A DNA stretch of 64,000 bases from NCBI GenBank assembly GCA_964499365.1, contig CAZCKU010000014.1:27136-91135 (forward strand), in the 5' to 3' direction. The position numbers were made by a program, and so were the translations under genes. The notes beneath the pieces were generated by a model, which saw only the letters and a list, made by a program, of their open reading frames with translations, made no database searches and was not told the origin of the DNA. Positions within the stretch are counted from its first letter, which is position 1; every line of letters starts with the position of its first letter. This document shows, one piece after another, positions 1 through 64,000 of the stretch. The stretch comes from an uncultured Thermodesulfovibrio sp. (GTDB lineage Bacteria > Nitrospirota > Thermodesulfovibrionia > Thermodesulfovibrionales > UBA6898).

Positions 1-221
1 ATGTCATAGACGAAGATATAGAGATCCCGGTCAACAAACTTTCCCTTGGGGTTGCCGAACTCGGCGAAGGCCTTGTCTTTGCCGTGCTCCTTCATGTAGG
101 CGACTGCCTTTTTGACGAGGGCTTCTGCTTCTGCCTTTGTCCCGAATTCGGCGGCGAATACTGAGCCGGAAAAACAGATGAGCAATACGGCGGCCAACAG
201 CATGGCATAGCTTTTCTTCAT
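1..221 (-). CDS. periplasmic single-Cache (sCache_2-like) domain protein, N-terminal fragment; the gene runs off the window start
   Basis: Not in the ORF track (no stop in window). Reverse-strand ATG at 219-221 sits behind an AAGGAGAG RBS. Translation MKKSYAMLLAAVLLICFSGSVFAAEFGTKAEAEALVKKAVAYMKEHGKDKAFAEFGNPKGKFVDRDLYIFVYD gives a signal peptide plus a typical Cache_2 N-terminus. Track ORF 31..273(-) is a different, Arg-rich, implausible frame. Confidence 0.6.
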   Translation of the reverse strand, partial: MKKSYAMLLAAVLLICFSGSVFAAEFGTKAEAEALVKKAVAYMKEHGKDKAFAEFGNPKGKFVDRDLYIFVYD

Positions 222-492
222 GTGGTCTCTCCTTTGATATCGAGGGTTGATAAACTGTCCTTGTCCTGCACAACGCTGAGACGGGTGCCCGAACCTCCTT
301 TCCTCCAGTAAGGTCTAACGACAGAAAGCTTCAGGGAACTATGCAAACCCGCAAGCCGCGATCAGCGCGCAGGATTGTTCTTTTAAATCGGTACAAAGCG
401 GAGCAATCTTTAACCTGCAGTCAATGGATATCGAATATGTATCAGTACTGCCGTCTGCAGGGAAAGGCGGAAAGCGGTTTTACCCCCTTGAG

Positions 493-780
493 TTATTTCC
501 CGTGGATCGGGGGCATCCGGCTGATACCGGTCAACTCGACGACCTTGGTTTTTGACGATTGGCCGCGGACTATTTTTATGGCTGCTTTTTTTATCCCGAA
601 GGCCTCGGCCAGGACCTCGACCAGCTGGTCGTTTGCTGCCCCCTCAACCGGCGGAGCGGTCAGCTTCACCTTCAGCTTATTCCCCAGGACCCCGGCGATG
701 CCTCTCTTTGAGGAACGCGGCTCAACCTTGATCTCGATGCAGATGCCGTCTTTCGTCCGGGTGAAGGGTATGTCGTCCAC
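493..780 (-). CDS. DUF167 / YggU family protein
   Basis: 95-aa ORF. IEIKVEPRSSKRGIAG...LKVKLTAPPVEGAANDQLVEVLAEAFGI matches the canonical YggU/DUF167 pattern. It lies 3 nt downstream of the histidine kinase gene. Confidence 0.8.
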   Translation of the reverse strand: MDDIPFTRTKDGICIEIKVEPRSSKRGIAGVLGNKLKVKLTAPPVEGAANDQLVEVLAEAFGIKKAAIKIVRGQSSKTKVVELTGISRMPPIHGK

Positions 781-783
781 AGG

Positions 784-2139
784 CTATTTCCCCTGCAGCG
801 GGAGCCGGACCGTGAAGGCCGAACCTTCGCCCTCGGTGCTCTGCAGTTCTATCCTGCCGCCGAGCACCTCAACGAGCTCCCTGACGATTGCCAGTCCAAG
901 CCCGATTCCGCTTGATTCATCCCCGCGATAGAACCGTTTGAAGATGAGTTCCCTCCTGTCTTCAGGTATGCCTGCTCCCGTGTCCCTGATCTCGACGAAA
1001 AACATATCCCTATCCCTGCCCGAAGCCACCGACACGCCGCCCTCCGTCGTATTCTTGATGGCGTTTGTCAGCAGGTTCTGCAGGATCCGCTCGAGCTTGT
1101 CCGTGTCTGTCAGGACGACAAGGTCGGTCTTCCCCACAAACGTCAGCGAGAGCCCCTTGTCAAGGGCGAGGGGGGCCAGCTTTGCGGTCATGTTCTCCAG
1201 GAATTCGCCGAGATTGATCAGGCTGTACCTGTTTTTTGTGAAGAAACTCGCCTCTGCCTTGGTGATGTCTTCAATGCCCTCAACGAGCCCGATCAGGCGC
1301 TCAATCTCGAGCCGTACGTTCTCGAGCCCGGCCTGCTTGTCCTCAACAACGCCGTCGATCATCGCCTCCACGTTCGCCTTTGCGATCGCCAGGGGGGTGC
1401 GCAGTTCGTGTGCTATGTTCGAGGTCAGCCGCTTCCGGAGTGCCTCTTCGCGCTCGAGCGCCTCTGCCATGAAGTTGAAGCTCCCGGCGAGTCTCCCCAG
1501 TTCGTCACGGTCAGAGCCGGCTTCGACGCGTGCGCTGAAATCGCCGCGTGCGAGCGTCTCGACCGCCTTTTTTATGCGCCGCAGCGGCCGCGAGAGAAAG
1601 AGGCTGAAGAAGACGGCCAGGAGGACCGCGCCGCTCCCCGCGATAATGAAGGAGGTGATCAGAAACTCCCGGCCCTTGCGTTTGAACATCAGCTGCTTTT
1701 CACTGATCGGGCCCTGCCTGCCGAGGTCCCTCACCTGCATCTGTCCGATTTCCCGGCCTTCGCTGTAGAGCGGGTGGCCGTCGTATTCTCCGGTTGCCGA
1801 ACTGATGTCGGCGATCCCGTGCATCCGCCGCTTCATCGACGGAGAGAGCATGCTCATCGCGTGTTCGGAACTCATCAGTTCCCGGTCGCTGCTGTCGGTC
1901 ACCCTGATGTCGAACCCGAGCATGACCGCCCAATGGGCGGCGTCATGCAGGGAACGAAGGTCCCACGCATCATCGGAATAGCTGCCCTCGACCGAGGCAA
2001 GTATCCAGTAGAGCTTGTCTTCCCTGGTGCCGCTGATATACTCCTCGAAATCGCGCACCATCAGCTGCTCATAGATGAAATTTGAAACCAGCGCCACCGC
2101 GATGACGGCAAAGAACGCCAGGAACAGCTTAGCCCTCAT
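784..2139 (-). CDS. sensor histidine kinase (TM-HAMP-HisKA-HATPase_c)
   Basis: Track ORF 784..2334 trimmed to the ATG at 2137-2139 (MRAKLFLAFFAVIAVALV, a TM helix), which overlaps the upstream regulator's stop by 11 nt. H-box SNIAHELRTPL; ATPase boxes DTGAGIP and GIGLGLAIV. Confidence 0.85.
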   Translation of the reverse strand: MRAKLFLAFFAVIAVALVSNFIYEQLMVRDFEEYISGTREDKLYWILASVEGSYSDDAWDLRSLHDAAHWAVMLGFDIRVTDSSDRELMSSEHAMSMLSPSMKRRMHGIADISSATGEYDGHPLYSEGREIGQMQVRDLGRQGPISEKQLMFKRKGREFLITSFIIAGSGAVLLAVFFSLFLSRPLRRIKKAVETLARGDFSARVEAGSDRDELGRLAGSFNFMAEALEREEALRKRLTSNIAHELRTPLAIAKANVEAMIDGVVEDKQAGLENVRLEIERLIGLVEGIEDITKAEASFFTKNRYSLINLGEFLENMTAKLAPLALDKGLSLTFVGKTDLVVLTDTDKLERILQNLLTNAIKNTTEGGVSVASGRDRDMFFVEIRDTGAGIPEDRRELIFKRFYRGDESSGIGLGLAIVRELVEVLGGRIELQSTEGEGSAFTVRLPLQGK

Positions 2140-2833
2140 CGGCCGTCCCTGCGAAGCGGTATCCGATGCCGTAGACGGTCTTGATGAATTCCGGGTCCTT
2201 CGAGTCCTTCTCGATCTTGTGCCGGAGGTTCTTGACATGGGCATCGATCGTCCGGTCGTAGCCTTCAAAGTCAAAGCCCTGGGCGATCGTCGCCAGCTGG
2301 TCGCGGGAAAAAATCCTGCCGGGGTTTTCAGCAAATGCAGCCAGTATCCTGAATTCGGTCGGCGTCAGAACCATCTGCTCCCCCCGGACAAAAAGCTCGC
2401 GGTCGTCGACACTGATCTTCAGCGCCCCGCTGTTGTAGCTGATAAGCTTCTTCCGTGTCTTGTTCGCCCTCCTCAGCAGGGCCTTCACCCGGGCAACCAG
2501 TTCGCGGGGGCTGAAGGGTTTTACCACATAGTCGTCCGCGCCGATCCCCAGGCCCCGTATGCGTTCCTCTTCACCGCTCTTGGCGGTGAGCATGATGACC
2601 GGCACGTCTGAGTTCTCGCGGATCAGGCGGCAGATGTCCTCGCCCTGCATATCCGGGAGCATCAGGTCCAGCACCACGAGGGCGAACCGCTCCCTGAGCA
2701 GACGGAGGGCCTCTTCGCCGGTCGCCGCATGCCTCACCTCATATCCCTCCCTCTCGAGATAGGCCCGGACGATGTCCGCTATCTTGCGTTCGTCCTCAAC
2801 GACCAGTATCGATTCTTTTTGAACGGTATCCAT
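2129..2833 (-). CDS. OmpR-family response regulator (REC + winged-helix)
   Basis: ILVVEDE...LVVLDLMLPD...KPF receiver motifs. The C-terminal LTPTEFRIL...YGIGYRF is a Trans_reg_C winged helix. Confidence 0.9.
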   Translation of the reverse strand: MDTVQKESILVVEDERKIADIVRAYLEREGYEVRHAATGEEALRLLRERFALVVLDLMLPDMQGEDICRLIRENSDVPVIMLTAKSGEEERIRGLGIGADDYVVKPFSPRELVARVKALLRRANKTRKKLISYNSGALKISVDDRELFVRGEQMVLTPTEFRILAAFAENPGRIFSRDQLATIAQGFDFEGYDRTIDAHVKNLRHKIEKDSKDPEFIKTVYGIGYRFAGTADEG

Positions 2834-3677
2834 AGAAGACCTCCCCCATGATAATCGTGATTACGGTCAGGACTACGCCCCCGATGACATCGACGACATA
2901 ATGATATCTGCAGTAGACCGTGGAAAATACAAGCGCTGCAACCACCGGCAGCAGGACAGAGAACAGCCGGCGCTCAAACCGGTGCGCCATATAGAGGACT
3001 GTCAGCGCAATCCCCGTATGTCCGCTCGGGAAGGCGTCCCTCTTGATGCCCTCCAGGGCGTTCAGGAGCGATTGTATCTGCCCGGCGACGACCCAGCCCT
3101 GAAGCTCCTGCGTCTGCAGGTGCGCCATCGTGTAGCGGGGCCCGAGCGCCGGAAAGAACAGGTAGCCGACATAGGAAAGATAAAAACAGAGCATGATAAA
3201 GAAGAGCGTGCGGTCGAACTCGGCCTCTTTCCGCTTGCGGTACAGGGCAATCCCCAGGGCGAAGGGGATGAGGTAGTAGCTCGAATAGGAGAGCTGCAGA
3301 ACCTCCGTCAAAAGCGGGTTCGCGATCTTTTCGAGTTCGACCGTCGGATAACAGCCCAGAAGCATATAGTCCAGCCTGATCAGCAGGGGGTCGATATCCC
3401 GGGGATTCAGGGAATGTACGATCTTTTCGAAGCTGTCGAATATCAACAGGATCGAAACCGTGGGGAAGATAAGCGCATGGAGCAGATGCAGGGGCCTGGA
3501 CCGGTCCTTTACCCTGATCACCACGAGCTGCAGGAATATCATGACCGAATAGAGTGCTATCAGCAGGGGAGGGTTCGCTATGCGGCTGTGCATGACGGAG
3601 ACGACTGCCGTCAGCAGCAGCAGGAAGAAAAGGTTCAGGAGATCGGCAGGCCGCTGCCGGAGGAGCGCCGCGATCAC
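2796..3677 (-). CDS. PAP2-superfamily integral membrane phosphatase/phosphotransferase
   Basis: Multi-TM protein with PSGHTG and RYHYVVDVIGG, the PAP2 C2/C3 motifs. Four-nt ATGA-type overlap with the upstream NYN gene. Confidence 0.7.
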   Translation of the reverse strand: MIAALLRQRPADLLNLFFLLLLTAVVSVMHSRIANPPLLIALYSVMIFLQLVVIRVKDRSRPLHLLHALIFPTVSILLIFDSFEKIVHSLNPRDIDPLLIRLDYMLLGCYPTVELEKIANPLLTEVLQLSYSSYYLIPFALGIALYRKRKEAEFDRTLFFIMLCFYLSYVGYLFFPALGPRYTMAHLQTQELQGWVVAGQIQSLLNALEGIKRDAFPSGHTGIALTVLYMAHRFERRLFSVLLPVVAALVFSTVYCRYHYVVDVIGGVVLTVITIIMGEVFYGYRSKRIDTGR

Positions 3678-4162
3678 AGCTTCTTCAGCACCCTGGCCAG
3701 GGCCTTCTCCCGTCGTGAAGGCATTCTCGGATTTCCCCTCCCTGGTGCCGGCAGGTCTTCTTCCTCCGGTTCATCGGGGTGTTCGGGGCCCCTGCCGCTC
3801 CTCTCCAGCAGCGGCTCAAAAAGATGAGACTGCACCGGCACGCAGCCCTTTGACCAGGCATGGGACATGATGTCGCGGTCTGACGTGACCACGACCAGTT
3901 CATTGCCGGACTGGTCGATGATATTCTTTATGACGAGGTCTGCCCTGTCACCCAGGCGCGAATAGATGATCTTTACTCCGGCGACGGTTGTCTTTTCTTC
4001 ACGGTGAGTTCCGGCTTTCCAGCCGTCGAAGACGACGGTCAGGTCATGGCCTTTTTTTTTGTGATAGAGGGCAAGACGTTCTATCAGCCTGCTCCTTGCG
4101 GCCTGCAGGTCATTGTGCGCAATGCCTATAAGGTTGTATCCGTCTATGATAAGCGATGCCAA
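3674..4162 (-). CDS. NYN/YacP-like (PIN-fold) predicted RNase
   Basis: LIIDGYNLIG...VVFDG...VVTSDRD is the YacP/NYN signature. First gene of the minus-strand operon. Confidence 0.7.
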   Translation of the reverse strand: MASLIIDGYNLIGIAHNDLQAARSRLIERLALYHKKKGHDLTVVFDGWKAGTHREEKTTVAGVKIIYSRLGDRADLVIKNIIDQSGNELVVVTSDRDIMSHAWSKGCVPVQSHLFEPLLERSGRGPEHPDEPEEEDLPAPGRGNPRMPSRREKALARVLKKL

Positions 4163-4428
4163 AACAGGGTCCCTCTGACAGAAATAATATTTTAATCAGT
4201 ATACCCCGCCGGGCTGAAAAATAAAAGAAAAGCAGGGGCCGGGTCCCTGGCATGCCTGTTCCGGACAGGTCGTGCCTGAGTTCGGTACAGAAAATCTGCG
4301 GGAGATACTGTGCCCTCCATTTCGTATTGTCTATCGCCGGGAGAAGGGGAAGCTTCTCATCGTGCGGATATGGCGGAGTGAGCGCCTTTTGAAATTGCTG
4401 TGACCTCGTCCCCCTCTCTCTCAATTAT

Positions 4429-4458
4429 TTGACTTAACCCTCTTTTATGGATTACATT
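4429..4458 (+). promoter_or_regulatory. candidate sigma-70 promoter for tRNA-Pro
   Basis: TTGACT (4429-4434), 18-nt spacer, TACATT (4453-4458), ending 7 nt before tRNA position +1. Confidence 0.3.
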
Positions 4459-4465
4459 ATCTGCT

Positions 4466-4562
<97 letters not shown>

Positions 4563-4630
4563 TTGACCTTCAATAGTCGGATAATGCACCCGTGCTTTAC
4601 TGGGAATCTCGTTGATGCAGAGGAGAAATC

Positions 4631-5035
4631 ATGAATAAATTATCCCTGGCATTGATCGGCTTGATCTGCCTCCTGTTTGTCGGAGTATCTCATGCCGATG
4701 CCATGCAGATATTTGTCAAAACAGTAACAGGCAAGACCATTACCCTGGACGTTGAGCCAAGTGATTCAATCGAGAACGTAAAGGCAAAGATCCAGGATAA
4801 AGAGGGAATACCCCCTGAACAGCAAACCTTACTGTTTGCCGGGAAAACACTTGAGGATGGTCGCACACTGTCAGATTACAATATACAGAAGGAATCCACG
4901 CTCCATCTTATTGTAAATGCTGTTGCTGCACCCCCCCAGAGCGTGCCTGCCCTGAATGAATGGGGGATGATTATATTTGTTCTGGTATCGGGTGCAGGGT
5001 CGGTTTATTATTTGAGAAGGCGAGAGATCTGTTAA
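4631..5035 (+). CDS. exported eukaryote-like ubiquitin with C-terminal IPTL/PEP-CTERM-type sorting tag (no diglycine tail)
   Basis: GAGGAG RBS 5 nt upstream. Signal peptide [24 protein letters not shown]. Then [71 protein letters not shown], identical to canonical ubiquitin at 62 of 71 positions. The tail [28 protein letters not shown] is motif + TM helix + Arg cluster. Confidence 0.9.
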
Positions 5036-5123
5036 AGAACACTTCATGACAAAATCAGTGAAGTGAAGGAAAACGACGTGTAAGTATTCCCTGGTTTTCA
5101 ACAGGTTGTTATTGCGGCAGACC

Positions 5124-5166
5124 GTTCGAATCCTCTCTCCCCGCCCGTTTTATCTCCCTTCTTCTC
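5124..5166 (+). repeat. right copy of tRNA-Pro 3'-end direct repeat; attR-like
   Basis: GTTCGAATCCTCTCTCCCCGCCCGTTTTATCTCCCTTCTTCT. It shares a perfect 14-nt core, GTTCGAATCCTCTC, and about 31 matches over ~38 hand-aligned positions with 4520-4562. Confidence 0.6.
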
Positions 5167-5223
5167 CCGTTTTCCCTGCATTGCTTTGGCCTTATTTGCC
5201 GTGTTAATCTAACCAAAGGATAC

Positions 5224-7263
5224 ATGTCAAAAGGAAACATGAACGACGAGCCGCGGTCTGATCGAAAAAAGAAAGCTGACGCAGACAAAACGACAGAAGA
5301 ACTGATCCGGGAACTCTCGGCCGCCCGCAGTCAGATTGCCGAATACGAATCTCTGAAGGACGAGTATCGGCGTGTCGAGAGCATCATGCGGCAGGCGGTC
5401 ATCATGGCCAAAGAGGAAAAGGCACGGACCGATGCCATTATTGCGGCGATCGGCGACGGCATCAGCGTGCAGGACACCAATTTCAAGGTCCTGCTCCAGA
5501 ACCAGTTTCACCGGGACATGCTCGGCGACCACGTCGGTGAATTCTGCCATAAGGCCTACCAGAAGAGGGACAAGGTCTGCGAGGGCTGCCATCTTGCGAT
5601 GTCCTTTCTGGACGGCAAGGTCCATAAGAAGGAACAGTTCAGGACAACCGACCAGGGGATACGGTACTACGAAATCACCTCCTCGCCTCTGAAGGACTCG
5701 ACCGGCAGGGTCATTGCCGGTATCGAGGCGGTCCGTGATATCACCGAGCGAAAGAAGACCGAGCAGGCCCTGCTGTCGGCAGAGGCCAGATTCAGGACCC
5801 TTGTCGAGCAGTCGTTCGTCGGCATTTATATCATCCAGGACAATGCCTTTACCTATGTCAACCCGAAGTTTTCCGAAATCTTCGGCTATTCGCAGCAGGA
5901 GCTTCTGCAGCATCCCTTTATTGATCTGGTTGCTGACGAAAGCAGGGACCTTGTGACCGAAAATATCCGCAGGCGGATCGACGGTGAGATCAGGTCGGTC
6001 CACTATGTACTGCGGGGAAGGAGAAAGGACGGATCCCTCTTTGATGCGGAGGTCCAGGGTTCGACGACCGAACTGAACGGCAGGACCGCGATCATCGGGA
6101 CCCTGATCGATATTACGGAACGCCGCCGGCTTGAGCGGGAAAATCTGAAGGCCCAGAAGCTGGCGTCGCTCGGCATTCTGGCTGCGGGCATCGCCCATGA
6201 ATACAACAATGCCCTGACCGCGATCAACGGGAACATCGGACTTGCAAAGATGTATGCAAAGCCTGACTCCGAGATGGCCGATATATTGGCTGAGGCTGAG
6301 AAGGCGGCTCAGAAGGCCGAGCGTCTGACTCAGGAACTCAGGCTGTTTTCGAAGGGCGGGGCCCTGTTCAGGAAGGTTGCCGTGGTTCCCGGCCTTGTTA
6401 CTGAAATCGTGCAGGAGAAGGCAGACCCGCGCATCAGCTATGCGATCGATATCAGTCCGGACGTCTGGACGATCGAGGCCGACGAGATGCAGTTCCGGCA
6501 GGCGATCAGCAACATTATCGAAAACGCCCGGGAGGCGATGTCCGGGGGCGGGACGATCAGGATCGCTGCAGAGAATGTTGAGCATGCCCCGGAGAAGCTG
6601 ACCTCGATCAGGCCGGGCAGGTATGTGCGGTTTTCGATCAGCGACCAGGGCTCGGGAATATCAGAAACCCATATTGAGAAGATCTTCGAGCCCTTCTTCA
6701 CGACCAAGGAGCAGGGCAGCGGGCTGGGGCTGACGACCGCCTCGTCGATCATCGAAGGGCATGAAGGGTACATTACCGTTGAATCGTCCGCAGGTTCCGG
6801 TTCGATTTTCCATATCTACATGCCTGCGACGCCGGAAGCGGGTGGTGCGGCAGACAACGGGAAGCGGCGTTCCCTCGGCAGCCGGCGGATTCTGGTCATG
6901 GACGATGAAGAGATGGTCAGGACGGTCGCAGAGAGGATGCTGAATCAGTGCGGCTGCTCCGCCACCTTTGCCGCCGACGGCCGGGAGATGCTGTCAGTCT
7001 ACCGCGAGGCGTTCGAGGCCGGCCGGCCGTTTGACGCCGTCATCGTCGATCTGCTCGTCGCCACCGGCATGGGCGGGAAGGAGGCGATTGCAGAGCTGCT
7101 GAGGTTTGATCCCGCAGCAAAGGCGATTGTATCGAGCGGCTATTCGGACGATCCGATCATCGAAAATTTCCGGGAGTATGGCTTCAGGGGCATTCTGCCG
7201 AAGCCCTACCTGATCCCTGCCCTGAAGCGGGTGCTGCATGATGTCATCATCGGGCCGTCTTAA
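5224..7263 (+). CDS. hybrid sensor histidine kinase (coiled coil, 2x PAS, HisKA, HATPase_c, REC)
   Basis: First PAS carries the Cys cluster FCHKAYQKRDKVCEGCH. H-box AAGIAHEYNNALTAI; ATPase boxes DQGSGI and GSGLGL; C-terminal receiver ILVMDDEE...VIVDLLV...KPY. Confidence 0.85.
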   Translation: MSKGNMNDEPRSDRKKKADADKTTEELIRELSAARSQIAEYESLKDEYRRVESIMRQAVIMAKEEKARTDAIIAAIGDGISVQDTNFKVLLQNQFHRDMLGDHVGEFCHKAYQKRDKVCEGCHLAMSFLDGKVHKKEQFRTTDQGIRYYEITSSPLKDSTGRVIAGIEAVRDITERKKTEQALLSAEARFRTLVEQSFVGIYIIQDNAFTYVNPKFSEIFGYSQQELLQHPFIDLVADESRDLVTENIRRRIDGEIRSVHYVLRGRRKDGSLFDAEVQGSTTELNGRTAIIGTLIDITERRRLERENLKAQKLASLGILAAGIAHEYNNALTAINGNIGLAKMYAKPDSEMADILAEAEKAAQKAERLTQELRLFSKGGALFRKVAVVPGLVTEIVQEKADPRISYAIDISPDVWTIEADEMQFRQAISNIIENAREAMSGGGTIRIAAENVEHAPEKLTSIRPGRYVRFSISDQGSGISETHIEKIFEPFFTTKEQGSGLGLTTASSIIEGHEGYITVESSAGSGSIFHIYMPATPEAGGAADNGKRRSLGSRRILVMDDEEMVRTVAERMLNQCGCSATFAADGREMLSVYREAFEAGRPFDAVIVDLLVATGMGGKEAIAELLRFDPAAKAIVSSGYSDDPIIENFREYGFRGILPKPYLIPALKRVLHDVIIGPS

Positions 7264-7275
7264 CCTGGTCCTGTA

Positions 7276-8559
7276 GTGCGCTTTATCGCAGACCTCCATA
7301 TCCATTCGAAATATTCCCGCGCGACCAGTCCGGATATGTCCCCGGAGAGTCTCTGGCGATGGGCCCAGATCAAGGGGATTTCGGTCATCGGCACCGGAGA
7401 TTTTACCCATCCGGTCTGGCTCGGAGAACTCCGCGAAAAGCTCGAGCCCCTCGGTAACGGTCTCTTCACGCTGAAGGAGAAATACCGGCCTGCGGACGTC
7501 CCTGCAGCCTGCAGGTCCGAGGTCTTTTTTCTCCTCACGGCAGAGATAAGCTGCATCTACCGCAAATACGACCGCACCAGGAAGGTCCATTCCCTCCTCT
7601 TCACCCCTGCGTTCGGGGACGCCGAGCGTATCAACGCGGCCCTGTCTGAGATCGGGAATCTCCGCGCGGACGGCAGGCCGATCCTTGGTCTTGATGCAAG
7701 GAAACTCCTCATGACGGTGCTGGAGCAGTCCCCGGAATCGATGCTGGTGCCGGCGCATGCCTGGACCCCGCATTTTTCCCTGTTTGGCGCTTCCTCGGGG
7801 TTTGATACGATGGAGGAATGTTTTGAAGACCTGTCGCCCCATATACACGCCATCGAGACCGGGCTTTCGTCGGACCCGCCGATGAACTGGAGGCTGTCGG
7901 CCCTTGACCGGGTTACCCTGATATCGAATTCTGATGCCCATTCTCCCGCGAAGATCGGGAGGGAGGCGAATATCCTGGATACGGAGATCTCCTATCAGGG
8001 GATTGCCAGCGCACTCAGGGACCGGAAGGGCTTTGCCGGGACGATCGAGTTTTTCCCTGAGGAGGGCAAGTATCACAACGACGGCCATCGCAGCTGCGGC
8101 GTCAGCATGCCGCCGGAGGAGACGCAGCGGCACGGCGGGCTCTGCCCTGTCTGCGGGAAGAGGGTGACGGTCGGAGTCACACACCGCGTTGCGCTGCTGG
8201 CCGACAGGGATGCCGGATTCAGGCCTGCTGGTGCCCCGCCTTTTTATTCCGTCATCCCGCTTGCCGAAGTCATCGCCGAGACGATACAGAAAGGGGTGAA
8301 TACCAAGGCAGTCACCGCCGCCTATTCTTCCCTGATCAATGCCCTCGGCAGCGAGTTCGGCATTCTCCTGGACTGCCCGCTGCAGGATATAACAAAGGCG
8401 GGGGAAAAGGCCGGGTCAGCGCTGGTTGCGAGTGCGCTCGAAAAGATGCGTGCCGGCGACGTACAGATAGCGCCGGGATACGATGGCGAATACGGAAAGA
8501 TCAGGATCCTTGAGAAGGTCGAGCGTCCCTCTCCCAAAGGTCAGGCGCCGCTTTTCTGA
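7276..8559 (+). CDS. PHP-domain endonuclease Q-like protein (TIGR00375-type)
   Basis: PHP metal motifs ADLHIHSKYSRATS, HAWTPHFS and SNSDAHS. Zinc-ribbon HRSCG...CPVCGKRVTVGVTHRV. This is the architecture I recall for EndoQ. Confidence 0.6.
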   Translation: MRFIADLHIHSKYSRATSPDMSPESLWRWAQIKGISVIGTGDFTHPVWLGELREKLEPLGNGLFTLKEKYRPADVPAACRSEVFFLLTAEISCIYRKYDRTRKVHSLLFTPAFGDAERINAALSEIGNLRADGRPILGLDARKLLMTVLEQSPESMLVPAHAWTPHFSLFGASSGFDTMEECFEDLSPHIHAIETGLSSDPPMNWRLSALDRVTLISNSDAHSPAKIGREANILDTEISYQGIASALRDRKGFAGTIEFFPEEGKYHNDGHRSCGVSMPPEETQRHGGLCPVCGKRVTVGVTHRVALLADRDAGFRPAGAPPFYSVIPLAEVIAETIQKGVNTKAVTAAYSSLINALGSEFGILLDCPLQDITKAGEKAGSALVASALEKMRAGDVQIAPGYDGEYGKIRILEKVERPSPKGQAPLF

Positions 8560-9221
8560 TGCAGCTGTCCCTCCCGTTTACCGGTGATCAGGAATCCCTC
8601 CAGGCGCGTCTGAGAAAACTGACAGCGGCCGATATCAGGCTGACGCTGACTGATAACGCGTCGAGCATGATCTCCTTCAGAAGGGAGCAGGGCGTCACCC
8701 TTCTGCGGCTCCACCGGATGTTCCTGAAGGCCGGACCGGAGGTCATTGATGAGATCGCCCGCTTTACCCGAAACACGAGGCTGAAGACCCCCCTGATACG
8801 GCAGTTTATCAGGGAACATGCGGGTGCCCTGCCGGTCAGGCCTCCCAGGAAGACGGTCCTGACTACCCGCGGACGATACCACGACCTTGGGGCGCTGGCG
8901 CGGACCGTGAACCATCAGTACTTCGACGGCAGGATAGCTGCCGGAATAACCTGGGGCACCCGGAAGACGGGCCACGCGGTCAGGCGCAGGATACTCGGGA
9001 GCTATAACAGCCGCACCAATACCATACGGATCAACCCGGTACTCGACAGGAAGAACGTCCCGAAGTATTATCTTGAGTTTATCATCTACCATGAGATGCT
9101 CCATGCCGATATGGGCGTCGGCAGGAAGAACGGCAGGCGGGAAGTGCATTCCCGCGAATTCAGGCGGCGGGAAAGACTGTTCAGCCATTTTGAGAAGGCA
9201 CTCCTGTGGGAGAAAAATTAA
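8559..9221 (+). CDS. SprT-like zinc metalloprotease-fold protein
   Basis: LGSYNSRTNTIRINPVL...LEFIIYHEMLHAD (HExxH)...HSREFRRRE. The start overlaps the EndoQ-like stop by 1 nt (TGATG). Confidence 0.55.
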   Translation: MQLSLPFTGDQESLQARLRKLTAADIRLTLTDNASSMISFRREQGVTLLRLHRMFLKAGPEVIDEIARFTRNTRLKTPLIRQFIREHAGALPVRPPRKTVLTTRGRYHDLGALARTVNHQYFDGRIAAGITWGTRKTGHAVRRRILGSYNSRTNTIRINPVLDRKNVPKYYLEFIIYHEMLHADMGVGRKNGRREVHSREFRRRERLFSHFEKALLWEKN

Positions 9222-9245
9222 TAAAAAAAAAGGTAACATAACAGC

Positions 9246-9710
9246 ATGACGCACGAGCATAAACCAGAAGTCGAAATATTTGCCGACGGCGCCTGCAGCG
9301 GGAACCCCGGACCCGGGGGGTTCGGAGCGATACTGCGTTCGGGCCACCGTGCCAAGGAACTCTCGGGCTGCGAGGCGATGACCACGAATAACCGGATGGA
9401 ACTGATGGGCATCATCACCGCCCTGGAGGCGCTGAAGAAGCCCTGCAGGGTCAGGGTTACGACCGATTCGACGTATGTGGTCAAGGGCATGACCGAGTGG
9501 ATATCCGGCTGGATAAAGAACAGATGGAGGAACTCTCAGAAAAAGGAGGTTCTGAACCGCGACCTTTGGGAGCGGCTGCTCGCGGCCTCGGAGCCCCACG
9601 ACATTGAATGGCTCTGGATCAGGGGGCATAACGGCCACGCTGAAAACGAGCGGTGCGACGAACTGGCCCGTCAGTGCATTATTGATTTCAGGAGCAACGG
9701 GGGGGCATGA
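9246..9710 (+). CDS. rnhA: ribonuclease HI
   Basis: [15 protein letters not shown]...[16 protein letters not shown]...TDSTYVV...W...[16 protein letters not shown] carries the full set of RNase H catalytic motifs. Confidence 0.9.
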
Positions 9711-10948
9711 AGAGACCTGAACTCCTCGCGCCTGCAGGCGACCTCGAAAAACTCAGGACCGCCATCCATTACGGCGCCGACGCGGTCTATCTCGGCGACT
9801 CCCGTTTCAGTCTCCGCGGCAAGGCCGGGAATTTCGGACCGGACGAGCTGGGCAGCGCGGTCCGCTATGCCCATGACCACGGGGCGAGGGCCTATGTCAC
9901 GGTCAATATCTTCCCGCATAACCGCGACCTTGCAGGGATAGAAGAACATATCGGCCTGCTGGCAGAGATAAAGCCGGACGCCGTGATCCTCTCCGACCCG
10001 GGCGTATTCTCGCTCGTCAGAGAGAGGGCCCCGGAAATCGATATCCATATAAGCACCCAGGCGAACATCACGAATGCGGCGGCGGTGAGGTTCTGGGAGG
10101 GACTTGGGGCAAAGAGGCTCGTCTTGTCCCGGGAGCTGTCGATCGATGAGATCAGGGAGATCAGGCAGCAGAGCAGCATCGAGCTGGAGACTTTTGTCCA
10201 TGGTTCGATCTGCATCTCCTATTCCGGCCGGTGCTATATCAGCAGTTTTCTCACCTCGCGCAGCGCCAACACCGGGGAATGTACGAACTCCTGCAGGTGG
10301 AACTATACCCTGATGGAAGAGAAGCGGCCCGGTGAACATTTTCCTGTTTTTGAGGATGAACGGGGCACGTATATCATGAGCTCACGGGACCTCTGCATGG
10401 TCGAACATCTCCATCTCCTGGCCCGTGCAGGCGTCAGCAGCTTTAAGATCGAGGGCAGGATGAAGGGCATCAATTATGTGGCCGGCGTGGTGAAGACATA
10501 CCGCGAGGCGATCGACGCGATCCGCGACGGTTCTGTGTATGCGGCAGACGAGCGCTGGCTGCGGGAGCTCGCGATGTTCAGCAGCAGGGGCTATACCACC
10601 GGGATGTTCTTCGGCAGACAGGCTGATACTGATTACAATTTTGACGGTGAAAGCTACCGGATGAGCCACGAGCTGGTCGGCGTGGTCGGGGACGTTCTGG
10701 ACGGAAGGGCGCGGGTCGAGCTCAGGAACCGGATCGATGCATCGGACATGGTCGAATATCTCACCCCTGGTCTTGAGGGCCGGCGGTTTGAGGTCCTGGA
10801 CATGACCGACGCGGAGGGATCGCCGCTGACCACGGCACGCAATGAGGATACGGTCTTCATCAGCGTGCCGGAGGGGGTAAGGAAAGACGACCTCATACGG
10901 CGCGACAGGGATTTCAGATCCGCACGGAAGGAGCAGCACTGTCCATGA
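9707..10948 (+). CDS. peptidase U32 family protein (RlhA/TrhP-type)
   Basis: [30 protein letters not shown], followed by the [10 protein letters not shown] Cys-rich segment typical of U32. ATGA overlap with rnhA. Confidence 0.85.
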
Positions 10949-11433
10949 CGCCAAAGGGTCAGGACCCGCTCCGGACGCAGGACTCTGACCAGGGGACGTT
11001 GTCCCGCTGTATCCTCTGCAGCACGTATATCGATAAGAAAGAGGCGTTTGCGTGCCCGCGCTGCAGGAAGGGCCCCCTCTGCAAAACGCACCGCTTTCCG
11101 GGCAGGCGGGAATGCACCAGCTGCGTCTTCGAACTGAAGCACCGGCAGGCCACTGATCTGCGGAAGCAGGAGCAGAGCATCGCCGACTTTCTCCGGTTCC
11201 TTCAGTTCATCTTCCTTGTCTTTGCCGTATTCTTTGTAGCGGCCAGATCAGGTCTTCTTGCCTTTGTCGAATTTCTTCAGGAGAACATCGTCAGCAGCAA
11301 CCTCGCATGGTTCGGCGTTCTTCCTCTTGCCGGGTATTTACTATTTTATATAATTCTGTATAATCAAAGGAGCAAGATTAAGGAGATAGAGGCAGAAATG
11401 CACGCTATGGAATTCAAAAGGATGGTCAAGTAG
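10945..11433 (+). CDS. zinc-ribbon membrane protein, function unknown
   Basis: CILCSTY...CPRCRKGPLCKTH...CTSC Cys pairs, then two hydrophobic helices. ATGA overlap with the U32 gene. Confidence 0.4.
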   Translation: MTPKGQDPLRTQDSDQGTLSRCILCSTYIDKKEAFACPRCRKGPLCKTHRFPGRRECTSCVFELKHRQATDLRKQEQSIADFLRFLQFIFLVFAVFFVAARSGLLAFVEFLQENIVSSNLAWFGVLPLAGYLLFYIILYNQRSKIKEIEAEMHAMEFKRMVK

Positions 11434-11437
11434 AGAT

Positions 11438-13150
11438 ATGGGGACGCACAGGGTTCTGGTTATCGATGAGGAGAAGAGTTCGGTCAGTGTCTTTGGCAAG
11501 GCGCTTGAGCCGAAGGGCATCGACGTCTTTGTCCTGGATACTCCTGACAAGGGCATCGAAAAGGCGATCGAGATAGAGCCCGATCTGATCTTTGTCAATC
11601 TCATCTTCCAGGAATCGAACGGCTTGAAGGTGAGCAAGCTGATCCATGCGGTCGAGAAACTCAGGAAGGTCCCGATCATCATGCTCCTCTCCCACAAAAG
11701 CGATCTCGATCCGAAGTATACGACGACGATCGGTGTGGTGGATGTGCTGATCAGACCTTTTACGCCTGAAGACATCCTCTCGAAGACGTTTGGCGCGCTT
11801 GGAATTCCCGCTGCCGAAGCCGCTGCCGTCGAGGAGGCCCCGGGTGTCATGGCGGTGGAGGACGAGCTGCAGGCCATGGCGGTGGATGAGTCTGCCGCGG
11901 CCTTGCCCGACTGGACCGGCGAACAGCCGGCGGAGGCAATGGTTGATTCTGTCCCCGCATCAGCGTTCGAATCAGCCCCCGAGTCGGTAACTGACTCACT
12001 AACCGAGTCAATGCCTGATTCTGTGTTTGAGCAGGAGTTCGTGGATGAGGCGGACAAACTCATCGACCGCTCGATCATCAGCCCCGGGGAGGGCAGAAGG
12101 AATATCTTCGACCTTGACGACGACCAGCCAAAGGACGATGTTATCCACCTCCGGAGGCATGAGGAGCCTGAGGCCGCTGACGGCGACATCTCCGGTCCTG
12201 ACGAAAAATTTAATGAGGAGATTGCGATGGAAGAACGGAACCTTTTTGATGAGGATGCAGACAGGAAAAAGGATGCGATACATAGATCGTTCGAGGATGA
12301 GCTTGAAGATACGGAGAAGGACGAGATGCTGCGGCATGAGCCCTCCGACGACGCGGACGTTTATGAAGAAGAGCTGCCTGAGGAAGAAAAGCCCGGAACC
12401 GGGAAGAAGGTCCTGCTGGCCGTTGGCGGCGTGGTCCTGATCGCTGGTCTCGGACTCGGCGCTTATGTCGTCAAAAAGACCTATTTCAGGGACCAGACCG
12501 TCAAGGTCGCACCCCTCCAGAAACAGGAAGTGGTCAGGGAGACCCTTCCTCCTCCTGCCGCGGTGAATGCTCCTGAAAAACCTGCTGCCCCAGCCGCACC
12601 TGCGGTGTCGCCGGATGCGAAGGTGCTTCCGCCTGCAGCCGTAACCGCAAAGAATGAACCCGCAGTTCCTGCACCAGCCGCAACCCCTGCACCTGCAGCC
12701 CAGAAAGAGCCGGAAAAGGCTAAGGCAGCCCCGGCTAAGCCCGCTGAGCAGAAGCCGGCCGCAGCCCCTGCGGTAAAAGAGACCGCCAAAACGAAGGCAG
12801 AGGCCAGGCCGGAGGCCGCGGCCAGGGCAGCTGATTCTAAAGACACGAAGAAGACCGCCAAAGAGAAGAAAAAAGAGGCGAAGGCCGCAAAGGCCAAGGC
12901 CGCCGGCAAGTTTGCGGTCCAGGCCGGTTACTTCGAGAGTGAAAAGAATGCACAGTCCCTTGTCGCTACGCTGAAGGAGAAGGGCTATGAGGCCTACGTG
13001 CTGAAGAATGAGGTTGCCGGCACAGGGTCCGAGACCAGGACATTTCACCGGGTCCTGATCGGCACGTTCGACACCGGCAGGAAGGCGGCCGCCTACGCCC
13101 GCGAGCTGAAGCAGAAGGACAATCTGTCTGTCGTCATCTTTCGCCAGTAG
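11438..13150 (+). CDS. pseudo-receiver / acidic linker / TM / Pro-Ala-Lys-rich linker / SPOR-domain protein
   Basis: N-terminal CheY-like fold with Asn where the phospho-Asp should be (DLIFVNL) and RPF instead of KPF. One TM helix, VLLAVGGVVLIAGLGLGAYVV. The C-terminal FAVQAGYFESEKNAQSLVATLKEKGYEAYV...RVLIGTF is a SPOR domain. Confidence 0.7.
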   Translation: MGTHRVLVIDEEKSSVSVFGKALEPKGIDVFVLDTPDKGIEKAIEIEPDLIFVNLIFQESNGLKVSKLIHAVEKLRKVPIIMLLSHKSDLDPKYTTTIGVVDVLIRPFTPEDILSKTFGALGIPAAEAAAVEEAPGVMAVEDELQAMAVDESAAALPDWTGEQPAEAMVDSVPASAFESAPESVTDSLTESMPDSVFEQEFVDEADKLIDRSIISPGEGRRNIFDLDDDQPKDDVIHLRRHEEPEAADGDISGPDEKFNEEIAMEERNLFDEDADRKKDAIHRSFEDELEDTEKDEMLRHEPSDDADVYEEELPEEEKPGTGKKVLLAVGGVVLIAGLGLGAYVVKKTYFRDQTVKVAPLQKQEVVRETLPPPAAVNAPEKPAAPAAPAVSPDAKVLPPAAVTAKNEPAVPAPAATPAPAAQKEPEKAKAAPAKPAEQKPAAAPAVKETAKTKAEARPEAAARAADSKDTKKTAKEKKKEAKAAKAKAAGKFAVQAGYFESEKNAQSLVATLKEKGYEAYVLKNEVAGTGSETRTFHRVLIGTFDTGRKAAAYARELKQKDNLSVVIFRQ

Positions 13151-13190
13151 GGCTTTGAGTTACCCCCAACGTCACGCACTTTGATTATTG

Positions 13191-13270
13191 GAGAAATCCC
13201 TCCTGACCTCCCTTTGCCAAAGGGAGGGAATTTTCCCCTCTTTGGCAAAGAGGGGCGAGGGGAGATTTTC
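13191..13270. repeat. twin-hairpin REP-like element
   Basis: Two perfect palindromes: CTCCCTTTG-C-CAAAGGGAG (13208-13226) and CCCCTCTTTG-G-CAAAGAGGGG (13235-13255). Sits 40 nt after the SPOR gene stop and may also act as a terminator. Confidence 0.7.
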
Positions 13271-13301
13271 AGGTGAATATATCCCTGACCGACGGAGACA
13301 T

Positions 13302-14666
13302 TTGAAGATATTCTTTTCAGGCATCGCCGGCAGCGGCGTCTCTGCAATCGCGGGCTTTATGGCCGGAAGAGGCCATGCAGTTTCCGGCTCCGACCGCCTG
13401 TTTGACCGGGAGCCCGGCCATCCCCTCAGGAGCATTTTTCTGCATAACGGCATTACCGTCGTCCGCCAGGACGGCAGCGGCCTTGATGCCTCCACCGACC
13501 TTGCCGTATTCAGCACCGCGGTAGAACAGGACAACCCCGATCTTGTCGCTGCCGCTGGCCTCAACATTCAGGTCAGGACCAGGCCGGAATACCTGGCGGA
13601 GATCGTCTCTGATTTCCGGACTATCGCAGTCGCCGGCACGAGCGGCAAGTCGACCACCTCGGGGATGCTCGCCTTTGTGATGCAGCGTCTCGGCATGGCC
13701 CCCAACTTCATTGGCGGCGGCAGGGTCAAAGAGTTCAGGACTCCTGAAAACCAGGGGAACTACCTTGTCGGCATGTCGGACCTGCTGGTCATAGAGGCCT
13801 GCGAATCCGACGGCAGCATCGTCAACTACCGGCCGCTCCACTCGATCATTGCGAACCTCGCGCTGGACCACCATTCGGTGGACGATACCTCTGCCCTGTT
13901 CGAGGCGCTTGCGGCGCATACCGCAGGGGTGGTCATTGCGGGCGCTGACGACGGCAACCTTGCACGCTGCAACCTCGGAAATGCCGTCGGCTATTCCATT
14001 GGCCGGAAGTCGGACTACCAGGCGACCGATATCGTCTATGCCCCGTTTTCTACCTCCTTCAGGGTGAGGGGACAGGCCTATGAACTCAACCTCCCCGGGA
14101 GATATAACCTCTATAACGCGCTCGCCTGCATCGCCCTGCTGTCGGAGATGGGGGCGCATGCCGCCGACATCGCGGCTGCACTGCCGCTGTTTTCTGGGGT
14201 TGAGCGGCGGTTCGACATTCACCTCAACGACAACAGACACCTGGTCCTTGACGACTATGCGCACAACCCGCACAAGATAGAAAGCCTGATGAAGACGATG
14301 CAGGGGATACGCCGGAGCGTCTGCTACATCTTCCAGCCGCACGGTTTCGGTCCGACCCGGATGATGCGGGAGGGCTATGTCGAGGTGTTCTCCCGGAACC
14401 TGCGCGACAGTGACCGCCTTGTCGTGCTCCCGATCTATTACGCGGGCGGTACCGCTGCAAAGGACATTTCGAGCGAGGATATTGCGGGACCGGTCACGGC
14501 TTCCGGCAGAACTGCCGCAGTCCTCGACCGCGAGGCGGTCATAGCCGGTCCCGGTGCCTGCGAGGCGTACGTTGTCCTGGGTGCGCGGGACGATTCGCTC
14601 TCTGACTTTGCGGAGAAGATAGCTGCTGCCCTGAAAGAGAACCGGCCGGCAGCCGGAGAAAGATGA
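13302..14666 (+). CDS. Mur ligase family protein (MurC/Mpl-like)
   Basis: Track ORF 13188..14666 trimmed to the in-frame TTG at 13302 (GGAG RBS upstream), because codons 1-38 are translated repeat element. KIFFSGIAGSGVSAIAGFMAGRGH Rossmann N-terminus, GTSGKSTTSGM P-loop, DDYAHNPHKI. Lying outside a dcw cluster favours Mpl. Confidence 0.75.
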   Translation: MKIFFSGIAGSGVSAIAGFMAGRGHAVSGSDRLFDREPGHPLRSIFLHNGITVVRQDGSGLDASTDLAVFSTAVEQDNPDLVAAAGLNIQVRTRPEYLAEIVSDFRTIAVAGTSGKSTTSGMLAFVMQRLGMAPNFIGGGRVKEFRTPENQGNYLVGMSDLLVIEACESDGSIVNYRPLHSIIANLALDHHSVDDTSALFEALAAHTAGVVIAGADDGNLARCNLGNAVGYSIGRKSDYQATDIVYAPFSTSFRVRGQAYELNLPGRYNLYNALACIALLSEMGAHAADIAAALPLFSGVERRFDIHLNDNRHLVLDDYAHNPHKIESLMKTMQGIRRSVCYIFQPHGFGPTRMMREGYVEVFSRNLRDSDRLVVLPIYYAGGTAAKDISSEDIAGPVTASGRTAAVLDREAVIAGPGACEAYVVLGARDDSLSDFAEKIAAALKENRPAAGER

Positions 14667-14781
14667 AGACCATGGATCTGAAGATCGTCACGTTCCACGA
14701 AGGTTTCAGGGCGGATGGCCGGCAGGAGCTCACGGGTGACCGGTGCGGCCCGGCACCGCGTTGTCTGAATGAGGAAAGCAG

Positions 14782-15207
14782 ATGAAAGAGACATTAAGAC
14801 CCGGCATTGAATCTGAATTTGCTTTTACTATCCCGGAGTCGAAGACCGTCCCGGCTCTCTATCCGGAGTCAGCAGAATTCCAGGAAATGCCGGAAGTGTT
14901 TGCGACCGGCTTTATGGTTGGTTTTCTGGAATGGGCATGCATAAAGGCGATTAACCCGTATCTCGACTGGCCGGACGAGCAGACTGTGGGAACGCATATC
15001 GACGTCAGTCATGTAGCCGCAACGCCGCCGGGATTCCAGGTAACGGCAAAGGTAAAACTGATCGAGGTCGATGGCAGGCGGTTGCTGTTTTACGTAGAGG
15101 CACACGACGGCGTCGACCTGATCTCGAAGGGAACACACGAACGGTTCATTATAAAAAAAGATAGATTCGACTCAAAGATGAAGGAGAAGATAACCCGGAG
15201 GGCATAG
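14782..15207 (+). CDS. hotdog-fold thioesterase (FlK-like)
   Basis: VFATGFMVGFLEWACIKAI...GTHIDVSHVAATPPG...GTHERFII follows the pattern of the fluoroacetyl-CoA thioesterase-like family. Confidence 0.6.
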   Translation: MKETLRPGIESEFAFTIPESKTVPALYPESAEFQEMPEVFATGFMVGFLEWACIKAINPYLDWPDEQTVGTHIDVSHVAATPPGFQVTAKVKLIEVDGRRLLFYVEAHDGVDLISKGTHERFIIKKDRFDSKMKEKITRRA

Positions 15208-15430
15208 CTGCAAGCGCACGGGGACGGCCCCCATGCACCTGAAACATCTGTCCTTGGTGCAAGGCCGTTTGCGCCGGACACCGCGGCCGGAAGAGGCTTC
15301 TCACGAGGTGCAGCCCTTCACCGTGACGCTTACGAGAGGATGCAATACTGGTGTTTCCGATGCTATTATTGAAAAAGATATGCCATGGCATTACGGGGCA
15401 GGCAGAACGAACTACTCATAAGGAGCACGT

Positions 15431-15706
15431 ATGGTAACCTCAATTATTCTCATAACCGCCGAAAGAACAAAGATTAACGAAGTGGCCGAGCAGTTGGCTG
15501 AAATTGACGGGATATCAGAGGCCTATTCCGTCAGCGGCAGCTACGACATCATCGCGATCGCCAGGGTCCCGTCGAATGACGACCTTGCCCAGCTCGTTAC
15601 GAACAAACTGCTGGGTATCAAGGCCATCATCAAGACTGAAACCCTGCTCGCGTTTAAGGCATATTCCCGCCATGACCTTGAGGCCATGTTTGAGGTGGGG
15701 ATGTAA
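15431..15706 (+). CDS. Lrp/AsnC ligand-binding (RAM) domain protein, stand-alone
   Basis: 91 aa. SIILITAE...EIDGISEAYSVSGSYDIIAIARV...TETLLAF is the AsnC_trans_reg fold pattern with no HTH domain. Confidence 0.7.
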   Translation: MVTSIILITAERTKINEVAEQLAEIDGISEAYSVSGSYDIIAIARVPSNDDLAQLVTNKLLGIKAIIKTETLLAFKAYSRHDLEAMFEVGM

Positions 15707-15712
15707 GCAGAC

Positions 15713-16225
15713 ATGGGAATACACACCAACCCGCGAAGCAGCATGCATCGAAGGAGAGTAAGGATAGAGCTTTTCATTATCTTCGTCCTGATGATGGCTG
15801 TTTATGTCCTGGCGACATACTATGACATTATGGAGAAGGTCGTAGAATATTCACGGCAGCATGAGCGATGGCAGGTGGACGAACTCCTTACCGTGGTCAT
15901 CTTCCTTGTCTTTGCGTTGTCGTTGTTTTCGCTTCGGCGGTGGCGGGATGTCATTGTTTCGGAAAGAGACCTTGCGCACCGCAACGAGGAACTTCAGAAG
16001 GCCTTGTCCGAGATAAAGCAGTTGAAAGGCATAATTCCGATCTGTTCAGGCTGCAAGAAGATCCGGCAGGATACGGGCTTCTGGCAGCATGTTGAAGAAT
16101 ATGTTCGCGATCACTCGGACGCGGAATTCAGCCACGGGATCTGTCCTGATTGCATGAAGCAACTCTATCCGAGTCTGCGTATACAACAGATGAAAAGAGA
16201 AAGCCCCCCTGCTGACATACAATAG
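15713..16225 (+). CDS. membrane protein with coiled coil and C-terminal CxxC...HGICPDC motif
   Basis: Two TM helices, a coiled coil, then GIIPICSGCKKIRQDTGFWQHVEEYVRDHSDAEFSHGICPDCMKQLYP. The start codon is uncertain. Confidence 0.5.
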   Translation: MGIHTNPRSSMHRRRVRIELFIIFVLMMAVYVLATYYDIMEKVVEYSRQHERWQVDELLTVVIFLVFALSLFSLRRWRDVIVSERDLAHRNEELQKALSEIKQLKGIIPICSGCKKIRQDTGFWQHVEEYVRDHSDAEFSHGICPDCMKQLYPSLRIQQMKRESPPADIQ

Positions 16226-16319
16226 GTAGGTGAGCGGTGCGGTCGCTGCGCCGGAGGGACCGCAGGCAACAGCCTGACGGCCCGCCCCTTTTCTTAACCT
16301 GACAAGCAAATAGGGCAAT

Positions 16320-16406
16320 GTCGTCATTGTCCGGCCTGCCGGCAGGCCGGGGAATCCAGGACCTATTGAAATACCTGGATTCCCCGATCAAGTCGTGGAA
16401 TGACAA
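16320..16406. repeat. composite palindromic repeat element
   Basis: A 20-nt perfect palindrome, CCGGCCTGCCGGCAGGCCGG (16331-16350). A 12-bp stem, GGGGAATCCAGG/CCTGGATTCCCC (16349-16360 and 16374-16385). The arm CCTGGATTCCCCGATCAAGTCGTGGAATGACA recurs inverted at 19552-19583. Confidence 0.7.
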
Positions 16407-16444
16407 CTCAGAAAGTTGCATGTACTTATTTGCCGGATTAACAG

Positions 16445-16879
16445 CTACAGTCTTTTTGCTTCCGCCCTGTTCAGGGCCATCCTCGCATCCAGCAGCTTTT
16501 TTGAATATTTCTGTATCTTCGGCATGTTCTTTCCTGCGATTGCCCTGAAGAGGTCTCCCTCTATCTCGGCGATGTCGAGCCGCATGTAGTAGTCGAGCGT
16601 CTCGAACATATGGGCCAGCACGATCATGCCGGTGATGACCGGGTGGTTGTTCGTCACGTTCGCCTCTTTGAAACGCGTCCCGTGCTCCAGTTCCACCTCA
16701 AGGCCTGTCCTGAACTGCTCGGGGTCGATCTTCAGCCCCGCGCTGTCGATCTGTTTGAGGACGATCTTTGCCTCCTTCAGGCTGATCTTCGGTTCTTTGA
16801 TCTTTGTCCAGTCGCTGAGTTTCAACTCCCTGCAGACCCTCTGCACTTCCTGCTTCGTCACATATTCAGGCAATTTCAT
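16445..16879 (-). CDS. conserved hypothetical protein
   Basis: 144-aa ORF with an AAGGAGG RBS. The GLEVELEHG motif and non-biased composition support coding. No family confidently recognised. Confidence 0.5.
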   Translation of the reverse strand: MKLPEYVTKQEVQRVCRELKLSDWTKIKEPKISLKEAKIVLKQIDSAGLKIDPEQFRTGLEVELEHGTRFKEANVTNNHPVITGMIVLAHMFETLDYYMRLDIAEIEGDLFRAIAGKNMPKIQKYSKKLLDARMALNRAEAKRL

Positions 16880-16918
16880 GAGACCTCCTTGCTTGCTGCT
16901 GGTTTGTTATATTCTATC

Positions 16919-16949
16919 AGAAAAAAGGCCGGGGTGCCTCCGGCCGGCA
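16919..16949 (-). terminator. rho-independent terminator candidate after the cyclase gene
   Basis: On the minus strand: GGCCGG-AGGCACC-CCGGCC hairpin followed by TTTTTT. Confidence 0.45.
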
Positions 16950-16970
16950 GTCGGTCCGCGGGTGTGGCCG

Positions 16971-17864
16971 TCAGACGAGACGGCGGCTGATAAGCGGCTC
17001 GAGCGTTGTCACAACCCTGCCCTTTTCGAAGATCGTTATCTTCCCGGTGCTTTCGGAGACGACGACTGCAACGGCAGCCGTCTTCCGGGTGATCCCGGCA
17101 GCAGAGCGGTGGCGGGCCCCGAGGCCCCTGAGCTGCTTCGAGGCAGCGCGCTCCGCGTTGAGGTTTCTGCCGGCCGCCTCGACGATGCCCTCAGACGAGA
17201 TGATGATCGCCCCGTCGAGCTGAGCAAGTTCCTTGATGCTCTCGACGACCTCCGGTCTCGTAATCATGCGCTCTTTCTTCGGGTATCCCTTGAACGGGTT
17301 GAAGACCAGCTGATGCGAGGAGTCCAGCACAGCGGCAGCGTCGCCGATGACAAAGGTGGTGCCAACCGGCTTTCCCTCCCGGCCGAGCGCGCCGATATCC
17401 AGGGCGATGTCGATGACCGCCATGATGATGTGAAACGCCCTGTTGCCGATGAGAGAGTGGACCTCGAAGGGGAAGTCCTCACTCCAGGAATGCGCGAGGT
17501 CGTGTATGGTTATGGTATCGAGATGGGCCTTGCCCGACGGCCCGAGCGCGCAGACGACCCTGCTGTCGGCCTCGATGATATTCTGAAGCACGCCGTGCAG
17601 GAAGGCATATTTGATGCGGGAGAAGCGTGACTGGTTTCCGGACCAGCTTCTGATGACCGGCAGCCCTGTTTTTTTCGGGCGCGGCGTGTGCAGCCCGCTG
17701 CTGCCGGGCACGACGAGGACGATTGCCCTCTCTCCGGCCAGCTCCGTTGTCAGAAACCACCGGCATTCGGCGTCCGAGTTGAGGAAGAGCAGCAGCTTCC
17801 GGCTGCCGGTCTCCCTGACAAGGTTCAGGGCATTTCTGATTATCGTGATTCTCTGGTCGCTCAT
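16971..17864 (-). CDS. diadenylate cyclase, CdaZ/DacZ-type (soluble N-terminal regulatory domain + DAC domain)
   Basis: C-terminal DAC motifs LDGAIIIS and GLGARHRSAAGIT...VVVSESTGKITIF. No TM helices. The N-terminal ~150 aa resemble the pyruvate-kinase-C-like domain I recall for CdaZ. Confidence 0.7.
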   Translation of the reverse strand: MSDQRITIIRNALNLVRETGSRKLLLFLNSDAECRWFLTTELAGERAIVLVVPGSSGLHTPRPKKTGLPVIRSWSGNQSRFSRIKYAFLHGVLQNIIEADSRVVCALGPSGKAHLDTITIHDLAHSWSEDFPFEVHSLIGNRAFHIIMAVIDIALDIGALGREGKPVGTTFVIGDAAAVLDSSHQLVFNPFKGYPKKERMITRPEVVESIKELAQLDGAIIISSEGIVEAAGRNLNAERAASKQLRGLGARHRSAAGITRKTAAVAVVVSESTGKITIFEKGRVVTTLEPLISRRLV

Positions 17865-17899
17865 GGCGTTATATTATAATACGACAGTCTGCAGGCGGC

Positions 17900-19087
17900 T
17901 TATTCAAAATCAGCGTAGATCTCCCCGAAATTTATCCCGGCAATCGTGGTCCGTTCGTACCGCTGCTTGAAGTTCAGCCTGGCCTCATGGAACTCCTGGC
18001 TCGGGCTGCCGTGGCGCAGCGCTGCGGTCGCCTCGATGAAGGCAGCCAGGCTGTCGGAGGCCTTTACCAGTTCCCCGTCACGGGGGTTGTACGCATCCCG
18101 GTTATATGTTGCCGAGATCTCATCGCTGGTCACCTTCTCCTGCCGTTTGTTGAGGGTGACGATACTGTCGAACTCGTTTTCGGTGAAGGTCCGGATCTCG
18201 CGGTCCCAGGTCTTTGGTATGAGCCGGTAGATCTCTTTTTCCATCTGCTCCTTCTCGTATTCCTTGATCAGCATTTCAAGGCCTTCGACAGACCGCTTCA
18301 CCGGGGAGATGATGTCCCTGGTCAGTACCTCCGGCAGGTCGTGAAACAGGCCGGTGAAGTAATTGTTGAAGCACCGTTTTTCACAGGCATTGATTTCGAG
18401 CGAAAACAGGTAGCTCAGGAAGCCCACGAAAAAGGAGTGGCCGATGACCGAAGTCCGGGGGATCCTGTAGAGGTTTGCCCACCGCGACTGGAAGCGCAGC
18501 TGTCCGCAGAGGTCGATGAAGTCGCGGTATTTCTTGTGCCGCCGCAGCTGGACCATGCCCGCGAGGTCGCGGTAGAGGTCCTGTTTCTGCTCCAGGCCTT
18601 TCTTTATGGAGGCGATCTCGTAGCCTTTCGGCGTCATCCGCTCGATGATGCCGAATTCCCATTTGGTCGCATAGAGGTGGGCAGCACTCAGGATCCTCCT
18701 GTTGAGATTCGTGCGATCGTCCCTGAAATAATCGCGGAACCTGCTGCAGAAGGCTTCTCCCAGGGGCGAGATGATTGGCTCGAGTTCCCGGTAGATCCAG
18801 TCATTCAGCTCACGGTACTTTGCCCGGTCTGCCTTTATCTTGTAAAAGATGGGGGGTTTGAGGTCGGTTATGACGAGCCGCTGCAGCAACTCGAAGATGC
18901 TCCCTTCGATCAGGGCGGTCCAGCTGAAGCCCCGCGTGTCTTCGTCGAATTTGCCGAGAAAGTAGGCAATGAACATCTTGTGCGCCTGCTTGTCCAGTTC
19001 CGCGAGTTCGACCGGCCGGATCTTGTCGTTCCAGCGCTGCATATAGGCGGCGTCAAACACCTTCATCAGGAGTGATTTTCGTATCAT
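17900..19087 (-). CDS. HD-domain phosphohydrolase (YfbR-like, with a degenerate N-terminal HD-like half)
   Basis: C-terminal half: RIPRTSVIGHSFFV...LFHDLPEVLTRDIISPVK gives the H...HD...D pattern of YfbR-type nucleotidases. The N-terminal half starts with YfbR-like MQRWNDK but lacks the HD pair. Confidence 0.65.
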   Translation of the reverse strand: MIRKSLLMKVFDAAYMQRWNDKIRPVELAELDKQAHKMFIAYFLGKFDEDTRGFSWTALIEGSIFELLQRLVITDLKPPIFYKIKADRAKYRELNDWIYRELEPIISPLGEAFCSRFRDYFRDDRTNLNRRILSAAHLYATKWEFGIIERMTPKGYEIASIKKGLEQKQDLYRDLAGMVQLRRHKKYRDFIDLCGQLRFQSRWANLYRIPRTSVIGHSFFVGFLSYLFSLEINACEKRCFNNYFTGLFHDLPEVLTRDIISPVKRSVEGLEMLIKEYEKEQMEKEIYRLIPKTWDREIRTFTENEFDSIVTLNKRQEKVTSDEISATYNRDAYNPRDGELVKASDSLAAFIEATAALRHGSPSQEFHEARLNFKQRYERTTIAGINFGEIYADFE

Positions 19088-19152
19088 GTTCTTGTTCTGG
19101 CGCTCCTTCCCGGGATATCAGGAATCTGCGGACGGAAAAGGACAGCGGTCCG

Positions 19153-19413
19153 TCAGGCGAAATACTTCTTGATTTCAGCCTCGATCATGCTGTGGGGCAC
19201 CAGGAAGGGCTTCTCGGTGATCGTAAACCTGATCTCGTCTGCGGAAAGGCGGCAGTATTCCCCCTTGATCGGTCCGAGGACCGAGTGGCCGCTGAAACGG
19301 CCTGCATCCTTGTCTCCCTCGAAGCTCCCCCCGTTGCTGGTTATCGCCGAGGCGGTGTGATCGAGGAGTGCGGCCCCCTCGCCGGTTACTTTTACGGTGA
19401 ACGAATGTGACAT
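19153..19413 (-). CDS. small hypothetical protein
   Basis: 86-aa ORF directly upstream of the HD gene on the same strand. Weak resemblance to PHA-granule-region-type small proteins in the C-terminal ...IEAEIKKYF. Confidence 0.4.
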   Translation of the reverse strand: MSHSFTVKVTGEGAALLDHTASAITSNGGSFEGDKDAGRFSGHSVLGPIKGEYCRLSADEIRFTITEKPFLVPHSMIEAEIKKYFA

Positions 19414-19551
19414 CAGGTATCAGCTCCCCCCGGTGAATTTGGTTCGTTGTATTATACACCAAGATCCGGGCAGCAGGCAGCAGTTTTACCTGCTGCATTC
19501 AGAAGCGTATTCCTTGGTAGCCGGCAAATATATACATGAAACATTCTGCTG

Positions 19552-19583
19552 TGTCATTCCACGACCTGATCGGGGAATCCAGG
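19552..19583. repeat. second (inverted) copy of the 32-nt repeat arm
   Basis: TGTCATTCCACGACCTGATCGGGGAATCCAGG matches the reverse complement of 16374-16405 at 31 of 32 positions. Confidence 0.75.
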
Positions 19584-19738
19584 TGTTTCAATCTGAATGT
19601 TAGCCTCCTGATACCTTTCTTGCCGGGGAGACTGCTGTTGAGACAGGATAACCGCTGCGGGCGCCTGAAAAAAACTGAGGCTATCAGGGTTGCGCACCCT
19701 GACAGCCTCTCATCTATGACACGTACTGCCTGTTGTTA

Positions 19739-19815
<77 letters not shown>

Positions 19816-19946
19816 TCATGGTAAAGTGTATATTAACCTATGACGTCATGCCTTGTCAAATCGGCGCTACTTCCGGAGCTGACCTTAAACAAAGGGAGCC
19901 GGAGGCTGCCGTTTTGTGCGTGCGCGTAACATATATGTCAGGATTA

Positions 19947-21101
19947 TCACGACGGGCAGAGCGGGCCCTCCGGTGAGAGGGCCGAGTTCCTGATGCCCGC
20001 GATGCGGTAGGCGAGAAGCTGGAGCGGGACGACGGTAACGAAGGGAGAGAGTGCGGGGTGGGCCGACGGGACGATAATGACATCGTCCGCCATGCCGTGC
20101 ATCAATGCCGGGGAGTCGGTGATGACCACAACCCTGCCCCCCATTGTCTTTACCCGGGTTATGTCGCGCAGTATATCGTTGTCGAGGCTTTCGATGGGAC
20201 AGAGATAGATGACCGGGGCCCCGTCACCGATGAGGGCCAGGGGGCCGAATTTCATCTGGCCTGTCGGATATCCCTCGGCATGAATATTGGACAACTCCTT
20301 CATCTTGAGCGCCCCTTCGACCGCTACCGGGTAGTTGATGCCCCTTCCGAGATAAACGAATCCCCTGGAATGGAGGAGCGATCCGGCTATCTCGGTGATC
20401 TTCCGGTCATTCTCGAGGACCCGCGCGATGAGCGCCGGCAGATTGAAGAGCAGTGATCTGAGTGTATCGACTTCGATTTCGTGCAGGGTGCGTTTCTTTA
20501 TGCCCAGCGCAATGCCGAGCAGGCAGAGGGCCGCCATTTGCGCCGAGAAGGCCTTTGTTGATGCCCCTCCTCTTTCCTGCCCTGCCCGGGTGCGCAGCAC
20601 GGAGTCTGCCTCACGTGTTGCGGTGCTGCCGGCGACATTGCTGACCGCAATGACGTGAGCGCCTTTTTTGCGGGCGTCGCGCTGTGCCTCGACCGTGTCG
20701 GCGGTCTCTCCTGACTGGCTTATCGCAACGACACAGGTACCCTTGGTGATGTTGGGCTTCATGTAGCCGTATTCCGAGGCGATATCAACGATCACCGGTA
20801 TATGGACAAATTTTTCTATGATATATCTTCCGACGAGCCCCGCATGATAGGAGGTCCCGCAGCCCACGATGTGCAGTCTCCGGATGTTGTTGACCCCGTG
20901 CTGCAGGCCGAGCTCTTTCAGGAGGCCCTCGGGGTTGTCGATCCATTCCATGAGCGTGTCTCTCACCGCCCGGGGCTGCTCGAATATTTCTCCCAGCAGG
21001 AAGCCCCCCGGCTCGTCTCCTTTGCAGACCGGGAAGGTTCCCCCGGTCCGCTTGAAGCTTGCGGGCGCTGTTCCGTACTCCGGCAGGCGTACATTATCCA
21101 T
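19947..21101 (-). CDS. tandem-SIS sugar-phosphate isomerase/deaminase; glmS isomerase-domain paralog without the glutaminase domain
   Basis: Aligns with the C-terminal two thirds of the adjacent GlmS (EIFEQPRAV..., GCGTSYHAG, SQSGETADT, FVTVVPLQLLAY). It lacks the MCGI Ntn domain and the KSVTVE tail. Confidence 0.75.
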   Translation of the reverse strand: MDNVRLPEYGTAPASFKRTGGTFPVCKGDEPGGFLLGEIFEQPRAVRDTLMEWIDNPEGLLKELGLQHGVNNIRRLHIVGCGTSYHAGLVGRYIIEKFVHIPVIVDIASEYGYMKPNITKGTCVVAISQSGETADTVEAQRDARKKGAHVIAVSNVAGSTATREADSVLRTRAGQERGGASTKAFSAQMAALCLLGIALGIKKRTLHEIEVDTLRSLLFNLPALIARVLENDRKITEIAGSLLHSRGFVYLGRGINYPVAVEGALKMKELSNIHAEGYPTGQMKFGPLALIGDGAPVIYLCPIESLDNDILRDITRVKTMGGRVVVITDSPALMHGMADDVIIVPSAHPALSPFVTVVPLQLLAYRIAGIRNSALSPEGPLCPS

Positions 21102-21166
21102 GGCAGTCCCTTCCGGCCGGATTCACCGGTACGGCGGTGATTGCGCTGCGACGTCCTGAGCTCTTC

Positions 21167-22996
21167 TTATTCAACGGTAACGCTCTTCGCAAGGTTTCTG
21201 GGTTTATCGACATCGCATTGCTTCAGCACTGCTATGTGATAGGCAAGCAGCTGCAGCGGCACCACCGTTACGAACGGCAGAAACAGCGGATGCGTCGCAG
21301 GGAATGCGATGATATCGTCGGTCTTATGGGACAGGGCATCCGGCTCGTCGGTGATCGCGATGACTCTGGCGCCCCGGGCCCTGACCTCCTCGATGTTTGA
21401 GAGGATCTTGTCGAAATGACAGGTCATCGGGGCAATCGCCACGACCGGCATTCCCTCCTCGATTAGGGCAATGGAGCCGTGTTTCATTTCGCCCCCCGGA
21501 TAGCCCTCGGCGTGGATATACGATATCTCTTTGAGTTTCAGCGCCCCCTCGAGCGCTATCGGATAGTTGATCCCCCTGCCGAGGTAGAGAAAATCTTTCG
21601 CATTGACCAGTGTTGCGGCAAGTTTCTGAATCCCGGCACTCTTCTTCAGGACCTTGTCGATCAGCTCCGGAATCGAGTGAAGCTGGTTCAGCAGGACCTT
21701 CAGGTCGCCGTTCATCAGAAGCCCCCGGTGCGAAGCGAGGCCTATGGCGAGCAGGCAGAGGGCTGCTACCTGTGAGGTGAACGCCTTTGTCGAGGCCACC
21801 CCTATCTCGGGTCCGGCCCTGGTGTAGAGCACGACGTCAGCCTCCCTCGCCGCGGTACTGCCGACGACGTTGCAGATCGTCATGGTCTTTGCACCCCGGC
21901 TTTTGGCCTCTTTCTGTGCCGCCAGCGTATCGGCTGTTTCGCCCGACTGGGTGATTGATATGAAAATGGTATCGTGCTCGATGATCGGCTGCATGTAGCG
22001 GTATTCGGAGGCGATCTCGACCGATACGGGGATGCGGGTGAGTTCCTCGATGATGCAGCGCCCGATCAGGGCTGCGTGGTACGAGGTGCCGCAGGCCACG
22101 ATATGGAGCCTCCGGAGGCCGAAGGTGTTCCTGACCGTCAGCTTCAGGTTTTCGAACAGCTTCTCTGAACAGTCGTTCCACTCATTGAGAGTGTCGGCTA
22201 TTGCGCGGGGCTGTTCATAGATCTCCTTGAGCATGAAATGGTCGTACCCGTCCTTCTCTGCCATGGAGGCTGTCCAGTCGACCTCTACTATTGAAGGTTC
22301 TTTCAACGGAGTTTCGTGACTGCCGAAGTTATGGATATCGATTTTCTTTGCCGTCAGCGCGCAGATCTGACCGTCTTCGAGAAAGACGAATTTCTTTGTA
22401 TGGTTCAGGATCGCGGGGATATCGGAGGCGAAGAAGAACTCTCCGTCGCCATAGCCGACCACGAGCGGACTCCCTTTTTTTGCTGCGTAGAGGATCGACG
22501 GGTCGCTGTCGCTCATAATGCCGAGGGCAAAGGAGCCCCGCAGACTCGATATCGTCTCGACGATCGACTCATAGAGCGGCAGACCGCTCTTCATATTCCT
22601 CGATATGAGGTGCGGTATCACCTCGGTGTCGGTCTCGGAACTGAAGGTATGCCCTGCCGTGATCAGCTCTGCCTTGAGTTCACGATAATTTTCGATGATG
22701 CCGTTGTGTACAACGGCAACACCATCCACGCAGTGGGGGTGGGCATTGACGGTCGAGGGGGCCCCATGGGTTGCCCACCGCGTATGCCCGATGCCGACCG
22801 TGGCGTGGTCATAGGGAAGGGGGACGATGCCCTCGAGTTCATTGATTTTCCCCTTGGTTTTGTAAATTTCCATGCCCTTGCCGTTCCGGTAGGCTATGCC
22901 TGAAGAATCGTACCCGCGGTACTCAAGCCTCTTCATACCGTCGAGCAGAATGGGCAGCGCATTATGATGACCGATGTATCCTACTATTCCGCACAT
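21167..22996 (-). CDS. glmS: glutamine--fructose-6-phosphate aminotransferase
   Basis: Track ORF trimmed to the ATG at 22994-22996 so that the catalytic Cys follows Met (MCGIVGYIG), with an AGAGGAGG RBS. Ends in the canonical KPRNLAKSVTVE. Confidence 0.95.
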   Translation of the reverse strand: MCGIVGYIGHHNALPILLDGMKRLEYRGYDSSGIAYRNGKGMEIYKTKGKINELEGIVPLPYDHATVGIGHTRWATHGAPSTVNAHPHCVDGVAVVHNGIIENYRELKAELITAGHTFSSETDTEVIPHLISRNMKSGLPLYESIVETISSLRGSFALGIMSDSDPSILYAAKKGSPLVVGYGDGEFFFASDIPAILNHTKKFVFLEDGQICALTAKKIDIHNFGSHETPLKEPSIVEVDWTASMAEKDGYDHFMLKEIYEQPRAIADTLNEWNDCSEKLFENLKLTVRNTFGLRRLHIVACGTSYHAALIGRCIIEELTRIPVSVEIASEYRYMQPIIEHDTIFISITQSGETADTLAAQKEAKSRGAKTMTICNVVGSTAAREADVVLYTRAGPEIGVASTKAFTSQVAALCLLAIGLASHRGLLMNGDLKVLLNQLHSIPELIDKVLKKSAGIQKLAATLVNAKDFLYLGRGINYPIALEGALKLKEISYIHAEGYPGGEMKHGSIALIEEGMPVVAIAPMTCHFDKILSNIEEVRARGARVIAITDEPDALSHKTDDIIAFPATHPLFLPFVTVVPLQLLAYHIAVLKQCDVDKPRNLAKSVTVE

Positions 22997-23114
22997 GTCG
23001 CGCCTCCTCTCTGCGGATAAGCCAATGAATGATACGCCCGTTTGCGTTCTATGTATTAGATCAAGCAAAAAACATACCCGAATATACATTATCAGATGAT
23101 CTTATAACTTCCGC

Positions 23115-23142
23115 TTGACTTGAGCTTAATCTGGTCTATACT
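23115..23142 (+). promoter_or_regulatory. candidate sigma-70 promoter for the kinase/regulator operon
   Basis: TTGACT (23115-23120), 16-nt spacer, TATACT (23137-23142), in the divergent glmS/kinase intergenic region. Confidence 0.4.
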
Positions 23143-23252
23143 GAAATTAAGAAGTCTGCGTTAAAGATTTTTAATTGACCGCATGGGGCATGTCTTATGT
23201 ATTGGGCCGCTGGTGGGGACCGCTCATACAACAGATGACCCAGGAGGATAAA

Positions 23253-24275
23253 ATGGCAGAGGGATATTCGTTTACGGTCGACAAAAGGGCCAGGATCGTC
23301 TCCTGGGGTGAGCAGCTTGGTGAGATGATGGGAAAAACGGCTGCTGATACTGTCGGCAAGGCTTATCACAGGGTGTTTCCGCGGTTGCTGTCAGACGGGC
23401 AGGATGCCCTGTCGCTCTCCCTGTCCACCAACGAAAAAAGGCTCCTGAAGTCCTATTCCCTGAAATGTCCCTATGACTCGATGAAGGCCGATGTCCGGAT
23501 TGATCCGGTGGCGGAGACGAATAAGCGGTCCAAGGTCAGTGTGCGGGGCGCTGACGTATCCATATCCAATATTGTCTGCCCCGTGCTCCAGAACACCGGC
23601 AGCACCCAGCGCTTTAACGAGCTCGGCAAGATAGCGTCAACCCTCGCGCATGGCGTCCGGAACCCCTTAAACGCGATGAAGGGGGCGGTCCTGTATCTCG
23701 GCGAAAAATATCCGTCAGAACCTACTCTTGCGGAGTTTGCGGCGATCATGGAGGATGAGATACGGCGGTTCGACGGCTTTATTTCGCGGTTTCTGAGCAC
23801 CTCGGTCTCCGATATGGAATCGTCCCTGATCGACATCAATTCCCTGCTGAAAAAGATACAGATCCTGACTTCGTACCAGACCCGGTTTTACCATATCAGG
23901 AACGTGTATGAGCTGGGGGACATTCCGGCCGTCATGGCCAATGCCTTTCATCTCGAACATGCGATTCTGAACGTCATCAACAATGCCCTGGAGGTCATGC
24001 ACGGAGGGGGCAAGCTCACCGTAAAGACCGGTCTGGAACAGTGTTCCGACGGTGCGTATATCGTGATCGAGATCTCGGATACCGGGCCGGGGATATCTGC
24101 GACCCAAACGGGCCAATGCGTTGCGGCCGAAAAAAAGGGCCGGGGATTCGGCCTTCTGATAACCAGCGAATTATTGAGATGCTACGGCGGGAACCTTGAT
24201 ATCAAAGAGAAAAAAGGTAAGGGGACCGTCGCCAGACTTTATCTGTGTGCTGACAACCGTGGAGGTGCCTTATGA
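23253..24275 (+). CDS. soluble NtrB-like histidine kinase (PAS-like, HisKA, HATPase_c)
   Basis: Start moved to the ATG at 23253, behind AGGAGG (MAEGYSF...). H-box ASTLAHGVRNPLNAMKGA; N-box NVINNALEV; G-boxes DTGPGI and GRGFGL. Confidence 0.8.
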   Translation: MAEGYSFTVDKRARIVSWGEQLGEMMGKTAADTVGKAYHRVFPRLLSDGQDALSLSLSTNEKRLLKSYSLKCPYDSMKADVRIDPVAETNKRSKVSVRGADVSISNIVCPVLQNTGSTQRFNELGKIASTLAHGVRNPLNAMKGAVLYLGEKYPSEPTLAEFAAIMEDEIRRFDGFISRFLSTSVSDMESSLIDINSLLKKIQILTSYQTRFYHIRNVYELGDIPAVMANAFHLEHAILNVINNALEVMHGGGKLTVKTGLEQCSDGAYIVIEISDTGPGISATQTGQCVAAEKKGRGFGLLITSELLRCYGGNLDIKEKKGKGTVARLYLCADNRGGAL

Positions 24276-25687
24276 ACCGCAAGGGAGATATTCTGATCGT
24301 GGACGACCAGCCGAACGCCCTGAAAGTGCTGTCTGCGATACTTTCGGAGGAAGGGTATGACGTGCTTTTGTCCGAAAATGTCGACAAGGCCGAGCAGATG
24401 ATATATCAAAGACCGGTGGACGCGGTCATTACCGATATCATGATGCCGGGGAAGGACGGAATGCAGTTCTTCGATTATATCAACGCGCATCATCCGGATA
24501 TCCCGGTGATCTTTCTTACTGCCTACGGCACGGTCGAATCCGCGGTAGCGGCGATGACGCGCGGGGCCTTTCATTATTTCATGAAACCCCCGAATTATCA
24601 GACGCTCAAGAGCGTTGTTGCCAAGGCGGTGGAGCGGCGCGCCGTGAAAAGGGATGCCATACCCCGCAGCACGGCCGCCGGTACCGAGCGTCTGTCGCAT
24701 ATCATCGGCAAGACGCCGGAGATGCGCAAGCTTTACGAAACGATCGATGCCGTAAAGTGCTCGTCCAGCAACATCCATATCTGCGGAGAGACCGGGACAG
24801 GGAAGGAACTGGTTGCGCGGGCGGTCCATGACACCGGACACGCTGCCGGCAAGCCGTTCATCGCGGTCAATTGTGCGGCCATACCGCGGGAGCTGATCGA
24901 GGTGGAGCTGTTCGGGTGCGAAAAGGGCGCCTTTACCGGTGCGGTTGCCCGCAGGACCGGCAAGTTCGAGGAGGCCGCGGACGGGGTGATCTTCCTGGAC
25001 GAGATCGGTGAACTGGACCAGTCCATGCAGGCGAAGCTGCTGCGGGTGCTCCAGGAGCGCGAGATCGAGAGGATCGGCTGCAACAGGAAGATCAAGGTGG
25101 CGTTCAGACTCATTTCAGCCACCAACTGCGACCTGGCTGAAGAGGTGAAAAAGGGCCGCTTCAGGGAAGACCTCTATTACCGCATCAACGTGATCGAGAT
25201 TAAGGTGCCGCCGCTGCGGGACAGGAAAGACGATATCCCGCTGCTGGCCGATGCCTTTCTCAGGGAATTCTGCTCGCGTGAGCAGAAGAAGCTCGCCTTT
25301 TCTGCTGATGTCATCGAGGCGTTTCGGGAATATCCCTGGCCGGGGAATATTCGCCAGCTGAGAAATGTTATAGAGCGGGCAGTTGTACTGAATACCAGCG
25401 GGGGCATTACCCTGACGGACCTGCCGGGCGACTTTCATGTGAGCGCTCAGATCCATGACACGGTCGTTGCCTCGGGAAAGACGCTGCGGGAGGTGGAGAT
25501 GCAGGCGATCAGGCAGGCGCTCCTGGCGTGTAACGGCAATAAATCCAAGGCTGCCAAGCTACTGAAGATATCCCGGAAGGCACTCTACAAGAGACTCGAT
25601 GATGAGTTGCAGCTGACGCAGGCCGGTCATCCTGCGGACATTGAAGCGGTCGTCGATACTGTGTCGAAGAGAAACATGTGTTTCTGA
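24272..25687 (+). CDS. sigma-54-dependent response regulator (NtrC family: REC, AAA+, Fis-type HTH)
   Basis: ILIVDDQ...VITDIMMPG receiver; GETGTGKE Walker A; GAFTGA sigma-54 contact loop; C-terminal NKSKAAKLLKISRKALYKRL HTH. ATGA overlap with the kinase gene. Confidence 0.9.
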   Translation: MNRKGDILIVDDQPNALKVLSAILSEEGYDVLLSENVDKAEQMIYQRPVDAVITDIMMPGKDGMQFFDYINAHHPDIPVIFLTAYGTVESAVAAMTRGAFHYFMKPPNYQTLKSVVAKAVERRAVKRDAIPRSTAAGTERLSHIIGKTPEMRKLYETIDAVKCSSSNIHICGETGTGKELVARAVHDTGHAAGKPFIAVNCAAIPRELIEVELFGCEKGAFTGAVARRTGKFEEAADGVIFLDEIGELDQSMQAKLLRVLQEREIERIGCNRKIKVAFRLISATNCDLAEEVKKGRFREDLYYRINVIEIKVPPLRDRKDDIPLLADAFLREFCSREQKKLAFSADVIEAFREYPWPGNIRQLRNVIERAVVLNTSGGITLTDLPGDFHVSAQIHDTVVASGKTLREVEMQAIRQALLACNGNKSKAAKLLKISRKALYKRLDDELQLTQAGHPADIEAVVDTVSKRNMCF

Positions 25688-25887
25688 GATATGTTTCCAT
25701 TCGTGACAGATAGATCAAACCCCCTGCGCTGACACCTCCGGGGCGGCGCAGGGCCTCTCCTGAACCTGCCGTAAAGAAAGCTGTTCTCCTCAATTCTTCA
25801 CTGTATGTCCCATCATAGTGGCTTTATTACGCCTTCCGTCTGCCACAGGCGCCGGATCTGAAGGAGTTCTCTGCAGAAAGCCGGCAG

Positions 25888-25903
25888 TGGTATGGTTATT
25901 GCT
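25888..25903 (+). promoter_or_regulatory. sigma-54 (-24/-12) promoter candidate
   Basis: TGGTAT-GGTTA-TTGCT fits TGGCAC-N5-TTGCW with exact GG-N10-GC spacing. It lies ~27 nt upstream of the NusG-paralog ATG and 200 nt downstream of the NtrC-type gene. Confidence 0.6.
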
Positions 25904-25929
25904 TTTTACAGAGATTGGAAAGGTGAGGA

Positions 25930-26427
25930 ATGATGAACTGGTACGCGGCATATGTGAAATCGAACCATGAGTTTGTGGTACATGCTGAGCTGGCGAGAAA
26001 GAGCATCGATACCTTTCTGCCGACCGTGAAAAAGGTGAGGCAGTGGAAAGACAGAAAAAAGTCGATCGACTTCCCGGTCTTTCCCGGATACCTCTTTGTC
26101 CAGGTAAACCCGTCGCCCGAAGATTTCCTGAGCGTGCTGAAGACCCGGGGAGTGATCAATCTCCTCTCGGCCCAGGCAGGCTACCCGACGCCGGTCTCCC
26201 CTGAAGAGATAGACGCGCTGAAACTCCTCGTGCAGAGCGGCACCGACTTTGATGTGTATCCGCATCTGAAAGAAGGGACACGGGTCAGGGTCAGGAAGGG
26301 GCCGCTTGAAGGCGCGGAGGGCGTGCTGGCCAGGAAGGACACGCAGTGTCTGTTCATGGTCAACGTGGAACTGCTGGGCAGGAGCATCGGGGTCAGCCTT
26401 TACGCCGATGCCCTTGAGGAAGTATAG
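25930..26427 (+). CDS. NusG-family paralog (RfaH/UpxY-like operon-specific antiterminator)
   Basis: NGN domain WYAAYVKSNHEFVVHAEL...FPGYLFV, plus KOW GTRVRVRKGPLEGAEGVL. Located at the head of a 37-kb co-directional polysaccharide locus. Confidence 0.8.
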   Translation: MMNWYAAYVKSNHEFVVHAELARKSIDTFLPTVKKVRQWKDRKKSIDFPVFPGYLFVQVNPSPEDFLSVLKTRGVINLLSAQAGYPTPVSPEEIDALKLLVQSGTDFDVYPHLKEGTRVRVRKGPLEGAEGVLARKDTQCLFMVNVELLGRSIGVSLYADALEEV

Positions 26428-26577
26428 GCGTGGACGCACGGGTAAGGGCGGCTAGCGGACGTTGATCAGTACAGCAGCAATGGTCGGACGTTGAGCGACA
26501 GGCTGTTGAAGGTTTGATAATTCTGTCCCCCGGTACACTCTGTGACCGGGAAAGCGGAGCAGTGTCAAGGTGATACC

Positions 26578-27882
26578 ATGAACTTTATTGAGAGAATTCA
26601 GGAACGAGAAAGTGCGGTCGGTGTTATCGGTATGGGGTATGTCGGCCTCCCCCTGGCAATGGAATTCTGCCGGGCCGGATTTCAGGTAACGGGCTTTGAC
26701 ATTGACGGAGAAAAGGTGCGGCTCCTCAACGAGGGGAAAAGTTACATCAAGCATATCGACGCCGCGCAGATCAGGAATTGCTTTCCCTCATTTCACGCGA
26801 CAGCGGATTTCAGGGGTCTTGCAGCCATGGATTGCATCATCATCTGCGTGCCGACGCCGCTGAACAAATACCGCGAGCCTGATCTGTCCTACGTGCTCGA
26901 CACGACGAGGTCCATTGCCGGGCACCTGCGCAGGGGGCAGCTGGTGGTCCTGGAGTCATCGACGTATCCCGGGACGACCGACGAGGATATGCGTGCGATC
27001 CTTGAGGAGACCGGCTTGAGGGCCGGTGCTGATTTCCATCTTGCCTACTCCCCGGAACGTGAAGATCCGAATAACAACTGTTTTACGATGCGCCACATTC
27101 CCAAGGTGGTCAGCGGCTACACCCCTGCATGCCTGGAGGTGACCGCCGCCCTGTACGGGCAGATTATCGATAAGGTCATTCCCGTCTCGACGACGCGGAC
27201 GGCCGAGGCGACAAAGCTGCTTGAGAACATCTACCGTGCAGTCAACATCGCCCTTGTCAATGAACTGAAGGTGCTGCTCGACAAGATGGGCATAGACATA
27301 TGGGAGGTCATCGAAGCGGCCAACACCAAGCCCTTCGGTTTTCATGCCTTTTATCCGGGACCGGGTCTCGGTGGCCACTGCATACCGGTCGATCCCTTCT
27401 ACCTCACCTGGAAGGCTCGGGAATACGATTTCTCGACACGCTTCATCGAGCTGGCAGGTGAAATCAATACCCGGATGCCCTATTACGTTGTACAGAAGAC
27501 CATCGAGGCCCTCAGCGGACAGGGCAAGAGCGTTAACGGGGCCAGGGTGCTGATCCTCGGCCTTGCCTATAAAAAGGATGTTGACGACCTGCGTGAGTCC
27601 CCATCGCTCAAGCTCATGGAGCTCTTTAAGGAGAATGGGGCAGAGGTGGATTATAACGATCCCTATGTCACGACCCCGCCGAAGCTGAGAAAGTACAAAC
27701 TGGACAGGGGTTCGGTGCCGCTGACTGCCGAGAACCTCGGGACCTACTGCTGTGTTGTCATCGCAACCGATCATTCGGTTTACGACCCTGACTTTATTCT
27801 CGAAAACGCCCGTCTCGTCGTGGATACCAGGAACATGATGAAGAACGGCAACGGCCATTCCTCAAAGGTTTTCAAGGCGTAA
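26578..27882 (+). CDS. UDP-N-acetyl-D-hexosamine 6-dehydrogenase (WbpA/WecC-like nucleotide-sugar dehydrogenase)
   Basis: Start set at the ATG at 26578 (AAGGTGA RBS). [14 protein letters not shown] Rossmann motif; GGHCIPVDP catalytic Cys motif. Confidence 0.8.
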
Positions 27883-27883
27883 C

Positions 27884-29590
27884 ATGAAAGCGGAAGAAAC
27901 CGTTTCCCTGACGACCGACTCCGGCACGACGACGGGTCCAAAGGCAACCAGACGCCTCGGTCTCGCCGGCCTGGGGTTCTGGGGCAGGAACATCTTTCGC
28001 AATCTCAGCGGGATGGGGCTGCTCCGGACGGCCTGCGATTTCGATCCCGGTGTGATTACCGCATACAGCAGCAAGGCTGCAGTAATACCTGATGACGGGG
28101 GGACCACCCCTGCTGCCGTCAACTTCACCACCTCGTTCGATGAAATGCTTGGCGACCCGGCAATAGAGGCGCTGGTGATCGCCACGCCTGCGGTGACCCA
28201 TTACGAGCTGGTGAAAAAGACACTTGCCGCAGGGAAGGACGTCTTTGTCGAAAAACCCCTTGCCCTGACGGTTGCCGAAGGCGCTGAACTGGTTGCCCTG
28301 GCCGAAGGACTGCAGCGGGTCCTGATGGTCGGTCATATCCTCCAGTACCATCCCGCCGTGCTCAGGCTGAAGGAGCTGGTGCAGTCGGGCGAGATCGGAA
28401 AGATCCAGTATATCTATTCCAACCGTTTGAATATCGGCAGGTTCAGGACAGAGGAAAACATCCTCTGGAGTTTTGCACCGCACGACATCTCGGTCATCCT
28501 GATGCTGGTGGGAGAAGAGCCTGTCCACGTCTCGGCCAGCGGCGGTGATTACCTTAACAAGCAGGTCTACGACACCACGATGACGACACTCGAGTTCAGG
28601 GACGGCATGAAGGGACACGTATTTGTGAGCTGGCTCCACCCCTTCAAGGAGCAGAAACTGGTGATTGTCGGGTCGAAGGCCATGGTTGTTTTCGACGACG
28701 TCAGTGCTGAAAAGCTTTTCCTCTATCCCCATACGATCGAGTGGCAGAACGGGAGACTGCCGGTTGCGATGAAGGCAGAGTACCGGACCGTTCCGTACGA
28801 GACGGGAGAACCGTTGAGACGCGAACTCGAGCATTTTATGGACTGCATTGACCGGAGGCTGACACCCCGGACCGACGGCAGGGAAGGGCTTCGGGTACTG
28901 AGCGTCCTGCAGCGGGCGCAGCGCTCGATAGAAGACAGGCGGTCTCAGGCCGGTCAGGGTGCCCCCGATGTACCTCACGCACGGCAGGGCATTTACGGTG
29001 CTTCTCCTTCGGCCGCCATTCACGAAAGCGCGTACGTCGATGAGCAGGTTGCGATCGGCGAGGGCTCCAGGGTATGGCACTTTTCCCATATCCTCAGCGG
29101 CTCGGTCATCGGGAAAAACTGCACCATCGGCCAGAATGTCGTCATCGGACCCTCCAGCAGGCTGGGGGACCGGTGCAAGGTCCAGAACAACGTTTCGGTC
29201 TATAAAGGGGTGACGCTCGAGGATGATGTTTTTTGCGGACCGTCCTGTGTCTTTACGAATGTCTATAACCCCCGCGCGTTTATCGAGAGAAAGAATGAGT
29301 TCCGCAGCACCCTGGTGAAGAAAGGGGCAACGATCGGCGCCAATGCGACGGTCGTATGCGGCGTGACGATCGGCGAATACGCCCTGGTCGGGGCAGGCGC
29401 TGTCGTAAAGTCGGACGTACCTGCCCATGCCGTTGTCGCCGGTGTTCCGGCCCGGCAGATCGGGTGGGCCTGCAGATGCGGCACCACCCTGAAATTCCGC
29501 TCGGCAGACGCCACGTGCGACTACTGCGGCAACCACTATACGTTGACGGACAGGAATACCTTACTGCCCCGGGAGGGGGAATGCATATGA
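27884..29590 (+). CDS. fused Gfo/Idh/MocA oxidoreductase (WbpB-like) + hexapeptide N-acetyltransferase (WbpD-like)
   Basis: One uninterrupted 568-aa frame. Residues ~25-345 are a GFO_IDH_MocA fold (GLGFWGRN..., EKPLALT). After a ~25-aa linker comes [22 protein letters not shown]...[10 protein letters not shown]...[11 protein letters not shown], a WbpD-type left-handed beta-helix. Confidence 0.8.
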
Positions 29591-30750
29591 AGCAGGTACC
29601 GATGCTCGACCTCTGCACGGAATACCAGTATATGAAGCAGGATATCGACGCCGCACTGCAGCGCTGCCTGGCGCACCAGAAGTGGATATTCGGTCCCGAG
29701 ATAGAGGCCTTCGAAGCTGCGGTTGTGTCCTATCTCGATGTGCACGACTGCATTGCTGTTTCTTCCGGGACCGAGGCCCTGGTCCTCTCCCTGCGTGCCC
29801 TTGCGATAGAACGCACGGGTGCCGAGTACTTCACGCGGGACGATCAGATTATCACCACACCCTTTACCTTTACGGCAACCGGCGACGCCATTGTCCGGTC
29901 AGGCGCCACACCGGTCTTTCTTGATATCGATCCCCGTACCTGCAACATCGACCCTGCCGGGATCAGGGAGTACGTCTCGTCGACGCAGGCGTCGGGCAGG
30001 GTGGCTGGCATTATCCCGGTCCACCTGTATGGTCAGCCCGCTGCCATGGATGAGATCATGCAGATCGCAGAGGAGTATGGCCTGTTTGTTGTGGAGGATG
30101 TGGCACAGGCCTTCGGTGCGACCTGGAAGACGAGAAAGCTCGGCTCGCTCGGGACCACCGGGGCCTTCAGCTTCTTCCCCTCGAAGAACCTGGGGAGTTT
30201 CGGAGACGCCGGTTTGATAGCCACCAGCGATAAGGCAGTTGCCGATATGGCGCGCATGCTGATAAAACACGGCGGCAGGGATAAATACAACGTTGATCAC
30301 ATTGGCTATAACGGACGCATGGACACGCTGCAGGCTGCGGTCCTTCTCGCAAAACTCCGGTACATCGATGAATTCAACAGCAGGAGGGGGCAGGTCGCGG
30401 CATTCTATATAAAGGAACTCGCGGACATTCCGGGGCTCTCTCTGCCGGTCCCGGCCTGGAAGGCCGATGACACCTGCGTACCGCACGTCTTCCATCAGTT
30501 TACCATCCGCACGGACTCACGGGACGCACTTCAGGCACACCTCAGGTCCGAAGGAGTAGCTTCAATGGTCTACTATCCCGTTCCGCTGCATAAGATGAAG
30601 GTCTTTCAGGGCAGGATGCACTGCCCGGGCAGTCTGCCGGAGGCGGAGAAGGCGGCAGAACAGGTCCTGTCACTCCCTGTCGGTCCCCTGCAGCAGGCAG
30701 AGGAAAGCGCATTCGTGGTTGAAAAGGTAAGGAGCTTCTTCGGGCACTGA
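29587..30750 (+). CDS. DegT/DnrJ/EryC1-family aminotransferase (WbpE-like)
   Basis: Track ORF trimmed to the ATG at 29587 (ATGA overlap with the upstream stop). MKQVPMLDL...; FFPSKNLG is the PLP-lysine motif. Confidence 0.8.
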
Positions 30751-30831
30751 CCCTTTTTCCCGGCTGCGCAGCGGCCGGCGCCGAGAAAGAGTTCCCGCAG
30801 CAGAAAATCCAGTTATGTTTGGGGGCATCGC

Positions 30832-31995
30832 GTGAAGACAATCGTCGAGATACCGTTCCACAAACCATACATCACCGAAGATGAAATTGCCGAGGTCCTG
30901 GATTCGCTCAGGTCAGGCTGGCTGACCATGGGGCCCAAGACCGTCCGGTTTGAAGAGCAGTTCAGGGACTACCTGGGTGCCCCGCATGCGGTGTCGATGA
31001 ATTCATGCACCGCCGCCCTGCACCTTGCCCTGATGGCTGCCGGTATTCGGGAGGGCGACGAGGTGATACTCCCGGCGATGACCTTCACGGCAACGGCCGA
31101 GGTCGTTACCTATCTGAGGGCAAAACCGGTGCTTGCGGATGTGGACGTGGCCACCTGCAACATCGATGTGGCGGCAATAGAAGAAAAGATAACAGGGAAG
31201 ACCCGGGCGATCATCCCGGTCCATTTTGCGGGGCAGCCCTGCGATATGGATGAGATCTGCGGTCTGGCCGCCGAAAGAAACCTGACGGTCATCGAAGACG
31301 CCGCCCATGCGATCCCCGCACGCTATAAGGACAGAATGATCGGGACGATCGGAGACCTGACCTGCTTCAGTTTTTACGCCACCAAGTCCCTTACCACGGG
31401 TGAGGGCGGTATGGTCACCACGGCACGGGAAGAGTGGGCCGAACGGATGAGGATACTGCGGCTGCACGGCATATCCCGTGACGCCTGGAAGAGATATACC
31501 AGTGAGGGTACGTGGTACTACGAGGTCACGGAGGCCGGCTACAAATACAACATGACGGATCTCCAGGCGGCCCTCGGCATTGCGCAGCTCAGAAAGGTGG
31601 ACTGGATGTGGCAGAGACGGCAGCAAATCGCCGCCATCTATTCGGAAAAGTTCAGGGCCATTCCGGAAGTGCAGACCCCGGTGGTGAAGGCAGACAGGGA
31701 AAGCGGCTGGCACCTTTACGTCGTGAGGCTCCTGCCGGACACGCTGACGATAGACCGGAGCCGCTTCATCGAGGAACTGAAAAACATCGGGACGATGGCC
31801 TCGGTCCATTTTATCCCCCTCTACCGCCATCCGTATTACCGCGATGCCTTTCAGTATACCCCCCGCGGGTTCGCAGCATCGGAACAGATTTATGAGCAGA
31901 TCATCTCCCTGCCGATCTACCCCGGTATGGCTGATGACGATGCTGAACAGGTGGTTGATTCGGTCGCCCACGTGGTGAGGAAGTTCCGGAGATAG
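30832..31995 (+). CDS. DegT-family aminotransferase (PglE/WecE-like sugar 4-aminotransferase)
   Basis: IPFHKPYITEDEI...; the SFYATKSLTTGEGG PLP-lysine motif; GTG start. Confidence 0.8.
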   Translation: MKTIVEIPFHKPYITEDEIAEVLDSLRSGWLTMGPKTVRFEEQFRDYLGAPHAVSMNSCTAALHLALMAAGIREGDEVILPAMTFTATAEVVTYLRAKPVLADVDVATCNIDVAAIEEKITGKTRAIIPVHFAGQPCDMDEICGLAAERNLTVIEDAAHAIPARYKDRMIGTIGDLTCFSFYATKSLTTGEGGMVTTAREEWAERMRILRLHGISRDAWKRYTSEGTWYYEVTEAGYKYNMTDLQAALGIAQLRKVDWMWQRRQQIAAIYSEKFRAIPEVQTPVVKADRESGWHLYVVRLLPDTLTIDRSRFIEELKNIGTMASVHFIPLYRHPYYRDAFQYTPRGFAASEQIYEQIISLPIYPGMADDDAEQVVDSVAHVVRKFRR

Positions 31996-32000
31996 CGCAG

Positions 32001-32609
32001 ATGCTGAAGCGTCTTATGGACATCGTTCTGTCGTTCGCGGGCTTGATCGTCCTCCTGCCGGTCTTCGCGGTGACCGCGGTCCTGGTCAGGCGCGACAGTC
32101 CCGGCCCGGTTTTTTTCAGACAGGAGCGGATCGGCAGGGATTTCAGGCCTTTCATGATCTATAAATTCAGGACCATGACAAGCGGGGCAGAGGCCAGCGG
32201 AGCCCGGATCACCGTTGGCGGCGATGCGCGCATCACGCGAATCGGCCATCTGCTCAGGAGGACCAAGATTGATGAACTGCCGCAGCTGTTCAACGTGCTG
32301 AAGGGGGACATGAGCCTTGTGGGTCCCCGGCCTGAGGTCAGGGAATACGTCGAACTGTTCAAAACGGAATACGGGAAGCTGCTCAGGGTCCGGCCCGGGA
32401 TAACCGACCCTGCCTCCCTGCGCTATTCCGAAGAAGAAGCGGTCCTTTCCTCGGCAGATAACTGGCAGTCTGATTACACCAACAGGGTCCTGCCGGAGAA
32501 GATACGGCTGTCGCTGGGGTATGTGGAGAAACATGATATTGTCACCGATGTCGGCCTGATAGTGAGGACCATCTTCAAGATCGCGGATACGCGGGGTAAC
32601 ACACTATGA
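32001..32609 (+). CDS. small monotopic phosphoglycosyl transferase (PglC/WbaP-C-like initiating enzyme)
   Basis: KRLMDIVLSFAGLIVLLP...PGPVFFRQERIG...DELPQLFNVLKGDMSLVGPRP are the Bac_transf motifs. Confidence 0.85.
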   Translation: MLKRLMDIVLSFAGLIVLLPVFAVTAVLVRRDSPGPVFFRQERIGRDFRPFMIYKFRTMTSGAEASGARITVGGDARITRIGHLLRRTKIDELPQLFNVLKGDMSLVGPRPEVREYVELFKTEYGKLLRVRPGITDPASLRYSEEEAVLSSADNWQSDYTNRVLPEKIRLSLGYVEKHDIVTDVGLIVRTIFKIADTRGNTL

Positions 32610-32631
32610 AAGCAGAGGAGCCAGGAAAGCC

Positions 32632-34731
32632 ATGATCGGTATGCACAGCGGCATATATGAAACGCTCAAGGGCTGTATCATTAAATACCGGCAGACGTTT
32701 GTCACCGGGATATTCCTCATCCAGGTTGCGCTCGCAAACTACTGTGCCTTTATCCTCCGGTTCGACACGCTGCTGCCTGCGGCATATCTGGAGAAATTCC
32801 TGACGTACCTGCCGGTGCTTCTCCTTGTCCGCCTCTTCTTCCATTTCCTGCTCGGACTGCACCGGGGCCTCTGGCGCTACGCCAGCATCAGCGATATGAT
32901 CAAGATCGTCAATTCCGCCACTCTCGGCAGTATCGTATTCCTGGTGGCCGTGGACTATGTTGCCGGCGATCCGGCCTATCCTCATTCGATCTACATACTC
33001 GACTGGCTGCTGTTCATCATCATATCGGGAGCAACCAGGCTCCTGCTGAGGGTATTCAGGGAATATGCGCTGAGTGAGGCCTCCCGCAAGAATATCCTGA
33101 TCGTCGGGGCTGGGGACGCCGGCGAGCTGCTGGTGCGGGAAATGAAGCATAATCACGACAGCGACTATGAGCCGGTCGGCTTTATCGACGACGATCCACA
33201 GAAACAGGGACTCACCATACACGGGGTGCCGATCCTGGGGCAGTGCAGCATGCTCCCGGAGATCATCCGGAAGCATAAACCCGCAGAAATCCTTATCGCG
33301 GTATCGACCGATGCGCAGCAGATCATACAGAAGGTGTATGAAATATGCAAGCCGTTCAACCTGCCGATCAAAAAACTGCCGGGGATACACGATCTGCTTG
33401 ACGGGAACGTATCGGTGGCGACGAAGCTCGGCCAGCGCCTCGTGGAGGCCGGGCTTGTCTCTGAAGGCCAGATACAGGAGGCCCTCGACTCCCAGAAGAA
33501 GGAGGGCGGGAGGCTGGGGTCGATCCTGGTGCGGCTCGGCTATCTCACTGAGGAGAAATTCATTGAGTTCCTGAACAGACAGCAGGGTATTTCGCACATG
33601 AAACCGATCTCGCTGGTCGACCTGCTCCAGAGAGACCAGGTGAAAACGGACATTACCTCGGTCAGGAGCCTCATCGGCGGCAAATCAGTCATCGTGACCG
33701 GCGCCGGCGGCTCGATCGGTTCGGAACTCTGCCGGCAGATCATAAAATACAAGCCGTCCAGGCTGATATTGTTCGACCGGTATGAAAACAGCACCTTCGA
33801 GGTGGACAACGAATTGAAGGCCCTGGGCCATGATGATACAATACTCACCACGATCATCGGCGACATTCAGGATATCCAGCACCTGGAGCAGACCTTTCTC
33901 CGCTATAAACCGCAGATCGTCTTTCACGCTGCGGCGTATAAACATGTGCCCCTTATGGAACACAATCCGGTCGAGGCGATCAAAAACAACGTCTTCGGCA
34001 CGAAAAACGTGATTGACGCCGCATCGCGCCACTGCTCGGAGAGTTTTGTGCTGATCTCGACGGACAAGGCGGTCAATCCCTCCAGTATTATGGGTGCCAC
34101 CAAGCGTATCGCCGAATTTCTGACGGTCAATATGAATTCCTTCTGCGGTACAAAATTTACGACGGTACGCTTTGGAAACGTGCTCGGGACGAACGGAAGC
34201 GTTGTGCCGATTTTCAAGGAACAGGTGAAAAAGGGTGGTCCGGTGACGGTTACCCATCCCGAGGTGAAGAGATTCTTCATGCTGATTCCCGAGGCCGTCC
34301 AACTGGTGCTGATCGCGGCCGCGTCGGGCCGGGGCGGCGAGATATTCGTTCTCGACATGGGCAGTCCCATCAAGATCATCGACCTGGCTGAAAACTTTAT
34401 CCGGCTTTCGGGGTTTATTCCGCATCAGGAGATCAAGATCAAATATACCGGACTGCGGCCCGGAGAAAAACTCTACGAAGACCTCTTTGATGAAACAGAG
34501 ATCATGGTCCCGACGAACCACAAGAAACTCATGACTGCACTGCCCAGTGTCCCATCCTCTGTCGTCCTCCACGGTCATCTCGCCGCGCTGGAGGAGATCG
34601 TCCGCAACTATGCCGCTGAAGACATTGTTCCGAAGATGCGGGACATATTGCCGAGCTTCAGGGGCGGTTTCCCGGATGTCCCCGGCGTTGAAGGAGTGGC
34701 TGAAATAATCATGCAATCAGGGAAACTGTAA
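32632..34731 (+). CDS. membrane-anchored UDP-GlcNAc 4,6-dehydratase (PglF/WbpM/CapD family) with an inserted MshEN-type domain
   Basis: Four N-terminal TM helices; Rossmann-like linker ILIVGAGDAGE; catalytic SDR VIVTGAGGSIGSEL...AAAYKHVPLME...STDKAV. An extra ~60-aa segment sits between the linker and catalytic domains. Confidence 0.85.
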   Translation: MIGMHSGIYETLKGCIIKYRQTFVTGIFLIQVALANYCAFILRFDTLLPAAYLEKFLTYLPVLLLVRLFFHFLLGLHRGLWRYASISDMIKIVNSATLGSIVFLVAVDYVAGDPAYPHSIYILDWLLFIIISGATRLLLRVFREYALSEASRKNILIVGAGDAGELLVREMKHNHDSDYEPVGFIDDDPQKQGLTIHGVPILGQCSMLPEIIRKHKPAEILIAVSTDAQQIIQKVYEICKPFNLPIKKLPGIHDLLDGNVSVATKLGQRLVEAGLVSEGQIQEALDSQKKEGGRLGSILVRLGYLTEEKFIEFLNRQQGISHMKPISLVDLLQRDQVKTDITSVRSLIGGKSVIVTGAGGSIGSELCRQIIKYKPSRLILFDRYENSTFEVDNELKALGHDDTILTTIIGDIQDIQHLEQTFLRYKPQIVFHAAAYKHVPLMEHNPVEAIKNNVFGTKNVIDAASRHCSESFVLISTDKAVNPSSIMGATKRIAEFLTVNMNSFCGTKFTTVRFGNVLGTNGSVVPIFKEQVKKGGPVTVTHPEVKRFFMLIPEAVQLVLIAAASGRGGEIFVLDMGSPIKIIDLAENFIRLSGFIPHQEIKIKYTGLRPGEKLYEDLFDETEIMVPTNHKKLMTALPSVPSSVVLHGHLAALEEIVRNYAAEDIVPKMRDILPSFRGGFPDVPGVEGVAEIIMQSGKL
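33424..33582 (+). other. tandem 24-residue MshEN c-di-GMP-binding motifs inside the dehydratase
   Basis: KLGQRLVEAGLVSEGQIQEALDSQ, then KKEGG, then RLGSILVRLGYLTEEKFIEFLNRQ. Both halves fit RLGxx(L/V/I)(L/V/I)xxG(L/V/I)(L/V/I)xxxxLxxxLxxQ and are separated by a 5-residue spacer. Confidence 0.75.
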
Positions 34732-34801
34732 ACCCTGATGCGGCCGAAATAAAAGTCTCCGGCGCCGCCGCCGACTTGCGTACGGAGAGAAAGGCAATAC
34801 T

Positions 34802-35179
34802 ATGTCTGCCGAAAGCTCAGAACGAAGAGAATATTTCAGGTTTGATCTCGCGAATGTCGTTGAGCTGGTTGCTGCTGATGCGGCCTCGTCCGACCAGTTC
34901 AGGGGTGTGACGATCAATATCAGTGAGACCGGCATGAGCCTTTTTGTCTTTCAGCCGATACGCACCAACGACAGGATCTCGATCGTCAAGAGCATGCTGC
35001 CGCTCTGTCATAGGGCAGGCCGCGTGCGGTGGGTGAACAGGCTGGCAACAGACTTTTATAAGATCGGCCTGATGTTTGACCCGGAGGACGTCCAGGCCTC
35101 CGCGGCGTCACCGGGTGAGAACCGGACCGCGCACGTGCTGTATGCCCCCGGCCGGAAGGACCCGTCGGAGGAGGTTTAA
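34802..35179 (+). CDS. stand-alone PilZ domain protein (c-di-GMP receptor)
   Basis: RREYFR (RxxxR) and NISETG (D/NxSxxG) motifs with typical spacing. 125 aa. Confidence 0.75.
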   Translation: MSAESSERREYFRFDLANVVELVAADAASSDQFRGVTINISETGMSLFVFQPIRTNDRISIVKSMLPLCHRAGRVRWVNRLATDFYKIGLMFDPEDVQASAASPGENRTAHVLYAPGRKDPSEEV

Positions 35180-36550
35180 GTGAGCCGGCTAACCTCAAAC
35201 AGCAAGGGACGAATACTCATTGTCGACGATGAGCCGGCCGGCACCTGCGTCCTCTCCGCGATTCTGGCGGAGGAGGGGTACGACGTCATGACCTCGGACA
35301 ATGCGGACTATGCCGGCAGGGTAGTCAGGCATGAAGACCTTGACGCGGTGATTACCGACCTCAAGGTGCCCGGCAGCGACGGGATGCGCTTTTTTGATTA
35401 TATCTGCGAGGCCAAGCCGGATATCCCGGTCGTCTTCCTGACCGCCTGCGGTACGATTGAATCAGCAGTCGCCGCGATGTCGCGCGGGGCCTTCTATTAT
35501 TTTGTCAAGCCTCCGGACTATGAAAAGTTGAAGGGAATCCTCGCGCGGGCGGTCGAAAAACGCCGTTTGAAAAGGGAGATCGATCTTCTGAAGAGCAGGC
35601 TTGCCAACGAAGCAAATGGCTATGCCATTGTCGGCAACACCCCGGAACTGCGGCGGATCCTGGAGACGGTCGATGCGGTGAAGGACTCGATGAGCACGGT
35701 CCTCATCAGCGGCGAGACCGGTACCGGGAAAGAGCTTATTGCGCGTACGCTGCACTACCGGAGCATGAAGAGTACCCTGCCTTTTATCACGGTCAACTGC
35801 GCCGCCATACCCAGGGAGCTTGTGGCAGTGGAGCTCTTCGGGTGTGAGAAGGGTGCCTTTGCAGGAGCCACGGCCCGGAGGACCGGCAAGTTTGAGGAAG
35901 CGGCGAACGGGGTGGTATTTTTCGATGAGATCAGCGAACTGGAGCTCCCGGTGCAGGAGAAACTGCTCCATGTCCTCGAAACCATGGAGATTGAACGACT
36001 GGGAGGCAGCAGGAAGATCAGGGTGGCCTTCAGGCTCATATCCGCCACGAACCGCGACCTGCTCGCAGAAGTACGGAAGGGCCGCTTCAGGGAGGACCTC
36101 TATTCCCGCATCGCCATGGTTGAGATCCCGGTGCCCCCGCTTCGCCACAGAGCAGACGATATACTGCTGCTGGCGACCGCCTTCCTGAGCGAGTGCTGTG
36201 CCCGGAACGGGAGGCTGGTGACGCTCTCGGGCGAGGTGCTGAAGACCCTGCAACTCTATCATTGGCCCGGGAACATCCGCGAACTCAAGAACGTCATCGA
36301 GCGTGCGTTTATCCTCGCCAAGGGAGGACAGATCGGCTTCCGGGAACTGCCTGCGGAGATCCTGTCGATGAGAAAACAGCCGGCACAGAACGGTTCGACC
36401 CGGACGCTCAAGGAACTGGAAATTCATGCGATCAGGGAGACGCTCCATAAGTGCAGGGGAAACAAATCCAAGACCGCCAAAATACTCGGTATTTCGCGAA
36501 AGGCCTTTTATAAGCGCCTTCGGGAAGCCGATCATCCTGAAGCTCTCTGA
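35180..36550 (+). CDS. sigma-54-dependent response regulator, paralog of 24272..25687, with a GAFAGA loop variant
   Basis: GTG start immediately after the PilZ stop, with a GGAGGAGG RBS inside the PilZ 3' end. REC (VITDLKVPG); GETGTGKE; GAFAGA at 35852-35869; HTH NKSKTAKILGISRKAFYKRL. Confidence 0.9.
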   Translation: MSRLTSNSKGRILIVDDEPAGTCVLSAILAEEGYDVMTSDNADYAGRVVRHEDLDAVITDLKVPGSDGMRFFDYICEAKPDIPVVFLTACGTIESAVAAMSRGAFYYFVKPPDYEKLKGILARAVEKRRLKREIDLLKSRLANEANGYAIVGNTPELRRILETVDAVKDSMSTVLISGETGTGKELIARTLHYRSMKSTLPFITVNCAAIPRELVAVELFGCEKGAFAGATARRTGKFEEAANGVVFFDEISELELPVQEKLLHVLETMEIERLGGSRKIRVAFRLISATNRDLLAEVRKGRFREDLYSRIAMVEIPVPPLRHRADDILLLATAFLSECCARNGRLVTLSGEVLKTLQLYHWPGNIRELKNVIERAFILAKGGQIGFRELPAEILSMRKQPAQNGSTRTLKELEIHAIRETLHKCRGNKSKTAKILGISRKAFYKRLREADHPEAL

Positions 36551-36689
36551 TAGTTCAGCTGATACCCGGCAGGGGGAGGGTTGAATACATGAAGACAATA
36601 CACGACGATATTGGTGATCTGCCGTCCTGCAGGACAGGCGGGGGCTTCGTTTCCCGGTACGGCCCGGCAGGCCGCTGCAGGAGGTTGCC

Positions 36690-38084
36690 ATGAGCATACC
36701 GGTTATTTTTTACGATAATACAGAAGACTATGTTCCCGATTTTACGCTGGAGCAGCTGCTTTCGGCCCACCGGATAAAGATGTTTTACCGCTTTTCGGAG
36801 GGGTGGGTCACCGTGGAGGCAGGGCTGCTGAGGGGGAAGGGCGGACGATCCGCGGGGACCTCTCCGGAGAATTATCCGGAGGCTTGTGTAACTGCCCGTT
36901 CAGGTGCTTATTCGGGTACCTATGCTGGGCCTGAGAGAAGAATGGGCGGCCGGCAGTATGAGACCGGGAGGGAGCAGCTTGAGTTGTGGAGCAGCAGGGA
37001 GCTGATCAGGCGGATCTACGAGGATTCACCTGTCGGGATAGGGCTCTGCGACTCCTTCGGAAAGCTGCTCGATGCAAACAGGTCCTACCTCGAACTCTTC
37101 GGACTGGATGCGATATCCGGGGCAGGTGCGTTCAATCTCTTTATCGACCCCGCTATCCCGTCCGATCTCAAGGACCGCATGCGCTGCGGCGAAACGGTCC
37201 GCTGCCGCCTGGTCGTGGACTTTGATCAGGTCCGTACAAGCGGTCTCTATGAAACGGGCAAGTCCGGGGTGATCACTCTGGAGATGCTGGTCTCCCCGAT
37301 CGTTGTCGCCTCCCCGGGCATGTGCCTCTATGTCGTTCAGGTGCATGACATAAGCCTTCAAAGGGAGGCGGAGGAGAAGGTCCAGACGATACAGCAGAGT
37401 GCAGCGATCGTGGTCGAGGCCGCTGCCCTGGCTGATGATCTCAATAATCTGCTGCAGGTTGTCCTGGGCAATATCTACCTGGCACGGCAGCTCGAGACAC
37501 CGGGCCGCGAGACAGCGAAATTTCTTGAGAGGGCCGAAACTGCCTCCCTGAGTGCAACGGCCCTGACCGCCCGTCTGACCGCCTTCCCGTGCATCGGGAT
37601 GCGGGACAGGGCGGCTGCCTTTTCCGATTCCTCCCGAACTGGTCAAGAGTCAGGGGACGACGGGTCAGGACATGAAAAAGCAGCCAGGACACCGGGTGAG
37701 GCCGGGAGGGTCCTGGTCATGGACGATACTGAGTCAGTCCGCAGAATCGCAGGAGCCTTCCTGATCCGGCTCGGGTATGCAGTGGAGTTTGCACAGGACG
37801 GTGATGAAGCAATTAGGATCTACGAGGCGGCGGACCGCGAGGGGAAGCCCTTTGACGTCGTGCTCCTGGATCTGACGGTGGCAGGGGGCAGGGGTGCCAG
37901 GGAGACCATCGGCAAAATGCTGGAACGGGATCCCGATGTCCGGGCGATCGTCTCAAGCGGGTACCATGACGACCCGGTCATGGCAGCGTTCAGTACGTAT
38001 GGTTTCAGTGGGGCGATTGCCAAACCCTATACCCTGGAGGAATTGGGCAGGACCGTCTCGATGGTCAAACACCGGCGAGCATGA
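36690..38084 (+). CDS. PAS / degenerate DHp (His->Asp, no ATPase domain) / REC signalling protein
   Basis: AGGAGG RBS. PAS around SPVGIGLCDSFGKLLDANRSYLELFG. AAALADDLNNLLQVVLGNIYLAR aligns to H-boxes such as GIAHEYNNALTAINGNIGLAK, with Asp at the His position. No N/G boxes. C-terminal receiver VLVMDD...VLLDLTV...KPY. Confidence 0.75.
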   Translation: MSIPVIFYDNTEDYVPDFTLEQLLSAHRIKMFYRFSEGWVTVEAGLLRGKGGRSAGTSPENYPEACVTARSGAYSGTYAGPERRMGGRQYETGREQLELWSSRELIRRIYEDSPVGIGLCDSFGKLLDANRSYLELFGLDAISGAGAFNLFIDPAIPSDLKDRMRCGETVRCRLVVDFDQVRTSGLYETGKSGVITLEMLVSPIVVASPGMCLYVVQVHDISLQREAEEKVQTIQQSAAIVVEAAALADDLNNLLQVVLGNIYLARQLETPGRETAKFLERAETASLSATALTARLTAFPCIGMRDRAAAFSDSSRTGQESGDDGSGHEKAARTPGEAGRVLVMDDTESVRRIAGAFLIRLGYAVEFAQDGDEAIRIYEAADREGKPFDVVLLDLTVAGGRGARETIGKMLERDPDVRAIVSSGYHDDPVMAAFSTYGFSGAIAKPYTLEELGRTVSMVKHRRA

Positions 38085-38162
38085 CGCCTGTGCGGTTTTT
38101 CCATCTGTTCCTGACAGTCCGGTTTCTGTAACGGCGACAGTACGGTTGCAGGAGGTGATCAC

Positions 38163-38351
38163 ATGAAAAAAATGAAGACAGTCTGCTGCCCCTTTCTGGA
38201 CAGTTCGGGAGCACGCTGCAGTGCCGACTCCGAGACATATATCCCGAGTCATTCCGAGCTCCGGGCATATTGCCGGCAGCGTGACCACACAAAATGTCCC
38301 TTCTATCTGAATCTCCACGTCTGGATGTTTCTGAATTCGGAACCTTTCTAG
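38163..38351 (+). CDS. Cys-rich miniprotein (62 aa), function unknown
   Basis: Strong AGGAGG RBS 7 nt upstream. Cys/His pattern CC-x10-C-x19-C-x7-C, with His residues nearby (CCPFLDSSGARC...YCRQRDHTKCPFY). Confidence 0.4.
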   Translation: MKKMKTVCCPFLDSSGARCSADSETYIPSHSELRAYCRQRDHTKCPFYLNLHVWMFLNSEPF

Positions 38352-38600
38352 CAGACGCGTGAGAAGTCCGATGTCCTGAGGACTTTCGCCGTTGCCGCGG
38401 TGGCAGGGACGGATGCGCGCAGCGTCCGGACGCGGGAACAACGCTCAGATGATCTCCGCTGTTACCGGTATCTTCCCCACCTCTTCTCCTGTATCCATTC
38501 GCAACAAAATCCACCCGAATGCTGTAACGATACGATACACCTTTATTCAGGAAATCAGAGAGCTTACGCCGCAACCCTCCGTTTTAAAGCCTGTAACGTC

Positions 38601-38615
38601 TGGCACATTATTTGT
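38601..38615 (+). promoter_or_regulatory. sigma-54 (-24/-12) promoter candidate for the CDP-sugar/export operon
   Basis: TGGCAC-ATTAT-TTGT: a perfect -24 element with correct spacing and a TGT instead of TGC at -12. Located in the 425-bp gap, ~160 nt upstream of rfbF. Confidence 0.5.
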
Positions 38616-38777
38616 TATATCTTTTAAGAGTTCCTGAAGCAAAGCCTCGACAGGCCTGGAAGTATTACCCTGCAGGTTACCCGGATGTAACCGAGCAGGC
38701 GGAGCATTGCAGGAACCCCGCAGACATACCATCGTATAAACCACCTAAACAGCCGATACGGAGAAAGGAAAATCCTG

Positions 38778-39548
38778 ATGAAAGCGGTGATACTTGCCGG
38801 TGGTTATGGCACGAGACTGTTGGAAGAGACCGTATCACGGCCGAAGCCGATGGTGGAGATCGGCGGCAAACCGATCCTGTGGCATATCATGAACTGCTAT
38901 GCGGTGCATGGGATCACCGAATTCATTATCGCGGCTGGCTATAAGGCGGAGGTGGTCAAAAAATATTTTCTGAACTTTTATGCCATCAATAACGATATTA
39001 CGGTCGATTTATCGACCGGCGAAACCATTATTCACGACGGCAACCAGCCGAAGTGGAAGATCCATGTTGTCGACACGGGACTCGGGACGCAGACGGGGGG
39101 ACGCCTGAAGCGCCTCGGGGCATGGCTCGCAGACGAGGAATGCTTTATGTTTACCTATGGGGACGGTGTTGCCGATATCAATATTCAGGAGCTGCTTGCA
39201 TACCACAGGACACACGGCAAGCTTGCGACGGTTACTACGGTGCGGTCCCCGGCGCGCTTCGGCCGGATAGCCTTTCAGGGAGACAGGGTCACGGATTTTT
39301 ATGAAAAGCCGGAATCGGCCGAGGGCTGGATCAACGGCGGGTATTTTATCCTCTCACCCCGGGTTATTGATTACATAGACAATGATGAGACCATCTGGGA
39401 GCGCGATCCCATAGAACGCCTCGCCCGCGACGGACAGCTGATGGGGTATCGCCACTTCGGTTTCTGGTCATGCATGGATACGCTGAGGGAGAAAAATACC
39501 CTTGAAGATATATGGAATTCGGGCAAGGCCCCCTGGAAAACCTGGTGA
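38778..39548 (+). CDS. rfbF: glucose-1-phosphate cytidylyltransferase
   Basis: MKAVILAGGYGTRLLEETVSRPKPMVEIGGKPILWHIM is the canonical RfbF/DdhA N-terminus. 256 aa. Confidence 0.9.
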   Translation: MKAVILAGGYGTRLLEETVSRPKPMVEIGGKPILWHIMNCYAVHGITEFIIAAGYKAEVVKKYFLNFYAINNDITVDLSTGETIIHDGNQPKWKIHVVDTGLGTQTGGRLKRLGAWLADEECFMFTYGDGVADINIQELLAYHRTHGKLATVTTVRSPARFGRIAFQGDRVTDFYEKPESAEGWINGGYFILSPRVIDYIDNDETIWERDPIERLARDGQLMGYRHFGFWSCMDTLREKNTLEDIWNSGKAPWKTW

Positions 39549-40648
39549 TGCAGAACTTCTGGAAGGGAAAAAAAGTGCTGATTACGGGGCACACCGGCTT
39601 TAAAGGAAGCTGGCTTGCACTCTGGCTGCAGCATCTGGGTGCGGAGGTGATCGGGTATGCACTGCCTCCTGCGACAACCCCCTGTCTGTTTGAAGCCGTG
39701 AAGATCGCCCCGGACATAACATCCTGCCTCGGTGATATCAGGGACCTGCAGCAACTCGAACAGACCGTGAACACACACCGGCCTGAAATTATTCTTCACC
39801 TGGCAGCCCAGGCGCTGGTCCGGTATTCCTATGCTCATCCCCTGGAGACATACACCGTCAATGTCATCGGGACAGCAAATATCCTTGAAGCGGCCAGAAG
39901 GACCGGAGCTGCGAGAGTCGTCATCATTGTCACGAGCGATAAATGCTATGAAAACAGGGAATGGGTCTGGGGCTACCGGGAATCCGATCCTCTAGGCGGC
40001 CATGATCCCTATTCGAGCAGCAAGGGATGCGCTGAAATTATTACGGCTGCCTATCAGAAATCCTATTTCGATGCCGCTCGTTACGAACAACACGGATCAG
40101 CGGTGGCCAGTGTTCGCGCCGGGAACGTGATCGGCGGGGGTGACTGGTCAGAAGACAGGATCGTCCCTGATATCATGCGGGCGTTTATGGCCGGTAGTTC
40201 AGTCACGCTCCGTAATCCGCGTGCTGTCCGGCCTTGGCAGTTTGTCCTGGAGCCTCTCTATGGATATCTCCTCCTTGCCGAACGGCTCTGGTACGAAGGT
40301 CCGAAGTTCTCTGGCGCGTGGAATTTTGGACCTGACCAGGAACATGCCCGTCCGGTCTCATGGCTGGTTGAGCGGCTGCAGGAGTTGTGGGAGATGAAGG
40401 GCCCGTGGGAACTGGATAGAAAACAGCATCCTCAGGAGACCAGGTATCTGAAGCTCGACAGCTCGAAGGCCGGCGCGCTGCTCGGGTGGTCGACAAAACT
40501 GGACCTTCCGGAGACTCTTCATCTCACGTCGGACTGGTACCGGGCATACCAGCAGGGCAGGGACATGAGGGAGTTCTCCGTGGCACAGATCGATACATTC
40601 TCAAAAGACCTTCGGGTCAGGGTGGAAGATGCACTCCCCTGCATGTAG
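39548..40648 (+). CDS. rfbG: CDP-glucose 4,6-dehydratase
   Basis: Trimmed to the ATG at 39548 (TGATG overlap with rfbF). KVLITGHTGFKGSWLALWL, YSSSKGCAE (YxxxK), RPWQFVLEPL. Confidence 0.85.
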   Translation: MQNFWKGKKVLITGHTGFKGSWLALWLQHLGAEVIGYALPPATTPCLFEAVKIAPDITSCLGDIRDLQQLEQTVNTHRPEIILHLAAQALVRYSYAHPLETYTVNVIGTANILEAARRTGAARVVIIVTSDKCYENREWVWGYRESDPLGGHDPYSSSKGCAEIITAAYQKSYFDAARYEQHGSAVASVRAGNVIGGGDWSEDRIVPDIMRAFMAGSSVTLRNPRAVRPWQFVLEPLYGYLLLAERLWYEGPKFSGAWNFGPDQEHARPVSWLVERLQELWEMKGPWELDRKQHPQETRYLKLDSSKAGALLGWSTKLDLPETLHLTSDWYRAYQQGRDMREFSVAQIDTFSKDLRVRVEDALPCM

Positions 40649-41864
40649 GTTCTGCGGGAACAGTCTGACGACGACCTTTGTCGATCTCGGGGGCTCTCCG
40701 CTGTCGAATTCGTATCTTTGCGCAGAAGGCCTCAGACTGATGGAGCCTTTTTATCCCCTGCATCTCTATGTCTGTGATACGTGTTTTCTGGTGCAGCTGC
40801 CCGAGACGCTTTCACCGAAGCATATTTTCAGCGACTATGCATATTTTTCATCATATTCGGCTTCGTGGCTGAAGCACGCGCAGGATTACCGTGACCGTAT
40901 GATCGGACGCTTCGGGTTTGACCGGTCGAGTCAGGTCATCGAACTCGCGAGCAACGACGGTTACCTGCTCCAATACTTCAGGGAGAAGGCCATCCCGGTT
41001 CTGGGTATTGAACCTGCAGAGAACGTGGCGAAGGTGGCCATGGGTGCGGGCATTCCGACTCTGGTCAAATTCTTTGGCACGAATACAGCAAGAGAGCTGA
41101 CTGCTGAGGGGACCGTGGCAGACCTCCTGATCGGCAATAACGTATTGGCGCATGTGCCTGACATCAATGATTTTGTCGCCGGCATGAAGATCGTCCTCAA
41201 ACCACATGGCATTATCACGATGGAATTTCCGCATCTGGAACGCCTGATGGAGGAAACGCAGTTTGATACGATCTATCACGAGCACTTTTCCTATTTCTCC
41301 TTCATTACCGTCGAAAAGATATTCTCGGGCCACGGACTGACCATCTTTGACGTCGAGGAACTGCCGACGCACGGGGGGTCCCTTCGCATCTATGCCCGTC
41401 ATACTGAGGATTCCTCCCAGCCGGTTGTGGGCAGGGTTGCTGATCTGTTAAGCCGGGAGCAGGCCGGTGGCTTTACGGAAACCGGGCACTACCTCTCCTT
41501 CGCCGAAAGGGTCAAAGAGACAAAGAGGAACGTACTGTCGTTCCTGATCGATGCAAAGCAGCAGGGGAAATCGATTGTGGGCTATGGAGCCCCGGCAAAA
41601 GGGAACACCCTGCTGAACTATTGCGGCATACGCTCCGATTTCATCGACTATACCGTGGACCGGAGCCCCCACAAGCAGGGTCTCTATCTGCCGGGTGTCC
41701 ATATCCCCATTTATGCGCCGGAACGCATCAGTGAGACCAGGCCGGATTACGTAGTGATCCTTCCCTGGAACCTGAGGGATGAGATCATGGAGCAGATGTC
41801 TCATATTCGGTCATGGGGGGGGCAATTTGTGGTGTTCGTACCGGAAGTGAAGGTGTATTCGTGA
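40629..41864 (+). CDS. NDP-hexose C-methyltransferase (TylCIII-like; Zn-ribbon + class I SAM MTase + C-terminal domain)
   Basis: CRFCGNSL...YVCDTCFLVQLPE zinc-binding N-terminus. ELASNDGYLL SAM motif. EHFSYFS motif typical of sugar C-methyltransferases. Confidence 0.75.
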   Translation: MHSPACRFCGNSLTTTFVDLGGSPLSNSYLCAEGLRLMEPFYPLHLYVCDTCFLVQLPETLSPKHIFSDYAYFSSYSASWLKHAQDYRDRMIGRFGFDRSSQVIELASNDGYLLQYFREKAIPVLGIEPAENVAKVAMGAGIPTLVKFFGTNTARELTAEGTVADLLIGNNVLAHVPDINDFVAGMKIVLKPHGIITMEFPHLERLMEETQFDTIYHEHFSYFSFITVEKIFSGHGLTIFDVEELPTHGGSLRIYARHTEDSSQPVVGRVADLLSREQAGGFTETGHYLSFAERVKETKRNVLSFLIDAKQQGKSIVGYGAPAKGNTLLNYCGIRSDFIDYTVDRSPHKQGLYLPGVHIPIYAPERISETRPDYVVILPWNLRDEIMEQMSHIRSWGGQFVVFVPEVKVYS

Positions 41865-42406
41865 TATTCAGGGAAACAAGGCTGAAGGGGGCCTACCGGA
41901 TAGACCTGGAAAGGTTTGAGGATGACAGGGGCTTTTTTGCCCGGACGTTCTGTCAGCGCGAGTTTGCGCAGATGGGTCTGAAGCCGGGATTCGTTCAGTG
42001 CAATACATCGGTCAGCCTGAAAAAGGGTGTCCTGCGGGGTATGCACTATCAGAAGAGACCGCATGAAGAGGCAAAACTGGTCAGATGCACCAGGGGCGCG
42101 ATCTGGGACGTCATCATCGACCTCAGGGAAGGCTCGGAAACCTTCACCCAGTGGGTCTCTGCGGAACTGACGCAGGAAAACGGCAGAATGCTCTATATTC
42201 CCGAAGGTTTTGCCCACGGGTTCCAGACCCTGAGCGATGATACCGAAGTTCTCTATCAGATGTCTGAATTTCATGTGCCCGATTGTGCCCGGGGTGTCAG
42301 ATGGGATGATCCGGCCTTCGGGATCCTCTGGCCGGAAAAGGTTACCCTTATCTCCGAAAAAGACCGCAGCTATCCGGATTTCGGGCCGGATTTCGGGCGC
42401 AGATGA
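41861..42406 (+). CDS. NDP-4-keto-6-deoxyhexose 3,5-epimerase (RfbC-like cupin)
   Basis: Trimmed to the GTG at 41861 (GTGA overlap with the upstream stop). DDRGFFARTF...RGMHYQ...AKLVRC..G.IWDV..D.R. Also a YIPEGFAHGF motif. Confidence 0.75.
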   Translation: MIFRETRLKGAYRIDLERFEDDRGFFARTFCQREFAQMGLKPGFVQCNTSVSLKKGVLRGMHYQKRPHEEAKLVRCTRGAIWDVIIDLREGSETFTQWVSAELTQENGRMLYIPEGFAHGFQTLSDDTEVLYQMSEFHVPDCARGVRWDDPAFGILWPEKVTLISEKDRSYPDFGPDFGRR

Positions 42407-43686
42407 AAGACATCGGCAGGGAAATGCATGCCTTGCTCTCGGTGCTTTATCCGATCACCCGGAGCATAACCGGAAACGGTGTCAGGGAGACTCTGTCGGT
42501 CCTCGGGCAGCATATTCCTCTGTCGGTCCGCGAGGTCCCCTCAGGGACAAAGGTCTTCGACTGGACTGTGCCGAACGAGTGGAATATCAGGGATGCCTTT
42601 GTAAAGAATTCGGCCGGTGAAAAGATCATCGATATCATGAAAAACAACCTCCATGTCCTGAGTTACAGCTCACCGGTTTCGAAGAGGGTATCCCTCTCCG
42701 GGCTGAGGGAGCATCTGTTTACTGATCCCGCACATCCGGACTGGATCCCGTACAGGACATCGTACTATTCGGAAAACTGGGGTTTCTGTATCAGCCATAA
42801 CCAATATGCCGAACTCCGGGAAGACGAATATGAAGTCGTCATTGATTCCACACTTGAGAGTGGACATCTGACGTACGGAGAGTATTTCATCCAGGGGATT
42901 ACCCCTCAGGAGATATTGATATCAACGCATATCTGTCACCCCTCTTTGTGCAATGACAATCTTTCCGGGATCGCCCTGGCTGTTTATCTTGCCAAAGAGG
43001 TTGCAAGACTTCCCCGCAGATATTCGTATCGCTTTCTCTTCATTCCGGGGACGATAGGCTCTATTGCGTGGCTCTCTTTGAATGAAGAGAAGCTGCCCGG
43101 GATAAAGCACGGCCTCGTGGCCGCATGTGTCGGTGACGGCGGACAATTCACGTACAAGAAGAGCCGCCGGGGTGACGCAGAGATCGACAGGGCCGTGACC
43201 CATGTGCTGAAGACGTCGGGACAGGCTTATGAAATTCAGGAGTTTGTCCCCTTTGGCTACGACGAGCGGCAGTACTGTTCGCCGGGGATCGATCTTCAGG
43301 TCGGCTGTCTCATGCGGACGCCCCACGGCCGTTATCCTGAATATCACACTTCGGCTGACAACCTCGATTTTGTGCGGCCGGAATTTCTCGACAAGTCCCT
43401 GATGCAGTATCTCGCGGTGTTCGATCTTCTTGAGAACAACAGAAGGTACCGCAATACGAATCCGAAATGCGAACCTCAGCTCGGCAGAAGGGGACTGTAC
43501 AACACGATCGGTGGTCAGTCTGATTCGCGGGAGAGGGAACTGGCCATGCTCTGGGTCCTGAACCTCTCCGACGGGAGCAATACACTGCTTGATATAGCCG
43601 AACGGTCGGGAATAGATTTCTCCATGCTGAAGGATGCAGCCGACATCCTCGCGAAATACGATCTGTTGACCGAGGCGCTGCAATGA
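42403..43686 (+). CDS. aminopeptidase-like DUF4910/DUF2172-type protein
   Basis: LYPITRSITGNGVRETL...FDWTVPNEWNI...CHPSLCNDNLSG matches the family I recall as DUF4910, common in O-antigen loci. ATGA overlap upstream. Confidence 0.6.
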   Translation: MKDIGREMHALLSVLYPITRSITGNGVRETLSVLGQHIPLSVREVPSGTKVFDWTVPNEWNIRDAFVKNSAGEKIIDIMKNNLHVLSYSSPVSKRVSLSGLREHLFTDPAHPDWIPYRTSYYSENWGFCISHNQYAELREDEYEVVIDSTLESGHLTYGEYFIQGITPQEILISTHICHPSLCNDNLSGIALAVYLAKEVARLPRRYSYRFLFIPGTIGSIAWLSLNEEKLPGIKHGLVAACVGDGGQFTYKKSRRGDAEIDRAVTHVLKTSGQAYEIQEFVPFGYDERQYCSPGIDLQVGCLMRTPHGRYPEYHTSADNLDFVRPEFLDKSLMQYLAVFDLLENNRRYRNTNPKCEPQLGRRGLYNTIGGQSDSRERELAMLWVLNLSDGSNTLLDIAERSGIDFSMLKDAADILAKYDLLTEALQ

Positions 43687-43717
43687 GAGGGTACTACCGC
43701 CGCCACGGGAGAGGCCG

Positions 43718-44674
43718 ATGACCGCCTCGCTGATTCTGTCAGGCCGGAGAGTTCTCGTTACCGGCGCGAGCGGTTTTATCGGGGCCCATTTGTGCCGCCG
43801 CCTTCTGAAAGAGAACGCAGAGGTGCATGCCGTCTCCAGGAATATGCTGAGCAGCGCTGATGCCCGCTTGCAGTGGCATCAGGGGGACCTTTCGGACGTC
43901 AGGGTTGTCAGGAGAATCCTGACAGCAGTCAGACCCGACATCATCTATCATCTGGCCAGCCACGTGGCCGGGGCCCGGGACCTGGATCTGGTCATCAGTA
44001 TGATGAACAACAATCTCTGCGCTGCCGTGAATATCATGACGGTCGCAACGGAAATCGGCTGCCGGCGAATTATCCTGGCCGGCTCCCTTGAAGAAGCCGA
44101 CAGCCAGGAAAGCCAGAACGTTCCAAGTTCGCCTTATGCGGCAGCCAAATGGGCATGCAGCGGGTATGCGAGGATGCTCTACGCCCTGTATAAGACTCCG
44201 GTGGTGGTCGCGCGGCTCTTCATGGTGTATGGACCTGGCCAGAGGGACCTCGGCAAGCTTGTGCCGTATGTCTCCCTGTCACTGCTTCGGGGGGAGTCTC
44301 CGAAACTGACAAACGGACAGAGGCAGGTGGACTGGATATATGTTGACGATGTCGTCGACGGGCTGGTCGCCATGGCAGATTCTTCGGGTATCGACGGCAG
44401 GACCATAGACCTTGGGTCCGGGGTCCTTGTCACGATTCGGGAGGTGGTGGATGAGATGGTCCAGCTGTTGAATTCACGAATTCAGCCTCTGTACGGTGCC
44501 CTGCAGGACAGGCCGATGGAGCAGGTGCGTATGGCCGATACGGCGGGGACTTTTGATGCCATCTACTGGAGGCCTCGGACAACTCTTGAGATCGGCCTGA
44601 CACAGACCATTGACTGGTATAGAAGGAGCCTTGATGAAGCAACACGCAATGAGCAGCAGGCATGTCCGAAATAA
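43718..44674 (+). CDS. NAD(P)-dependent sugar epimerase/reductase (extended SDR)
   Basis: VLVTGASGFIGAHLCRRL; YAAAKWACSGY (YxxxK). Probably the 4-ketoreductase of the CDP-sugar cassette. Confidence 0.75.
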   Translation: MTASLILSGRRVLVTGASGFIGAHLCRRLLKENAEVHAVSRNMLSSADARLQWHQGDLSDVRVVRRILTAVRPDIIYHLASHVAGARDLDLVISMMNNNLCAAVNIMTVATEIGCRRIILAGSLEEADSQESQNVPSSPYAAAKWACSGYARMLYALYKTPVVVARLFMVYGPGQRDLGKLVPYVSLSLLRGESPKLTNGQRQVDWIYVDDVVDGLVAMADSSGIDGRTIDLGSGVLVTIREVVDEMVQLLNSRIQPLYGALQDRPMEQVRMADTAGTFDAIYWRPRTTLEIGLTQTIDWYRRSLDEATRNEQQACPK

Positions 44675-44707
44675 CAGCCGTCGGGATGAGAGAGGGGAAA
44701 TGTTGTT

Positions 44708-45568
44708 ATGGAACCTAGCGCCGTTCAGAGTATAGAATCCTCAACCGATGCCCTGCTCATCAGGATCCAGCCGTCCCGCGGCCGGATTTCCCTGAATCTG
44801 AAGGGACTCTGGGAATACCGTGAGCTGATCTATTTCCTCATCTGGCGGGATATCAAGGTCCGCTACAAACAGACCGTGCTGGGCGCGGCCTGGGCGATTA
44901 TTCAGCCGTTTTTCACGATGGTCGTCTTCAGCGTCTTTTTCGGGCGCCTCGCCAAGATGCCCTCAGACGGGATACCGTATCCGATCTTCAGCTTTGCCGC
45001 CCTCGTACCGTGGACTTTTTTTGCGAACGGGCTGGGGAAGGCGTCGACCAGTATCGTCGGCAGTTCGAACCTGATCAGCAAGGTCTATTTCCCGCGGCTC
45101 TGCATTCCGATCGCCTCTATCCTGTCCGGCATACTCGATTTTGCCCTCGCCCTGACGGTCCTCATCGGAATGATGCATCATTACAATATCACCCCCACGG
45201 CGAATATTGTCTGGCTGCCGCTGCTGCTGGCCCTGGCCCTGACGACCTCGCTGGGTGTGTCCCTGTGGCTGTCCGCCCTGAATGTCCAGTTCAGGGATGT
45301 GCAGCATATTATTCCGTTCATTGTCCAGTTCTGGCTTTTCGCAACCCCGGTAGCCTACCCCAGCAGTCTGCTTTCAGAACCCTGGAGGACCCTCTATGGC
45401 ATCAACCCGATGGTCGGTGTTGTCGAAGGCTTCCGCTGGGCGCTCCTGGGCGTCAACACGGCGCCGGGCCCGGTCATCATGGTCTCGTCGCTCATCGCGG
45501 TCCTGCTGCTGATTACCGGTGCGCGCCATTTCCGGCGGATGGAAAAAACCTTTGCGGACATAGTCTAG
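44708..45568 (+). CDS. wzm: ABC-2 type polysaccharide export permease
   Basis: YRELIYFLIWRDIKVRYKQTVLGAAWAIIQPF signature. Six predicted TM helices. Confidence 0.8.
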   Translation: MEPSAVQSIESSTDALLIRIQPSRGRISLNLKGLWEYRELIYFLIWRDIKVRYKQTVLGAAWAIIQPFFTMVVFSVFFGRLAKMPSDGIPYPIFSFAALVPWTFFANGLGKASTSIVGSSNLISKVYFPRLCIPIASILSGILDFALALTVLIGMMHHYNITPTANIVWLPLLLALALTTSLGVSLWLSALNVQFRDVQHIIPFIVQFWLFATPVAYPSSLLSEPWRTLYGINPMVGVVEGFRWALLGVNTAPGPVIMVSSLIAVLLLITGARHFRRMEKTFADIV

Positions 45569-45576
45569 GTGATCAT

Positions 45577-46914
45577 ATGACCGACAACGCGATACTCGTC
45601 GACGGGATCAGCAAGCTCTACCGGATCGGCAGAAAAAAAAGGTCCTATCAGACGCTGCGGGACACCATAGCCGATACCGTCAGCGAGCCATTCAGACGCG
45701 CCGGGCGCATGCTGCGCGGACAGTCGGCGGCAGCCATACAGTCTGACGAGAACATCTGGGCTCTGAAGGACGTATCCTTCGAAATCAGGAAGGGCGAGGT
45801 CGTCGGGTTCATCGGGAGCAACGGGGCCGGCAAGAGCACCCTGCTGAAGGTCCTCTCCCGGATCACCGAGCCGACCGAGGGTTTTGCCGAGATTCGCGGC
45901 CGCGTCGGGTCCCTGCTGGAGGTCGGTACCGGTTTTCATCCAGAACTGACGGGAAGGGAAAACGTCTACCTCAACGGCGCAATCCTGGGAATGAAGCGGG
46001 CGGAGATCAACAGAAAATTCGACGAAATTGTGGCCTTCTCCGAAGTTGAGAAATTTATCGACACCCCGGTCAAGCACTACTCAAGCGGCATGTATCTGCG
46101 GCTGGCCTTTGCCGTGGCGGCGCATCTCGAGCCGGAGATCCTGATCGTCGACGAGGTCCTGGCGGTCGGGGACGCCAGTTTTCAGAAGAAGTGCCAGGAA
46201 AAGATGCGGGACGTTGCGAAAGAGGGCAGGACGGTACTGTTTGTTTCCCATAATATGTACGCCATAAAGCGGCTCTGTGAGAGGGCGATCATGCTGACCG
46301 GGGGCCGTGTCATGAAGGATGGGCCGGCCCAGCACGTTGTCAGCGCCTACCTGAATGCCGGCCGAGATACAACTGCGCAGCGCGTGTGGCCGGATATCTC
46401 CAAGGCTCCCGGGAACGAAGTGGTCAGGCTGTTATCGGTGAAGGTGAAGACGGAAGACGATCTTGTGACAGAGGTCGTTGATATACGGAAACCGGTCGGC
46501 ATCGAAATGGAATATGAGGTGCTCCGGCCGGGGTATGTCCTTGTCCCCTATTATCACTTCATCAATGACGAGGGCGTGTTCTGTTTTGAGGTGCTCGATA
46601 ACGAAGCCGGATGGCGGCAGCGCCCCCGGCCTGAAGGCCGTTACGCCACCACTGCCTGGATCCCGGGCAATCTGCTGTCGGAAGGCAAGCTCATCGTGTA
46701 TGCGGCCATTATTACCATAGAACCGCGGATATTGCATGTCAACGAGACCGACGTCGTCGCCTTTGATGTGGTGGACAGCTGTGAAGGTGATTCCGCGCGG
46801 GGAGATTATATGGGAGTCATGACGTCGGCAGTGAGACCGCTCCTTCACTGGAGTACACAGAGCAGGCAGAACGGGCGTCAGCCCCATACTCAGAACTATG
46901 ACTGCCGCGTCTGA
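45577..46914 (+). CDS. wzt: polysaccharide export ABC ATPase with a C-terminal glycan-binding-type domain
   Basis: Track ORF 45010..46914 trimmed to the ATG at 45577 (MTDNAILVDGISKLY). GSNGAGKST Walker A; YSSGMYLRLAF signature; ILIVDE Walker B. An extra ~190 aa follow the NBD. Confidence 0.85.
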   Translation: MTDNAILVDGISKLYRIGRKKRSYQTLRDTIADTVSEPFRRAGRMLRGQSAAAIQSDENIWALKDVSFEIRKGEVVGFIGSNGAGKSTLLKVLSRITEPTEGFAEIRGRVGSLLEVGTGFHPELTGRENVYLNGAILGMKRAEINRKFDEIVAFSEVEKFIDTPVKHYSSGMYLRLAFAVAAHLEPEILIVDEVLAVGDASFQKKCQEKMRDVAKEGRTVLFVSHNMYAIKRLCERAIMLTGGRVMKDGPAQHVVSAYLNAGRDTTAQRVWPDISKAPGNEVVRLLSVKVKTEDDLVTEVVDIRKPVGIEMEYEVLRPGYVLVPYYHFINDEGVFCFEVLDNEAGWRQRPRPEGRYATTAWIPGNLLSEGKLIVYAAIITIEPRILHVNETDVVAFDVVDSCEGDSARGDYMGVMTSAVRPLLHWSTQSRQNGRQPHTQNYDCRV

Positions 46915-47763
46915 GTGATACAGCACATGAACGCGATATTCGATAAATCCATATTGGTTGCAGCACATCCGGACGACGAGGTGCTCTGGAGCAGTTCAAT
47001 TCTAACCAGCGTCGATGAGATCGTGCTCTGTTTCCTTGGAATTGAGTCCGAGCCGGAGACGCAGCAGGGCAGACAAAGCAGTCTCGGGGCCTATCCGCTC
47101 AGGAACGTCAGCTGCCTGGGGCTGGACGAGGCCGGGACCTTTTATGGCGTAGACTGGAATGATCCTGTCCTGACCCCCTACGGCATAAAGATAACGGACA
47201 GGAAATATCCTGACAAGGCATACCGGGAAAATTACCACCGGTTGAAAGATCAGTTGCGGCACAGGCTCTCCGGTTACTCGAATGTCTTTACGCATAACCC
47301 CTGGGGCGAATACGGCAATGACGAACATATTCAGGTTTACCGGGCAGTCAGGGATCTGCAGGGATCAATGGGGTTTAAGATCTGGTATTCAAACTATGCC
47401 AGCAACAAATCATTCAGACTGATGGTGGACTACCTGAATACCTCCGAACTTGAATATGTAATCATGCAGACGAATAGAGAACTGGCGCATACCGTGAAAA
47501 GCCTGTATACCGCCCATCACTGCTGGACCTGGTACGATGACTGGCAATGGCAGGCTGAGGAGGCCTTCATCAGTGATACGGGTGAAAGCCATAGGGCGGT
47601 GCGGTCCCGCTGTGCCGTTCCGATAAACATGATCAGGGTCTGGCTGCCGGCGGTACCGAAGACAGCAGGCCTGTTTCAGCGCGACCCGCTCAGCAGGATA
47701 CGCAGCTGCAGTATGATGAGCAGAATCGCGGAGACTGTTTCCCTCAACCATAAAAACATCTGA
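46915..47763 (+). CDS. PIG-L/LmbE-family deacetylase-like protein
   Basis: ILVAAHPDDEVLW motif and downstream GNDEH. The start could be the GTG at 46915 or the ATG at 46927. Confidence 0.6.
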   Translation: MIQHMNAIFDKSILVAAHPDDEVLWSSSILTSVDEIVLCFLGIESEPETQQGRQSSLGAYPLRNVSCLGLDEAGTFYGVDWNDPVLTPYGIKITDRKYPDKAYRENYHRLKDQLRHRLSGYSNVFTHNPWGEYGNDEHIQVYRAVRDLQGSMGFKIWYSNYASNKSFRLMVDYLNTSELEYVIMQTNRELAHTVKSLYTAHHCWTWYDDWQWQAEEAFISDTGESHRAVRSRCAVPINMIRVWLPAVPKTAGLFQRDPLSRIRSCSMMSRIAETVSLNHKNI

Positions 47764-47783
47764 AAAAGGACAGGGACAATATC

Positions 47784-49004
47784 ATGAACATACCGCTATC
47801 CTCTCCCGACATAACACACAGTGAAATTCAGGTGCTGGTGGACGTCCTGAAATCGGCCCGTCTGAGCCTCGGCCCCCGGCTCCAGGAATTTGAGGAGAAG
47901 CTTGCTGCATACATCGGAGCAAAATATGCGGTGGCTGTCAACAGCGGTACCTCCGGTCTGCATCTGGCAATAAAGAGTCTGGGCATCGGCCACGAGGATG
48001 CGGTGATCACGACGCCGTTCAGTTTCATAGCCTCTGCCAACTGCATGCTGTATGAAAAGGCCCTTCCGGTATTTGTGGATATCGACCCGAAGACCTTTAA
48101 TATCGATCCGGAGAAGGTCCGGGACTATCTGGCGGAGAACTGCAGCAGAGACCCGAAGACCGGGCTGCCGGTTGATAAGAGAACTGGCAGGTTTATCAGG
48201 GCCATACTTCCGGTCCATGTGTTCGGGCTGCCCTGTGCCATGAAAGACATTCTGGAAATCGCCGGTGAGTACAACCTGTATGTGATCGAGGACGCCTGCG
48301 AATCCATTGGGGCGGAATACCACGGGAAGAAAGTGGGTATTATCGGGGATATCGGCGTGTTTGCCTTCTATCCCAACAAGCAGATAACGACCGGAGAGGG
48401 TGGCATGATCCTGACGAACAACGAAAATATCGCACTCCTCTGCAAGAGCCTCCGCAATCAGGGTCGGGACAACTATGGCGGCTGGCTGGCGCACGAGCGG
48501 CTCGGGTATAACTACCGGATGAGTGATATCAACTGCGCCCTGGGCAGCTCCCAGTTGGACAGAATCGGCGAGATTCTGGAGAAAAGGGAAAAGGTCGCCG
48601 CCCGATACAACAGGCAATTAAAGGATCTTGTCGCCATTCCGGGGACCTTCAGGGGTCTGAAGAGAAGCTGGTTTGTGTATGTGGTATGCCTGCCGGACAA
48701 CTGCTCCATGGAAACAAGGGATGCTGTCCTGGCTGAGCTGACGAAGAAGGGTATTGGCTGCAACAACTATTTCCCTCCGATTCATCTGCAGCCGTTTTAT
48801 CGCAAGGAACTGCACTATCGCGAAGGCGACTTCAGCATCACCGAGAAAGTCTCCCGACGGACGATTGCGCTGCCCTTTCACAATAACCTGAAGAAAGATG
48901 AGATCCAATACGTTGCCGACAGTCTGCGGGAGCTGCTGCAGGGCAGCGGCTCAAAGGTCAAGGGTCTGGATCTCGCAGCAGCGGTCGCACCAGGATGTAT
49001 CTGA
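47784..49004 (+). CDS. DegT-family aminotransferase (third copy)
   Basis: IPLSSPDITHSEI...NSGTSGLHLA...FYPNKQITTGEGG (PLP lysine). Confidence 0.85.
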   Translation: MNIPLSSPDITHSEIQVLVDVLKSARLSLGPRLQEFEEKLAAYIGAKYAVAVNSGTSGLHLAIKSLGIGHEDAVITTPFSFIASANCMLYEKALPVFVDIDPKTFNIDPEKVRDYLAENCSRDPKTGLPVDKRTGRFIRAILPVHVFGLPCAMKDILEIAGEYNLYVIEDACESIGAEYHGKKVGIIGDIGVFAFYPNKQITTGEGGMILTNNENIALLCKSLRNQGRDNYGGWLAHERLGYNYRMSDINCALGSSQLDRIGEILEKREKVAARYNRQLKDLVAIPGTFRGLKRSWFVYVVCLPDNCSMETRDAVLAELTKKGIGCNNYFPPIHLQPFYRKELHYREGDFSITEKVSRRTIALPFHNNLKKDEIQYVADSLRELLQGSGSKVKGLDLAAAVAPGCI

Positions 49005-49011
49005 ATACGGA

Positions 49012-50265
49012 ATGGCCTTGAAAACGATACTAAAAAAGATATTCAGAAGCGCCGGGCTCGAGGTAACCCGATACCGTCCGGTCAGGCAATCTGGGTTCGA
49101 CCCCCTGAGCCATGCAGAAGATTGCATCAGTCTGAAAACGGAAGTTCGGCGACATGGCAGCATGCTGCTGTCGTTCATGACGGAGCCCTTCATGGCAGGT
49201 CCGGAAAAAAAGATATCCAACGCGCATACCAATCCGGGCGACTCGCTGCAGATTGCGGAAACATTCCTGGGACTCGGCTATGACGTTGATGTGATCCATT
49301 ACCGGAACGGGACCTTTGTTCCCCGGGCCGACTATGACTTCTTTGTCGGGGCCCGCACCAACTTTGCCAGGATTGCAAGGCATCTCGGCAGCGGGTGTGT
49401 CAAGATAGTCCACCTGGACACCGCCCACTGGGTCTTCAATAACTACGCCTCGTACAGGAGGACACTCGACCTGCAGCAGAGAAAGGGCGTAACGATTCCG
49501 GAAAGCCAGAGGATTATCGAACAGAATCTCGCGATCGAATATGCCGACTATGCCACGATCGTGGGCAATGCGTTCACCGCCGGCACCTATGAATATGCGA
49601 ATAAAGCGATCTTCAAGATCCCCCATACCACCTGTGATACCTATCCCTGGTTTCAGGGCAAGCAGTTTGAATCCTGCCGGAGGACCTACCTGTGGCTCGG
49701 GAGCCACGGCTTTGTCCACAAGGGACTCGACCTGGTGCTCGATGCCTTTGCCGGCATGCCTGATTATCAACTCTTTGTCTGCGGACCGATTGACAAAGAG
49801 CCGGATTTTCAACGCGTTTATCACACGGAACTGTATCAGACTCCCCATATCCGGACGATAGGCTGGGTTGATGTCAGCGGTCCTGAATTTGGCTCAATCC
49901 TGAACCAGTGTGTCGGGATCATCTATCCCTCCTGCTCTGAGGCAGGTGCCGGGAATGCGATAACCTGCATGCATGCAGGAATCATTCCCCTCCTCAGTTA
50001 TGAATCCGGCACTGATCTGCCGGATGATTGCGGCATAATCCTTGAGGACTGCGCGATAGAGACGATCAGGAAGACGGTCCGGTCGCTTTCGGCAGTGCCC
50101 CCCGAACGACTGCGGCAGATGTCACACAAGGCCAGGGAGTTTGCGAGGCTGCATCATACCCGGGTGAGATTTGCAGAGGAATATACCAGGGTCATTCAAC
50201 AGATCGCGGAAGAAAACGGAAAACAGCTCTGTCGGCACGGCGAAGCAGCGATATCGATCGGCTGA
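49012..50265 (+). CDS. glycosyltransferase (GT-B fold, GT4-like C-terminal half)
   Basis: Trimmed to the ATG at 49012 (MALKTILKK). The C-terminal GWVDVSGPEF...IYPSCSEAGAGNAITCMHAGIIPL resembles a GT1/GT4 nucleotide-sugar binding half. Confidence 0.6.
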   Translation: MALKTILKKIFRSAGLEVTRYRPVRQSGFDPLSHAEDCISLKTEVRRHGSMLLSFMTEPFMAGPEKKISNAHTNPGDSLQIAETFLGLGYDVDVIHYRNGTFVPRADYDFFVGARTNFARIARHLGSGCVKIVHLDTAHWVFNNYASYRRTLDLQQRKGVTIPESQRIIEQNLAIEYADYATIVGNAFTAGTYEYANKAIFKIPHTTCDTYPWFQGKQFESCRRTYLWLGSHGFVHKGLDLVLDAFAGMPDYQLFVCGPIDKEPDFQRVYHTELYQTPHIRTIGWVDVSGPEFGSILNQCVGIIYPSCSEAGAGNAITCMHAGIIPLLSYESGTDLPDDCGIILEDCAIETIRKTVRSLSAVPPERLRQMSHKAREFARLHHTRVRFAEEYTRVIQQIAEENGKQLCRHGEAAISIG

Positions 50266-50333
50266 CACGACTTCACCATACGATCAAGGTATCTTTCTAT
50301 TAACCGACAAACAAATCACGAAAGGAAACGGCC

Positions 50334-53300
50334 ATGAAAAACCAGCGGGTACCAGGATTGATAGCGTTCTTTATCGTATTGATGTGTCTCTTTAGCTGTC
50401 CGTCGGGAGTGCCCGCACAGACCGAGGGGTGTCCATCCGGAATCAGTCATTATTGGAAACTCGACGGCAGCAGTTCGCCCTATGCGGACTTCTATGGCGC
50501 CAATGCGGCTGTATGCACAAATTGCCCGGCAGCGACCATCGGCATCATCAATGGTGCACAGCAGTTCAGTGCAGAGAGCCTTCTGAGTGTCGTCGATGAT
50601 GATTCGTTCGACTGGGGTCTCAACGACAGTTTCTCTATTGAATTCTGGATGAACAGTGGTTCGTGCACCACGACGCAGGTAATGGTCGGCAGAAATGACG
50701 GCGGCAGCCCCCTGCTCTGGTATGCAGCCTGCACTGCCGGCAAGGTCGAGGTCTATTTCAGCGATGCAGCCGGAAATATCAGCGAGGCAACGGGTACAAC
50801 GGATATCGCAAATGGCAGCTGGAACCATATCGTTGCGGTGATGGATACGGCAACGAATGAGCTGCGTGTGTATGTAAACGGCGCAATCGAGCAGTCCGTG
50901 GCCACCTCCTTCAGCGGAGGCTTCGGTTCCTCGGCCCCGCTGAATATCGGCTGGATTAATCTCGCGGACGGCTATCATTTCTCAGGAATGCTGGATGAAG
51001 TTTCACTGTATAACAGGGTGCTGTCAGAGAGCGAGATCCGGCAGCATCACCGCGACGGCTCTATTGGCCTGGGCTGGGGCTATTGCGGCTGTGCCAGCCC
51101 TGCGAGGATCATGCCTCTGGGCGACTCGATCACCTACGGTGAGCCTCCGGACGATCCCATACTGGTTGCCGGCTATCGCAAGCCCCTGTATCAGACACTC
51201 TTTAATTCCGGCTATTCCTTTGACTTTGTGGGAAGCCTGCAGCACGGAGACAGTGCATTGTTTGATATTGACCATGAGGGCCACGGCGGCTGGGGGGCCA
51301 AGGCAGACAGGGGCTACGGCGGCGGCATTGCTCCCACGGTGCAGCAGTTCCTGACCGACCATCCCGCCGATGTGGTGCTGCTCCATATCGGCACGAACGA
51401 TATATCTGACGGCACGCAGAACGTCAACGACATAGCCGAAATACTCGACAACATCGACTTGATCAGCGAAAACATCGTGGTCGTCCTTGGACTGATCATC
51501 AACCGTACCGACGGGACCGATAAGGTCCTCGCAACGACGCAGTTCAATGATGACGTCGAAGCGATGGCAACGTCCCGCATTGCAGCCGGAGACCGGATCA
51601 TCATCGTCGACCATGAGACCGCCCTGAACTATGCCATGGACCTCGACGGCACGCTCCATCCGAATGCTGCGGGATATGCAAAGATGGCAGATGTCTGGAG
51701 TCAGGCACTGTCTGATATTCTGCCGCTGTGCGGCGAGACACCTCCCCTTATTGTCTCGGCCGCCAATACAGCAGCGTATGACGAATGGCCTTATTTCTAC
51801 GACGTTGCTGCCACGGGGTTCCCCTCTCCCACGTTTAGCCTTGTGACCGCGCCTTCGACCATGACGATAAATTCCAGTACAGGCCTGATTTCATGGATAC
51901 CCTCCAGCACCGGCAACTACAATGTCGCGGTCAAGGCCTCAAACACGCAGGGGGAATTTACGCAAAACTTCACGATACAGGTCGGAGACCCCTGGGCCTG
52001 TTCCTCGGAGATGATGTCTCATTACTGGAAGTTCGGTGAGGCAGCAGGACCAACCTATGAGGACGTGTTCGGCTTCAGCGATGCCACCTGCACCAATTGC
52101 CCGACCGCGGCAGAAGGTGTTGTCGGCGGCGGTCAGCAGTTCGATTCGGCGACCGAGCTGGGCGCAGACCTTGGTACTACGGCGAATTGGGGAGTTAACG
52201 ACAGTTTTTCGGTCGAGTTCTGGCTGAAGACCGCTGACTGCTCAGGAACGCAGGTCCTGGCCGGAAGAAATGACAGTTCGACCTCGCTGCACTGGTACGT
52301 AGCCTGCTCCGGGGGCAACATGGAGATATACCTGCGCGACACCGGGGGTGTCAGCAGCGATGTGGTCGGCATAAGAAATATTGCGGATGATACCTGGCAC
52401 CACGTTGCCGCGGTGAGAGATGCCGCAACAAAGGAGCTGAGCATATACGTTGACGGGAAGAGAGAGAACTCTATCAGAACGTCCTTCAAAAACGGATTCA
52501 CTTCAACGGTGCCATTCAATATCGGCTGGATTGATATGTCGCACGGCTATCACTTTGCCGGAGTCCTCGACGCCCTGGCCCTGTATAACAAGGCCCTGTC
52601 GGACGAGGAAATTCTGCAGCACTATCATAACGGGACGATCGGCACCGGGTACTGCAACGAGTATTCTTATGTAACACCGTCGGTCGGCTCCAACGGCAGC
52701 ATCAGCCCGGCGACAAAACAGAAGGTGAAGTACAGCAGGACCATAGCCTTCACCGTAACGCCGAACAACGGGTACCATATAAACTCTGTGACAGGCTGCA
52801 ACGGCACGCTTGTCGATAACACCTATACCACGGGTCCGATTACCGCTGACTGCAACGTCATCGCAACCTTTGCGTACGGGTCGGCAACAAATATCGTGAC
52901 ACCGTCGGCAGGAGCCAACGGCAACATCAGCCCGAACTCCCCGCAGACGATCGATTATGGCGAGACGACTGCCTTTACCGTCACCCCTGATACCGGGTAT
53001 CATGTTGTAGCTGTCACGGGTTGCGGGGGAACGCTCGTTGGAGACACCTACACCACAGGCCCGATAATCGCAGACTGCGGCGTATCGGCAAGCTTTGCGA
53101 TCAATACCTACACCGTGACGCCGTCGGCAGGAGCCAACGGCAGCATCAGCCCGGACACCCCGCAGACGGTCAACTACAACGACACCATATCCTTTACCGT
53201 AACTCCGGCTGCAGGCAGTCACCTTGTATCTGTCACGGGCTGCAGCGGTACGCTGGATGGAGATACCTACACAACCGCTCCTGTGACGGACGATTGTGCT

Positions 53301-53588
53301 GTTGCCGCGACCTTCGAGGTTAACGGGACCGTAAAGAGGGTGTCAGGAGCTGCAGTTTCCTTCTTCTCTTCCCTGCAGGCGGCATACAATGTCGCGTCGA
53401 GCGGTGACAGCATTCAGAGCCAGGAGACGACCCTGACGGAGAGCATTGATTTCGCCTTCGAAAGAGTGGTGACGGTGCAGGGAGGCTATGATCAGGAATT
53501 TTCAATTCAAAGCGGTCCAACGACGGTCTCCGGCACGCTGACGATCAGCAGCGGGACTGTGGTACTGGATAATCTGGCAGTCCAGTAA
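50334..53588 (+). CDS. secreted multidomain protein: LamG, SGNH/GDSL esterase, Ig-like, LamG, 3x B-repeat, C-terminal domain
   Basis: Signal peptide. Two paralogous LamG modules (SHYWKLDG... and SHYWKFGE...). SGNH blocks: LGDSITYG, HEGHGGW, GTNDI, D..LHPN. Three tandem ~72-75-aa repeats. Confidence 0.75.
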   Translation: MKNQRVPGLIAFFIVLMCLFSCPSGVPAQTEGCPSGISHYWKLDGSSSPYADFYGANAAVCTNCPAATIGIINGAQQFSAESLLSVVDDDSFDWGLNDSFSIEFWMNSGSCTTTQVMVGRNDGGSPLLWYAACTAGKVEVYFSDAAGNISEATGTTDIANGSWNHIVAVMDTATNELRVYVNGAIEQSVATSFSGGFGSSAPLNIGWINLADGYHFSGMLDEVSLYNRVLSESEIRQHHRDGSIGLGWGYCGCASPARIMPLGDSITYGEPPDDPILVAGYRKPLYQTLFNSGYSFDFVGSLQHGDSALFDIDHEGHGGWGAKADRGYGGGIAPTVQQFLTDHPADVVLLHIGTNDISDGTQNVNDIAEILDNIDLISENIVVVLGLIINRTDGTDKVLATTQFNDDVEAMATSRIAAGDRIIIVDHETALNYAMDLDGTLHPNAAGYAKMADVWSQALSDILPLCGETPPLIVSAANTAAYDEWPYFYDVAATGFPSPTFSLVTAPSTMTINSSTGLISWIPSSTGNYNVAVKASNTQGEFTQNFTIQVGDPWACSSEMMSHYWKFGEAAGPTYEDVFGFSDATCTNCPTAAEGVVGGGQQFDSATELGADLGTTANWGVNDSFSVEFWLKTADCSGTQVLAGRNDSSTSLHWYVACSGGNMEIYLRDTGGVSSDVVGIRNIADDTWHHVAAVRDAATKELSIYVDGKRENSIRTSFKNGFTSTVPFNIGWIDMSHGYHFAGVLDALALYNKALSDEEILQHYHNGTIGTGYCNEYSYVTPSVGSNGSISPATKQKVKYSRTIAFTVTPNNGYHINSVTGCNGTLVDNTYTTGPITADCNVIATFAYGSATNIVTPSAGANGNISPNSPQTIDYGETTAFTVTPDTGYHVVAVTGCGGTLVGDTYTTGPIIADCGVSASFAINTYTVTPSAGANGSISPDTPQTVNYNDTISFTVTPAAGSHLVSVTGCSGTLDGDTYTTAPVTDDCAVAATFEVNGTVKRVSGAAVSFFSSLQAAYNVASSGDSIQSQETTLTESIDFAFERVVTVQGGYDQEFSIQSGPTTVSGTLTISSGTVVLDNLAVQ
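52668..53320 (+). repeat. three tandem coding repeats (~72-75 aa each) inside the LamG/SGNH protein
   Basis: Units begin VTPSVGSNGSISP, VTPSAGANGNISP and VTPSAGANGSISP. Each ends ...YTTGPI.ADC.V.A.F, like divergent InlB B-repeat modules. Confidence 0.8.
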
Positions 53589-53609
53589 GCCGGGAGTCAA
53601 ACGGGGACC

Positions 53610-54329
53610 ATGCTTTCATCGAAGATCAGAAGGCTCTGGGCCCGGGCCTGGATGCGTCTGTCCGGCCCGGGCGGCTTCGGCCGTCTGGCCACCCGTATGG
53701 CCGCGCTGTTTACACCCCCGTACAAGTCGCGCTGCTACCTCGCCTCCTGCACCGCAAAGGGCTACATAGCACCCAATGCCAGAATATTCCACGGCGGTCT
53801 GCAGCTTGGCGAAAATGTCTTCATCGGCGACCGCGTGGTCATTTATCAGGCGAGGGACGGCGGGCCCGTGGAACTCTCCCGGGGCGTCCATATCCACACC
53901 GACACGATCATCGAGACCGGGGAGGGGGGGTGTATCGGGATCGGCGCCCATACCTCGATCCAGCCCCGCTGCCAGTTTTCGGCCTATAAGGCCCCGATCA
54001 GGATCGGCAGCAATGTCCAGATCGCACCCAATTGTGCCTTTTATCCTTACAACCACGCGCTCGGGTCCGATCAGGCCCTGAGGAAACAGCCGCTACAGAC
54101 AAAGGGGGGCATTGTCATCGATGATGACGTGTGGCTTGGCGTCGGGGTGATCGTGCTCGACGGCGTGAAGATCGGCAAGGGCTCTGTTATCGGCGCCGGG
54201 GCGGTTGTTACGCATGATATACCCGAGGGTGCCGTGGCTGTCGGTGTCCCCGCGAGGGTGGTGAAGTTCAGAAGCGGGGCCGGCAATGTTGAGCTGATCG
54301 AATACCGGCATGCGGGAATGCGGTCATGA
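53610..54329 (+). CDS. hexapeptide-repeat O-acetyltransferase (WcaF/maltose acetyltransferase-like)
   Basis: Left-handed beta-helix repeats with VIDDDVWLGVGVIVLDGVKIGKGSVIGAGAVVTHDIPEGAVAVGVPARVV. Confidence 0.75.
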   Translation: MLSSKIRRLWARAWMRLSGPGGFGRLATRMAALFTPPYKSRCYLASCTAKGYIAPNARIFHGGLQLGENVFIGDRVVIYQARDGGPVELSRGVHIHTDTIIETGEGGCIGIGAHTSIQPRCQFSAYKAPIRIGSNVQIAPNCAFYPYNHALGSDQALRKQPLQTKGGIVIDDDVWLGVGVIVLDGVKIGKGSVIGAGAVVTHDIPEGAVAVGVPARVVKFRSGAGNVELIEYRHAGMRS

Positions 54330-55282
54330 GAACTTCCGACCAGCCCCTGGTTGCCGTTCTTACACCGGTCTACAACGGTGAGAAGTATCTTGCGGAATGC
54401 ATCGAAAGCGTCATTCGCCAGACATACGGGAACTGGGAATACCTGATCGTGAACAATTGCAGCACCGACGGCACGCTTGGGATTGCACAGGCATATGCGG
54501 ACAGGGACAGCCGGATCCGGGTCCAGAGCAATGACCGGTTTCTGGGGGTTATCGAGAATCATAATCATACCTTTCGCCTGATGCCGGCGGCAGCCAGCTA
54601 CTGCAAGATACTCCAGGCCGACGACTGGCTCTTTCCTGATTGCCTCGAAAAGATGGTTGCGGTGGCTGAAGAGAACCCCTCGGTCGGACTTGTCGGTTCC
54701 TATCGTCTTGATGACCGATGGGTGAACTGCGATGGCCTGCCGTATCCCAGTACGGTCGTCCCCGGACGGGTGATCTGCCGCTCCACGCTGTACGGCGGTC
54801 CCTATATTTTTGGTTCCCCGTCAACGCATATGATGAAGGCCGATCTCATCCGAAAATATGACCCTGTCTATAATGAAGACAACCTGCACGCGGACAAAGA
54901 GGCCTGTTTTGAACTCTTAAAAGAGTCGGATTTCGGGTTTGTGCACCAGGTCCTCTCTTTTACCCGCCGGGAGAACGAGTCGATGAGCAGGACGTTTGCA
55001 CTGAAATACAGCACCCATATCCTCGGCGATCTCCTCATCGTGAAAAGATACGGGCCGGCCTTTCTTGCCGATGACGAATACCGGAGTCTCCTGGGCAAAA
55101 AACTCAGGCAGTATTATAGATTTCTGGGTGGCAATATCATCAAACGCCGGGACCGGAAATTCTGGGAATATCACCGCGCGGGCCTGAAGGAGCTCGGCTG
55201 CCGGATCGATGCTGCGAAGCTCGTTGGCTACGGGTTTTCGTCTCTGTTCAACAAGACCCTCGATGCCCTCAAAATAGGTTGA
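54326..55282 (+). CDS. family 2 glycosyltransferase
   Basis: VAVLTPVYNGEKYLAECIESVIRQTY.NWEYLIVNNCSTDGT...QADDW (DxD-like). ATGA overlap upstream. Confidence 0.8.
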   Translation: MRTSDQPLVAVLTPVYNGEKYLAECIESVIRQTYGNWEYLIVNNCSTDGTLGIAQAYADRDSRIRVQSNDRFLGVIENHNHTFRLMPAAASYCKILQADDWLFPDCLEKMVAVAEENPSVGLVGSYRLDDRWVNCDGLPYPSTVVPGRVICRSTLYGGPYIFGSPSTHMMKADLIRKYDPVYNEDNLHADKEACFELLKESDFGFVHQVLSFTRRENESMSRTFALKYSTHILGDLLIVKRYGPAFLADDEYRSLLGKKLRQYYRFLGGNIIKRRDRKFWEYHRAGLKELGCRIDAAKLVGYGFSSLFNKTLDALKIG

Positions 55283-56580
55283 TGTCAATGAGAACACCTG
55301 CCATGCCTGATAGCTCCAATCGACTGAGGATAGCCTTTCTCACCAACATCCCGGCGACCGCCGCGCATGCGGGCGGTTCGGTGCATGTCCTGCAGGTAGC
55401 CAAAAGGCTGATCGGACGGGGGCATCGGCTCTATACGAATCTGCAGTGCGAGGCTGAACCGTTTGTCGCGTTCAGCGAACGTGATTTTATCCGCAGGGGG
55501 AACGAGATTGACCTCTTTTATATACGCATACATGGTTCAGCTGCGAACGACGAACTGACGCTGTTAAGACGCGCGAATGCCGCTGCACCGTGTGTCTGGG
55601 AGGTCAACGCCCCCCTGGAGGAATTGAGGACCATGGGAGGGTCCGAGACAGAGCTGCGCAGCGCGATGCGGCGCAGGAGGGCCTTGGCCGGAATGGTCGA
55701 TGCGGCTGTCTGTGTCTCCGAAGAGATGGAAGAATACGCCAGAACGGAACTGGGGATCAGGAAGACCTTCGTGATCCCCAACGGGTCGGACGCTGAACTG
55801 TTTACGCCGGCGAAGCGGGACGAGGCTCTCTACGGTACAACGAAGTACACGATCCTCTGGTCCGGCTCCCCGAAATATGGCTGGCAGGGCCTCAGGACCG
55901 TCCAGGCACTTGCCGGCAGACTGAAGGAGAGAGGTGTGGACGACATCATGCTGATGGTTACTGCCGACGGGGCATCTGCCGGCAACCTCCACTATCTCGG
56001 TCATGTGCCCTACAGCGATATGCCGCGGTATATGGCATCCGCCGATGCAGGACTTTGTATCTATGAACCGATCGGGTTTTACCGGCAGTTCTATTTTTCG
56101 CCTCTCAAACTCTACGATTACATGGCAAGCGGCATCCCGGTTATCGGATCCAATGAAGGCCAGATACGCCTGGTCATTCAGGAGCACCGCAACGGGCTTT
56201 TAACCGACAATACGCTGGATGATTTAGTGGAGAAGTCTCTCTGCCTGAAAAATAGTCCTGATGCCGTCAGGGAGATGGGTTTCAGAGGCAGGGAGGCTGT
56301 TCTTCAGAAATACAACTGGGACCACATCGTAGCTGCGACAGAGGGAGTCTTTGCCGGGCTCCTTGCAGGGTCGGCAACAGCACCGCTCCGGGTGCCGCGC
56401 GGTGCCGGCATCAGAGTTCTCTCCGGATACGGGAAGCCCGCCCTGTACCTTCAGCTGTACCGGAATATCCTGAGGGGGACCGTGAAGAAGGCCAGGAATA
56501 TTGTGAAGCGGGCATGGAAAAGACTGCTGAGCCCGATGACCATCCGGGGAAGGATCAACAGGGGGTTGCATGAGCGCTAG
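55282..56580 (+). CDS. family 4-like glycosyltransferase
   Basis: RIAFLTNIP...GGSVHV N-terminal half. The C-terminal half contains PLKLYDYMASGIPVIGS (E/PxxxxxE-type motif). Start chosen at the ATG overlapping the upstream TGA. Confidence 0.65.
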   Translation: MSMRTPAMPDSSNRLRIAFLTNIPATAAHAGGSVHVLQVAKRLIGRGHRLYTNLQCEAEPFVAFSERDFIRRGNEIDLFYIRIHGSAANDELTLLRRANAAAPCVWEVNAPLEELRTMGGSETELRSAMRRRRALAGMVDAAVCVSEEMEEYARTELGIRKTFVIPNGSDAELFTPAKRDEALYGTTKYTILWSGSPKYGWQGLRTVQALAGRLKERGVDDIMLMVTADGASAGNLHYLGHVPYSDMPRYMASADAGLCIYEPIGFYRQFYFSPLKLYDYMASGIPVIGSNEGQIRLVIQEHRNGLLTDNTLDDLVEKSLCLKNSPDAVREMGFRGREAVLQKYNWDHIVAATEGVFAGLLAGSATAPLRVPRGAGIRVLSGYGKPALYLQLYRNILRGTVKKARNIVKRAWKRLLSPMTIRGRINRGLHER

Positions 56581-57481
56581 CACAGACATCAGTGTTATAA
56601 TCTGCACCTTCAATCGCTCAGAAAGCCTGAGGAGGACTCTGGAGAGCATACGCGGCCTGAAGGTCCCCGAGGGGCTGGCCTGGGAACTTATTGTGGTGGA
56701 CAATAACTCCCCGGACAATACAAAGGCCGTTGTTGCGGAGTTTGCAGCAGGGTCGGGACTGCCTGTTATCTACGCCTTTGAAGATAAAAAAGGACTGTCC
56801 CATGCCCGGAACTGCGGTATCACCGTGGCGAAGGGCGGGATTATCGCTTTTACGGATGACGACGTGGTCGTCGATGCGCACTGGCTTGGCAATATTCACG
56901 CCGCCTTCCGTGACCCCGCAGCCGCATGCGTCGGGGGCAAGATACTGCCCCTGTGGGAAAAGACACCCCCCGGATGGCTCACGAGCGATCTGTATAATTA
57001 TCTTGCCCTCCTGGACCTTGGCAATGAGCCTCTGCAGATGTCGACCCCCAATCTCTGGGGTGCCAATTTTGCGGTACGTGCAGGGATGTTCGAAAAGTAC
57101 GGGAACTTCAACACCGGCATAGGAAGAACGCGCACAAAACTTTATGCGGGTGAGGAAACGGAACTTATCCGCAGTCTGATAGAGAACCGGGAGGGGGTCT
57201 TCTATTATCCCGGAATGATGGTGCACCACTGTATTGCCGGAAACCGGATGAACAAGGCGTACTTCAGGAAGTGGGAATACGACCAGGGTGAATTGAGGGG
57301 CATGCAGATCGGGAGGCAGTCGCTGCTGCAGAGCGCCAGACTCATAGTCTCCGTGGCGAGGAATATCGTAAAGGCGTTCGGCAAATTTCTCTGGTTTCAG
57401 GCGACCAGACCTCCCCGGGCGTTCAGGGAAGAGTTGCGGTCGATCCGCAATATCGGCATTATTGCCGGACGGATGAAATAA
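56570..57481 (+). CDS. family 2 glycosyltransferase
   Basis: ISVIICTFNRSESLRRTLESI...VVDNNSPDNT...FTDDDV. Confidence 0.8.
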   Translation: MSASTDISVIICTFNRSESLRRTLESIRGLKVPEGLAWELIVVDNNSPDNTKAVVAEFAAGSGLPVIYAFEDKKGLSHARNCGITVAKGGIIAFTDDDVVVDAHWLGNIHAAFRDPAAACVGGKILPLWEKTPPGWLTSDLYNYLALLDLGNEPLQMSTPNLWGANFAVRAGMFEKYGNFNTGIGRTRTKLYAGEETELIRSLIENREGVFYYPGMMVHHCIAGNRMNKAYFRKWEYDQGELRGMQIGRQSLLQSARLIVSVARNIVKAFGKFLWFQATRPPRAFREELRSIRNIGIIAGRMK

Positions 57482-57493
57482 CGGGATACCCCC

Positions 57494-58474
57494 ATGTCTG
57501 CACTCCCCCTCGTCAGTGTGGTGATGCCGCTGTATAATAAGCGCCGTTATGTGAGACGCGCGGTCGAAAGCGTTCAGAACCAGACCGTCCCGAATTGGGA
57601 ACTGCTGATCGTGGACGACGGGTCCACCGACAGGCCGCAGGATGAAATCCCCCTGCACGACACGAGATTGAAGCTGCTGAGGCAGGAAAACAGGGGACCC
57701 GGGGCCGCCAGGAATGCCGGCCTTGCCCTTGCGAGAGGGAAGTATGTGGCGTTTCTGGATGCGGATGACGAATGGCTGCCCTCCTTCCTTGAGGCCGGAC
57801 TATCCCTGCTGGAGGACAGGAAAGCGGATGCGCGTGTTGCGTATATGGGATTTTACTACTATCCCTCGATGCGCTGGCATGCAGTCGGGGCGGGAGAAGC
57901 GTTGCGCGGTGTGATCGGGATTTCGCCTGACACCGATGTGAGGCTGGTACAGCAGCTCTGCTGCTACTGGACCTGCGCCGCGCTTATCAGTACTGATTCG
58001 GCCAGGAAATGGGGCGGCTTTTTCGACCGCTACCGCTGCCTCCTGGGCGAGGACGTCTTCCTGTTTATCAAGCTGGCGTTCAACGAAAGGATCGGCCTTA
58101 TTCCTGAACCCCATGCCATCTATCACACCGAGGCATCGGACCTGTACGGCGGCGGCTCCCTTGCGGGCTGCTCCCGTATTCCTCCGTATCTCGAGGATCC
58201 CTCCGAGCTGCTGGAGGCCTGTCCTCCTGAAAAACGGGCCCTGTTAAGAAAAATATTGGCGGGAAAGGCCCTCAGCAAGGCTGAACATCTGGCAAAGGGA
58301 GGGAAAGGACGGGAGGCCAGGGAACTCCTGAATCGCTTCACGCGGTCCGGCTACCCCTCCCCGCGGGAGATATTCAAGGTCAGGTTCTTCGCCGGAATCG
58401 CACCCGTCCTCCCGGCAGTCGGATGGTTCTGGCGTAATGCAAAGGCCCTCTCAGGGGCCGGCGGTAACCGTTAG
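57494..58474 (+). CDS. family 2 glycosyltransferase (tandem paralog A)
   Basis: VSVVMPLYNKRRYVRRAVESVQNQT...LIVDDGSTD...AFLDADDEW. Confidence 0.8.
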   Translation: MSALPLVSVVMPLYNKRRYVRRAVESVQNQTVPNWELLIVDDGSTDRPQDEIPLHDTRLKLLRQENRGPGAARNAGLALARGKYVAFLDADDEWLPSFLEAGLSLLEDRKADARVAYMGFYYYPSMRWHAVGAGEALRGVIGISPDTDVRLVQQLCCYWTCAALISTDSARKWGGFFDRYRCLLGEDVFLFIKLAFNERIGLIPEPHAIYHTEASDLYGGGSLAGCSRIPPYLEDPSELLEACPPEKRALLRKILAGKALSKAEHLAKGGKGREARELLNRFTRSGYPSPREIFKVRFFAGIAPVLPAVGWFWRNAKALSGAGGNR

Positions 58475-58478
58475 CGCC

Positions 58479-59453
58479 ATGGATGCCTCGATGCTGTCCG
58501 TTGTCATCCCGCTCTACAACAAGGGCAACTATGTCGAGAGGGCGCTGTCCTCCGTTGCTGGCCAGACCCTTCAGCCTCTTGAGATCATTGTGGTAGACGA
58601 CGGGTCCACCGATGACGGTCCTGAAAGGGTGCGCAGCATCAATGATCCGAAAATTCTGCTGCTGCAGCAGCAGAACAGGGGGCCGGGAGCGGCCCGCAAT
58701 GCAGGGTTGGCGAGGGCTGCAGGAAAGTATGTGGCCTTTCTGGACGCTGACGATGAGTGGTTCCCCACGTTCCTGGAGTCTGGAACCGCGCTGCTTGAAG
58801 ACCCCAGGGCCGCAGTGTCTGTGGTCTGTACCGGCCGGGTGAAATACCCCGGGAAAAGGATAAACAATTGCGGTCTTGACGGCATCTATGAGGTCACTCC
58901 GGAAACGGACGTGAAACTGCTGCAGAAGATCCTCAACTTCAGGTCCACGCCGTTTGTCATCATGCGGACAGAGGTCGTGAGAAAAGCGGGCGGTTTTTTT
59001 GACCGCTATAAATGTCTTCGGGGGGAGGACCGGCATCTCTTTCTGAAGCTGCTGTTTACGGAGAGGATCGGCATCATTTCGAGGCCTCTCGGCATCTATC
59101 ACGCGGAGGCGTCGGACCTCTCCGGCAGGGCAGCAGGCAATGCCGCGTATCAGGAAGACTCGGTAAATCCTTTCCTGCTCGCCCCGGATGAGCTGCTCGT
59201 GCCATGTCCCCCGGAAAAACGGCGGCTTCTGCAGGAACTGCTGACCGTGCTATTTCTGGAAGAAATCAAGGAACTCACTGCAGCCGGAAACCCGGGAATG
59301 TCATACCGCCTTCTTAAGAAATTCAGCCGCAGCTGTTCCCTTTCGGTTATGAGAAATATGACTGCCTATATGCTGATTGTCGGCTCACCCCTGCTGCCGG
59401 TCATCCTGAGGCTCAGGGGCCTGATATCAGGGAGACAGAGGCGTATATCGTGA
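58479..59453 (+). CDS. family 2 glycosyltransferase (tandem paralog B)
   Basis: Trimmed to the ATG at 58479 (MDASMLSVVIPLYNKGNYVERAL). Collinear similarity to the preceding gene throughout (NRGPGAARNAGLA.A.GKYVAFLDADDEW.P.FLE.G..LLED). Confidence 0.8.
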   Translation: MDASMLSVVIPLYNKGNYVERALSSVAGQTLQPLEIIVVDDGSTDDGPERVRSINDPKILLLQQQNRGPGAARNAGLARAAGKYVAFLDADDEWFPTFLESGTALLEDPRAAVSVVCTGRVKYPGKRINNCGLDGIYEVTPETDVKLLQKILNFRSTPFVIMRTEVVRKAGGFFDRYKCLRGEDRHLFLKLLFTERIGIISRPLGIYHAEASDLSGRAAGNAAYQEDSVNPFLLAPDELLVPCPPEKRRLLQELLTVLFLEEIKELTAAGNPGMSYRLLKKFSRSCSLSVMRNMTAYMLIVGSPLLPVILRLRGLISGRQRRIS

Positions 59454-59490
59454 AAGCGTACATACAGGCAATTGCGGAGGGGAGTTCCGT

Positions 59491-60777
59491 ATGAGCATTT
59501 ACAGCAGCGGCCGATCCAGGGGTAATGCCGTTATCCTCGGCATGGGGATTAACGGTCTGGCCCTGGCGCGCAGTCTCGGCAGGCAGGGAGTCGGCGTCCA
59601 CGGTATTTTCGTGAAAGATGACGAGCCCGGCAGGCAGTCGCGCTATTGCAGCTCTGTCCGATTCCCGTCTCTGAGAGACGGGGAAGAGGCATTTCTCAGA
59701 AAACTGACGGGCGAACAGGGGGACAGAGATCAGAAGCCGGTGCTCTTTTCCGAATCTGACCAGTATATCATGTTCATGTCCCGCAACAGGGAGCGGCTGC
59801 AGGAATACTTCCGTTTTTTATTGCCCGACCAGGGACTGCTGGAGACACTTGTCTGCAAGGAGAAGACATCCTATTTTGTTGCCCGGCACGGATTTTCCAT
59901 CCCCGGAACATATTGCTGGGGGGAGGGCTGCGGTATGCAGGAGTTGCTCGACAGGATCGAGTATCCCTGTATCATGAAGCCGATCGACTCGTTTTCGACG
60001 TCCTTTGCGAGGAAGAATGCCATTTTCTCCGACCGGCATTCCCTGGAGCTCTTTCTGCAGGAGCGGCCTGAACTCTTCGGCCATGTCATTATTCAGAAAA
60101 TAATACCCGGCGGTGATTCGAATACATTTCAGGCAACCACCTACGTATCAAGGGACGGCGACATAGCCCCGGTATTCACGATGAGAAAAACCAGGCAGTG
60201 TCCTCCGGATTTCGGCGTAACATCCTACGGTGTCAGTGAGGACATCCCGTTTCTTCAGGAGAAGGTCCACGGTTTTCTCGCGTCGATTCAATACAGGGGG
60301 TTCATCAGCATGGAATTCAAACGGCATCCGCATACCGGGGAATGGCTCTATATTGAGACCAATCCCCGGCTGCCCTACTACCACTCTTTAATGTATGATG
60401 CAGGGATAAATTACCCCTATCTCTATTTCCGGGATATGGTCGGTTCCCCGGCCGCTTCTTCTTCTCTCCCGTCACAGAGGAACGGCGTCATCTGGATCTG
60501 TCTCGGCCGGGACGTGGAGTCCTTTCTGAGAAAGGTTGTGCAGGGACAGATAAAGACGATGCCCTGGCTGGCCTCTGTTCTGAAATCACGATCTTTTGCC
60601 CTGCTGGATTTCGGCGATTTGAAACCCCTCATCTTTTCGGGCTTCCAGTTTATGAAATTCCTGTCCGGAAAGATAACGCACCTGCTGTCGAGGTTCTTTC
60701 CCGCGTCCTCAGCGAAAGAGGTGCCTGAGGGCCGGTGCGGCAGGATACCCGGGACTTACAGGAATGACAAGACATGA
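59491..60777 (+). CDS. ATP-grasp family protein (COG3919-like carboxylate-amine ligase)
   Basis: AVILGMGINGLALARSLGRQGV N-terminal Rossmann-like motif. YPCIMKPIDS...IIQKIIPGG...SMEFKRH...YIETNPRL are ATP-grasp motifs. Confidence 0.6.
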   Translation: MSIYSSGRSRGNAVILGMGINGLALARSLGRQGVGVHGIFVKDDEPGRQSRYCSSVRFPSLRDGEEAFLRKLTGEQGDRDQKPVLFSESDQYIMFMSRNRERLQEYFRFLLPDQGLLETLVCKEKTSYFVARHGFSIPGTYCWGEGCGMQELLDRIEYPCIMKPIDSFSTSFARKNAIFSDRHSLELFLQERPELFGHVIIQKIIPGGDSNTFQATTYVSRDGDIAPVFTMRKTRQCPPDFGVTSYGVSEDIPFLQEKVHGFLASIQYRGFISMEFKRHPHTGEWLYIETNPRLPYYHSLMYDAGINYPYLYFRDMVGSPAASSSLPSQRNGVIWICLGRDVESFLRKVVQGQIKTMPWLASVLKSRSFALLDFGDLKPLIFSGFQFMKFLSGKITHLLSRFFPASSAKEVPEGRCGRIPGTYRNDKT

Positions 60778-61745
60778 AAATACGCAGTCTCTTCTGGCAC
60801 AGCGTTGATCCGGATTCGGTCGAACCGGGCAGTTTCGACGGCACCAACCCGAGGGTGTCGGCCTTCAGGGAGCAGCTGCGCTTTATTGTCGACAACTACA
60901 CTCCCCTGTCGATTCAGGAGTTTATGAGTAGCATCGGGGCCCGGGGGCCGGTCCCTGCATATCCAAAACCGCCCATCCTGCTGGGGTTCGATGACGGGTT
61001 CAGGAATGTCCTCACCTGTGCACTGCCGGTACTCAGGGAATTCAAAGTCCCGGCTGTTTTCTTCGTGCTTGGGGAGGTCCTTGTCAACCCTGAATTTGTC
61101 CCGTGGTATGTCGAGGTGAAGCATCTCATCCGCAGGACACGTGAAAAAGAGGTCCATTATGGCAGTACCGCCATAGACCTCGGCTCAAAGACCGGGGCGT
61201 CGTCATTGCGGTCGCTGGCAGGTCGCGATTACAAGGCATGCAGGTGTGATGACGCACGGCAGGAGGTACTGCTTAATCTGGCGGCGCTCTTAAAGGTGAA
61301 GCGTCCTGCTGCCGCGGAACTCGACGGGGACCTGCAGTTTGCCGGCAGGGAGGAATTGGCGGAACTTGATTCCGAGTCATTGCTTTCGGTGGCCTCGCAT
61401 GCGATGACCCACCGCAACCTGGGCAGCCTGACCCGTCGGGAGCAGGTCCAGGAACTGGAGCGCAGTCACCAGCTCTTCAGCAGCCATTGTCCGTCCTACT
61501 ACCCCGTCCTTTCATATCCGGACGGCTCGTTCAACCGTGATACCATTGCTGTTGCCAGGCGGATCTATGAATTCGCCTTTGCGGTATTCCTCGGATCGTC
61601 CTATCGGGACCACTACGCATATCCCCGGCATTCCCTCTGCGATATCGGCGTAGAGGAACTGAGATACACACTGAGCCCTTTCCGCGTGAACTGTCTTCTT
61701 CCGGTGAAGAAGCTTCTCCATTACACAGGGCTGAGGAGACTGTAA
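60774..61745 (+). CDS. polysaccharide deacetylase (NodB/CE4 fold)
   Basis: ILLGFDDGFRNV (the DD motif), VPAVFFVL, SHAMTHRNL (the His motif). ATGA overlap with the ATP-grasp gene. Confidence 0.75.
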   Translation: MKIRSLFWHSVDPDSVEPGSFDGTNPRVSAFREQLRFIVDNYTPLSIQEFMSSIGARGPVPAYPKPPILLGFDDGFRNVLTCALPVLREFKVPAVFFVLGEVLVNPEFVPWYVEVKHLIRRTREKEVHYGSTAIDLGSKTGASSLRSLAGRDYKACRCDDARQEVLLNLAALLKVKRPAAAELDGDLQFAGREELAELDSESLLSVASHAMTHRNLGSLTRREQVQELERSHQLFSSHCPSYYPVLSYPDGSFNRDTIAVARRIYEFAFAVFLGSSYRDHYAYPRHSLCDIGVEELRYTLSPFRVNCLLPVKKLLHYTGLRRL

Positions 61746-61835
61746 TATGTATATCCCCTGGCAGGCAGGACAGACGGTGGCGTTTCTCCTTGAGTCCTGC
61801 ATTGTTACCAGCCCCGATATGGGGTTTGGCGGAAT

Positions 61836-63251
61836 ATGAAAGGGGCTGCAGTCATGGCAACAGGTGATAGAATGCATGCGCTGGTCGCCGGCCTGAGAGG
61901 TTTTATCCTGAACCGCCTGCGACTGCCTGAAGTCGCGCTGCCGCCTGCGGCAGTGTGGGGCGGTATCAGCGCCTGCTTCGTCCTGGTCATAGCCCTGGCG
62001 ATCGGCAATGCGAAGCCGGTATATCTTGCCCTCCTGCTGGTGCCTCTCTTCATATACCTTTCTATTGCACGGCCATTTCTGTTTCCCTTCGGGGCCTATG
62101 CCTTCTTTATACCGTTCGATCAGCTCCTGTCGCTGGGAGAGCCCGGCGGGATGACGCTCACCAAACTTCTCGGCATCGCAATTATTCCGGTACTTTTTTT
62201 CAAAGGGTCGCTCGAAAACAGACTGAAGGCTCCCGAGCCGATCATATTCCTGTGGGTCGTGCTTGTGTTTTACGGCGTTATTTCGGCCTTGTGGGCGATC
62301 CAGCCGGCAGTTGCGGTTGGCAGGATACCGACCGCGGTCGGCCTGATACTCGTCTATATCATGGCAGCGACCTACAAGGTCCAGAAGAGCGAACTCGATA
62401 TGCTCGGCTGGTGCATCCTCTGCGGAGGCATCCTTGCGGCGATACTGACGATCTATAACTTCAGGTCATTGGGATCAGCAGCGCGGGCGACGGTGCAGAT
62501 CGGGGAGAGGACGGCGCTGCTGAACCAGCTGGCTTTCGACCTCCTGCTGCCTGTTTCCGTATGCCTCCAGAAGGTGCTGTCGGGCAGGCGGCTGGTGGGG
62601 AAGGCCCTGTTTGGTCTGTTCCTCGCCATAGTGATCTTCGCGATCATCGTTACCGGATCCAGGGGGGCCCTTGCAGGACTCGGGGCACTTTTCAGTGTGT
62701 ATCTTCTGTCGTCGAAGAAAAAGATATCGATACTGACGATCCTGCTGGTGATCGGCATCGTGGTGGCCGTCACGACCCCTGTCTTCTTTCTTGAGAGACT
62801 CGAGGAATCGGTCGAGAAGGGCGGTGCCGGGAGGACGACGATCTGGATGAACGGATTAAAGGCCCTCGATCGATACTGGCTCACCGGTGCGGGTCTGAAC
62901 AATTTTCCCGAGGCCTACCGGGAGGTCGCGTACTTTACTCCGTATTCCCTGGGGCTCGGAAGGGCATCTCACAACCTGTACCTCGGTATTTTTGTGGAGT
63001 TGGGCATTGCCGGGTTTATGCTGATGCTCTGGGGGATGCTCAAACACTACCGCTCGATAAAGCCGCGGCTGGCCTCTGCCGACAGCAGCCAGGTCATGCT
63101 GAAAGCTGCCCTCATCGGTATGCTCGTCTCAAGCATATTCCTGGACACCTTCTGGTATAAATCTCTGTGGCTGCTCTGGATGATGATCATCATGTATAAA
63201 AACGTACTGTTTATTCGGCGGGATGATGCAGCAGCTGCCCGCTATCGGTGA
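61836..63251 (+). CDS. O-antigen ligase/polymerase-like membrane protein (Wzy_C domain)
   Basis: About 10-12 TM helices. GSRGALAGL and the RASHNLYLGIFVELGIAGF motif are typical of the Wzy_C family. Start uncertain. Confidence 0.7.
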   Translation: MKGAAVMATGDRMHALVAGLRGFILNRLRLPEVALPPAAVWGGISACFVLVIALAIGNAKPVYLALLLVPLFIYLSIARPFLFPFGAYAFFIPFDQLLSLGEPGGMTLTKLLGIAIIPVLFFKGSLENRLKAPEPIIFLWVVLVFYGVISALWAIQPAVAVGRIPTAVGLILVYIMAATYKVQKSELDMLGWCILCGGILAAILTIYNFRSLGSAARATVQIGERTALLNQLAFDLLLPVSVCLQKVLSGRRLVGKALFGLFLAIVIFAIIVTGSRGALAGLGALFSVYLLSSKKKISILTILLVIGIVVAVTTPVFFLERLEESVEKGGAGRTTIWMNGLKALDRYWLTGAGLNNFPEAYREVAYFTPYSLGLGRASHNLYLGIFVELGIAGFMLMLWGMLKHYRSIKPRLASADSSQVMLKAALIGMLVSSIFLDTFWYKSLWLLWMMIIMYKNVLFIRRDDAAAARYR

Positions 63252-63281
63252 CAGACCACTAACCTGTAGAGGGGGGAAAAG

Positions 63282-64000
63282 ATGAAAAGCATGGCAAGAC
63301 CGGGATGGTTATTCCTCATGGCGTTCTTCCTGTCCGTAGTCCTCGGCGCAGGACCTGCAGGAGGTGCCGACATCATCATTGATAACGGAGATCCGGGGAC
63401 ATCCTATACCGGAACCTGGGCATCCTCCTCAGCGACGAACCCCTACGGCATCGATTCGCGGTGGAGCCGGGACGGGGCAACATACAGCTGGAGCTTTACG
63501 CCATCTGCCGGCGGCAGCTACGAGGTCTCGATGTGGTGGACGGCGTATACATCGCGGAGCAGCAGCATCCCGGTGGACATACAGCATGCAGGGGGAACAA
63601 CGCGGGTAACCATCAACCAGCTGCAGAACGGGGGGAAGTGGAACGTCCTGGGGACGTATGCCTTCGTCGCCGGCCAGAGTTACAAGGTGACGATAACCTC
63701 GCAGCCGGGACCGTCGAGCACCTGTGCAGACGCGGTAAGATTCGCACCCTCATCGGGGCCGGTCGGCAACACGGCACCGGTGGCGGTGATAGACTCGATA
63801 AGCCCGAACCCTGCACTGCCGGGCGAGGTGGTCAGCTTCAGCGGGCACGGGACGGACAGCGACGGGACGATAGCCGGCTACAGCTGGCAGTCGAGCATCA
63901 GCGGTGCGCTGAGCAGTCTGGCTACCTTCAGCACAGCATCACTTGTTACGGGCAGTCATACCATATCGTTCAGGGTACAGGATAACAACGATGCATGGTC
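63282..64000 (+). CDS. secreted protein, N-terminal part: signal peptide, DNGD...ADAVRF beta-sandwich (golvesin-C-like) module, PKD-like domain; the gene runs off the window end
   Basis: Not in the ORF track (no stop). ATG at 63282, behind a purine-rich GGGGGGAAAAG. MKSMARPGWLFLMAFFLSVVLGAGPAGGADIIIDNGDPGTSYTGTW...NGGKWNVLGTYAF...CADAVRF, then APVAVIDSISPNPALPGEVVSFSGHGTDSDGTIAGYSW. Confidence 0.65.
   Translation, partial: MKSMARPGWLFLMAFFLSVVLGAGPAGGADIIIDNGDPGTSYTGTWASSSATNPYGIDSRWSRDGATYSWSFTPSAGGSYEVSMWWTAYTSRSSSIPVDIQHAGGTTRVTINQLQNGGKWNVLGTYAFVAGQSYKVTITSQPGPSSTCADAVRFAPSSGPVGNTAPVAVIDSISPNPALPGEVVSFSGHGTDSDGTIAGYSWQSSISGALSSLATFSTASLVTGSHTISFRVQDNNDAW

Follow-up and report, generated by a model that had tools for sequence, protein, structure and literature searches.

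A horizontally acquired gene in a Thermodesulfovibrio genome encodes a near-eukaryotic ubiquitin domain between a predicted signal peptide and an IPTL-CTERM-like tag

The stretch of DNA from an uncultured Thermodesulfovibrio sp. analysed here (64,000 nucleotides, referred to below as the window) carries, just downstream of a tRNA-Pro gene, a short open reading frame whose product closely resembles eukaryotic ubiquitin. The features of the locus are as follows.

4466..4543, + strand: tRNA-Pro (TGG), the integration target, called by ARAGORN and scoring 66.3 bits with the Rfam tRNA model
4520..4543, + strand: left copy of a direct repeat, the last 24 nt of tRNA-Pro
4544..5147, + strand: single-gene islet of 604 bp, inserted relative to syntenic relatives
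4557..4585, + strand: sigma-70-like promoter candidate TTGTTA-17-GATAAT inside the islet, from a consensus scan (9/12 matches)
4620..4625, + strand: Shine-Dalgarno-like GAGGAG, 5 nt 5' of the ATG, read from the sequence
4631..5035, + strand: ubiquitin-like open reading frame of 405 nt (134 amino acids) with an ATG start
4631..4702, + strand: putative Sec-type signal peptide, residues 1 to 24, from hydropathy and the -3/-1 rule
4703..4915, + strand: ubiquitin beta-grasp domain, residues 25 to 95, 62/71 identical to human ubiquitin
4916..4942, + strand: Pro/Ala linker NAVAAPPQS, which replaces RLRGG, from translation and alignment with family tails
4943..5035, + strand: IPTL-CTERM-like tripartite tag (VPALNEWG, a helix at residues 111 to 128 and RRR), then EIC and the stop codon
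5124..5147, + strand: right copy of the direct repeat, GTTCGAATCCTCTCTCCCCGCCCG, a displaced and decayed tRNA-Pro 3' end

The first-pass annotation of this DNA had described a protein made of a leader, a ubiquitin domain and a sorting tag. This three-module build and the identity figures given with it were upheld by translation, Pfam/NCBIfam searches, PDB alignment and hydropathy. Ubiquitin Met1 lies at the ATG at 4703, as proposed, and the annotated translation was exact except for the final two residues (I-C), which had been left out. As to the Shine-Dalgarno-like site, the same GAGGAGAAAT was found 5' of the homologue in another Thermodesulfovibrio MAG (L006). In the promoter scan, three sites were seen versus 1.2 expected, and the candidate is thus at best suggestive.

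The leader comprises an n-region (MNK) and a 16-residue hydrophobic core (Kyte-Doolittle mean of 2.86), with alanine at both -3 and -1. The predicted signal peptidase I cut falls after A-D-A, and M-Q-I-F begins the mature part; hydropathy and the -3/-1 rule therefore support the proposal of a Sec leader whose A-x-A site directly precedes ubiquitin Met1. The leader is kept in frame in L006 and P0393. Across the related bacterial proteins described below, an A-x-A-like site lies immediately 5' of ubiquitin Met1 in 75/78 members and a hydrophobic leader core is present in 76/78. On these sequence features, the window protein is predicted to be exported.

The ubiquitin domain matched Pfam PF00240 at an E value of 2.9e-28 and 97.9 bits, well above the gathering score of 25.4, over residues 27 to 96 and profile positions 1 to 70 of 72. 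When aligned with PDB ubiquitin chains by HMMER, it showed 62/71 identities (87%), with an E value of 3.6e-37 against a 76-residue chain. The nine substitutions first read by hand (L8V, E16D, T22S, D39E, R42T, I44L, Q49T, V70I, and L71V) recurred exactly in this alignment, and all seven lysines were present, together with I36, H68 and the beta-grasp core. The domain differs from eukaryotic ubiquitin in its main recognition surface, which counts against the explanation favoured below: three substitutions change the canonical hydrophobic patch itself (L8V, I44L and V70I), and two more adjoin it (R42T and Q49T). An AlphaFold2 single-sequence model was uninformative (mean pLDDT of 45.5); the fold is settled by the 87% identity to solved ubiquitin. 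A search with the full-length protein returned mostly eukaryotic polyubiquitins (85 to 91% identity), the repeat scores of which add up, and bacterial relatives were absent from the matches swamped in this way. A HMMER search with the last 60 residues again listed only polyubiquitins.

Loss of the conjugation tail, also claimed in the first-pass annotation, was evident in both the translation and the PDB alignment: L69-I70-V71 is followed by NAVAAPPQS, with no Gly-Gly. Because LRLRGG is missing, E1 cannot activate the protein. In Pfam/NCBIfam scans of 31 proteins, neighbours and others of the window, no E1, E2, E3, JAB or DUB was found, in agreement with the earlier reading that E1/E2/JAB genes are not nearby; the window neighbours are NYN_YacP, PAP2, two-component systems, RNase H, a U32 peptidase and glycan synthesis genes. 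With neither Gly75-Gly76 nor an E1/E2/E3 nearby, the window protein therefore cannot be a ubiquitin donor. Whereas eukaryotic ubiquitin is cytosolic and ends in LRLRGG, this protein is predicted to be exported, has LRLRGG replaced, and is encoded by a single bacterial-style gene with a ribosome-binding site. The mature protein would have 110 residues and a hydrophobic tail. Its ubiquitin core and linker are free of cysteine; Cys13 lies in the signal peptide, and the only other cysteine is the last residue, predicted to be on the cytoplasmic side of the C-terminal helix.

The helix of the tag is an 18-residue hydrophobic stretch (residues 111 to 128; KD of 1.63), and RRR ends three residues before the stop. 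The tag had been judged closest to IPTL-CTERM. This judgement stands for the layout (a tripartite arrangement at the extreme C terminus, combined with an N-terminal signal peptide) and for the alignment, but the curated cut-offs were not reached: the tag scored 16.7 bits against PF18203 (cut-off of 20.8), and 17.1 bits (full length) or 18.0 bits (mature protein) against TIGR04174 (cut-off of 20.5). The midcut_by_XrtH model scored higher, at 23.5 bits, but below its own cut-off of 45. IPTL-CTERM scored above the other listed C-terminal models (LPXTG anchor and Heimdall-CTERM), and no PEP-CTERM model matched at an E value of 10 or less. The window tail is in register with the tails of the 16 family members aligned. 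The IPTL-CTERM cut-off was passed by L070 (27.1 bits) and L053 (28.4 bits, both versus 20.8) and by 8 to 9 of 72 members, and we assign the window tag to IPTL-CTERM because it aligns with members whose tags pass.

A related Thermodesulfovibrionales contig (L087) encodes, at 14031-15197, a secreted protein that is not a ubiquitin but carries an almost identical tag, INVPTMNQYGMVIFVVLSGLAAIFFLRRQ; thus, the lineage uses the tag for other cargo. Exosortase H is termed "IPTLxxWG-CTERM-specific" in NCBI naming. Among the proteins scanned from the 64-kb window, no exosortase match was obtained, and a regular-expression scan of the window found no second tagged open reading frame. The one studied IPTL-CTERM protein that we found, mela_00855 of Methylomirabilis lanthanidiphila, is an S-layer protein of the outermost cell layer (PMC8671808). 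Like IPTL-CTERM proteins, the window protein joins an N-terminal signal peptide to a C-terminal motif, helix and basic cluster, and its VPALNEWG fits IPTLxxWG. It differs from them in a tag of 17 to 18 bits, below the cut-offs, in having a ubiquitin domain as its cargo, and in having no cognate enzyme among the window proteins scanned. From the tag, we infer that the protein may be sorted to the cell surface.

The right repeat copy is identical to 4520-4543 at 21 of 24 positions, and neither ARAGORN nor Rfam called a tRNA there; in strain L002, the repeat is 28/29 identical when the following GTTTT is counted. The islet has a GC content of 0.46 versus 0.566 for the window, and the ubiquitin gene a GC3 of 0.48 versus 0.66 to 0.74 in neighbouring genes. 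In two related Thermodesulfovibrionales (L084 and L086), the site is empty, with NYN_YacP, tRNA-Pro and a PAS histidine kinase but no ubiquitin gene. The sequence after the tRNA at the L084 empty site corresponds to that of the window after 5147 (76/94 identical; alignment score of 45 versus 5.5). Three marks of a tRNA-targeted island are present: insertion at a tRNA 3' end, flanking by a direct repeat, and relatives in which the site is empty. The islet resembles classical tRNA islands bounded by attL/attR in its insertion point, repeat and deviant GC, but it is only 604 bp long and holds only the ubiquitin open reading frame, with no integrase, recombinase or mobility gene. A second example, with a tRNA-end repeat, was found in L024, at tRNA-Asn, whereas no such repeat was present 3' of the tRNA-adjacent genes of L053, L070, L011, L055, L008 and L013.

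Thus, the window genome gained the gene from another, lower-GC bacterium via the tRNA-Pro islet. The transfer from eukaryote to bacterium proposed at first is right for the ultimate origin of the gene, but the islet evidence makes a lower-GC bacterium its immediate source. No evidence for a phage vector was obtained: the 80 best IMG/VR matches were all giant-virus or eukaryotic-type ubiquitins, leaderless and ending in or near Gly-Gly. A donor assignment from E16D and T22S was rejected, as both residues are common to bacterial, giant-virus and eukaryote-type units; since all three sets were chosen by similarity to the window protein, no donor can be deduced from them.

The window gene is part of a large family spanning several bacterial phyla, whose members have ubiquitin Met1 straight after a signal peptide. 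Matches were obtained in at least 394 species-representative genomes of prokaryotes, and 73 of the best 80 loci encode a leader and ubiquitin domain at the N terminus of surface proteins (autotransporters, IPTL-CTERM and SLH proteins). In cultured Brevundimonas sanguinis (NCCP 15609) and Cocleimonas flava (DSM 24830), a protein of the same three modules occurs, and its IPTL-CTERM scores above the threshold. Across 79 bacterial cores, synonymous divergence is saturated (pS of 0.88) at a pN of 0.10, the GC3 of the core follows the GC content of the host (r = 0.88), and identity to human ubiquitin has a median of 92%; the family is long resident in bacteria. No gene neighbour was conserved across the 73 family loci beyond close relatives, and hence no partner or immunity gene emerges. 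The architecture had been called undescribed, and neither ubiquitin with IPTL-CTERM, PEP-CTERM, exosortase or autotransporter nor anything relevant on XrtH was found in the searchable literature (most subscription journals lie outside it); it is not rare, however, as databases hold many such proteins.

Taken together, it is likely that the product of this horizontally acquired gene is a ubiquitin-domain protein that cannot be conjugated, is exported and stays tethered to the envelope, plausibly as a ubiquitin mimic or decoy. After Sec translocation and cleavage by signal peptidase I behind Ala24, the mature protein would start at ubiquitin Met1, and the beta-grasp domain would fold outside the cytoplasm. 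The protein would at first stay in the inner membrane, held by its C-terminal helix with RRR facing the cytoplasm. If the host has a cognate exosortase-type enzyme, cleavage of the tag at VPALNEWG or close to it might then hand the ubiquitin domain on to the cell surface or the matrix. There, in what is the weakest step, the domain could act on eukaryotic grazers or hosts, as a mimic or decoy aimed at their ubiquitin-binding proteins. Because the domain has been kept nearly identical to eukaryotic ubiquitin, it would most plausibly work by being recognised as such. Against this explanation, we know of no eukaryotic partner for a free-living anaerobic Nitrospirota, the tag scores below the curated cut-offs, and neither an exosortase among the window proteins scanned nor a second tagged protein in the window was found. 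The insertion is also recent, so that a matching sorting enzyme may be missing from the host, and disruption of the closest homologue in L006 suggests that the gene is dispensable in the Thermodesulfovibrio lineage.

More tentatively, this explanation may extend to the family as a whole. It is possible, though doubtful, that bacteria widely display genuine ubiquitin on the outside to engage the ubiquitin-recognition machinery of grazers or hosts, with the genes also spreading as single-gene cassettes at tRNA 3' ends. The domain could then be a decoy, an acceptor for chain building or an adhesin, and strong purifying selection would keep it at 75 to 99% identity to eukaryotic ubiquitin in a class that appears undescribed in the searchable literature. 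A partial parallel exists among eukaryotes. The plant-parasitic nematode Globodera rostochiensis secretes ubiquitin-extension effectors with a signal peptide and a non-canonical C-terminal extension, which act on another organism (PMC5705921). The window protein shares the signal peptide, the ubiquitin and the non-canonical extension; in the nematode, however, the producer is a eukaryote and the extension is a 12-residue effector peptide rather than a membrane sorting tag.

The domain might instead serve bacterial surface proteins as an N-terminal cap that folds fast and is ultra-stable, or as a module for solubility or for chaperone recruitment, independently of eukaryotic partners; the window gene would then be its minimal, cargo-less version. 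This would suit the position of the domain, N-terminal on large passengers in most members (autotransporters in 19/72, plus SLH, fn3 and Ig-like proteins), and the binding of a periplasmic PPIase by the Bacteroides fragilis ubiquitin homologue BfUbb (PMC11467351) hints that ubiquitin folds can engage envelope chaperones. Yet the short forms (window, L003, L005, L053 and L070) carry no cargo, and a role of the fold only would leave a median identity of 92% at saturated synonymous divergence unexplained. The ubiquitin-like folds NEDD8 and SUMO tolerate far lower identity, which also counts against a cap role. We therefore regard it as unlikely.

BfUbb had been named as the precedent for the window protein, and it is the closest described relative found in the searchable literature. 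BfUbb and BoUbb are secreted ubiquitin homologues of B. fragilis and B. ovatus (PDB entries 8HM1-3 and 8YPT) and the only characterised bacterial ones. Secretion of BfUbb has been demonstrated experimentally, with the same leader geometry (PMC5705921). Like the window protein, they have eukaryotic ubiquitin ancestry, a signal peptidase I leader with a mature start at ubiquitin Met1, no Gly-Gly, no conjugation machinery, and a strain-variable, horizontally acquired gene. The window protein could thus be an antibacterial toxin of the BfUbb kind (PMC5705921, PMC11467351): once exported, and perhaps released from the tag, its domain would enter related bacteria and disable a target in their periplasm, for instance a PPIase. 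That the gene is a strain-variable, horizontally moved singleton, like many toxin genes, would fit. However, the importer ButCD was reported in Bacteroides, with a single exception, but from none of the remaining Bacteroidales genera that were surveyed, and a C-terminal disulfide was reported to be crucial for the activity of BfUbb and BoUbb (PMC11467351). BfUbb, from Bacteroidota, is a free, diffusible toxin of 76 residues, while the window protein, from Nitrospirota, has no such cysteines and ends in a tag or membrane anchor. Its domain is 42/76 (55%) identical to BfUbb versus 87% to eukaryotic ubiquitin, and the family median of 92% contrasts with the 63% identity to human ubiquitin reported for BfUbb. 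The BfUbb sequence used for comparison matched PDB entry 8HM3 at 166.7 bits over residues 1 to 76. On balance, a toxin is improbable.

Alternatively, the gene could be a functionless hitch-hiker, a recent and decaying cassette whose product is idle in the inner membrane or never expressed. The insertion is recent, its codon usage is unadapted, no sorting enzyme is in view, and the L006 homologue is disrupted; the subfamily is also rare, with only two 90%-identity clusters in 5.8 billion proteins. The open reading frame is nevertheless intact, with its own ribosome-binding site and promoter-like site. Between two strains, it shows 0 differences in 405 nt versus 13 in the flanking 955 nt (about 1%), and an intact orthologue at 80.6% DNA identity retains the leader, all seven lysines and the tag. 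We therefore hold out little hope for this explanation.

Finally, although 5 of the best 80 prokaryote-genome matches (L068, L073, L077, L078 and L081) are clearly contaminating eukaryotic polyubiquitin on short contigs, mis-assembly or mis-binning of eukaryotic ubiquitin DNA into a bacterial contig was rejected and is effectively refuted, as the window gene has a bacterial leader, ribosome-binding site and tag, lies between att-like repeats at a position where relatives carry no insert, is matched by homologues in completely sequenced isolates, and recurs with the same downstream bacterial neighbour in two other independent assemblies (100% and 98.97% identical), all three from different samples, which excludes a chimera at the downstream junction.

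An exported, envelope-tethered ubiquitin-domain protein thus remains the preferred explanation. Ubiquitin is generally regarded as a defining feature of signalling in the eukaryotic cytosol. The only bacterial cases known to us from the searchable literature are BfUbb and BoUbb, the toxins of Bacteroides, and one paper of 2018 still stated that, among bacteria, only B. fragilis has a ubiquitin of eukaryotic type. The gene described here leads to hundreds of species, some of them cultured and tractable, in which near-perfect ubiquitin domains are exported as parts of autotransporters or with exosortase-type tags or S-layer anchors. In addition, single-gene tRNA islets of 604 bp and 917 bp prompt one to ask by what means cassettes this small are mobilised. 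Should eukaryotic proteins recognise the exported domains as ubiquitin, these would amount to widespread molecular mimicry at the interface between bacteria and protists or hosts. Otherwise, a new explanation would be needed for why ubiquitin is so extremely conserved outside conjugation systems.

The open reading frame at 4631-5035 (+) encodes the protein given in the first-pass annotation, whose translation was confirmed apart from the two last residues, I and C, which had been left out. On inspection of the sequence, GAGGAG lies 5 nt upstream of the ATG. Residues 1 to 24 form a leader: the n-region is basic, the hydrophobic core spans 16 residues (Kyte-Doolittle, 2.86), and positions -3 and -1 are Ala. 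The Pfam ubiquitin match spans residues 27 to 96 (97.9 bits; cutoff, 25.4), and HMMER matched the protein to a 76-residue ubiquitin chain with an E value of 3.6e-37. Nine substitutions relative to ubiquitin had been listed, and HMMER alignment with solved ubiquitin chains reproduced them exactly (62/71 identities). All seven lysines are present, and the Met1 amino group would be free. In the C-terminal 30 residues, VPALNEWG is followed by an 18-residue hydrophobic stretch, RRR and EIC.

A C-terminal sorting tag had also been proposed. Its tripartite IPTL-CTERM-like layout held up, and the tail aligned in register with 16 family tails of the short or IPTL-tagged type. The curated score did not follow, as every best sorting model was below threshold: PF18203 gave 16.7 bits (cutoff, 20.8), TIGR04174 gave 17.1 to 18.0 bits (cutoff, 20.5), and the midcut-by-XrtH model gave 23.5 bits (cutoff, 45). 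PEP-CTERM models gave no match to the protein.

The exact protein was found at NCBI (114-kb contig) and in two Logan assemblies of other samples. Locus L001 corresponds to window 4514-9018 (100%), L002 to 4515-5873 (98.97%), and L083 to 1-4512; the Logan contig breaks fall inside the tRNA, as expected because many genomes share tRNA k-mers. Thus, three assemblies agree in placing the same histidine kinase downstream of the ubiquitin gene, and an assembly artefact was rejected. Between the window and L002, the 405-nt ubiquitin ORF shows 0 differences, versus 13 in the other 955 aligned bases; in the kinase gene, 7/8 differences are synonymous.

The ubiquitin ATG lies 87 nt downstream of the end of a tRNA-Pro (TGG) gene. 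Two related genomes, L084 and L086 (U32 protein identity to that of the window, 88% and 86%), carry NYN_YacP, tRNA-Pro and the PAS kinase in the same order, with an intergenic region of approximately 200 bp and without a ubiquitin gene. Their post-tRNA bases align to the window 3' of 5147 and not to the bases directly 3' of the window tRNA (for L084, 76/94 identical; alignment score, 45 versus 5.5). This alignment defines an insertion with attL/attR-like repeats:

4544-5147, 604-bp islet containing a promoter-like site, a ribosome-binding site and the ubiquitin ORF alone, with no integrase
5124-5147, repeat of the last 24 nt of tRNA-Pro, 21/24 identical (28/29 in the L002 strain, counting the GTTTT that follows)

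The GC content is 0.46 in the islet versus 0.566 in the window, and GC3 is 0.48 in the ubiquitin ORF versus 0.66 to 0.74 in neighboring genes. From this composition, we infer that the islet was probably acquired recently from a lower-GC bacterium.

Leader-ubiquitin genes often adjoin tRNA genes, at a proximity expected for roughly 1% of random genes by a rough estimate. A second single-gene ubiquitin islet was observed at L024 5809-6796 (Sediminihaliea sp. MAG chromosome OZ244944.1), where 27-nt tRNA-Asn 3'-end repeats (5853-5879 and 6770-6796; 24/27 identical; spacing, 917) enclose only a gene whose product joins a leader and a ubiquitin domain to an IPTL-tagged tail. Five beta- and gammaproteobacterial loci share a conserved ORF (approximately 387 aa; L008 4676-5839, with homologues in L013, L023, L041 and L050) that has no Pfam match and lies directly 5' of the leader-ubiquitin gene; tRNA-Arg precedes it in L008 and L013.

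Table. Leader-ubiquitin genes adjoining tRNA genes
Within 250 nt 3' of a same-strand tRNA: window (4466-4631), L011 (Phe), L024 (Asn), L053 (Ser), L070 (Leu)
About 480 nt 3' of a tRNA: L055
tRNA directly 3' of the gene: L057, L072

A query with leader and tail alone returned only two 90%-identity clusters among 5.8 billion proteins, that of the window protein and that of the homologue P0393 (137 aa). P0393 shares V8, T42, T49, I70 and V71 and the tail type, ending ...KRRK; its DNA is 80.6% identical to the window over the gene only, in a 43% GC locus with a context unlike that of the window. The closest DNA-level homologue is a third copy, L006 6001-6456 (Thermodesulfovibrio sp. SW.3.86 MAG, PNOC01000002.1), with ribosome-binding site, leader and tail as in the window. 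This copy is disrupted after GIPVDQQ, where the second half of the ubiquitin domain gives way to a segment of approximately 135 nt; the tail-coding part is retained. The segment holds a 26-nt inverted repeat (GGGGTCAGACTTGATTATTGACATTT ... AAATGTCAATAGTCAAGCCTGACCCC) and looks MITE-like. In the same MAG, the syntenic tRNA-Pro site (L086) is empty. Together, these results indicate a subfamily that is mobile, rare and sometimes decaying.

A scan of prokaryotes with one genome per species yielded at least 394 loci encoding relatives; the best 80, chosen by similarity to the query, were analyzed, and the real family is probably more diverse. Among these 80 were 5 obvious eukaryotic polyubiquitin contaminants, 2 leaderless archaeal proteins and 73 bacterial proteins whose hydrophobic leader stops just ahead of MQIFVKT. 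An A-x-A-like site immediately precedes Met1 in 75 of 78 such proteins, and a hydrophobic core is present in 76 of 78. Hosts among the matches listed belong to Pseudomonadota, Verrucomicrobiota, Planctomycetota, Bacteroidota, Bacillota, Actinomycetota, Myxococcota, Acidobacteriota, Chloroflexota, Desulfobacterota, Nitrospirota and others. Isolates and complete genomes are among the carriers (Saccharibacillus, Cohnella, Ruminococcus albus 8, Pseudomonas danubii, Limnohabitans DCL3, Brevundimonas sanguinis and Novipirellula rosea). Short 128-aa forms with the layout of the window protein occur in B. sanguinis and Cocleimonas flava, with IPTL-CTERM scores of 27.1 and 28.4 bits, over the 20.8 cutoff.

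Table. Regions C-terminal to the ubiquitin domain (72 proteins)
Autotransporter barrel: 19/72
IPTL-CTERM tag: 8-9/72 (best E = 1.3e-10), often preceded by a choice-of-anchor U domain
Choice-of-anchor U domain: 6/72
SLH domains: 4/72
Further kinds: fn3 and Ig-like domains, OmpA, one PEP-CTERM-like tail

Paired leader-ubiquitin paralogues 0.2 to 3 kb apart were seen at L004, L010, L038 and L061, with cores 73 to 87% identical to the window core. The archaeal ORFs (L058 6028-6459 and L066 2612-2929; Methanobacteriota MAGs) differ in architecture, with an internal near-canonical ubiquitin domain (...SSTSGR, then MQIFVKT) ending in LRLRSS or LRLRGN and preceded by more than 100 residues without a signal peptide. 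Head-to-tail polyubiquitin with RGGMQIF repeats (L068, L077, L078 and L081) and a single leaderless ubiquitin ending in Gly-Gly (L073) lie on short contigs of bacterial MAGs or genomes, probably because eukaryotic DNA contaminates these assemblies.

Relative to human ubiquitin, the family consensus carries two substitutions only, E16D and T22S. The 79 cores are 75 to 99% identical to human ubiquitin (median, 92%), and the window core, at 87%, lies on the divergent side. Synonymous sites are saturated among cores (median pS, 0.88; pN, 0.10), and core GC3 (0.17 to 0.96) tracks the GC of the host locus (r = 0.88). Thus, the genes are long established in bacteria and strongly constrained by purifying selection, and they are not fresh eukaryotic DNA.

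The best named relatives of the neighboring U32 peptidase come from Thermodesulfovibrio sp. (86%), Nitrospiraceae, Thermodesulfovibrionales and Dissulfurispiraceae, which identifies the host as an uncultured member of Thermodesulfovibrionales (Nitrospirota), a diderm lineage. The flanking genes are ordinary (YggU, a two-component pair, PAP2, NYN_YacP, a PAS hybrid kinase, SprT-like, RNase H, the U32 peptidase and a SPOR response regulator). As the first-pass annotation had stated, conjugation genes are absent nearby: the window proteins scanned gave no match to E1, E2, JAB or DUB families, nor to exosortase families. A glycan-synthesis locus lies farther along, and no exosortase was seen in it:

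26500-63300, long glycan/exopolysaccharide-type locus with a sugar dehydrogenase, aminotransferases and several glycosyltransferases
32632-34731, fused sugar-transferase/dehydratase with an MshE-like c-di-GMP motif
36690-38084 (+), hybrid PAS histidine kinase/receiver; its first 56 residues match the GSU3473 family domain (48.2 bits versus 40), a family name derived from Geobacter
50334-53588 (+), 1,084-aa secreted protein with LamG/ConA-like, GDSL lipase, He_PIG and InlB B-repeat-like domains
61836-63251, O-antigen-ligase-like protein, weakly similar to the exosortase-A-associated ligase (62.8 bits versus 188)

Sec export and signal peptidase I cleavage would release a mature protein beginning at Met1; for BfUbb, with the same leader geometry, secretion was shown experimentally (PMC5705921). 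The ubiquitin domain would then fold extracytoplasmically, anchored by the C-terminal helix with RRR on the cytoplasmic face. An exosortase-type enzyme may cleave or process the tag and pass the domain to the surface. Exosortase H bears the NCBI name 'IPTLxxWG-CTERM-specific'. The sole studied IPTL-CTERM protein found in the literature searched is an S-layer protein (PMC8671808). On a related Thermodesulfovibrionales contig, L087 14031-15197 (-) encodes a 388-aa secreted, non-ubiquitin protein without a Pfam match, whose C terminus (INVPTMNQYGMVIFVVLSGLAAIFFLRRQ / INVPTMNQYGMVIFVVLSGLAAIFFLRRQKARV) is the tag variant of the ubiquitin proteins, which supports a working tag in this lineage. It is established E1 chemistry that a ubiquitin donor needs Gly-Gly. 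Because Gly-Gly is missing and no conjugation enzymes are nearby, the window protein cannot be a donor.

BfUbb and BoUbb resemble the window protein in leader geometry and in the missing Gly-Gly. However, they are 55% identical to it and 61 to 63% identical to human ubiquitin, and they are free 76-residue toxins, whereas the window protein is tagged. They depend on a C-terminal disulfide, which the window protein lacks, and use a Bacteroides SusCD importer (PMC11467351). The window protein falls outside their family. It shares the layout of IPTL-CTERM proteins, but its tag falls short of the curated score. In the literature searched, no paper was found on ubiquitin together with IPTL-CTERM, PEP-CTERM or exosortase, and a 2018 paper still named B. 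fragilis as the sole bacterium with eukaryotic-type ubiquitin. We class the window protein as a variant among secreted bacterial ubiquitin homologues, a kind already known.

Overall, the first-pass interpretation is supported and the finding is real. The tRNA islet strengthens it, as does the existence of so large and conserved a family. At the weakest step of the proposal, the favored reading is that eukaryotic proteins would recognize the window protein as ubiquitin, because approximately 90% identity exceeds what maintenance of the fold alone requires.

What the first reader, a model, noticed from the sequence alone, without database searches (positions are those of the whole stretch)
33424..33582. 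Perfect tandem MshEN c-di-GMP-binding motifs inserted into a PglF/CapD-type sugar dehydratase
An extra segment lies between the Rossmann-like linker domain and the catalytic SDR domain of the membrane-bound UDP-GlcNAc 4,6-dehydratase. It reads KLGQRLVEAGLVSEGQIQEALDSQ-KKEGG-RLGSILVRLGYLTEEKFIEFLNRQ.

Both 24-mers fit the published MshEN consensus RLGxx(L/V/I)(L/V/I)xxG(L/V/I)(L/V/I)xxxxLxxxLxxQ position by position. The only substitutions are K for R and I for L in the first, and Y and F at hydrophobic positions in the second. The two motifs are separated by exactly five residues, as in the c-di-GMP-binding N-domain of the MshE and T2SS/T4P ATPases.

This predicts direct, post-translational c-di-GMP control of the first committed step that makes the initiating sugar of the polymer. 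That control point differs from the known c-di-GMP-gated synthases and co-polymerases (BcsA PilZ, Alg44, PelD, PgaCD). I am not aware of a described MshEN-dehydratase fusion.
Basis: partly seen in the sequence, partly recalled or inferred. Interest (0 to 1): 0.8.

Follow-up and report, generated by a model that had tools for sequence, protein, structure and literature searches.

The report
c-di-GMP sensor module inside sugar dehydratase
A membrane-bound sugar dehydratase that supplies the first building block of a cell-surface polysaccharide carries an inserted 58-residue copy of a known c-di-GMP-binding module, conserved across uncultured Nitrospirota, which suggests that this second messenger controls polysaccharide synthesis at the precursor step; binding has not been tested.

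Summary
Amino acids 265-317 of the 699-aa ORF at 32632-34731 (+) form two 24-residue MshEN motifs separated by five residues.

NCBIfam NF053729 (MshE-related c-di-GMP motif) matches end to end at 68.5-74.9 bits (cutoff 38). The segment aligns to the V. cholerae MshE:c-di-GMP structure 5HTL (E 3e-11). An AlphaFold model of it superposes on 5HTL at 1.4-1.7 Å.

The missing Pfam PF05157 hit is uninformative. A positive control shows that model covers only the downstream MshEN_C subdomain, which is absent here.

The host is a PglF/WbpM-type dehydratase: TM 0.94 to PglF, with catalytic T-D-K and Met invariant. The module is a clean 58-aa insertion in the linker before the catalytic domain, and close relatives lack it.

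It is gap-free in all 120 nearest homologs and in about 39 species genomes, nearly all Thermodesulfovibrionia, with ligand-contact residues almost invariant. The gene always follows a 4-aminotransferase and a PglC-like initiating transferase, and is sometimes fused to the transferase.

No description of this architecture was found. It is a new variant of a known kind. c-di-GMP binding and its effect on the enzyme remain untested.

The parts
32632..34731 (+). Whole gene: 699-aa membrane-bound PglF/WbpM-type NDP-sugar 4,6-dehydratase carrying an inserted MshEN_N module
   Evidence: ORF. Pfam CoA_binding_3 plus Polysacc_synt_2. A 100% identical protein, P0001, is in public data.
32689..33072 (+). 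N-terminal membrane region, four long helices (aa 20-147)
   Evidence: AF2 helices 20-43, 50-73, 86-110 and 118-147. This region resembles the N-termini of large polyprenyl-phosphate sugar transferases (TIGR03025/03023 local hits).
33088..33375 (+). Rossmann-like linker domain (CoA_binding_3), aa ~153-248
   Evidence: Pfam PF13727 at aa 81-240, E 1.8e-15. AF2 predicts alternating strands and helices at 153-248.
33418..33591 (+). The 58-aa insertion (aa 263-320) relative to insert-less relatives
   Evidence: MAFFT alignment with P0146, P0125, P0133, P0137, P0221, P0182 and P0135 shows one clean 58-column gap. A low-confidence tether at aa 253-264 precedes it.
33424..33495 (+). MshEN motif I (K265-Q288)
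   Evidence: K/R265 is basic in 100% of 84 homologs, G267 100%, L285 98%, Q288 100%.
33496..33510 (+). Five-residue spacer KKEGG (aa 289-293)
   Evidence: Direct reading. E291 96%, G292 100%, G293 99% conserved.
33511..33582 (+). MshEN motif II (R294-Q317)
   Evidence: R294 is 90% R and 10% K, L295 88%, G296 100%, G303 96%, L314 99%, Q317 62%.
33688..34539 (+). Catalytic SDR domain (aa 353-636)
   Evidence: Polysacc_synt_2 E 1e-117. PglF 5BJU E 4e-84, aligned from aa 325. Foldseek TM 0.93-0.94 at 43-44% identity.
34060..34092 (+). Catalytic T477-D478-K479 and M487 (equivalent to PglF T395, D396, K397, M405)
   Evidence: Alignment to 5BJU. The PDB variant titles name these residues. All are invariant in 84 homologs.
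32001..32609 (+). Upstream partner: small monotopic phosphoglycosyl transferase (Bac_transf, PglC-like), 202 aa
   Evidence: Pfam PF02397 E 4e-59. Adjacent in most fusion-bearing loci, and in one ORF with the dehydratase in L036, L037, L047, P0122 and P0050.
30832..31995 (+). Upstream partner: DegT-family sugar 4-aminotransferase
   Evidence: PF01041 E 1e-135. Closest NCBIfam models are PseC and ArnB, both below the equivalog cutoff. Synteny is conserved.
34802..35179 (+). Downstream neighbour: 125-aa PilZ-domain protein with RxxxR (R9-R13) and NISETG motifs
   Evidence: PF07238 E 4e-9. Also present in the 88%-identical relative L082, but not in other species' loci.
35180..36550 (+). Downstream neighbour: sigma-54-dependent response regulator (REC-AAA+-HTH_8)
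   Evidence: A homolog follows the dehydratase in about 17 of 39 fusion-bearing loci.

Best explanation
The gene encodes an inner-membrane PglF/WbpM-type UDP-GlcNAc (NDP-HexNAc) 4,6-dehydratase. Together with the adjacent 4-aminotransferase and the small PglC-like phosphoglycosyl transferase, it makes and loads the first sugar of an undecaprenyl-phosphate-linked glycan.

A 58-residue MshEN_N module has been inserted into the flexible linker between the membrane-proximal Rossmann-like domain and the catalytic domain. It most resembles the N-termini of PilB/MshE-like ATPases of the same phylum.

[quoted passage not shown] Binding would rigidify the four-helix bundle and change how the catalytic domain is held relative to the membrane domain, to its dimer partner or to the PGT. 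Flux into the glycan pathway would then rise at high c-di-GMP.

Shown here: domain identity, the insertion event, conservation, host enzyme class and synteny. Inferred: c-di-GMP binding, with high prior. More speculative: the allosteric mechanism and its direction, activation, which is argued by analogy with NfrB and MshE.
For: Module identity:
- NF053729 matches 1-53/53 at 68.5-74.9 bits (cutoff 38). That is higher than the experimentally verified binders PilF GSPII-B (63.4 bits, Kd 6 nM) and GSPII-C (62.1 bits, Kd 460 nM), and lower than VcMshE (86.7 bits) (affinities from PMC11731258).
- phmmer to 5HTL residues 8-63 gives E 3e-11.
- The AF2 insert model has 5HTL (MshE with c-di-GMP) as its best PDB match: rmsd 1.4-1.7 Å over 53-59 columns, 44-47% identity, probability 1.0. 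c-di-GMP-bound GSPII-B structures follow.

Ligand-contact residues:
- Every residue listed as lost in the non-binding XpsE (G11, I19, L29, R38, G40, L54, L58, Q61; PMC5013675) is retained or conservatively replaced here.
- K at motif position 1 also occurs in the 6 nM binder GSPII-B (K167).
- Isolated VcMshEN_N(1-62) binds c-di-GMP at 0.35 µM, so MshEN_C is dispensable.
- Surface ligand-contact positions are under selection in 84 homologs: K/R265 100% basic, Q288 100%, R/K294 100%, G267 and G296 100%. Insert entropy is 1.06 bits, against 1.24 for the neighbouring Rossmann-like domain.

Distribution and context:
- The insert is gap-free in all 120 nearest homologs and present in about 39 GTDB species genomes.
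- Host enzyme: PglF TM 0.94 with the catalytic T/D/K/M invariant.
- DegT-PGT-dehydratase synteny, and PGT-dehydratase single ORFs.
- A canonical PilZ gene lies immediately downstream in this lineage, which shows c-di-GMP signalling touches this locus.
- NfrB provides a precedent for MshEN-mediated activation of a polysaccharide enzyme (PMC8669469).
Against: - There is no experimental binding or kinetic data, and all carriers are uncultured MAGs.
- The HMM hit does not separate binders from non-binders: the non-binding PilF GSPII-A scores 55.6 bits, above the cutoff.
- In the family as a whole, the position equivalent to Vc-G18 is Asn in 50% and K, R or S in about 20% (Gly in this window's protein). 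Gly-to-Leu/Ile changes at that loop reduce binding in VcMshE.
- The Q61 equivalent is Gln in only 62%.
- The MshEN_C Asp108 contact is absent.
- AF2 confidence in the insert is moderate (pLDDT about 70-79) and its N-terminal tether is disordered. No confident interdomain contact supports a specific allosteric path.
- No GGDEF, EAL or HD-GYP gene lies in the window.
Confidence: 0.6

Rival explanations
1. The module binds c-di-GMP but acts as a docking or recruitment device rather than an allosteric switch of catalysis. It might assemble the dehydratase with the PGT, with the adjacent PilZ protein or with a specific diguanylate cyclase (local signalling). It might also simply localise or sequester c-di-GMP at the glycan assembly site.
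For: - The insert is tethered by a disordered linker (aa 253-264, pLDDT below 50), and no confident contact with the catalytic domain is predicted.
- Tight coupling with the PGT is shown by conserved adjacency and by single-ORF fusions.
- NfrB, the MshEN glycosyltransferase, interacts directly with a dedicated cyclase, DgcJ (PMC8669469).
- A PilZ gene is adjacent in this lineage.
Against: - The PilZ neighbour is restricted to the window's close relatives.
- The Xanthomonas PilB:PilZ precedent uses the ND1/MshEN_C subdomain, which is absent here.
- Insertion directly at the N-terminal boundary of the catalytic domain (the PglF crystal construct starts at our aa 325) is well placed for a conformational effect.
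Confidence: 0.2
2. The module is a degenerate or structural MshEN_N that no longer binds any nucleotide, like XpsE/GspE or PilF GSPII-A. It would serve as a spacer or oligomerisation element.
For: - Non-binding MshEN domains exist and still score above the NF053729 cutoff (GSPII-A at 55.6 bits; XpsE).
- Half of the family has Asn, and others K, R or S, at the loop-Gly position.
Against: - The window's protein has Gly there and meets every consensus position.
- The polar, solvent-exposed ligand contacts K/R265, Q288 and R/K294 are 100% conserved, which fold stability alone does not explain.
- Motif II, the degenerate one in GSPII-A, is intact here.
- Our score exceeds both verified PilF binders.
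Confidence: 0.13
3. The module senses a different cyclic dinucleotide (for example 3'3'-cGAMP) or another ligand instead of c-di-GMP.
For: VcMshEN binds cGAMP, though more weakly than c-di-GMP (PMC5013675).
Against: - The motif residues that confer guanine specificity in VcMshE are conserved.
- No cGAMP synthase evidence was seen in the window.
- c-di-AMP is excluded in VcMshE.
Confidence: 0.05

Closest known systems
V. cholerae MshE N-terminal domain (MshEN, PDB 5HTL) and PilB/PilF GSPII domains
   Same: The same 53-residue tandem 24+5+24 motif and four-helix MshEN_N fold. The insert is up to 66% identical to MshEN_N of resident Nitrospirota PilB-like ATPases.
   Different: There it is N-terminal, followed by MshEN_C and a T2SSE ATPase, and it regulates pilus assembly or secretion. 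Here it is MshEN_N alone, internal, with no PF05157 hit, embedded in a sugar dehydratase.
E. coli NfrB (GT2 glycosyltransferase with a C-terminal MshEN; c-di-GMP-activated EPS synthase)
   Same: An MshEN module fused to a membrane-bound polysaccharide biosynthesis enzyme, with post-translational c-di-GMP control of a glycan (PMC8669469). There is local similarity to the NfrB models.
   Different: NfrB is the polymerising glycosyltransferase. The enzyme here is a nucleotide-sugar dehydratase acting before any lipid-linked step. There is no GT2 domain, and the module is inserted rather than terminal.
Methylobacillus EpsG-type MshEN_N-AAA_31 chain-length-determinant tyrosine kinase
   Same: An MshEN_N-only module, without MshEN_C, attached to a polysaccharide-pathway protein (PMC5013675 Suppl. 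Table 4). There is a TIGR03029 local hit.
   Different: The control point there is polymerisation and export; here it is precursor synthesis. The module is N-terminal in EpsG.
C. jejuni PglF / P. aeruginosa WbpM / S. aureus CapD membrane-bound UDP-GlcNAc 4,6-dehydratases
   Same: Four TM helices, a Rossmann-like CoA_binding_3 domain and a Polysacc_synt_2 SDR domain. Catalytic Thr-Asp-Lys, with Met replacing the SDR Tyr. Works with a DegT aminotransferase and an initiating PGT.
   Different: Canonical members have a linker of about 3 residues (…V-SQI-KP…) where this clade has 58 extra residues.
PilZ- or degenerate-GGDEF-gated synthases (BcsA, Alg44, PelD, PgaCD) and Caulobacter HfsJ
   Same: Direct c-di-GMP control of exopolysaccharide output at the protein level. 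This comparison rests on my own knowledge and was not tested here.
   Different: Those act at polymerisation or a glycosyltransfer step and use other receptor folds. None is a nucleotide-sugar tailoring enzyme.

Membership tests
MshEN_N c-di-GMP-binding module (NCBIfam NF053729; Wang et al. 2016) | Two 24-residue motifs RLGxx(L/V/I)(L/V/I)xxG(L/V/I)(L/V/I)xxxxLxxxLxxQ | tested here: met
   Direct reading. The HMM matches 1-53/53 at 68.5-74.9 bits against a cutoff of 38. The four conservative substitutions are K1, I17, Y11' and F17'.
MshEN_N c-di-GMP-binding module (NCBIfam NF053729; Wang et al. 2016) | Five-residue spacer between the motifs | tested here: met
   KKEGG, aa 289-293. There are no indels in 120 homologs.
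MshEN_N c-di-GMP-binding module (NCBIfam NF053729; Wang et al. 2016) | Four-helix (short-long-short-long) fold superposable on 5HTL | tested here: met
   AF2 helices at 266-272, 278-291, 295-301 and 307-317. Foldseek's top hit is 5HTL at rmsd 1.4-1.7 Å and probability 1.0. Model confidence is moderate (pLDDT 67.7) and the E-value of 7e-3 is weak because the domain is short.
MshEN_N c-di-GMP-binding module (NCBIfam NF053729; Wang et al. 2016) | Retention of the ligand-contact residues that are lost in non-binders (Vc R9, L10, G11, G18, L25, L29, Q32, R38, L39, G40, G47, L54, L58, Q61) | tested here: met
   The window protein has K265, L266, G267, G274, I281, L285, Q288, R294, L295, G296, G303, F310, L314 and Q317. 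Family-wide, the G18 equivalent is variable (N in 50%) and Q61 is 62%.
MshEN_N c-di-GMP-binding module (NCBIfam NF053729; Wang et al. 2016) | Measured high-affinity c-di-GMP binding | not testable with these tools
   Needs ITC, MST or DRaCALA. The HMM score alone is not decisive, because the non-binder GSPII-A scores 55.6 bits.
Full MshEN domain (MshEN_N + MshEN_C; Pfam PF05157) | Presence of the α/β MshEN_C (T2SSE_N1) subdomain | tested here: not met
   There is no PF05157 hit even at E≤10. The positive control, the L038 PilB-like protein, hits PF05157 at aa 72-158, after its 53-mer. Only 58 residues are inserted. So this is MshEN_N-only, like EpsG and Bd2402.
PglF/WbpM/CapD membrane-bound NDP-HexNAc 4,6-dehydratase | Polysacc_synt_2 SDR domain with a GxxGxxG NAD site | tested here: met
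   PF02719 E 1e-117. TGAGGSIGSE is invariant. 5BJU gives E 4e-84 and TM 0.94.
PglF/WbpM/CapD membrane-bound NDP-HexNAc 4,6-dehydratase | Catalytic Thr-Asp-Lys, with Met in place of the SDR Tyr (PglF T395, D396, K397, M405) | tested here: met
   T477, D478, K479 and M487 align to the PglF residues and are invariant. The residue roles are taken from the PDB entry titles.
PglF/WbpM/CapD membrane-bound NDP-HexNAc 4,6-dehydratase | N-terminal multi-TM region plus a CoA_binding_3 Rossmann-like domain | tested here: met
   PF13727. AF2 predicts four long N-terminal helices and an α/β domain.
PglF/WbpM/CapD membrane-bound NDP-HexNAc 4,6-dehydratase | UDP-GlcNAc substrate and a retaining 4,6-dehydration product | not testable with these tools
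   Inferred from 43-44% identity to PglF and from the DegT plus PGT context. No NCBIfam equivalog cutoff was reached: PseB scores 206 bits against a cutoff of 408.
NfrB-type c-di-GMP-activated glycosyltransferase | GT2 catalytic domain | tested here: not met
   There is no Glyco_tranf_2 hit. Only the MshEN part of the NfrB models aligns. It is therefore an analogue and not a member.

The most novel reading that the evidence does not exclude
c-di-GMP binds the inserted MshEN_N module and gates the first committed, cytoplasmic nucleotide-sugar step of an undecaprenyl-phosphate-linked glycan, either allosterically or by coupling the dehydratase to its fused or adjacent initiating phosphoglycosyl transferase. 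That would be the first case of a second messenger directly controlling a nucleotide-sugar tailoring enzyme. The control point would be upstream of all known c-di-GMP-gated synthases, and it arose by shuffling the sensor module of a type IV pilus ATPase into a glycan pathway.
Probability: 0.5. Interest if true: 0.7.

Novelty: new variant of a known kind. Interest (0 to 1): 0.55.

Why it matters
Known direct c-di-GMP control of polysaccharides acts on polymerases, co-polymerases or glycosyltransferases (BcsA, Alg44, PelD, PgaCD, NfrB). A sensor built into the dehydratase that commits UDP-GlcNAc to the initiating sugar would place the switch at the entry of an Und-P-dependent pathway. That position saves both precursor and lipid carrier.

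It would also give a defined c-di-GMP effector for Thermodesulfovibrionia, a poorly studied and mostly uncultured class.

The finding exposes a database blind spot. These proteins are annotated only as 'polysaccharide biosynthesis protein' or 'NDP-sugar epimerase', because Pfam's MshEN model does not cover the binding motif. Architecture surveys based on PF05157 therefore miss MshEN_N-only effectors.

The soluble part of the enzyme and natural insert-less relatives make the hypothesis directly testable in vitro.

Tried and rejected
1. **Pfam T2SSE_N/MshEN (PF05157) as a test.** It gave no hit. I rejected this as evidence after a positive control showed the model covers only MshEN_C. The weak FumaraseC_C, DUF4388 and DUF2949 hits on the insert are Pfam shadows that recur on every MshEN_N-containing protein examined.

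2. **A strict regex survey of homologs.** It flagged only 13 of 120. This was an artefact of rigid residue classes. The alignment shows all 120 carry the module.

3. **A PilZ:MshEN complex, by analogy with Xanthomonas PilB-PilZ.** The interface there is on ND1/MshEN_C, which is absent here, and the PilZ neighbour is lineage-restricted. I kept it only as a minor possibility.

4. **The idea that the segment is ubiquitous in CapD/PglF homologs.** Rejected. Only about five 50%-identity clusters out of 1.84 billion representatives span insert plus flanks, and canonical and even close relatives lack it.

5. **Organism names from cluster look-up.** None were returned. Taxonomy came from the GTDB genome scan instead.

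6. **c-di-GMP turnover genes in the window.** None found.

8. **Literature searches** linking MshEN or c-di-GMP to PglF, WbpM, CapD or dehydratases. Nothing relevant was found. The library is incomplete, so absence is not proof.
Full report
**1. Observation**

The window's + strand holds a 699-aa ORF at 32632-34731.

Read against the published consensus, motif I is K265-Q288, the spacer is KKEGG (aa 289-293) and motif II is R294-Q317. The only departures are K for R and I for L in motif I, and Y and F at hydrophobic positions in motif II.

Pfam places CoA_binding_3 at aa 81-240 and Polysacc_synt_2 at aa 353-636 (E 1e-117), so the segment lies between the two. A relaxed 24-mer pattern matches nowhere else in the six-frame translation of the window.

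**2. Is it an MshEN module?**

NCBIfam NF053729 ('cyclic di-GMP-binding domain-containing protein, MshE-related') matches all 53 model positions. It scores 68.5 bits in the whole protein and 74.9 bits on the excised segment, against a cutoff of 38. phmmer against PDB sequences aligns the segment to V. cholerae MshE (5HTL) residues 8-63 (E 3e-11) and to the T. thermophilus PilF GSPII domains.

AlphaFold2 on an 84-sequence alignment predicts four helices at 266-272, 278-291, 295-301 and 307-317. An insert-only model has 5HTL ('MshE with cdg') as its best PDB match: rmsd 1.4-1.7 Å over 53-59 columns, 44-47% identity, probability 1.0. c-di-GMP-bound GSPII-B structures follow.

A positive control shows why. 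In a genuine PilB-like ATPase (L038), PF05157 aligns to aa 72-158, downstream of that protein's 53-mer at aa 19-74. The current Pfam model therefore represents the MshEN_C subdomain only. Our protein has MshEN_N alone, an arrangement already known in EpsG, Bd2402 and others (PMC5013675 Suppl. Table 4). Isolated VcMshEN_N(1-62) binds c-di-GMP at 0.35 µM.

**3. How good a binder does it look?**

I calibrated NF053729 on domains whose behaviour has been measured (affinities from PMC11731258 and PMC5013675).

| Domain | Binding | Score (bits) |
|---|---|---|
| VcMshE | binder, 0.5 µM | 86.7 |
| This insert | untested | 74.9 |
| PilF GSPII-B | binder, 6 nM | 63.4 |
| PilF GSPII-C | binder, 460 nM | 62.1 |
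| PilF GSPII-A | non-binder | 55.6 |

The HMM hit alone is not proof, so residue-level inspection matters.

- All positions mutated in the non-binder XpsE (G11, I19, L29, R38, G40, L54, L58, Q61) are kept here.
- The Lys at motif position 1 is shared with the 6 nM binder GSPII-B (K167).
- Motif II, the degenerate one in GSPII-A, is intact here.

Across 84 homologs the insert is as conserved as its neighbours: 1.06 bits of entropy, against 1.24 for the Rossmann-like domain and 0.77 for the SDR domain. The solvent-exposed contact residues are essentially fixed (K/R265 100%, Q288 100%, R/K294 100%, G267 and G296 100%, L285 98%, L314 99%).

There are caveats. The loop Gly equivalent to Vc-G18 is Gly in this window but Asn in half the family and K, R or S in another fifth. 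The Q61 equivalent is Gln in 62%.

**4. The host enzyme and the insertion event**

The catalytic domain aligns to C. jejuni PglF (5BJU, E 4e-84), starting at our residue 325, immediately after the insert. The model superposes on PglF with TM 0.93-0.94 at 43-44% identity. The PglF catalytic residues T395, D396, K397 and M405 correspond to T477, D478, K479 and M487, all invariant. AF2 predicts four N-terminal membrane helices and a Rossmann-like domain, as in PglF and WbpM.

Alignment with insert-less relatives shows one clean 58-column gap (aa 263-320) inside an otherwise conserved junction. Our protein reads …DGNVSV[58 aa]SHMKPISLVDLLQRD, while relatives read …DGKVSV-SQIKPLSLEDLLQRE. Two of those relatives are as close to our protein outside the insert (P0125 60%, P0146 54%) as the most divergent insert-bearing members (P0112 60%, P0122 58%).

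The module is up to 66% identical over 56 residues to the N-termini of PilB/MshE-like ATPases of about 600 aa from Nitrospirota genomes. It is 44-47% identical to Vibrio MshE. This suggests domain shuffling within the phylum.

**5. Distribution**

All 120 best full-length homologs (59-100% identity, about 690 aa) carry the module without a single gap.

In a library of 1.84 billion 50%-identity representatives, only about five clusters match across insert plus both flanks. The other hits match either the MshEN part or the SDR part alone.

A scan of GTDB species-representative genomes found about 39 loci with the full fusion. All are labelled Nitrospirota/Thermodesulfovibrionia, under current or older names, except one 'Ca. 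Scalindua' bin.

Source annotations read 'polysaccharide biosynthesis protein', 'FlaA1/EpsC-like NDP-sugar epimerase' and similar. None mentions c-di-GMP.

**6. Genomic context**

The window is a large glycan locus. In order it encodes:
- a histidine kinase and a σ54 response regulator;
- a NusG paralog;
- an NDP-sugar dehydrogenase;
- a WbpB-like/WbpD-like fused protein;
- two DegT aminotransferases;
- a 202-aa monotopic Bac_transf PGT;
- the MshEN-dehydratase;
- a PilZ protein;
- a second σ54 response regulator and a PAS-REC protein;
- an NDP-hexose branch (nucleotidyltransferase, SDR, C-methyltransferase, 3,5-epimerase);
- an ABC-2 transporter pair;
- glycosyltransferases;
- a Wzy_C/O-glycosylation-ligase-like protein.

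Across the fusion-bearing genomes, the order DegT - PGT - dehydratase - (σ54 RR) - nucleotidyltransferase is conserved. In L036, L037 and L047, and in proteins P0122 and P0050, the PGT and the dehydratase are one ORF. This supports the view that the enzyme supplies the sugar used by the initiating transferase.

The PilZ gene has canonical RxxxR and NxSxxG motifs. It is shared with an 88%-identical relative but not with other species.

**7. Mechanism**

Shown:
- a bona fide MshEN_N module is inserted at the N-terminal boundary of the catalytic domain of a PglF-type dehydratase;
- it is under purifying selection;
- it sits in a conserved initiating-sugar gene set.

Inferred with good prior (about 0.8): it binds c-di-GMP.

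More speculative: binding orders the four-helix bundle and alters the positioning, dimerisation or PGT coupling of the catalytic domain, raising flux at high c-di-GMP. This is argued by analogy with c-di-GMP-activated NfrB (PMC8669469) and MshE.

AF2 shows a disordered tether before the module and gives no confident interdomain contact. A scaffold or recruitment role is therefore a serious rival. A degenerate structural role, or a different dinucleotide ligand, is less likely.

**8. Novelty**

The founding MshEN paper's architecture table lists ATPase, GT2, REC, HD-GYP, CheA, CheX, kinase, AAA_31, peptidase M23 and TrxB combinations. It lists no dehydratase, epimerase or Polysacc_synt_2.

Full-text searches pairing MshEN or c-di-GMP with dehydratase, PglF, WbpM, CapD or nucleotide sugar returned nothing relevant.

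Both parts are well known, and MshEN is known to be promiscuous, including in polysaccharide enzymes. I therefore rate this a new variant of a known kind: a new architecture and a new control point, not a new principle. Interest is moderate to good (0.55). The hypothesis is specific, conserved and readily testable, but it is untested and confined to uncultured lineages.

Noticed in passing
window 34802-35179 (+): A 125-aa stand-alone PilZ-domain protein with canonical RxxxR (R9-R13) and NISETG motifs lies 70 nt downstream of the MshEN-dehydratase and abuts a sigma-54 response regulator. Two different c-di-GMP receptor types therefore sit side by side. It is conserved in the 88%-identical relative L082, but absent from the other species' loci.
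   Followed up: partly
L036:4552-7335, L047:4504-7320, L037:861-3668; proteins P0122 (897 aa) and P0050 (935 aa): Natural single-ORF fusions of the small PglC-like phosphoglycosyl transferase to the MshEN-dehydratase. This gives a PGT-TM-Rossmann-MshEN_N-SDR protein, and argues for a physical PGT-dehydratase unit.
   Followed up: partly
L038:5983-7839 (control); window 33400-33620: Pfam PF05157, now named 'MshEN', covers only the MshEN_C/T2SSE_N1 subdomain and not the 53-residue c-di-GMP motif. MshEN_N instead produces recurrent weak 'shadow' hits to FumaraseC_C, DUF4388 and DUF2949. Architecture surveys based on PF05157 will miss MshEN_N-only effectors.
   Followed up: yes
L030:5248-7338 (JALDRB010000003.1, 'Candidatus Scalindua sp.' bin, 315-kb contig): This is the only fusion-bearing locus outside Nitrospirota labels. 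Its GC is 39.7%, and it lacks the usual DegT/PGT neighbours. It may be horizontal transfer into an anammox planctomycete, or a mis-binned contig.
   Followed up: partly
L058:5356-6360: An FHA-domain protein carries an internal MshEN_N (aa 220-273) that is 65% identical to the dehydratase insert. It comes from the same MAG as fusion locus L022, and the protein is cut by the contig end. This is another MshEN_N architecture not in the 2016 table.
   Followed up: partly
window 35180-36550 (+) and 23175-25687 (+): Two sigma-54-dependent response regulators flank the glycan operon: one has an adjacent histidine kinase upstream, the other lies just downstream of the dehydratase and PilZ. A homolog follows the dehydratase in about 17 of 39 related loci. 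A NusG paralog (25930-26427) heads the operon.
   Followed up: partly
window 27884-29590 (+): A single 568-aa ORF combines a GFO_IDH_MocA oxidoreductase with a hexapeptide acetyltransferase (a WbpB-like plus WbpD-like fusion). Next to it are an NDP-sugar dehydrogenase and a DegT aminotransferase, which suggests a 2,3-diacetamido-uronic acid branch. This unit is conserved in several related loci.
   Followed up: no
aa 274 of the ORF (window 33451-33453); alignment A2: The loop glycine equivalent to Vc-MshE G18 is Gly here, but Asn in 50% and K, R or S in about 20% of family members. Asn also occurs at this position in the M. xanthus and 5zfr PilB sequences aligned. Whether Asn is compatible with binding is not established.
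   Followed up: partly
window 50334-53588 (+): A 1084-aa multidomain protein (two Laminin_G_3/ConA-like domains, a GDSL lipase/acylhydrolase, an Ig-like He_PIG domain and a Flg_new_2 repeat) is embedded in the glycan cluster. Its function is unknown.
   Followed up: no
window 61836-63251 (+): A Wzy_C-domain protein has a weak match to an exosortase-associated putative O-glycosylation ligase (TIGR03097). The glycan could be transferred to lipid A-core or to proteins. This is unresolved.
   Followed up: no
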